Assembly: GCF_963921235.1 (NCBI RefSeq)
Contig: NC_086106.1
Location: 22,320,001 to 22,384,000, forward strand
Length of the DNA stretch: 64,000 nt
Direction of reading: 5' to 3'
Source: Mobula hypostoma
Lineage: Eukaryota
This document shows, one piece after another, positions 1-64,000 of the stretch. The stretch's first letter is position 1, and each line of letters begins with the position of its first letter. The position numbers and the translations under genes were made by a program. The notes beneath the pieces were generated by a model. The model saw only the letters and a list, made by a program, of their open reading frames with translations. It had not been told where the DNA came from and ran no database searches.

Positions 1-179
1 TTACGTACGCTGTGTCTATATAATGAAGCGTGTCTGAAAGCTAACTAGAGCTTCTGAACACCGCTTTTACGAAAAGAAGCTGTCCGTTATATAACGTATC
101 AATAAAGTCTTTTAGTCTGAAACAATTTTCTGAGTCGGCCTGGTTTGTTCTGGTTGCTGCTCCCGAGATTTTTCCGCAA

Positions 180-362
180 CACTCACTAATTATCTATCTA
201 ACTAACAAACTGGCTAATAAATAAACAAGCACAAAGCAGATAGAAAATGCGAAGGGTTGAATAAATATATAAATAAACAAATGAATACATAAATGCATAT
301 TTACAAACATACATACATGCATACGTACATAGATGAATTAAAGAATGAATGAATGAATAAAT
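180..362. repeat. Compound (TAAA/TACA/GAAT)n low-complexity microsatellite
   Basis: Runs such as aataaataaac, catacatacat and gaatgaatgaat are visible directly. Confidence 0.8.
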
Positions 363-539
363 TGATGTTCAAATCCTGTAAATAGCAAAAAGAGATGGGA
401 TTAAGAAACTGTATATAGCAAGTGTTTGAAACAGTTACTTATTTTTGAGGCAATCAAAGAGAGACAAAGTCAGTGAAGAGGGTTGGAAAGTTAGGGAGTG
501 CAAGGATAGCATGAAGAGATATATTCATACGTGATTGAG

Positions 540-3521
540 AGGTTGGTGTGAAAGTTAGGGCCCAAGATTCCTGGACCGCTTGGGCCTCTTCTGGGGGAGG
601 TATGACTGGTAGAAAAAAAAAATGGGTTACACCTCAAGCCAAATGGGCCGCATATCCAAGCCAGCGCATTTAATAAAGCTGTTAGGGAAGGATTGAACTA
701 ATTCTGCAGGGGGATGGGATGTTTTAAAATAATTTACTGGGGCATCGGAACCGGAGTGATAGAATTGAGGAAGGTGTAAAAAGAAATAAATCAAAAATAG
801 CGTAGAACAGGAACTATAGGAAGAACAGGCAGCAGATTAGGTTTCATCACAGCCAGGGACACGAGTTTAAGGGCATTAGAGGCATGCTGCAGTTCAAACC
901 GAAAGCAGCAAATACTGCACTGAAAGTGTTATGTTTGAATACACGCAGCAGAAGGAATGAAATGGACGGTCTTCAAATTCAGTCACAGATTGGCAAATAC
1001 GATGTTCTGGCCATCTCTGAAACTTGGCCGAAGGATAGCTGCCATTGGGAGCTGAACGTCCAAAGATTTACGAAGTTTTGGATATAGGGTATTAGACAGA
1101 GGGGTGGAGTGGTTGTGTGTAGAAGAAAACATATTAAATATTCAGAAAGAGATGACATAGGATTGGAAGGCGTAGATTATCTGTGGGTTCAGTTAAGAAA
1201 TGGCAAGGGAAAAGAGATCCTAATGGCAGTTGTATACAGGGCTCCAACAGCAGCTGTTACAAAATTACACATTTTCGCAGGAGATAGAAAAGTCGTGTCA
1301 GAAAGGCAATGTCACGATAATCTTTGAATATTTGAATATGAAAGTGGGTTGGGAAAGCCAGGTCAGTACTGGAACTGGAGAGAGAATTTATACTATGTGT
1401 AAAGGATGGCTATTTCAGAACAGCTTGCTGTTGAGCCTACTAATGAATCGGCTGTGCTGCATTAGGTGTTGTGCAATGATCCGGAGGTGATAAGAGAGCT
1501 TAAGCTTAAGGACACTGCGGGATAGTGATCACAATTTGATCGAGTTTACATTGAAATTTAAAAGGGAAACAAAATCCAATGTGACCATATTTCAGTGGAA
1601 TATAGGAAATTATAATGTCGTGGGAGGGGAACTGCCCGAATTTGACCAGAAAGGGACATTAGCAGGAAGGACAGCAGAGCAGCAATGGCTAAAGTTTCTG
1701 CGGAAAATGAGCTAAATTCAAAACAATAAAAGCATTTTTTAGTATATAACGGTTATTAGAGAGTCGAGGCTAAATAAGGGATTAATACAAAATTACGCTG
1801 GAAATATGGTAATGAGAGTTGCAGAGACGATAGAGGAATCGAATGCGTATTTTGCATCAGTCTTCACAGTGGATGACGTCTGGAGTATACAGAACATTTG
1901 AGCGTGTCAGAAAAGTGAAGTTTGTGTCGTAGAAATGACGACTGAGAAAGTGCTTAGAATGCTGAATGAAATTATCTGATGGTGGATACATAATCTGGAC
2001 CTGATGTAATGCATCTTCGGGTTCTGAAACAAGCAGCAAGATAGATTGCGGAGGAATTAACTATGAGCTTTCAAGAACCAATAGATACTAGCATTGTACC
2101 AGATGACTGTAAAATTGCAAATGTTACTCCGCTAATTCAGAAGGGTGGGGGCAGCAGAAAGGAAATTATAGACCTGCTAGCCTGAGATCGGTGGTTGGGA
2201 GTTTGATGGAATCGATTGTTCGGGATGAGATTAATGAGATTAGGGTGAACTCGGAGGCACAGGGAAAGATAGGACATGCTAGCATGGCTTCCTGAAAGTA
2301 AAACACTGACAAACCGACGGCAATTCTTTGAGGAAATTACAAGAAAGGTGGACAAAACAAATGCCGTAGACGTGGCGTACCTGGATTTTCAGAAGTTCTT
2401 TGGCAAGTTGCCCCACGAGTGACTTTTTAGAAAGATAAATCCCCATGAAATTGCAGGGAAGTTACTAGCATAGGTGGAAGATTAGCTGGTGGGCAGAAAA
2501 CAAATAGTGGGAATAGAGGGATCTGATTCCAGATGGCTGCCGGTTACGAGTGGTGTTCCACAGCGGTTGTTGTTGGGACCGCTGTTCTTTTTCAATGTAT
2601 GTCAATGATTTGGACTATAGTATTAATGCATTTGTGGCTAAGTTTGCCGATGATACAAAGAAAAGTGGTGGAACAGATAGTGTTCAAGGAACAGAGAGAT
2701 TGCAGAGAGACTTATATAGTTTAGGGGAATGGTCAAAGAGGTGGCAAATAAAACAGAATATTGGAAAGTGTATGGTCATGCACTTTGGTGGAAGAAACGA
2801 GCGATCAGATCACTATTTACATGAGGAGAGAATTCAAAATGCAGAGACGCAAAGGGACTTGGGAATCTGGTTGTGCAGAAGGCGAATGAAAAGTTGGCAT
2901 TCATTACCCGAGGTATAGAATATAAGAAAATAAGAAAAGGGATGTGATATTGAGGCTCTAATATGCACTGGTGAGACCACACTTCAAAAATCGTGCGCAC
3001 TGTTGGGCTCACTCTTTTATAAAATATGTTGGAGATGATTCAGAGAATATTCACGGGAATGAAAGGCTAAACGTAAGGAGAATGTCTGGCAGATCTTGGG
3101 CTGTATTTCCTGGAGCTCAGGCGAATAAGGGTGGAGCTCATACAAAGATTCCAAATGTTAAAACTCCTGAACAGAATAGATATGGCAAAGTTATTTCACA
3201 TGCTAGTGGATAGTACTACAAGAGGACACGAATTCAGAGTTGGAAAAAACTTCCATATAGAACTAATATTCGGAGAATTTACCTGAATCATAAGGTGGTA
3301 AATCTGTGGAAGTTGTTGCCACGTGCGTCTGTGGAGGCCGTCATTGGGTGTATTTATGTAAGAGAAAAAAAATAGTTTCTTGTTTAGCCATTGAATCAAA
3401 GATTATGGGTGGAAGGCGGTGGAGTGGAAATGCTGGAAGAATTGGATAAGCCCATGACCGAATGGCGGAGCAGGCTTGATGGTCCGAAATGCCTACTTCT
3501 GCTCTATATCTTATGGTCTTA
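540..3521 (+). mobile_element. CR1-clade LINE, degenerate (end of ORF1, endonuclease, RT, 3' end)
   Basis: Endonuclease motifs LCLNTRS and YDVLAISETW (ORF 884). RT motifs YVNDLD and KFADDTK (ORF 2550). CR1-type 3' tail ...tcttatggtctta at ~3511-3521. Many stops and frameshifts. Confidence 0.85.
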
Positions 3522-5209
3522 GTTTACGAGATAGAAATGAAGGATGGAAATGTACATAGGGGGTAGACTTATAACCAGAAGGCAGTTCTCGAAATCTGAG
3601 GGGAAGCATAGAATCGAGGACTAGGGAAACTCTCTCCCGTCTCACCAAAATAGAAGACAGATTTATATTACGATTTCCTCGCTTATATTGGATTCGGAGC
3701 ACAGACACTGGACTTTGACTCCAAGTGTCCCTGTTTGTTAACAAAACTAACTCCATGCCGTCTATATTAATTATATTTTCGTTTTCCATTGTAAATTTAC
3801 GTTCAGTCGCTTTTTCCTGTGAACTATGCCTGGGATTCCCTCCCTGACAGTCACTACTTTCGTGTTTCTTTTCGAAGACTGTGGCGTAGCCTCGTTTTCC
3901 ATGATTGCGCCTGATCTTACGACAGAAGTATGACGTTCTATAACACTGAAGTGCAGCTACTGTGCAATTATGGCTACTGACATTGCTTTATGCTACATCC
4001 TGTATCTTCGAGATCAGGAAGTATATCTGCAGAATTTATACAATACTTTGCTCTAATCCACGCCACTTGTTTTTTTTCTGATAGTCTTTCTGCTATTTAT
4101 CGGTTAAAAAAATCCATTCTGCTGCTTTGTCAATCGGTTTCCACTGAATACATTCTGTGTCATGTACCCACAGTGGAATGGCAATGCAACAGATGCTCAC
4201 TGGAGGCTGCATTTGCCCGGTTGTCTAATGTGATGGGAGACGTAGTATCCTCGAATATTTACTAAATGCATTACGATATTTCCTATTCGATGGTAAGAAG
4301 CTCGATTCTCTCAACACATGTAATATTGGCAAAATCTGTTCCTTTTTAACTCTTCCACTTTAATCCTACAATGCTGCAACTTAACAGATAATTTACTTAT
4401 CAACACGGAGTGTAAAGATGGATAATTTATTACATTTAATTGTACGATTCCGTACGTCTAGCTCCTAGGAATTGTGACCTGTTCCACCTAAATCTGGCTT
4501 GCGATCGATAAACATTCTAAAGTACATGTTTTTTTTTCACGATACTTTGTCTTGTTTCTCTTATTAAATAGAGAGACAAAGGTACGACGTAACTGCAGCT
4601 CTGCCTTGCGGAATGTAACTCTATTTCCTTTTGTCCTCCATGTTATTACGAGAATTTTGTTTTACCAAAATTGACAGATTGCGTGATCTAGGATAGCTAT
4701 TGAACGGTTTTCATATGTTTCTACATTTCCAGTGGATATTCTCGTTCCTTCAAAATTGGGAAGACTTGCGTGCAGGTTATAACATTTTCAACTGAAAGCT
4801 CACTGTATATCTACAGGGGAGAGCCAGTAGTGATGGTATGGAGGGTAGAGATGGATTCGTTGAGGTTTTTTTTTCTTGCATTAGAATAGTTGATTGCCTT
4901 AGTATAGCACCTTCCGCAGATAGAAGGCTGAACTAAAAGCGCTCTAATCCGAATTGGAAACTGTAGGTGTAAAGAGCTTGAGATCCAATCATCTCAATTA
5001 TCATATGAAGATATATTTATTTATGTATTTTATTTTTTTTTCCAAATTGCGTGAGGCGCCTGACAATCAGGCACCAGAAAATTACCACATGTCCCGGCCG
5101 AAATGTTAAGCTTTCTCTGATCTCTATTTCATTACACGTATCAAATTCGGGGCATAAATACAGTGACATAATTCCATGTGTCATTGTCCCACTTCAAAGC
5201 AAAAAAAAG

Positions 5210-5608
5210 ATGCGCTGTCTACGCACTTTACTGACAGTAATCATTGACTTCCCAAGTGAGGCTTTGTGTAACTGAATTTCTGAATGTTCGGGGCTTCTGT
5301 TATACTTTACAGGAGCCGATGACAATGAATTAATGTTGCAGTGACCTACTGAGCTGAATACTGAAGAAGGATCAAATGCAACGCTGAAATGCATTTATCC
5401 GAAAACATTAACTGCAAGCACCGTTTTCTTCGACATCCAACATCTTGGAGAGGAGATGAGATATCCGCTGAAGAGATACGTCACCAGTTCTGGATCCCAC
5501 GCAACAGAGGTTTTCTGCTGATTATTGGGAAAAAAAAAAAGAGCGTCAGTTCCTTTTCTTTCCCTGATGACTTTTTTCTCTTTCTATGCATCGATGCGTC
5601 ATGAGGGC
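5210..5608 (+). pseudogene. TCR alpha/delta-type V pseudogene (V-a); not recognisable from the ORF track
   Basis: 46-nt leader exon ATG 5210-5255 (MRCLRTLLTVIIDFP) with GT donor at 5256 and AG acceptor at 5311-5312. V exon reads GADDNELMLQ*PTELNTEEGSNATLKCIYP..., with in-frame TGA at 5342. The conserved WY is replaced by FD. After a frameshift it reads FSADY, and it ends TGC GTC ATG AGG GC (CVMR) before heptamer CACGTTG at 5609. Confidence 0.85.
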
Positions 5609-5647
5609 CACGTTGTGAAGAGAAGCAAAAAAAAATCAGTAATAAGC
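5609..5647 (+). other. Degenerate RSS of V-a
   Basis: Heptamer CACGTTG at 5609-5615. The spacer shares GAGAAG with the V-b spacer. No recognisable nonamer (poly-A expansion). Confidence 0.55.
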
Positions 5648-6303
5648 AAAGCTCAAGAGTTACAGCGATCACTTAGAAGTGCACAGACAAAATTAACTGA
5701 TCCCAGAGAGAAATTTATCAGAGCCTTCGTCAATCACATTGGAACTATTGTTCGCTCAAAGGACTGTAGAAGCAGTAATTGCCCAACACTCAACACGTTA
5801 GAAGTGACCCCTCCACCACAATTGTCCTATGCAGATCATACCACTTTTTGAATGCCTGTCATCTATAGCGATACATGAAACCGAACAATGTTTTAAAAAT
5901 AAAGCTATCAAGTCAAATAGACAGAAATGTCATTTGATATTTGTATGCGGATATCAACACTCGGCATGTCACAAAAACCTGCGAGACAGAAAGAAGAAAG
6001 GCTGGAGGCGACTCTTCAACGTGAAAGGCAAAAATAACGGTACAATGAAACTAAGAAAAAGACGTAGAAATACTTTCCTGTGGTAAAATACCTAATCAAT
6101 AATTTTCATCGTGAATGGCAGATGGCCAGGAGGTGAGGAGAAATATATAAAAAAAAAGTGGTTTAAGGAGCTAGAGTGAAGATAAATTGCTAAGGTTCAA
6201 ATTTCAGGATAGGAGAGAGCACACGACAGAGAAACAGCGAATTTCATTTCGTACACTGACAGCAGGAGGGCTTCGGCGTACATTAAAACTAATTATGCAC
6301 CAT

Positions 6304-6605
6304 AAACAGCAGGAATTCTGCAGATGCTGGAAATTAAAGCAACACATCAAAATTGCTGGTGAACGCAGCAGGCCAAGCAGCATCTCTAGGAAGAGCTACA
6401 GTCGACGTTTCAGGCCGAGACCCTTCGTCAGGACTAACTGAAGGAAGAGTTAGTAAGAGATTTGAAAGTGGGAGGGGGAGGGGAGATTCAAAATGATAGG
6501 AGAAGACAACAAGGGGAGGGATGGAGCCAAGAGCTGGACAGGTGATTGGCAAAGGGGATCTGAGAGGATCATGGGACAGGAGGTCCAGGGAGAAATTATG
6601 CACCA
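6304..6605 (-). mobile_element. Penelope-like element terminal-repeat fragment
   Basis: Starts aacagcaggaattctgcagatgctgg...gcagcatct...gacgtttcaggccgagacccttcgtcagga. This is the reverse complement of the tail that follows the GIY-YIG remnant at ~57.0-57.3 kb. Related fragments at ~7240-7560, 13060-13140, 35880-36200 and 42310-42550. Confidence 0.6.
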
Positions 6606-6659
6606 TGACAGCTCCATATGGCCTTTGAAAATAGAGGTTCGGAATAAACATCTATTCCA

Positions 6660-7100
6660 TAAGCCTATTCCTTCTAAACAGTTGTCATAGTGCATTAATG
6701 CGACGTCGCCATTGGTGTGCAAAGGAGATAGAACAACTTCGTTCTGTTCGATTTTCATCGAACATTTGTCTTTCCTGGCGATTCCTTCTCTTCTCTGCAG
6801 TCCGTGTTTCATAATCTCTTCCCGAACGTTCACAGTTTCTGTGCATCTAAGCAGCAGCCTGTGGCGGTAAACCAGTGTTGAAGTATGCACGCGAATTGAT
6901 GTCTGATAAAGAACATCCGGCGCTGACAATACCTTCTTGTAGATAAAGTATCGTGCAGAGAGGTGGGAATCTGAAAAATGCCTCAGAACCAGAGGTTGCC
7001 CTTACTGGAAGCAACACACGGGATAATTTATGTCTGTAGGCAAAGGTTCTTATTATTAACAGGATATATATCGTCTCCATGCATCCTGTTGACAGGTTTA
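6660..7100 (-). mobile_element. Possible CR1 ORF1 (SGNH esterase-like) remnant
   Basis: Minus-strand peptides PVCCFQ and EQNEVVLSPLHTNGD resemble the VCCLPGA and QPEVVVHIGTND motifs of CR1 ORF1. Confidence 0.35.
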
Positions 7101-7694
7101 TTCACGTTGGAATAGATTCTTATCGATCCGCTTGTTTCTCATGACCACTTCAGAAGGCAAAAGAAGCACCATATCATCATGCAGCCTCAGATCCCGAAGG
7201 TGAATATTGAGAGCAACAGACAACATGGTGGAGGTAAGACTCTCTCTAGGGAGACGATAAACAGTGAACGTTCAAGCTGAATCCTAACAGGGACTACAAA
7301 TAACAGGAAACATCCGGAATGACAAAGTCGGTTGCGGGGAGGAGTGGTTAAAGGAGTATAAGATGGGAGGGGAGGGAAGAAACGGACGTATGCGTGAATG
7401 GTGACGAAGTGGAAAGCTGGCTGGTGATAAGTGGAAAAGGTAAGGTGGAAAATAAATGTAAAGCAGTTTGACAGGAGAGTGGAGTAGAATATGGCACAAT
7501 CAGCATGAGGAAGGTACCGGATGAACATGATAGACAGGGAAGGATAAAATAATATATAAGAAGTAAATCAGCATGGGGAATGAAAAAAAAACAATCAGAA
7601 ATAGAATCAGATTTATTATCACCGGCATGTGACATGAACGTCCTTAACTTAGCAGCAGCTGTTCAATGCCACACATAATCCAGTAGAAAGAGAA

Positions 7695-7696
<2 letters not shown>

Positions 7697-7727
<31 letters not shown>
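7697..7727. repeat. (AAT)n microsatellite
   Basis: Perfect aataataat run. Confidence 0.9.
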
Positions 7728-8439
7728 GAAACAGGTAAATCATTCACGTATATGAATATATATTATTTTTTAATGTGCGAAAACGTAAGTACTCTATATT
7801 TAAAAAAAAGTGACATAGGGTCCAAAATACAGAGAAGAGCGTTCGGATTATAATGCAATAATGTCTATGCTATCAGATTGGCGATTACCCAGATTATTTT
7901 GAAATATTGCACCTCCGACCTGTGCGTTGACTCGACGGGGCAATGGAAGAGGCTAGGCTCCAAGCAGTTCCAAATTGGAACTATTTATGAAAAATAATTT
8001 CAGTCTTGGAAACAGTAAAAAGGGCGTAACATTGAACACTATTGTTTCTGTCCACAGAATTCGCTGCATTTTTGAAGTATATTAGAACATGGGATATTTA
8101 CTATTTTAACGCAACAGTGGAATAGTTTCGATTCCCTTATGTGGAGTTGGTTTATGTGTTAATTGGGCGTTAGATGATCCCTGTGGTCTCAGGTTCTTAT
8201 TGAAAATTAGACAGTTCTTGTCAGCTAGGGGTGTATCAAATGGGATCGCTGGAAGTTTGTTTCCATATGCTCTTGATCTCGACAAGAAAGCTGACGAGAA
8301 GCTGTCTTGATCCTGGCAAGTTTTGGATTGCTAAGAATGCTGTTGTAAATGCATGCAGTTCCACTCTCGCGTTTTTTTTTTCCCCAAATTGGCTTGATAA
8401 CAGAAGCCTCTACGTGACCTGCGTAGAAATTCAAAAGCA

Positions 8440-8866
8440 CAGACGGTTGAGGCTTCACAAAAAAAAGGTAACAGTTGTGCTGTTAGGGAGTTTTGTTCAG
8501 GGAGCGGTGTCTCAGAAAGGCAGCGCCCATTATTAATGATCTCCAACCCCAGGGCATGCCCTTTTCTCACTGTGACCATCAGGTAGCAAGTATACAAAGT
8601 ACATACTCTGCGATTCATGAACAACTTCTTCACCTCTGCCATTCGATTCCTACATGGACTTTGAACCCTTGGTCACTAGCTATTTTTTTAAAAATATGCA
8701 ATATTTCAGATTTTGCACGTTGTATAATCTATTCAATATACGTATACTGTAATTTCTATGTTTATTTTATATATTGTATTTTCTCTTCTTTATTATTTAT
8801 TGCATTGAACTGCTGCTGCTAAGTTAAAAATATACGTCACATGCCAGTAATAATAAACCTGATTCT
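8440..8866 (+). mobile_element. Rex1/Babar LINE 3' fragment
   Basis: ERCLRKAAPIINDLQPQGMPFSHCDHQ matches the Rex1 ORF C-terminus. Ends with the typical tail aataataaacctgattctg. Confidence 0.7.
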
Positions 8867-9879
8867 GTTTCATATTTTGTCGAATCATGAGTCAATAGTG
8901 CAAAGGTAATGAGCACTCAGTTGAAAGATAAGGCGAAATATTTGCGCAGACCTAGGGTTTTCTTGTGAAGGGCAGTAGCAGAAATTATGTAAATATATGT
9001 GTAATAAATACACTGGACTGTTGTTATCTCTGTCATCATAGAGTTGCATGCCAGAGATTATGTAAGCCCTTTGAACACCTACGAACACCTTGGCTGTCTA
9101 AAATGATTGACAATGCTTTGCTCACCTAATCGTCTATTTACAGCCTCTGTCCTGTTCCCCGTAGCCGTTTCCACAGCAGTCATTTCTTCACTGTCTTCAA
9201 ATAAGATTTCAATTGATATGATTGCATATTTCGATGAATATTGCAGTCTGTCTATTGAATGTGTGTATGTCATAGGTGGGATTAATCGACTCGCAGCGGA
9301 GTTTTGCATACTCTGTGTGATTGCTTGTATTGAAAATAATGTGTTTTCACTATTCTAATAAATATGTGCCAATAATAGATTATGATCTTGACATCCCTTA
9401 ATGTCAATCCATACAAATGGGAAAGCAAACTAATAAGTAGCCGAACTCACCCCACTGTGAAGGCAAAAACACTGTTGGTAATGAAAATGTACAATGCCTA
9501 TGTATTCCTGAGCCAACGTCCACCTACGAAACTTTATCCAAACATGGCTTTCTTAGACTGAACGCACATCCCGAATGAATCATATTAACGTTCCTTTGGT
9601 GCAGACTAAATGGGAGCTGTTGGGCCATACGTGCATCATAAAATCCCACGAGAACTAGAGGAATAGCTAGATTTCGGTAAAATAATTGGGAAGATGAAAG
9701 AGAATGAGAGATCAACGGGAATCGAGTCAAAAAAAAAAGCTAGCCAAGGTACACTGCACACCAAAGAAACAGGCAATCCGTTAGATTTTGTATTGTGGGT
9801 GAAAGATTTCAGAAAGCCAACGGTGTTATTCAGGACACTCTGCTCTCGGGTTATCAAGGGTTAATTAAGCACTTGGCAC

Positions 9880-12110
9880 GGGTAAATAGAAAACCGAAAA
9901 TTTATTCAGTTGGTCCTAACTGGAACGAAATTGTGTAAGTAGGTCAGTGTTCGGTTCGGCAGTCAGAGGTTTTGTCTCAAAGTGTAAAGGCAAATCGTGG
10001 ATACAGGTTTAATTCTTGGATAACATTCTTTGCTTATTTTCAATTGTACGGTAAGGCGGTGGAATTGTTCGTCAGGATAGATGGATGTTCGTCTACCTCT
10101 GCTGTCTCTGACGACCACACTTGTTGGAAGTGCATCCAGCGGTAGCATCTTGCAGGCTGTGATCCCGAGCTGCAAATAGACCTCATGCTTTACAGACCAT
10201 TCGTACCCTTCTTAAGTCCGTACCAATGACAGAAGTACTGCGGGTGATAAGGAACTGCCAAGTGGTTCAGGACATTATCTGATGAAGTAAGGGACTTAAC
10301 CGCCGGATTAGTGATCACCACACTGCTAGAGTATCACTTGCGAGCGAGTCCAGAAATGGGATAATAATACAACTTTATCACGGCTACTGAGTTTGTGTAG
10401 AGAGTAGGGCATCGGATTTCTGGTTCATTAGTCTCGCTTCCATGGATGATTGAAAATACATAGGCGTGACTGTTTGCATCTAAGTTGGAGGTGTCTAATA
10501 GCATTTAACGGTTGGAATCAGTTGCACGGTTTTGGGAATTAACTACCTGGGAAGTATATGCAGCAGTTATGCGATTAAATACATGTATGTGAGCCTACAT
10601 ATAAAACGTGGAACTGAAATATTGAACATGGTGAAATAACGTACTGGGTTGCATAACCCGTATTGCCAGTAGTACTTTGGGAAATGTGGATGAGTTTAGA
10701 TCAGGGATCAGGACTTTACCTTATAGGATTGTAGCCATGAGTGAAACTTGCTTGAAACAGGGGAGGACTGGCAACTCAGTGCTTCAGAATTTCACTGACT
10801 GCGATAACTGAATGGAAGTAGTAAAATATAGAATGGTGATATTAATAGACTGTGCAGTGCATGAACAGCACACATTGGAATACTCGTCAAATAAGGATAT
10901 ATGGGTCAAATAAAGAAGAATAAATGGATGGCAATGCTGATAAGTTCATATCCTTGATCAACTGAAACGTTCGCGGGATTTTGAGGAGCAAGTTTTTAAC
11001 GAGATCGCAAGAACTATAGGAATATAACGAATTTTAACTAATTAGCTGATTTTAACTTTCTACGTTTTGACCGGGTCACCCATAGTGAAAATGGGTTTGA
11101 GCAGACATGACTTGTCACAGTTGTTCAGAAAAGTGTTCTTATTTAATATATAGAGTACTCAGCAAAATCACTGATTACGAAGCGAGACAGGACAGGTGAC
11201 AGAAGTGTGTACCGCATTTTGGTTCTGATAAACATAATTTGATTAGTCTCTAGATAATTATGGAGTAGGATTGTTCCATTCCTAGGATCAAGATTCTAAT
11301 TTGGAGAAGGGCTAATTTGAGAGCTTCAGAAGCGACCTGGCAAGTGATTTGAACTCGGCTAGTAGGGCACCGTCAAAAGTGAAACTCTCAGATTCCGGTG
11401 TTTGCAAGCTCCTGTCAGAATAACAGGCAATACGAACAAATTTAAGGACCGTTTGTTTGCTAGGATATTGTGGCCCTGATTTAAAAGAAGAACGAAGGTC
11501 ACAGTGGGTAGGCACTTACAGCAATCCATGAACTGTATGTGGTGATAGCAGAAGTGCAAAACAAATCAAAGAAAGACATAAAGAAGGCTAACAGGATGCA
11601 TGGGGCTGCTTTAGCAAACCATAGAACAGTGATTTCTAAGGGCTTCGACATATAAAATGACACAAAAGCATATGAAGGGACAATCTTGACGAGCAATACG
11701 ATCGTCTACCTGTGCTGCCAAAGTTGACGGGGAAAATCATGTAGATAATTTTGAATCGTTATTTATAGAGTCAAAACCTCAGTGAGGTCAGAAACAATGC
11801 TGCCATTTCCTATGGACCTAAGGAAAGGAAACAACTAAAAATATTATCACGTTGTTCTCTGGAGCGCCATAGAATGAAGGTAAAATTTATTCAGGCGCAC
11901 AAAATAACGAGGAAAGCAGGTAGGTTCAATGCTAGCAGGCTTGTTTTTCCCTTCGAGGTTGGGTAGTTTTAGAAAGAAAACTTATGGGTAAGGGTAAAAT
12001 GTGAAGGTTTAACGGGGTCATGAAGGAGAAATTACTCATTCATCTGGTAGTAAGAGTGGAATAATCTGTCAACGGGAGTTGTGAACAAGTGTTTGATTAC
12101 CCCATTTAAG
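9880..12110 (+). mobile_element. Old, internally deleted CR1 LINE
   Basis: ORF1 zinc-finger-like gaccacacttgttggaagtgcatccag, endonuclease-like gattgtagccatgagtgaaacttgcttg and RT 3' remnants. Heavily decayed. Confidence 0.55.
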
Positions 12111-12316
12111 ATTAGTTTCCGTGCTGTAGTTCCGCACTGCTGTAAAGCACTGTGAGATTGGGGGAGTTGGAAGGGGAGGCGAAGGAACAGAACAAATCAG
12201 CGAATGTCACGGCTGAAGGATGTGCTGTAATAACGTCAACCGCCATAGATCAGAACATTATATACCAAGTAAAGCCCTGTTCTTGGTTTCATAACAGATA
12301 TCCGAACCCAAACAGG

Positions 12317-12800
12317 ATGAATGTCTTACTCATCTCATGTTCTGTATCTAAACTACTGTCCACGTTGTGTGAATATTTAATGATAATAATCATTGCTTTC
12401 TCTGGTGAGTGCATTTTTTAGAATAATTCTCTGCACAGCTTTGGTTCAATTCCAAACTCCTCGATGTTTCTGTCTTCTTTCTTACTTTTAAAGGAGCATT
12501 CGGCGATGATTCAGTATCTCAGTATCCGCCTGAACCTACAGTTGAAGAAGGTTGGACTGTAACTCTTAACTGCAATTACACTGCAGCATACGCTGGAGAT
12601 ACTGCCATCTGGTACGTTCAGTCTTCCAGAAGAGTGCCGAGATATATGGTAAAGATTTTGCCTAACGGGTCCCCAGCCCGGTCACTGCATTTCACAGAAA
12701 AGTTTTCTGCTGCTTATCAGAAAATAAATATGACAGTTCCTTTAACCATCTCCGGGTTCCTGGTGTCGGACTCTGCCTTGTATCTCTGCGCTATGAGGCC
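12317..12800 (+). CDS. TRAV: TCR alpha/delta-type V segment (V-b), open reading frame; exons 12317-12404 and 12494-12800
   Basis: Donor GTGAGT at 12405 and acceptor AG at 12492-12493 (phase 1). V exon reads GAFGDDSVSQYPPEPTVEEGWTVTLNCNYTAAYAGDTAIWYVQSSRRVPRYMVKILPNGSPARSLHFTEKFSAAYQKINMTVPLTISGFLVSDSALYLCAMRP, with Cys, Trp and D-x-A-x-Y-x-C intact and no stops. The start is uncertain: the ATG used by paralogues is ACG here (12362), and an in-frame ATG lies at 12317. Alpha versus delta usage cannot be resolved from V alone. Confidence 0.88.
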
Positions 12801-12838
12801 CACATTGCTGTAGAGAAGTGGCTTCTTAAACAAGTACC
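12801..12838 (+). other. RSS of V-b (22-bp spacer)
   Basis: Heptamer CACATTG at 12801-12807, 22-nt spacer, nonamer ACAAGTACC at 12830-12838 (2 mismatches to ACAAAAACC). Confidence 0.75.
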
Positions 12839-38067: not shown

Positions 38068-41000
38068 CTCACTGCAGCAGTTCGAGCGAGTGCTCTTGAG
38101 ATGGCGCCTTCAACAATGTGAGAATAAGAACAAATTAAGTTGACGGCAATTTTCAGGAAATCCATTGCAGACCAACTCTTCAGTAAATTTGACCAGTCGC
38201 TGTTTTTTTTTTCCCCGGAATGTGTGTTGGCGTTCGCCGTTCAATCTGTAAAGACTTTGAGATTCAATTTAATGCTATTAACAACAATATTATAGCTGCA
38301 AGAGCTTAGCTTTCAAAATACTGTTATACTTCCTGTTTCTCACTTGTACTTGTAGGGTGATCGACCTTCCTACGCGCTGTCATTATTTTCAAAGCGGGGC
38401 AGATAACGTTCCTTTATTTTTATCAAAGACTGTTTTTTGCTTCGTACGGCAAGATCAGCAGATCAACATACGGGGAACTGAATTTGAAATTCTAATTTCC
38501 CAAGCATTGCACCCTTATTTTCCCTCTTCATCGGGTATCTGTGCAGGAAATAATTTATTAATTAAGCGCAACTTCCAGTTGTGTCTACTTGCGTATAAAA
38601 ATTCCTTTCGTTATGTTCCAATGGGGTTTATACACTCATTTGCATCTGCCTGCTTTTGCTGGGGGACCTCATTTTTTTTTTCCAGAATCTCACAAACTCT
38701 TCCATGTTTATTGCCTAACTGATAAATGGAAGCCCTCTGTCCTTCATCATTTGTTCCCCGAACTCAGTGAATCGATGTAAAGGATTGTCGTATAAAAAAT
38801 ATTCTGTTTGTATATTGTTGGTATAAATACGGATGTGAATATGGTACGAATACAGAGTCGCGTATTTGGATGTCTTTGCACTGCTTTAAAAAAAAACTGT
38901 GAGTGAATAAATGAATTTTATTGGAGCAGTGTTGGCTGGCATATCGCATCGGACGCTGTTTGCACCGAGTTCCAAGTGTTTCCTTGAGACCGAATCAGTT
39001 TCAATAATACAGATATTTGAAATCAAGAACGAGTGCCGTCTCTGAGAAAGTCAAATGTCTGCGCTTTTAGATCGGACCTATGAATTAATTATTTAAATAT
39101 GCTATAGTTGTAAGTTCTCAATAATATCTTCCCAGAAGTAGGAAACTCATAGCAAACAGACGGCGGTGTAATCTGTTCTACCATACAATTTGCTGTCCAC
39201 CTTCTCGTCGGCTTCCCCTCTAGTAGTCTGCCGGTATCTTCTAATCAGGGACGATGCACTTTGTTTATCCAATCAGGTCTGGTATCATTGTTCTATACTC
39301 ACTCGTCAATGCAGCGCCTTTTGCTTCCGTATCCAGCTCCACGTTCTTTGTAGACGTCACATATATTCATATGATTTAGTCTGATATGGTTTTCGCTTCA
39401 GATTCTGAGATACTCTCTTCGAAATGCTCTCTATCTCGTTAGAGAATAAACAGTCTTAGTGCTGCTGCTCACAATGACTTCACAATCTGTCATATTGGTG
39501 ACGATATTGCGCCATTTCTCAGTTCAGGTGTTTCAAAATTCTGAAAAATATGCCGCAAAAGTCACATTCTCAGTATCGAGTCTGATTAGTACTGTCATGA
39601 CTTTATATGTTGAAAACAAAATCAACTCAGTCTGCTTTGACCAATATGTAAATAAATTCGGAGATAGAATTTATACGTTAAAGTGTTAAGTTTCATGGCG
39701 TTACGATATGCATTTAGCTCTTAATCGCACAAAAAAAAACAGACTAAGCCATCCATCCGAATTCATTTCAAATTATTAGAGGCAAGAGGCAATCTGAGAG
39801 ACCCTGAAATTTCCTAATTTTATCTTACCACACGACGACCCCTGGCCACCCAGTCTAGGAACCTAACACGCATTGCCAGGAAAGAATCTGAATAAATCAT
39901 TCACCATTAGCTGTCTTTAAACGCTTTACAGTTATGCTTTTTCATATTTGTGACATCAGACCTGGTATAAATCACTTTGGTTGTCCACTCTCCCTATGCT
40001 TACTATCATATTGAACCGTTCAATTCAAACACCTGTGACCCCTATTGTCTCCAAGGAAAAGATGCCGAGCTCGCCCAGCGTTTTCTTAAACGAGATGTAT
40101 TCTATTCCGAATATCAGACTGTTAAGACCCCTCTATATCCGTACTAAAGCTCCCATATCCTTCCTATCGAGATGCGACAAGAAATGGACACATTCTTACA
40201 ACACAAAGTTTGGTTTAAATACAATTTTACACAGCTGCAATATTACCTTATATTGTTCAGTTTCCCAACTAATGAGAGCCAAGACTCTATGGGATTCTAT
40301 GCATTTTATCAAACTTGCCATGCAGCCTTAAGGAGTCTATAAATGTTAAGCCCAAGGTTTCTCTGATCCTCAGCAGTTGATATTTTGCGAAAGAACCTCG
40401 TATTTTGCATCTCATATGGACATAACATGACAATTTTTTTCGCAGCTGCGCATTCCCTCAAAATCCCTCCACACCCTACGGCTAGAGTCTAAGTAGATCT
40501 TTGCATAGTACCTTATTTCCAACGTACCTTCTTAATCTATGCAATCTGTAAAGTTCCTTACGCTCTTTCCCAATTCCCCAGTAAGGCTATTATTAAAATC
40601 GTAAGCAGAAGTTTAGGATAGAACATATACCGACGGGGTACTTCTCATCAGACATCTCCATACGGATGCCTTCCAGTTACTAACAGTATATACCTTCCGT
40701 ATTACGATTTCAAGTAGTCAATTTTCCCTGCACATCATAAATTCCAAATCAGCGTACATGAGGATTTTTGACAAATACCTACGTGTTCTCGTGCAGTGTG
40801 TTGAAACTGTGACTAAACACCAAGTTAAACCCAAGCCAATGCAGATAGAGTAGTCCTAAGGCTAATCATTCAGTCTTCACTCTTCCACTTTAACATCGCA
40901 TGGTGAAAACTGTTGATAAAATAATACAAACATATACATTGTCCGTTTCATTCTTGAAACCACATTTGCATCGTAAGTACTTGTAAAAGTAAAACTATAA

Positions 41001-44000
41001 TAAACTGTATTACATAGGAGTCTCATTAAAGGTACAACATATAGGCCGAATCACTTCAGCATTTATGCAATGTATTGTCCATCAACGGTTCTAGGTAGAT
41101 TCTCAAAATTTTTTCCACTAGTGGGCATAGGTTTGAAAACAGTCGCTTTCGTCGCCTGCACCTTGCACCCTCTGGACGACACTGCTCTACAGACAAATTG
41201 GTGTTTCTGTCATTGAAATTGCTTCTAGCGGATATGTTGGGTGATTATCAAATTGGTGACAATTTCGTGACCAGAATCGACAACAAACCAGTCACTTATA
41301 TCCTGGTCTCGGAGGAATTCGATATCACAGTCCATAGTTTATTGGCGACGTTATTTGCCAGTAATATCAGTTTGAACTACCGGCTAGGAAGCCGGGACTT
41401 TGATACGGAGCCGTTCTACTGACGTTCCCATGAAGTGCCGGGAATAGCAAGGCTGGGGTCGGATGGAGCTGTGCATCATTTGTGAGCTTCTTGTTACGGC
41501 ATTCCACAAGCTTTCTGCAACTAGAACGTCCTGAATTGGAAATAGTTGCTTGCACTCAGCCCTGAAAAAAGTTGCAGCGAAGTGACCCTTCTACAGGTAC
41601 CATTTCGTCTGCTCTTGTGTAAAGGGATATAGCCCAGGTTAAAAAGTCGAAACACTCTACCATACCTCTACTGCTAAGAGCATGGAACAGACTCGATTAG
41701 TGAATCTCGGTTCTATAGAGGGTCACGGCTCTTCCAGACAAGTCCGAGCGTTCCTATATGGCTTTATCTGGGTTGTTTTGAAGTCACTTCATGCTGTTTA
41801 GTAATCATAGAGAAACATACCTGCGGGGACTGGGATCTTTCCTGCGGATCCCAGCTTTTTATGTGGCCATGTAGCCATGAGACAGAATGGAGTATTTTCA
41901 ATTTTCTCTTTGTATTTTCTCTGCCGTAATAGGCAGACATTGATTTCGTGTTACGGAGAATGTTTCAAGAGCACTGAATACTTTGCAATTGTTTTAGGTA
42001 TTTCCATTTACAAGGGTAAATTGGACAATACATTATCATGATTATGGACTCTAGTTTGTTTTATGATCGGTAATGAGGGTAAACGTATTCCCATATAAGC
42101 ACTAGTTATTTTTTTATGTTATACGTTTCTCAAGGCCGCTCTCCCCATCTGTGCCAATCTTTGCTGCCATACGAGATCGTCATGTAATGCCCATGTTGCT
42201 TTCATTCCATCACGCATCATTTGTGATATGACTGCACGTAGAAAGAAAGTAATCACAGGCAAGATTGATAGAACAAAATGTTACGTAGTGTTAGCCTGCA
42301 GTGAGGGTCTCTCCACATTTATTTCAGAAAAAGTGACAGCAAGGGCTTTGAAAGTGGGAGGGGGAGGAGAGACCCTAAATGATAGGAGAAGACGGGTAAA
42401 ACGTGGATATGAAGCCAACGGCTGGGAAGTTGATTGGCAGAGGTCTACAAGGATGAAGAAGAGGGAGTATCATGGGAAGCAAGGCCTTAGAAGTAAGAAA
42501 GAAAGAGGGAGGAGAGCACCAGAGGAAGATGGAGAACAGGCAAGGAAATATTGTTAGAGGGAATAATTTGTTTGTAAGCATTTTCTAGTTAAAGTTAAAG
42601 TTTGGTAACGACGTTACAGTTTAACAAAAGGTAAAATGCATTGTTTATGGTATATTGCGGCATATGATGATGTCTCAGTAGGTTTCGCCGCGTCCTTCGT
42701 GTAACTTCCAATTCGGAGAAGGACAAAAGTTGGGGTCCCATGCGTGTAACATGAACGTGAAAAGCTCCATGTCTACCCGCAAAGAAACATTATAGAAACA
42801 ACGCCGTAAATTCATATGACAGTAGACATGTTGAAGTAAAAAAATATTAATGCGGATTCTGTTAAGGGAAACGATGGTTGATGAGGTTTATTACTTGTGC
42901 CATTGTGAGCATTGGTAGAAAACTTGTGGTGCAGTCTTCCTAAAACCATTGATGGTCAATACACTGCATAAATGCTTAAGCAGATTCTGGCTAAAAGTTG
43001 TACCTTTGATGAGACTCATTTTTAATTCAGATTGATAGAGTTTTATTTTTACAATATTTACGATGCAAACGTGTTCTGAAAAAATGAAGCAGGCACTGAA
43101 TATGTTTGTATTATTTTATTAGCAGTATTCACCATACGATGTTAATGTGGAACAGTGAACAGTAAATGGTTAACCTGACGACGACTCTGTCTTCATTGGC
43201 TCCGGTTTAACTTGGTGTTTAATCAGAGTTTCAACTCACTGCACAAGAACATTAAAGTGAAAAGAATGAATCATTAGATGTTTCGACAAATGGTACGATG
43301 ACTTTGTGATCAAGCACCAAGTCGTTTGCATCCAGCGCCAAGTGCAGTAGGACGTCGGCAAGTGTGGCTGCCCTTATAACACCTAAAGCAGAAGCCGTCA
43401 AGTGCTAGCGTCGTAGGCTAAGCAAGAGGCTAAACTGAAAATGGAAAAGGCTGCCAGAGAAGCGGAAAATTAGTTGGAAGAGCACGGATAGATATAGAGT
43501 TAGAAGTGCTGTTGCTACAACGAGATGCTGATGCAGCCGCAGTGGAAGCACAAGTGTCGGAAAATGCTGAAGAAATGCACTTTCAGCATGAAACACTAAC
43601 ATCGATATCAGAAAGAGCCAAATCGGAACGCACCAGGGAATATTTCTAATCTCACATTGACCTGCAGGTTCATTCTCGTTCTCCATACCTGCCTGTTGCC
43701 GTTCTATCTCATGTGAAATCACGGGGCAGCTTCGTTGCATCGCGTCCACCTGGGGAAGACAACTCACAACTGAAAACTTGCAACACACTTAGATATGAGA
43801 GGGCTGACTATAGATACTCCCCGACACCAAACTTAACAGATCCGGCGAGAGCTGAGACAAAGGCTGAGGTCAGAGCATCAAATGCGATCATGAACGTACA
43901 TGCTCACTCACATGTCCCCAGCATATTCCCCCAGCTAGCACGCCACCAGCAGCAGAACCCTTGATACAGTATTTAGCGCAACGAGACCTCGCCAATTCAG

Positions 44001-44874
44001 GACTGTACCATCCTGACAACAAGCCTGAAAATTACAGTGCATGGTACTCATCATTCACCAGAGCAGCCGGCGGAATCCAGCTGACAGCAACCCATGAGTT
44101 GGACCTTATGACTAAATGGCTGGGAAATAAATCAAATGAACAGGTGAAACGCATACGCTCATGTACGTCAACAACACCAATCTATCTTTACAGAAACCAT
44201 GGTTGGAGACTTCGGGACTGCTAAGCGGCCCCTGCTATTATTGAGAAGCCGCTATTTCAATGGCTGGACATTTTTTTCTGGGGTGTCAGCCAATGACCAC
44301 ACGGAATTACGAAAATTCGGAGATTCACTCATGGAGATTGAAGGTGCTAAAGAAGACGGCTATTTAATTGGTCTGCCGTATCTGGATACTTCACGCGGAA
44401 TTGGAGCAATTGTGGACAAACTTCTATTTTGGCTGCTGGAAAGTTGGGTGTCTATTGGCTCAGGATACAAGGAAGAGAACGGTCATCCATTCTTTCCCTT
44501 TGTGTACTTATTAGGTTTGTGTGCAAAGAGGAGAAGGAGCAAAACGACCCTAGCTTCATGAATCAAGGTAGCTCCACAACTCAATTGAAGCCAGTCAAAT
44601 CATTTTGAACAATTTTAACATCAATAACCCGTATCAGTACACAAAATCGAAGTCGCCACAACCAATGATGACCCTAGCAAAAATTGTCCATTGCACAACA
44701 AACCCCACCCCCTCAGAAATGCTGAATGTTTAAAAACAAACCCGTTGACGAAAGAAATTCCCTTTGTCAAGGAAAAAAGAATATGTTTTAAGTGCTGTTC
44801 CTCTATCTCCAACATCGCGCGTTGTGAGCATTTCTACTTGTGCGATGGTGTGTCGGCATCGCTGGGCAATTCGG

Positions 44875-45270
44875 GTACGACGCGCATGCGCACACACCTG
44901 CCCGCGCAAGGCTTCATGGTCATAGTAGTCCATATGGGAAACAAGAAGTGGCGTCATTTTTAGTAAAAGCGAAATGTGTCCTCCGTAATTTCGGAGGCTT
45001 GTAAAGCTTTATTGAGGCATTGCAACCAAATTTGCTTCCCTGCCCTTCTGCCGCCCAATGAGAAGCTATTGCAGCGTAGGATGAAATACAATGCTACCCA
45101 GCGGACCAATCACAGTTCTTAGACGGTCTGCTTTGTCGCGACGAGCGGTTAATTTTGTGTTTTGCGTTGCTGCATCGCCGACTCAGGCGTAGGGTTGCGC
45201 GTCGGTTTTGCGTACGTTTTGCGGCGACGCAGACCTCCGACGACGCCTTGACGCAGAAGAATAAACAAGG
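44875..45270. mobile_element. Non-autonomous repeat inserted in the BEL coding region
   Basis: Interrupts the BEL frame after the zinc knuckle. Shares gcccgcgcaaggcttcatggtcat with the MITE at ~19799-19822 and ends ...gacgcagaagaataaacaagg. Confidence 0.45.
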
Positions 45271-46678
45271 TTTTTAAGGAGTGTATGTTCTCCGTGAAGT
45301 ACTCGGAATGCAACAGCTTATATCACAATGGGGCCATACATCCAGACCCATCACCGCAAAATGCCAAAGCACATTCACTGTCTCAACAGAACGGCGGGGA
45401 GGGAGAGGATCACTCCAACCTAACTACTGTCAGCTCAAGCTGCAGAGAAGTTTGCGGTCCAGGTCCGTCCAGCCGTTCGTGCTAAAAAAATCTGCCGCAC
45501 TCAGGTATAACCTAAGGGAGCCAAAGAAAAGGCCATCGAAGCCTATGTAAATCTGGACGACAAGAAAAACCACTCACTGGTCAGAACAGAGTTGTTCGAG
45601 TTCTTCGGCGTAGAGAGTAATCCTTTCCCATGCTACCTTAGGACTTGCTCTGGCATTGCAGAAACGTATGGCAGGAAGGCAGAAGGCTTCCAGCTCGAGT
45701 CGCTGAATGACAAAGTTGTCATCTGTCTCCATCCACTCTTAAAGTGCAAGGAGATCTTGAATAACCGATCCGAGATTCGGACGCCAAGCGCAGTGCTACA
45801 CCAGCCCAATGTCTACCACATTGCCAAGGACATCCCATAACAGGATCCAATAGCAGAAATACTCCTGCTACTCGGAAGAGACGTTCTTAGGATGCACAAA
45901 GTCAGGCATCAGGCCAATGGACCACACAACGACCACTTCGACCAACGCCTGGATCTGAGCTGGGTGCTGATAGGGGAGGTGTGCCTTGGCAACGTACACA
46001 AACCGACCGATAACACGCTCAAGACGAACGTGCTACAGAGTGGCCGCCATTCATGTTTTCAGCCCTGCACAAGCGTCATGTGTGTCAAGGAAGCACAACG
46101 AAAGCACAAGCATAGTAAAGTGACTGAGAACACACTGAGACAGGCAGTCTTCACTCAAACTGAGCACGACAATGACTTGCTCCATCTGTAGAAGACGTCA
46201 TCTTTTTAAAAAAGTAATGGAACTAAGGTCTTCAGAGACGAAGCAAACAATTGGGTCGTCCCACTACTGTTCAGCGGTGAACGCTGGCGCTTACAAAGCA
46301 ACAAAGAGCAGGCAGTCATGAAGGCCTTTCCACCCGATGACAGTGCTCCAGCGATCAAGGACATAGATTTAGGTGGAGACACTATACATACACAAATGAG
46401 TTTGGGTCACCTTTGGGAGATCAGGACCGATACATTCATGTTCTCCGTGCCGTCAACCAACAAACCATTCAACCGCCGTGGAGTTCTGTCCACTGTCAAC
46501 ATTATTTTATATCCTCTGGATCTACTGGCACCGTTTACGATCCAGAGAAGAGACCTTCTCAGAGAACGTTCCTCCGAGAACTCCGACCGGGACTCTCCGC
46601 GACCAGAAAGACAAACTAAGCAGTTGGGAAGTTTGGAGAAATTCACTTCAAGAACTAAGACAGCTTCATGTCAAACAT

Positions 46679-47629
46679 GGTGTTCCCCGCTCTCATAAAC
46701 GAAGCAATAGAAACCTGGATTGGTCTTGATAATAAAGAACCCGCACAATACTTTGAGAACCTTGTATCCAGTTTAAAGGGAATTGGTGAAATTGTCCATA
46801 TTTACCTGATTGGAAAAGAAGGCAATCAGACACTCCCACGGGTAGTCTCTTTGCACTGTGCTGATGATGCAATCAGTGTCAGTGGGCAAAATCAATTGCG
46901 CCAGCTTTCAGCAAAATCAACTGCTGCTTGCCAGCATGGAACTGACCTGACTGTTGTAGGTGGCCACATCCCACGAAGCATGTGGAGGTGCAACATGGAG
47001 ACAATGATCTGGAAACAATGCACGTCACTGCCAAGAGATCGTCTTCATCCGTCCCAAGTGAAGATAGCATTTATTCATTGGATGGAAAACTGTTCCGTAT
47101 ACATATTCTAGTGCTGTCATTATTATGTGGTCTGTAATAATATGTAGGTTGAAACAAGCAAACTGGAGACTGCAGTGTGTCGGGCTTCTGGCCTTAACCT
47201 TAATGAAACTATCTATCTAATGGATGAGGAAGAGAATGACCTGGAGTACTTTACCAAACCATCTTGTCTCATTCGGTGTTTTGACACACGTTCCAGGACA
47301 TGCCAGTTAAAGCCCAATCTTCTCCCTTTTACAGGCCGTATGCATGCTATTATTCACAAGGACCTGTTTTTATAGTAGCTGAGGGAGATTCTCTGATATG
47401 TTACAATCCGCTGCTTGACAGTTTCACCGGACTGCGCTTCCCAGAGTTTTGGAGTCCTGTGCCCTCCTTGTGTAAGATTGCCAGCTGCAATGGGTGTATT
47501 TCTGTTTGCAGAGATAAGTGTAAAAGGGGTAATTTCAGAACATTAAAACGGAACCCAGCCACATGAGTAGTATGAGTGATAAGTGGAATGGAGATATTGC
47601 TGACAGATTGGCAATTTGTTTTGGCGTGA
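46679..47629 (+). pseudogene. KBTBD4: KBTBD4 (kelch repeat and BTB domain containing 4) 3'-fragment retrocopy, degraded
   Basis: Peptides across frames match vertebrate KBTBD4 as remembered: GVPRSH..EAIETWI..SLKGIGEIVHIYLIGKE..VSLHCADDAISVSGQN..TAACQHG.DL.VVGGHIPRSMWRCN..LPRDRL; EDSIYSLDGK; ETSKLETAV; ENDLEYFTKPSCLIRCFDT; LPFTGRMHA..HKDL; VAEGDSLICYNPLLDSFT; KIASCNG; ending LLTDWQFVLA-TGA (47627-47629). Multiple frameshifts and stops; BTB/BACK N-terminus absent. Confidence 0.9.
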
Positions 47630-48449
47630 TTCTAATCAAGTACAGTAAACTGCAGTTATTTTTTTGTCGGATTTAATTTGTTGCGTGCACAAAACAGTTT
47701 TTTAACTTCTGCAGATAACAACAAAATTTCAGTCCGATGTATATTCTCTCAGATATTAATTGACCTAAACAATGTCCAACTATTGTCATGTTGTATTCCA
47801 GACGGAGACCAGTTGCAGAGGTCGTTCTAATTCTACATAAATATTGATCTAGAGACTAACGTTTAACACCAAGTTCATAGTGACATCACAATGGTCAGGT
47901 CGGGAGTGTGTTCCCTTAAGGCATTCATTTAACTTTACTAAATCTCTGCTTTAAATAATTCGCTTATAACTGTTTTGTAGTTGTAGTTAAAGGATGATAA
48001 CTACGTTACAGTTTGACAAAAGATTAAAAAAAAATCATTGTCTATGGTACATCGCGGCATGTGATGACATCACCTCCGGTTTCGCTGCGTCTTGTGATTA
48101 ACTTCCAGTTGGCAGAAAGAGAAAGGGTGGGGTCACGCGTGTGCAGCATGAACGTGAAAAGCTCCATGTCTACCCACAAAGAAACATTACAGAGGCAACG
48201 ACATAAGTTCTGGTGACGGTAGACATGTTGAAGTAAGTTTATTAACGCTGCTCTGTTAAAGGCTCAGAACAGCTTAAATAAACTTGGCCAACTTCTACTG
48301 TTGTCCTCCTTCCTTTCGTCGCCAAGCAAGATAAACACAGAGAGGTTGATTCAAAGAGTGGCGTACTTTGCCGTCGTCCTTCATGAGCCTCCAGGTGTAT
48401 CCTCAAAAGCTAAGGTACGTGATTAGCATACTCGCAGTCTTGGCCATGG

Positions 48450-51400
48450 CCATGTTTGACAGCTTCTATCTTGGACGGATCCGTATCTACTCAGTCTCGT
48501 GAGTGCCCAAAGTAGTTGACACGCATTTGCAGAACAGGGCACTTGTTCAGTTACAGTTTTAACCATTCCGCTTTCAAGCGGCCTCATATCTTCACTAGCC
48601 TCGGCTTGCACACATTCTGATTGGGAACGGACAATATGTGATCAACCAGGTACATCAGTTCATGTGTCCACATTCTTCTCCAAGATGCGTGGAATCGAGG
48701 CTGGTCCACCTGAAATGTCCTGGGGCATTCTTTGAAATTGGAAGATTGCAATTTCATATACAAATATCGTTTTCTGTTTGTGAACTTCACCCATGGATAT
48801 ATGATAATACTCACTCCTTAGATACAGCACAAGGAGCAATTTCGCCCCCAGGGGTAGGCCATCGAATCCTCAATGCGGAATAGTATACTGATCGGTTCAA
48901 TAAGCGAAATTCAACACACAATGCGCACTGTCACGTGTCTCTTAGTCACAACAACCATGGAGGACAAATAGGAACTCCATGACTCAGTGATAATGCCAGC
49001 TTCCTTCTGTTTCAGCAGATGCTGCCGAACATCCACCACCTATGCTTTCTCTGAGAATGATCCCCTCTGTCACTTGGATGCTGCGGGGTGTACACTTGAA
49101 ACAACGCACATCAACCCCTCTGTAGAAAAGACATTTTCGAAATTTAACATTTATCCATCCATCTCTTTTTCCAATCGTCAGGTATCGGGGAAGCACTAAA
49201 TTTGAATAACTTGCCTGTCAATGTCTCTGTTCCAAAAAATTGTCCCCTCCTGGTTTTCTTAAATAAACACACGGCGTTACAGCTACAGGGGAAAAAAAAG
49301 TGACAACAAGGAGGGCCTCGATATCAGGCCTTCTGGGGAATTTCGGATATCTCGTCACTTCGTCATTCTAACTACATTCCCAGGCCAAAATACGAAAGTT
49401 TTGTGCGATGTGTACAACTAATTTTCTAATTTCCGCTGATCTTCCTGCCAAAGATGGTTTTGCAATTTCTTAAAATATTTCTGCACTCCGGGTTGATAGC
49501 CAAGCTTTTAAGTAAACGTTCTCCAACTTTCTTCTTGCAAAGTCCAATTGGCCTCCTCACAATAGGAGTATCTGCTCCTAGAAGAAATGAAGCTTCACCC
49601 TACTCAATCGAAAGCCGGTCAGTCTAACATTAAATATCAAGTGGCTCAGCTACTCCAATACGTGCCTCGAAATCTGCAGCTTCAACGACAAAAAACTATC
49701 ATACTGGTAGACATAACCACAAAGGCCCAAAATCTCCAGTGTACCAGGTGACGTCAATGATAGGTGTTTTGAAATATCTGTTGCAGAATGATCTACACGG
49801 TAAAATAAAGTGAGTGCCTACTTCAAGTGTGGGTCTAGCAAAACATCGTTCAATCTGTCGCGATACGCTGGAGTTTGGACAACTACACCTTCAGAAAAAG
49901 GGTTTCGCACAGTGCAATGCTGCTTGATACGTTGATTGCAGCGTCCACACCCCCCGCTACAACCCGCGAGACACCGGGACGTTCCCTTAGTTGGTCTCTC
50001 CATGGTGTCCTGCTTTGACCTTCTGTTTAAGCGACCGTTGATTGAGATTCTGAACTTTTTTCCGTACGTTGCATTATCATTTGAAATGTCGATTCTCATC
50101 ATAGTTACACAGACAATACCGACCGTTCCCCGTTTCAAAGGGACAGTTCAGTAGCAGCCGTCTGCTTAGTACGTCCAAACAGCTGGATCGGCTCCCTGTC
50201 GGCTTTCACACGCTTGATGGTAGGACCTGCCGATATCATCCGGGATACATCGGCTGTATAATATTTCACGAAATCCTGTGAAACTTCTATTGCGTGACAA
50301 CAGGGGTCTGTTCCGCAACAAAGGCCACTACCGAGGAATGTGCCCTGCTGACGGAGGCCTCCTGCTCCTTCAGCACGTTTATCCATTTCTTACCTAGCTG
50401 ATCAGTTCAAGAAACGTGGAGGGGGCGCATCCTCCGGTAAATAGAGTCGCTTAATGAGTCATATAACTTGCCTGGGCGCCCTTTCGCCATTCAGCCAAAT
50501 GAAAGTCTCCTTTCAGCCTCAAGCAAAGCAGCTGTCTGTCTAGTGGGAAAAGTGTAGTCAGAATGCTAAAACAAAAAAAGCAAATATCCGATATAAGCTT
50601 CATTGCACTTCCCGTCGTGGCGAAAACGCTTTCTAGCGCTTGCAAGTTGCACGTAGAAGTGGGGAATTATTTGTCCTTCTTCAATAAGCTTACTATTTCA
50701 GCAGCCAGACCCTTCAGACTCTCTGCCAGTCGCTGTATTTTCACATTATCGGAGCACTGCCACTAATCCAGTATGTTAGATGTCTACTCCGCCGAAGCCA
50801 CATATTTTCTCCTATCCCTCGCGGTTCATCTCAGATCCAAGAAAATACTAAGCCTACGCTAAACTCGACTCTCTGCTCGCGGACTTTGCCATTATCCACC
50901 GAGAGCGCAATTGCCGATACAAATCAGATGTTTTTAACCGACGCAGAAGCACTTACTGGACAACATGTCCAGTTCACTCGGCAGAAACGAGAGTTAAAAC
51001 CTCCCCATCACCTACGAGTGTCTCAACTTCCAGTTCTGCACCCTTGCCGACACTCTCCGATTCACTGATGACCTCTCCTCTCCCGGAACCCCAAGTACAA
51101 CATGCAGATCCACTCCCTCTATGTCATTGTTAGTCTGAACTAAACCAACATCTTTGCCCGCTGTTGGTCCTAGCTGCCATTCTCTGATTGTTACTTCCGG
51201 AATAATGGAACGGAACTTAACACTCTCATCAGTACTTCATCTGATGATACCCATTCTGTTCCTCACAGCAGCCTTATTTTCGTGTAATCCCTTTTAAGTC
51301 GCACCAATACTTGATCGCTGGGGCATACATTACCATATACTGTAATCACTTATTAAGTTCCAGGCGAGTCCCCCGAATGACAACAGTTTGTGATCATTGT

Positions 51401-51450
51401 CCCTGGAGATGCAGCTCGATTACGCCTCGCTAACAAGAACCACCTCAGCG
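48450..51450 (-). mobile_element. Very old CR1-like remnants (endonuclease and ORF1 parts), possibly mixed with other repeats
   Basis: Scattered CR1-like motifs on the minus strand only; no coherent ORF. Confidence 0.3.
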
Positions 51451-51658
51451 GTGAGAGAACCGCCCAAAAGAATCGTGACGAGGTCGGTATGACTTTCGTA
51501 CCACTGAAACCGTGATGTATTAATCTGACGCCCAAGTGAACCCTGATTTATCTGAATGCTGTGTAAAAGACATCCGCATACAATTTTCCGTCAGAAAGAA
51601 ATACTTGATCGCGAATGGTATAAAATCTTACAAAATGTGATGTGTTTGGTATTTCCTC

Positions 51659-53545
51659 TGTCATAAGGTAGGCGTTGAGGGGCGAAACCACATGAAAGAC
51701 ACAGGCGCTGCACTCCTAGAAAGTGGACTGGACTAGAGTTCTGGCAGGACAGGACAGGACACAGACTAGGGCTAGGAGTTTGGCTAGGCAAGCGGGACCA
51801 GGACAACGAATTCGGAACCAGGGCCCTTGGATAGGACTCCGAACCAGAGACTGGACAGGGACCCAGAACCTGGGTCTTGAGTCGGGCTCGGACCCCGGAA
51901 GTAGACGAGGACAGGACGTGATTACAGAACTGGACATGGCTTGGGTTCTTCGAGGCTTGGGTTCTTCGAGACATGGGTTCTTCGAAGCCTGGGTATTGAC
52001 TCCGAGACAGAGACAGTTCAAGAACCCAGAACCTGGGTCCTGACTCGGGCTCGGACTCCAGAAGTAGGCGAAGAGATGATGTGGCTACACGACTGGAAGA
52101 AGCTTGGATTCTTCGAGACTTTCCTGGGCAGGACGAGGTACTCCTGAGCTGCGCGAGGCACAAAGACAGGACGAGACACCGAAGCCTTCAATTGGTCCTG
52201 GGAGAAAAGGAAAAACAGAGATTAATTTAAAGTGTTTCTTCTTTTATGTTATTGCTAAGGATAATAAAATGGTTTATTTAGTATGTTAAAAATAAAATGG
52301 CTTCTCTGTGACGTTACCTGCTCAGACAGTGGTTCTGTCTTTCTAGTAGATTATTTGGGTTATAATTACTGATAACGATAAGTGCAGTCATTTGCTTACC
52401 GATTGGGATAAATTTTATTCTTTATTGTGTGTCTGTGAGCTATTCTTTTCGCTGGCTTTGGGCGTAGGCGCGATGTGGACAGAGAGCGGAGACGCTATAC
52501 TGTAAGCTGAGCATCGGAATGGACCCCGAACGGGGGTCAGAGGCCCAGGGTCTTCAGCAAGGAGTGGAGACGTGGACAGTCTGGTGTGTCGCGTCTGGAT
52601 GACAACCATGTTTGGTCCCTGGCGGCAGGCCGAGGAGGTCGGAGTGGATCGAATGGTCGCAAGAAGACTCCTTTAATTGAGCTCCAACGGTTGTGCACGA
52701 AGTGGTTGAGCTTTGACAGATTTGACGCCTTTTACTTTATTTTTATATTGTATCTCTTTTAATTATATAGTTCCAGTGAGATCTATAAAGTGTAATAATT
52801 TAATCGCATACGGTGTACTGTCTATTATTTGGCGTAGTGGGGTACATCACACAGCATCTACACAAGCTTGAAAACCTGGAGTAAGGAACATGGACCGGAC
52901 CGTGACCCGGAATGTGGACTTCACGGACGGGAGCATGCCAGACCCCCGCTCCCCCCGGGACCCATCGTTGGTAACAGGACTTGGTACCGGGGCTATACAC
53001 AGAATCAGGACTCTTTCTAGGGAGCAGGACGTAGGGCCGGTACTCATACACAGACCATTAAGAGACAGTTGCCACTCAAGGTAGCAGCAAACGGCCAGAC
53101 CTACGCAGCGGAGGCGAGGGCACAAGGAGACGGTTCCCAACTCAAGATAGCGGCAAACGGCTGGAGCTACCTCGCGGAAGTGAGGACACAAAAATTCAGT
53201 TCCAAACAACGATAAACAGTTCCTTATCTTGACACAGCAAGGCTCCATTCTGAATCCGGCGATAGAACTTTACAGCGATACAGGGCAGGTTGCAGGCAAG
53301 GCTTCATGCCAGGCTTTAGGCAAGGCATCAGAAGGAAGGAGAGGGGAAGGGAAGAGCACAGTACTGCAAATGAAGCTGAACCCAGCAGTTATTTATGTGG
53401 CCAGTCCAAAATCAGAATCAGGTGCTACAATTCGAGCACCTAACAGAACAAGGGCAAACTGTAAATCCTGAAATTAGGAACGATGGACCGGGCCGTGAAT
53501 ATCCTCGTGCCAACTATTATACATTGACCGCCGGTAGAACACCAT
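51659..53545. mobile_element. Nested cluster of LTR-like fragments, same family as 29033-30576, plus a second LTR-type segment (~52250-52860)
   Basis: Begins TGTCATAAGGTAGGCG. Shares the repeat units, terminal block (gaccgtgacccggaatgtggacttcacggac) and internal block (acagttccttatcttgacacagca, ggttgcaggcaaggcttca) with the 29-30.6 kb element. Confidence 0.6.
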
Positions 53546-53829
53546 CAAATCGCGCTTTCGCGTTGTATTACATCCTCCGTCCGGTTTTCTCTACCTGTTT
53601 CTCTCTCTGTCTCCAACTAAAAAAAAAACTCATTGTCCTACCACAATGTACGTCACAAAATCTGTCCGTCCAGCGGTCCCGAGAACCTTTTCCCCATCAT
53701 GATAGGATAACAAGACACTTAATCAGTTAAAATGTATCAGGGTGTTGCAGACCAGTTTTGCTCGTTCCTAAAAATAAATCAGTATCATAATGCGAATATT
53801 CGGTAATAAAATCTCCAAAATGACCTCAA

Positions 53830-54211
53830 TAACCCGTACATACGTTTCAGGTCAAATTCGACCCGTTTTGACATTTGGCAGCAGGAAAAAAAAAGACACC
53901 CTAAAAGCCATTTTAGCTGAAATTTGATGACTTTTCCTAAAGTGACCCAAATGCACTAAGGTGAAGTTATTTGTATCTATATAATTGTATAAATTTCTAC
54001 AAATTTTTGCTCGGTACCTATTGAAGTGTATTTTACATCTCTGAAACCTTAATTAAGGAATAATGACCATTTATTAATATCAGAAAGGCTAAGTAGTTCT
54101 GTGGATAAAAACTTGGTATGGATACTTGTTAAGAGTGGATTCATGGGCCGGGTAAAAATTGATCCGGGCCATACTGTGAATGATTAGAATATGAGCAGGT
54201 GCCTGGGTTAA
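53830..54211. mobile_element. piggyBac-like MITE (tentative)
   Basis: Left end taaccc...ggtcaaattcgacccg; right end cgggtaaaaattgatccg...gggTTAA. These resemble TTAA-targeting element termini. Confidence 0.35.
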
Positions 54212-54716
54212 CTAATGTGTTCTTTATAGTTTCTGATGAACGCTCCACTGTCATTTCCCGCAATTTTCCCCTTGTCATTAGCCGCCCTCTCCCTTCCCAC
54301 TTCATTCGTTTTATTGTAAGAAACTTGTCCACTTTTATTTTGATTTCTTACTTTTTTGCCGTCCCAACGTACATACTCTCAGTATATTTCAAGTTTATCT
54401 TCCCACGCCCTACCTCTCGGTGCCTCACATGGATTCAATTATGACCCGCCAAATGTTGCTCATCCACAGCCGTTTATCCAGCTTTTGAGCCTTTCTATCT
54501 GTCATAATGAAACGTTTGGGTCTGTACCTTTGACTGCTAAATACATGCAGCTTGATTAGCTGTTGCGCCAGGATGTGTGTGTCTTACTGAATAATAATAA
54601 TAAAAAAAAAACACAAACCAACATACATACAGGAGACACTGAGGCAGGAATGGGGCATAAGGCGGTATGGTAAGTTGGTAAGATGGAGAGAGACAGCGAG
54701 ACAGAGAGACGGCGAT

Positions 54717-55735
54717 ATAGAAACATAGAAACATAGAAACATAGAAAATAGGTGCAGGAGTAGGCCATTCGGCCCTTCGAGCCTGCAACACCATTTATTA
54801 TGATTTTGGCTGATCATCCAACTCAGAACCCAGCCTTCCCTCCATACCCCATGATCCCTGTAGCCACAATGGCCATATCTAACTCCCTCAAAACATAGCC
54901 AATGAACTGGCCTCAACAGTTTGCTGTGGCAGAGAATTCCACAGATTCACCACTCTCTGTGTGAAGAAGTTTTTCCTAATCTCGGTCCTAAAAGGCTTCC
55001 CCTCTATCCTCAAACTGTGACCCCTCGTTCTGGACTTCCCCAACATCGGGAACAATCTTCCCGCATCTAGCCTGTCCAATCCCTTTATGATCTTATACGT
55101 TTCAATCAGATCCCCCCCTCAATCTTCTAAATTCCAACGAGTACAAGCCCAGTTCATTCAGTCTTTCTTCATATGAAAGACCTGCCAACCCAGGAATCAA
55201 TCTGGTGAACCTTCTTTGTACTCCCTCTATGGCAAAGATGTCTTTCCTCAGATTAGGGGACCAAAACTGCACACAATACTCCAGGTGTGGTCTCACCTAG
55301 GCCTTGTACAACTGCAGTAGTACCTCCCTGCTCCTGTACTCGAATCCTCTTGCTATAAATGCCAGCATACCGTTCGCCTTTTTCACCGCCTGCTGTACGT
55401 GCATGCCCACTTTCAATGACTGGTGTATAATGACACCCAGGTCTCGTTGCACCTCTCCTTTTCCTAATCGGCCACCATTCAGATAATAATCTGTTTTCCT
55501 ATTTTTGCCACCAAAGTGGATAGCTTCACATTTATCCACATTAAATTGCATTTGCCATGAGTTTGCCCACTCACCCAACCTATCCAAGTCACCCTGCATC
55601 CTCTTAGCATCCTCCTCACTGCTAACACTGCCACCCAGCTTCGTGTCATCGGCAAACTTGGAGATGCTGCATTTAATTCCCTCATCCAAGTCATTAATAT
55701 ATATTGTAAACAACTGGGGTCCCAGCACTGAGCCT
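54717..55735 (-). mobile_element. Young 5'-truncated CR1 LINE
   Basis: Nearly intact RT C-terminus ([41 protein letters not shown]) with one nonsense codon and one frameshift. Tandem (AACATAGA)n 3' tail at ~54717-54748. Confidence 0.92.
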
Positions 55736-55737
55736 AG

Positions 55738-55793
<56 letters not shown>
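55736..55793. repeat. (GATA)n microsatellite
   Basis: Perfect tagatagata run abutting the CR1 5' end. Confidence 0.95.
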
Positions 55794-56034
55794 GGTTAGG
55801 TAGACAGACAGATAGATAAAGATAGAAGAGACAGAGAAGCCAGAGCACGTAATGGCAGAGGATTGCACTCAAACAACAGCAGCTGTGAGATCCTAGCCAA
55901 TTGCAAACAAGGAACACGTCTCTGTAGAACAAAAACTAACACGGACCCTGATCTTTGGCAATACTGCTTACGATGGAAGCATAAGCACGGGACATTTATT
56001 CACGTCTTTCAGTTTTATTACGAAAGTTGTAGTA

Positions 56035-56466
56035 ATGTTGCGTATCTGTCTATTTGATATAATTCTGTTCCCGGTGAGTCTCTGTTCCACTGCTAGTTGT
56101 GGGTTTGATTGTTTGATTCACTGACAGTTTTTTCACAATCTTTGTCATGTGTCCCAGAAACGTTTGGTGATGATAGAAACTCCCAGTATCTGCCTCAGTT
56201 AATGGTCGAAAAAGGACAAAACTTAACATTGACATGCACTTACCCTGAAACATATGATGGTTATAATGCCTTCTGGTACATCAGATATCCCGGAAAATCT
56301 CCAAAATGTATACTGTGGAGTTTCAGCAGCTGGTCCGTAGACCGGTCAGCACTTGTTTCGAAGGTGTTTTCGTTTTTTTTTATCAGAGAGAAAATAAGCG
56401 GCTAGATTTAACTATCTCTGGTGTTCTTATCTCTGACTATGCTTTCTATCTCTGCGCAATGACTAT
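56035..56466 (+). pseudogene. TCR alpha/delta-type V pseudogene (V-d), close paralogue of V-c
   Basis: The leader exon 56035-56073 is 39 nt (phase 0) but the acceptor at 56156-56157 needs phase 1. The V exon (ETFGDDRNSQYLPQLMVEKGQNLTLTCTYPETYDGYNAFWYIRYPGKSPK...) has a +2 frameshift in a T run at ~56363-56371, then resumes YQRENKRLDLTISGVLISDYAFYLCAMT. Confidence 0.88.
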
Positions 56467-56505
56467 CACTGCGCATCACAGAAGCAGTGAATCTGTTCAA
56501 AGACT
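56467..56505 (+). other. Degenerate 23-RSS of V-d
   Basis: CACTGCG, 23-nt spacer, TCAAAGACT. Confidence 0.75.
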
Positions 56506-56679
56506 CTCACTGCAGCAGTTCGAGCTAGCGGTCTCCAGACGGCGTCACCAGCAATCGGAGATTGCTAGCACATTCGTGTCATGATGGCATTCCTCAGCAA
56601 ATCGATTGCATACCTGCTCTACAGTAAAAATATGATCCATCGCTTCTCTTAACGGGGTTTACACGCTCAATTGCAGCTG

Positions 56680-57295
56680 CGTGGATCGTTGTCGGTGCGT
56701 CGCCAAATATCTATGCTCCGCCCGCCAGAACAAGTGGGATTTCGTCGTGTCTCACCCACTTTTTGGTTCCACTTCCCATTCCTATTCCTATATGTCCACC
56801 TATGGCCTACTCCACTGTTCTGATAAGGACAAACATAGTTTGGAAAAACAACATCTTATATTCCGTATTTCTCGGTTAGAGCGAATCCAGCCTGATGGCA
56901 TGAACATTCATTTCTCAAACTTCCAATAATTCCTCCACTACTTCACTATTTCCCGTCCTATTTTCACTTTCATGTTATCACCTAGCCCACGAATATCTTC
57001 CGTCTGGTGCTCCTCCCCCTCCCCTTCTTTTATTTCTTCTAAGGCCTTGTGTGCTTCTCACTTTGCTCTTTGCTTTATTTCTCCCCCTTCAGGATTAACT
57101 TATCTCCTGGTTTTACTCTCTTTCCTCCCACACCTTTCAAATCTACTCGTCAGTATTTTGTTTTCTTTCCTTTTCTCCGCAGTTCTGGAATATCGGCTGT
57201 ATTTTTTTTCTTTTCTCTGGATATGCCTGGGAGTTTAGGTTTATCTAGCGTTTTTTTTTGTTGCTAGGTTTACCAGCATCTGCAGATTTTTACTT
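56680..57295 (+). mobile_element. Penelope-like element 3' fragment (GIY-YIG)
   Basis: ORF 56681 reads YGLLHCSDKDKHSLEKQHLIFRISRLERIQPDGMNIHFSNFQ. The terminal repeat ends ccagcatctgcagattt. Confidence 0.8.
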
Positions 57296-58249
57296 GTTCG
57301 CAGTATAAAGCGGAGTCAAACAAATATTTTATATGTATAATATTAGTATCATATGAATATAAATATCTTAGTAAAATACTATCGTGAGAGGACTGTCCTG
57401 GTACTGCTTGGAAGATTTGCGTGACTGAAAATCAGCGTTTCTGTGGACTATTATTTGCTCATATATCGCAGCTGATACTGTTCACGTCTGCAGCAAACTG
57501 TTCCTGTGATGCCAAACCTGCTTCAATCACACGGATATTGGAAAGCAGAACGAATGCCTTCTCTGATAGCGTCCAATGACTGTGGTTTTAGATCGGACCT
57601 TTTAGTTCATTATTTAAAAGAGCTGCATTGGTAAGCAGTTCCTAATATCTTTGGACAGGTTGATGCGTCATGGAAAAAAGGACAGTGGTGCAATATATCG
57701 ATCCTAAATTGAGCTGAATTGCGAGGAACATTGCAATATCTGTCTACATTTTCGTTAGCTTCCCCGCTATGTAGCCTGCCGGAGATTTCTAATCACAGAC
57801 ACTGCATTTTCTTTATCCAATCCAGTCTGAAATTCGCATTTCAATGAGGCGCCTTTTGGTTCTGCAACCAGCTCCATGTTCTCCATAGACGCCATTGATA
57901 CTCTATGTGTTGTAGGGTAATCTGACTCAAGCTTGAGCTCCAGTCTTCTGTAGTTTCTGTACCTCGATGGACACTACTTAGTCGACGTACCTGCTACAGA
58001 CAAAGAGATCTCAATTTGTCATATTGGCAACGATATCCCCCCATGACTTATTACAGTCGCTTCGATATACTTTGAGACTGCTGCAGAAATCATATTCTCA
58101 TATGAAATCTGAATAACATTGCCATAATTTGTATATATTGAACATCTCTGACTTGCTCGGAAGAATATCTATAATTAATTCGATATTTACATTAGTTTTG
58201 GATTGTGCAGGACCTTGGACCTACAATATTAGCTCGCCCTGTTAACCGC

Positions 58250-59800
58250 ACACAATCAATTTAACCGTCTATCTCGTCTAAATTTCAATTATTACATCCG
58301 AGCCAATACGAGAGCTTGACACACTTAAATGTATCTTACTCCGCCACGACCGCTGACAATTCACACTACTGCCACATGTTGCATAGAGGGCAGTCGAAAT
58401 TTCAGAACGAATATAAACTTTCCTACAAGTGCTTTAAAGATACAACATCTGATAATTGCTACTTCCAACCTGGAGGGGGAAAAAAACCTCTCTGGCTGAA
58501 CAGGCTTTCCAAAAACACTTTCATATTTAATACCACAACGACATCAGGTTCCATACCAGTTCTTTCCAAGTAAACAACACAAGCTCGCTCAAGCTTTCCT
58601 CAGATGCCATGTTTTAGATTGTGAAATGCATACTGTTACTTCTAATCTGCATCCTCAGTAACGCACACACGTCCTTCCTATCACGATACCACAAGAACTG
58701 GATAAAATACTCACGATGAAAATGTGTTCTAACCACATTTCGACGGTGCTACAATATTGCCATTCAATTATTGGTTTGTTACCCGTTTAATAAAGGCCAA
58801 CACACCATTTTATCTTCTCCATCTGATCAAATGGCCCAACGAATTTGAGAAATCTATAAATATGAACTCAAAATTTCTGCCATTCAACAGTTGATGTTCT
58901 TTCTTTCACTACACATGCTGCCTCTCAATTGCATAATGTAAATTGAACAACTTCAGAGTACTACCAAACCAGCTTCCAGCTGCACAGACCGTCTAACTCC
59001 CCGGATAACATACACTAATATGGTACTCTATTTAAAGAGTTATCATAGAAAACACAACACAGAAACAGAAAGAGCCGGTATCCCAGAAGAGATACCCATC
59101 GCACACAATTCGTCAGGGATCTCCAGATCGATACACTCCATTCACTACAAGTATATGCCTTCTGCGTGCAGATTAATTCTTCTGAATTCTCAAGCAGTCA
59201 TTATTTCCTACATTTCCTAAATGCTTCAGCATACCTAAGCAATGTAGTAGAATGCATTTCGTAAATACAATATTCTGCATTATTTCTTCCATCTTCCTGG
59301 ATTTGCATTGTCTCTTCCTCAAAGAATTCTATAAGTCCAGCTAGGAATGAGATTCCACTCCCAAATGCATAGCGTCTGCACCTAATCTTCTCTAAATATT
59401 CATATACCCCATCACGACACAACTTCTCCAGAAGCTTGTCACAACTGAAGTAAGCTTACTGATGTATGTTTCCCAGCCTTATTAATATAATGCACATTGT
59501 TAGTGGTTATCGCAAGAACAGTTATCTAATATCAAGCATTCACTACAGCCGTTACGACACAGGTTCAATATCGTCATCTTGCACTAGACATATCTAATTG
59601 TCTTGAGTCAAGTTATGTTATCACTGTCCAACAGAGTCTTACAATTATCGCAAAAATATCCCAGAAAATCAGCAAAGGTTATGCTGCGCACTGCCATCAC
59701 ACACCAACTCTAGAGCATTCGACGAGAATGCTGCAACAAGGTCTGCTACCAGGTCAGCTTCGCAAACACCAGTGTCGCTGCTCATATATGCCGGCAGGCT
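58250..59800 (-). mobile_element. Old CR1 RT remnant
   Basis: AFGSGISFLAGLIEFFEEET resembles the CR1 motif GFVKGRSCLTNLIEFFEEVT. Confidence 0.5.
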
Positions 59801-60419
59801 CCGACAACATACTGACGAACTCCCTTCAAAATATTCCGGCCGTCTTCTTCTCTAAATAATGGTCGGACGCACCGAAACCACGGCCTCTGCACCACAAACA
59901 GAAGTCCTGTTTATCTGATGAACTAACAGCTCAGTCACAGAATAACTCTGCAATACCTTAAGTTTCTGGAGAAGAACTTACATGCGATCGTAAGAAACAC
60001 ACATATAAAAGCAAAAAAAAAAAAAAAGAAAAAAAAAGGAAAGAAAAAACACTTCTTCAGGAAGGTTTACTGTGTTATTCGAAAATACTTCGCTCGTTCT
60101 GTTTTTTTTTGTTTTTTTTTTCTTTAGGTTTATGAATGCTTTCCCTAGTCGTGCCTGTCGTTTTTTGTTCTCGGGAATCACCAGAATGGAATGCCTCAGA
60201 ACTACCCCACTGCAGAACTCGATAGCTCGATGGTCATTATTAATTCCACAGCTTTTGTTTCACGTATGCACAGCATGCTTTTGGAATCACATACCCATTC
60301 ACAGCGGACCTAATAACGTCACGAATAATTGTGACATACTCTTTCAGACTAGAAATCAATATTTGAATACAGTCCAGTCTAGCGATTCAAGGCAATAATG
60401 CAAACGCACTTGCACATCA

Positions 60420-60935
60420 TTTGTCCATACAGTAACTTCTTGATCCCCACTATTTTTTTGTTGCGACAATTAGTTTCTGCTTATGGACAGTGAGTAGAAG
60501 TATAATTATTCAATACAACGTTCCAAAGTCTAAGCGTGGGATGGCACGATAAGCTCTTGATAGTCGCGTGTATGTGGTCCAGGGAGTTGTCTCCTCTGGT
60601 TGTACAAGCGATTGCTGGCAATAATTATTCCGATATCTTTTCAGGCTAGCCAGTATTAAATACAACAGAATGATGTTGAAGTTATCATGTTGCGATGTTT
60701 CATGCTTATTGATTGCGTTGCTCACTTCGACTCTATCCTGTTTGACACTGTGCAGAGGTGGGATGTACACCGCTACTAGGATGATGACAGAATACTCCAA
60801 TGGCATATAACATGGAAGGCACTTGATCACCTCATCTTGCAAGAGGTATAAGCAGGACTGCGACTCCACTACAACGTTTGTGCAACTGAATAAATTGATC
60901 AGAATACATACTATATCTCTTCTACCTTTCATAGA
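60420..60935 (-). mobile_element. Rex1/Babar endonuclease fragment
   Basis: IKCLPCYMPLEYSVIILVAVYIPP resembles the Rex1 motif CRPFYLPREFS.VIL.AVYIPP. Confidence 0.75.
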
Positions 60936-61317
60936 CTCAGCAGTCCTATCTTGGCGGTAAATTCTGAATCCACAGATATGTATCGCTATGCCTGCAATGG
61001 AGGAGCGTGTTCAGGTCTTCAGAAAATAATAACCAAAAACAAATGCAACTAATCACAATAACTCCCCCAAACTGAAACCTGCTACCAACGACAAAGAAAG
61101 GAAAACTGTAGAAGGAACTGAAAAAGAAAAACAGAGAGTTAGGATTGTATCTGAGAAGCAGGAACTCAAAGGTAGTAATCTCAGGATTCCTGCCTGATTC
61201 ACGCGACAGTGAGGAGAGGAATAGAATGAGGTACCAGATAAAAAAATATGCCTCAAGATTAGGGGAACGGGGCAGGGATTCTGATTTGTAGTTAATTGCT
61301 ATATATTCTTGAGAAGT

Positions 61318-63020
61318 TAGAACCATAGAAGCATAGAAACTGCAGCACGGAAACAGGCCTTTTGACCCTTCTTGGCTGTGCCGATCCATTTTCTGCCTAG
61401 TCCGACTGACCTGCACACGGGCCATATCCCCCCATATTCCTCCCATCCTTAAATCTGTCCAATTCATTCCTAAATGTTAAAAAAGAATCCACATTTACCA
61501 CCTCATCTGACAGCTCATTCCATACTCCCACCACTCTCTGTGTGAAGAAGCCCCTCCTAATGTTCCCTTTAAACTTTTACCCCCTCACCCTTAACCCATG
61601 TCCTCTGTTTTTTTTTTCTCCCCTAGCCTCAGTGGAAAAAGCCTGCCTGCATTCACTCTATCTATACCCATCATAATTTTATATACCTCTATCAAATATC
61701 CCCTCATTCTTCTACACTCCAGGGAATAAAGTCCTAACCTATTCAACATTTCTCTGTAGCGGATTTTCTCAAGCCCTGGTAACATCCTTGTAAACCACCT
61801 CTGCACTCTTTCAACCTTATTTATATCCTTCCTGTAATTTGGTGACCAAAACTGAAAACAATACTCAAGATTAGGCCTCACCAATGCCTTACACAACCTC
61901 GTCATAACATTCCAGCTCTTATACTCGATACATTGATTAATAAAGGTCAATGTACCAAAAGCTCTGTTTACGACCCTATCTGCGTGTGACGCCGCGTTTC
62001 GGGAATTTGGTATCTGTATTCCCAGATCCCTCTGTTCTACTGCACTCCTCAGTGCCCTACCATTAACCCTGTATGTTCTACCTTGGTTTGTCCTTCCAAC
62101 GTGCAATACCTCACACGTGTCTGTATTAAACTCTATCTGCCATTTTTCAGCCCATTATTCCAGTTGGTCCAAGTCCCCCTGCAGGCTCTGAAAACCTTCC
62201 TCACTGTCTACTACACCCCCAATCTTTGTATCATCAGCAAATTTGCTGATCCAATTTACCACATTATTATCCAGATCATTGATATAGATGACAAATAACA
62301 ATGGACCCAGCACTGACACCTGTGGCACACCACTAGTTACAGGCCTCCACTCAGAGAAGCAATGCTCTACTCCCACTATTTGGCTTCTTCCATTGAGCCA
62401 ATGTCTAATCCAATTTACCACCTCTCCATGTATACCTAGCGACTGAATTTCCTATCTAACCTCCCACGCGGGAACTTGTCAATGGCCTTACTGAAGTCCA
62501 TGCAGACAATATCCACTGCCTTCCCTTCATTCACTTTCCTGGTAACCTCCTCGAAAAACTCCAATAGATTGGTCAAACATGACCTACCATGCACAAAGCC
62601 ATGTTGACTCTCCCTAATAAGTCCCTGTCTATACGAATGCTTGTAGATTCTATCTCTTAGTACTCCCTCCAATAACTTACCTACTACCGACGTTAAACTT
62701 ACTGGCCTATAATTTGCCGGATCACTTTTCGATCCTTTTTTAAACAACTTAACATCATGAGCCACTCTCCAAACCTCCGTCACCTCACCCGTAGACAGCG
62801 ACATTTTAAATATATCTGCCAGAGCTCCGGCAATTTCAACACTAGTCTCCTTCAAGGTCCGAGGGAACACCCTGTCAGGTCCCGTGGATTTATCCGCTTT
62901 AATTTTCCTCAAGACAGCAAGCACCTCCTCCTTTTCAATCTGTTCACTTTCTATGATCTCACTAATTGATTCCCTTAATTCCATAGACTTCATGCCAGTT
63001 TCCTTGGTAAATACAGACGC
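61318..63020 (-). mobile_element. 5'-truncated CR1 LINE (relatively young)
   Basis: [49 protein letters not shown] and VRPNLEYCFQFWSP. 3' tail tagaaccatagaagcatagaaac. Confidence 0.92.
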
Positions 63021-63099
63021 AAGTTCGGAACTATATATAGGGCGTGATTCACCTGAATCCGCAGGGGAGCAATATTCTTGAGGGAAGATTTACTGGAGC

Positions 63100-64000
63100 A
63101 GTTGGGGGTGTTTGAGAATAATATGGAAGTATAATAGAGCTGGGGATGAGCAGGACGTTTACAAGTAGCTGATTGTCGGAATACTACAATAATTAGGTAC
63201 AAATGCACGCAGTACGAAGCGTTAAGTTAGACTACATAGACAAAATTCAAACTGGCAAAAATGCACTGTTCTTGATGTTGTATTTAAGTTCGAGCAGCAC
63301 TCTGGAAGAACTCGTGCTCCAACTGCGGATTGGGCGGTATGACGCTGAGGGCATCACTAAATCGTGGCTGAGGGAAGGCCATAGTTTGGAACTTGACATC
63401 AAAGATAAACTTTATATCGAACGGACAGATAAGAAGTCAAAGGTGGTTGTCTGCCTCTGTTAATAAGAGATGGAAATACATCTTCAGAAAGAGGTGACAT
63501 AAGTCAGAGAACATTCATTTTTCTTGTGGATGGAGTTAACCAAACACAAAAATAATAAAAAAAAAGATCATTATGGGAATACATGTAGTCCGCCACATTG
63601 TACCAAGATGTGGGATTGAGATTGCAAAGGCTGCTGAAAAAGGTGTTTAATGAGGGGCATTATACCATTGTAGTGGGGGACTTCAGTTTGCAAAGGGATT
63701 GGGAATATCGAGTTACCGTCGGATCGGCAAAGAGTGCTTATTTTATTTTATTTTTTTTTTTATGCCTACAATTGGCTTTATAAAGCAGCCGATGCTTGTG
63801 CCTACTCGAGGAGAGGCTACTTCGGATTAGGTGCTGCGTAGTGACACGGATTTTTGTAGGGAACATAACGGAAAGAAACCCTTAGACCGTACTTATCATA
63901 ATATAATTGAATTCAGACTGCAATTTGAAAGGAAGAAGCATAACTCAAATCTATGAGTATCGGAATGGAATAACGAGAAATATAGAGGCAGGAAATAGGA
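63100..64000 (+). mobile_element. Degenerate CR1 endonuclease fragment
   Basis: LVLQLRIGRYDAEGITKSWLREGHSLELDI and TIVVGDFSLQRDWE. Similar to the CR1 at 0.9-1.5 kb. Confidence 0.65.

Follow-up and report, generated by a model that had tools for sequence, protein, structure and literature searches.

Architecture of the element

The window (the whole stretch analysed, 64,000 nucleotides of Mobula hypostoma; all positions below are numbered within it) contains, in the setting of a TCR V array, an LTR-bounded stretch in which BEL/Pao-like sequence lies on either side of a piece of KBTBD4. The earlier note had read this stretch as a BEL/Pao-KBTBD4 chimera, and the LTR pair, the KBTBD4 homology and the BEL-like sequence on both sides bear that reading out. 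The features, in order, are as follows.

42562-42868, + strand: 5' LTR, detectable part (direct repeat with 47954-48262; multi-copy depth)
42935-43251, strand not assigned: nested, unrelated interspersed repeat within the leader (self-blast, depth)
43400-44880, + strand: degenerate gag-like region (translations, motifs by eye)
44883-45117, strand not assigned: nested repeat of very high copy number (depth >50000)
45511-46188, + strand: protease-like region with one stop and with LDSGS-like and LIGxD...GW motifs, both decayed
46210-46676, + strand: post-protease linker joined to the N-terminal part of a Pao Peptidase_A17 region (Pfam, Atlas)
46677-46783, + strand: KBTBD4 middle coding exon (aligns to 3869-3975 of the zebra shark locus L001, 6558-6662 of L002 and 6882-6989 of L003)
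46784-47629, + strand: KBTBD4 last coding exon to its natural stop, joined to the preceding exon without an intron
47630-47809, + strand: truncated KBTBD4 3'UTR, 180 nt, without poly(A) (sawfish and skate UTR alignment)
47810-47953, + strand: BEL-like 3' end, made up of a short putative pol C-terminal tail (RPVAEVVLIL), then untranslated sequence and, ahead of the LTR, a weak purine-rich tract (sequence)
47954-48262, + strand: 3' LTR, detectable part (direct repeat with 42562-42868; multi-copy depth)

The two LTRs (42562-42868 and 47954-48262) are 78.6% identical, with a K2P distance of 0.256. The 5' LTR adjoins an unrelated high-copy repeat whose end coincides with 42562, and loose ends lie beside it at 42496 and 42562; depth over the 3' LTR is about 3260 in the bin 48022-48220 and 37 further on. 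The initial 45 nt or so of the right LTR are not present in the left one, and a search for them upstream of the left LTR gave no match. A TGTT-starting LTR had been proposed from 47909 and an element end at 48337. Neither is supported by repeat similarity or family depth, the repeat being detectable from 47954 to near 48262. No target site duplication (TSD) of the whole element was recognised, there being no matching short repeat beside 42562 and 48262 (at 21% divergence the exact LTR ends are uncertain), and canonical TG..CA LTR ends were not found either. From the LTR pair we infer a probable single insertion event. Two repeats are nested within the element. That in the leader region has an inverted copy at 40784-41099 (82% alike by self-blast) and a depth of about 8800 in the bin 43047-43245, and the very high-copy repeat shows loose ends, in each of the four runs, at 44883, 44930 and 45117.

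The gag-like region, whose family depth is in the hundreds, holds two decayed Cys/His knuckles (about 44680-44835) in a reading frame broken across several frames. The gag knuckles and the protease were recognised by motif, those of gag by eye; Pfam returned no match in the gag-like or protease-like regions (Atlas gave a weak lead from the latter to DUF1758/Asp_protease_2). In the next segment Pfam placed PF05380 (Peptidase_A17) at 46474-46653 below threshold (E 0.009; 16.4 bits, with the cut-off at 22.3), and the three Atlas clusters nearest to the query 46210-46695 were all PF05380, at 0.86-0.88; a related RNA contig matches 46299-46608 at about 84%. Over ten pieces Pfam gave two weak matches only, and nothing useful for a frame-1 piece spanning the 5' junction. 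Rfam had no match over 40500-49000, and tblastx of the BEL parts found no BEL relatives in the rest of the window or in three KBTBD4 loci. Family depth falls at about 46430, so the A17 piece may belong to another BEL lineage, or a rarer one, than the sequence from gag to protease.

The M. hypostoma copy has neither an RNase H nor an integrase domain (translations, Pfam), in keeping with the earlier proposal that host sequence replaces them. The reverse-transcriptase domain is missing as well, at a separate point upstream of the KBTBD4 insert (about 46300-46320), which leaves no reverse transcriptase by which to classify the element. Beyond the insert, family depth rises again from about 47823, and one contig joint resumes at 47805. 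On these two signs we infer both the BEL family identity of this 3' end and the short integrase tail at 47806-47847.

The KBTBD4 insert

The insert was compared with the KBTBD4 genes of zebra shark (L001), sawfish and skate (L002 and L003). Positions 46677-47657 align at 78-84% to the shark, sawfish and skate exons, and the KBTBD4 part matches solved human KBTBD4 chains with E values of 1e-36, 4e-22 and 2e-24. The zebra shark coding exons lie at 2001-2604, 3869-3975 and 6418-7275 of its locus; the middle one is 107 nt long, and the insert begins at its first base (46677, correcting an earlier estimate of 46679) and runs to the natural KBTBD4 stop codon at 47627-47629. The earlier note had placed an intron near SLK|EIG in tetrapod KBTBD4, and all three cartilaginous-fish genes indeed split the same two exons with an intron of 1-5.7 kb. 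In the insert this site is uninterrupted, 46783|46784 being an exon-exon junction without its intron, and since the intron is missing, the KBTBD4 piece was derived from spliced RNA. No first-exon KBTBD4 sequence was found anywhere in the window.

On the 3' side, the UTR alignment extends to 47809 against sawfish and to 47773 against skate, which lengthens the UTR segment from the roughly 165 bp first estimated to 180 nt. The mRNA contig of the species itself (3202 nt) matches the window only at 46673-47656 and again from 47698 over 79 nt or more (as far as about 47776), leaving about 684 nt unmatched at its 5' side and about 1400 nt at its 3' side, so that the mRNA continues some 1.4 kb past the breakpoint. 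The absence of poly(A) noted earlier holds: no A-run follows 47809 in the sequence 47780-47830. Nor was a LINE-type target duplication seen around the KBTBD4 part.

Of the shark protein, the insert represents only about residues 201-522, and its frame is broken by no fewer than five indels (at 46699, 47046, 47085, 47119 and 47365). It is a fragment and a pseudogene, and not a BTB-BACK-Kelch gene copy with an intact frame. Mismatch to the parental mRNA is about 11%, and since this is half of the divergence between the LTRs, the capture is approximately as old as the insertion. The parental mRNA was the only source of high-identity RNA contigs over the KBTBD4 part (contigs cannot prove absence). 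This non-functional C-terminal fragment, as it appears to be, bears no sign of selection, and nothing in it points to function.

Copies of the chimera in other rays

Contigs of the source species (organism A) and of a second species (organism B) run across both junctions. The organism B contigs are about 94-95% identical across both junctions and past the right flank, and the chimera lies at the same locus in that species. A further BEL-KBTBD4 copy lies at a different locus in Hypanus sabinus, where it is annotated as "KBTBD4-like" (XP_059843726.1, P0005). This protein joins BEL protease residues to KBTBD4 (its residues 3-50 match window positions 46036-46179) and has the 1-nt deletion at 47119 in common with the window. 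The H. sabinus chimera is a deleted copy that sits inside a CARD/Death gene; among the window's open reading frames of at least 85 aa, no CARD or Death domain was noticed by eye. Since the same BEL-KBTBD4 fusion and the same frameshift recur at another locus, the chimera itself was copied, and the extra copies could in principle have come from segmental duplication. Related copies are present in at least two ray families.

Origin of the chimera

Taken as a whole, the element is very probably a decayed, non-autonomous LTR retrotransposon of BEL/Pao type that carries a KBTBD4 cDNA by way of LTR-mediated retroposition. As to how the cDNA was acquired, we tentatively favour capture of a spliced read-through transcript with a single 3' template switch, followed by non-autonomous spread in myliobatiform rays. 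A BEL copy located upstream within the KBTBD4 gene would have been transcribed in read-through, and a cryptic splice donor in pol would have been joined to the acceptor of the middle exon, giving a BEL-KBTBD4 chimeric RNA that retained packaging and priming signals. During reverse transcription next to a normal BEL RNA, the 3' LTR and the pol tail would have been copied first, the enzyme then switching at the GAGAC overlap (47805-47809) into the KBTBD4 3'UTR and continuing to the 5' end. In this manner the RNase H/integrase region would have given way to a cDNA of two KBTBD4 exons, spliced together, with 180 nt of 3'UTR, and the chimera may have spread for a few rounds with enzymes supplied by other elements before it decayed. 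The same route is proposed for retroviral oncogene capture, which in the model of Swain and Coffin reportedly proceeds through a read-through or spliced chimeric RNA and then 3' non-homologous recombination in reverse transcription.

The earlier note had invoked two template switches. LTR-mediated capture as such stands (the host piece is spliced, truncated at both ends and without poly(A), and it takes the place of pol sequence instead of interrupting it), while the second switch, at the 5' end, may have been splicing instead; we give splicing a slight preference at this junction, and hold a second switch to be quite plausible. In shark, sawfish and skate alike, homology on the 5' side sets in at the first base of the exon, and a start at exactly this base seems to point to splicing of a read-through transcript more than to template switching at random. 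Were both junctions made by template switching between co-packaged KBTBD4 mRNA and BEL RNA, a reading that we consider possible though not the likelier one, the exon-boundary position would be due to chance or to a preference for sites near junctions. A breakpoint placed at random in a 3.2-kb mRNA would lie no more than 4 nt from an internal exon junction in less than 1% of cases. The alignment of the conspecific mRNA, on the other hand, begins at 46673, 4 nt before the exon boundary, and the AAAC just before the junction resembles the AAAG at the end of the first exon. This likeness would instead suit template switching a few bases ahead of the exon junction, but just three of the four upstream bases match the first exon. 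A longer continuation of the first-exon end upstream of 46677 was rejected (about 12 of 19 bases match with three gaps, which is not significant). Template switching would also be in line with the GVP encoded at the 5' junction, since BEL pol carries a similar v-p-R motif near this point; a ATGGTGTTCC-like string in intact BEL copies at the position matching 46676 would indicate microhomology. At the 3' junction the overlap is at most 5 nt (GAGAC, 47805-47809) and is seen in a single contig joint, one side of which is 20 nt long. Among published retrocopies, microsimilarity was found at 86% of junctions, and in five BLASTOPIA cases the switch back took place "near an exon-exon junction" (PMC5131818), both of which speak for double switching. 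Capture by two switches is a variant of the spliced read-through account rather than a separate event.

The remaining alternatives dispense with capture during reverse transcription of the element. A LINE-made KBTBD4 processed pseudogene could have landed inside an older BEL copy and later lost its poly(A) together with neighbouring pol sequence. The 5' truncation is typical of such copies, other repeats are nested in the element, and sawfish has AATAAA-like signals 40-70 nt beyond the breakpoint, near which a short mRNA isoform could end. Against this, which we regard as very unlikely, both an A-run and a target duplication are absent at 47810, the flanking BEL parts are non-adjacent in pol with RNase H and integrase gone exactly at KBTBD4, the KBTBD4 part shares the orientation of the element, and its linkage to BEL is kept in the H. 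sabinus copy at another locus. That linkage at a second locus, the colinear order in one orientation throughout, and a divergence of the fragment from its parent that is half of the LTR divergence also weigh against two BEL copies of separate origin, or one together with a solo LTR, lying by chance around a KBTBD4 retrocopy; although the undetected TSD, the LTR identity of just 78.6% and the left LTR's lack of the first 45 nt or so seen at the right would suit such an arrangement, we find it very unlikely. Finally, a DNA-level duplication of part of the KBTBD4 gene or an assembly chimera has the repetitive context in its favour and nothing more. Both are contradicted by the tests run and are scarcely credible: the intron between the two exons is missing, and independent contigs from two species span both junctions.

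Metazoan cases of LTR-mediated retroposition are on record (Tan et al. 2016, Genome Res, PMC5131818), some of them due to BEL/Pao elements and some in vertebrates; examples are a mosquito retrocopy with BEL18_AG flanks and a Drosophila chimera that the Pao element BATUMI produced. As in those retrocopies, a partial, intron-less host mRNA here replaces an internal part of the ORF of an LTR element, has no poly(A) or LINE-type duplication, is flanked by LTRs on both sides, and was re-copied with its carrier as a non-autonomous element. It differs from them in its ray host, in being old (LTR K2P 0.26) and decayed with related copies in at least two ray families, and in a KBTBD4 5' edge that lies exactly at a splice acceptor. 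The same paper cites maize Bs1, rice LTR-embedded retrocopies and human HERV-K/FAM8A1 as LTR-carried host fragments; these likewise hold host gene fragments between the LTRs of non-autonomous elements, but involve other element superfamilies and hosts, and Bs1 holds pieces of several genes. The likeness to retroviral oncogene transduction extends to a 5' junction at a host exon acceptor, a 3' junction in the host 3'UTR with few shared bases, a host insert in sense orientation and the loss of pol sequence. Here, however, the carrier is a BEL/Pao retrotransposon and not an infectious retrovirus, the insert is non-functional, and the donor insertion in the KBTBD4 gene is deduced rather than observed. 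Like LINE processed pseudogenes, the KBTBD4 copy derives from a host mRNA, lacks introns, is truncated on the 5' side and decays as a pseudogene; it departs from them in its lack of poly(A), its truncated 3'UTR, the lack of a flanking duplication of its own, and its position between colinear parts of one LTR element.

This kind of capture is already known, and its occurrence in a cartilaginous fish is possibly the sole new point. The locus offers a clear and checkable case of LTR-mediated retroposition in this group, and its acceptor-precise 5' junction provides a concrete handle for separating a spliced chimeric transcript from a double template switch. If other LTR captures in the genome also prove acceptor-precise, splice-mediated capture by LTR elements would be a main RNA-based gene duplication route in rays. 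The H. sabinus copy also raises an issue of annotation, XP_059843726.1 being called protein-coding while its frame consists of BEL protease and a frameshifted Kelch fragment.

Anatomy of the element

The earlier note had described a BEL/Pao element with a KBTBD4 mRNA fragment, and we confirm this with slightly corrected coordinates. The decayed element consists of the following parts.

42562-42868 and 47954-48262, + strand: LTR pair, a direct repeat of about 307 nt (self-comparison)
knuckles near 44680-44835, + strand: decayed gag-like region with two degenerate Cys/His knuckles (translation)
45511-46188, + strand: protease-like region (translation; weak DUF1758 lead in ESM Atlas)
46210-46676, + strand: linker running straight into the start of a Pao Peptidase_A17 region (Pfam, sub-threshold; ESM Atlas)
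46677-47809, + strand: KBTBD4 sequence (alignment to KBTBD4 genes)
3' of the KBTBD4 part, + strand: 144-nt stretch resembling the end of BEL pol, then an untranslated tail (sequence reading)

The two LTR copies are 78.6% identical (K2P 0.256, pairwise alignment). Next to 42562 and 48262, where this divergence leaves the LTR ends approximate, no short repeat was seen that would match as a target-site duplication. The Peptidase_A17 part is the only part of the element with Pfam support, at an E value of 0.009 that is below threshold, and all three of its nearest ESM Atlas clusters carry PF05380. The sequence between the LTR copies contains neither a reverse-transcriptase nor an RNase H or integrase domain, which makes this copy non-autonomous. 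Within 46299-46430, family depth stands in the hundreds, and at about 46430 it sinks to that of the KBTBD4 sequence; one RNA-run contig links 46318 to 47805. It may be that the commonest version of this family carries neither the A17 piece nor KBTBD4, or that a rarer BEL lineage supplied the A17 piece.

Three pieces of the window match solved human KBTBD4 chains (E 1e-36, 4e-22 and 2e-24). The zebra shark gene (L001) has coding exons at 2001-2604, 3869-3975 and 6418-7275 with standard GT/AG borders, and window positions 46677-47657 align to exons two and three, joined; the same exons are separate in the sawfish (L002) and skate (L003) genes, where the introns measure about 5.7 kb and about 1 kb. 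The intron near SLK|EIG named in the earlier note is real in these cartilaginous-fish genes and is missing in the window, and the fragment therefore derives from spliced RNA. The coding part reaches its natural stop (47627-47629) and carries frame-breaking indels relative to the shark coding sequence at 46699, 47046, 47085, 47119 and 47365. Its protein identity is 66.6-66.8% to Mobula and Hemitrygon KBTBD4, versus 61-65% to shark or skate, a slight difference that agrees with a myliobatiform host.

Junctions and proposed route of capture

Against all three reference genes, KBTBD4 homology begins with the opening base of the middle exon, and no KBTBD4 first-exon sequence was found anywhere in the window. 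The alignment of the conspecific mRNA extends another 4 nt in the 5' direction, where the window has AAAC and the first exon of shark and skate ends in AAAG. On the 3' side, UTR homology to sawfish continues to 47809 and then ends, and a BEL-family joint restarts at 47805 (one contig), the shared bases being at most GAGAC; no A-run follows 47809 in the sequence, in agreement with the poly(A)-less end noted earlier. A 3202-nt contig from X10 (source species, probably RNA) represents the parental KBTBD4 mRNA and matches the window only at 46673-47656 (about 11% mismatches) and over at least 79 nt from 47698. Some 684 nt at its 5' end and about 1400 nt at its 3' end are unmatched, so that the captured piece was shortened at both ends. 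The fragment's divergence from this mRNA amounts to half of that between the two LTRs, which fits a capture and an insertion close together in time.

Since a random breakpoint would fall this near an internal exon junction in less than 1% of cases, we favour a route in which a chimeric read-through RNA would have been spliced from a BEL donor to the KBTBD4 acceptor, followed by a single template switch at the 3' side. This route is also the one put forward for the capture of oncogenes by retroviruses. Alternatively, the 5' junction may stem from another template switch close to the exon junction. A LINE-made KBTBD4 pseudogene that landed in a BEL element does not fit, because poly(A) is missing, pol is lost exactly where the insert sits and the BEL-KBTBD4 linkage recurs; nor does a retrocopy flanked by two unrelated BEL copies, whose parts would not be expected to be colinear with matching divergences, as they are here. 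The lack of the intron and the contigs of two species contradict a DNA duplication or a misassembly.

The reading of LTR-mediated retroposition is supported: as in the metazoan LTR-mediated retrocopies of Tan et al. 2016 (PMC5131818), the insert crosses an exon junction, takes the place of pol sequence instead of interrupting it and has no poly(A), and LTRs lie on both sides. Those cases include one from a mosquito, a retrocopy with BEL18_AG at its flanks, and a chimera produced by the Pao element BATUMI (PMC5131818). This kind of event is already known, and the window element is a further case; a text search of the literature found no paper on LTR-mediated retroposition in cartilaginous fish, and the VGP retrocopy survey is silent on mechanism. 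The main interest lies in the precision of the 5' junction to the acceptor and in the evidence for re-copying of the chimera.

Copies and age of the chimera

In the DNA run X1, from the source species, both junctions are spanned by contigs that show 0-2 differences. Contigs from X5 (organism B, a second species) cover 45963-46793, 46788-47305, 47281-47780 and 47751-48400 at 94-95% identity and extend beyond the right end of the element; the same insertion is present in organism B and is older than the split of the two species. A small run of a third species (X9, organism C) gave a 192-nt contig, 96% identical, within the Kelch part. Two to four more contigs of the source species differ in sequence over the Kelch and UTR part; the parental gene must account for one of them, so a few further copies exist.

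An exhaustive protein search found a "KBTBD4-like" protein of Hypanus sabinus (XP_059843726.1, assembly GCA_030144855.1), encoded by a single 1026-nt ORF within the span of a CARD/Death-domain gene. Its residues 1-50 correspond to window positions 46036-46179 in the BEL protease region and the remainder matches 46818-47689, part of the UTR included, with no equivalent of 46180-46817. It shares the out-of-frame stretch caused by a 1-nt deletion at 47119, and by this shared lesion the chimera was copied as a unit after decay had begun. No CARD or Death domain was seen among window ORFs of at least 85 aa (read by eye); given a CARD/Death gene in the stingray versus a TCR V array in the window, the stingray copy lies at another locus. 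The gene is annotated as protein-coding, but in its 341-aa ORF residues from the BEL protease region are followed by a Kelch fragment of KBTBD4 that is partly read out of frame. The gene model appears to be an annotation artefact, produced by a chimeric retroelement inside the CARD/Death-domain gene.

Nested repeats and the surrounding array

Unrelated high-copy repeats are nested inside the element at 42935-43251 and 44883-45117, and another (42496-42562) adjoins the left LTR. The very high-copy short repeats at 42496-42562, 43047-43245 and 44883-45117 reach summed contig depths of 8800 to >50000, have abrupt loose ends in each of the four runs, the likely RNA run included, and had no match in Rfam. 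The 317-nt repeat at 42935-43251, within the element leader, forms an inverted pair, 82% alike, with a copy 1.8 kb upstream (40784-41099).

The element was placed by the earlier note inside a TCR V array, and this is confirmed by TCR V-like exons ending in YLCAM on both sides of it, the last of them divided between two frames. LINE-type reverse-transcriptase ORF fragments flank the V array.

12427-12810, 37712-38035 and 56109-56581, + strand: TCR V-like exons with terminal YLCAM motif (ORF reading)
2517-2915 (+ strand), 55300-55935 (- strand) and 61594-63089 (- strand): LINE-type reverse-transcriptase ORF fragments with FADDT-type motif
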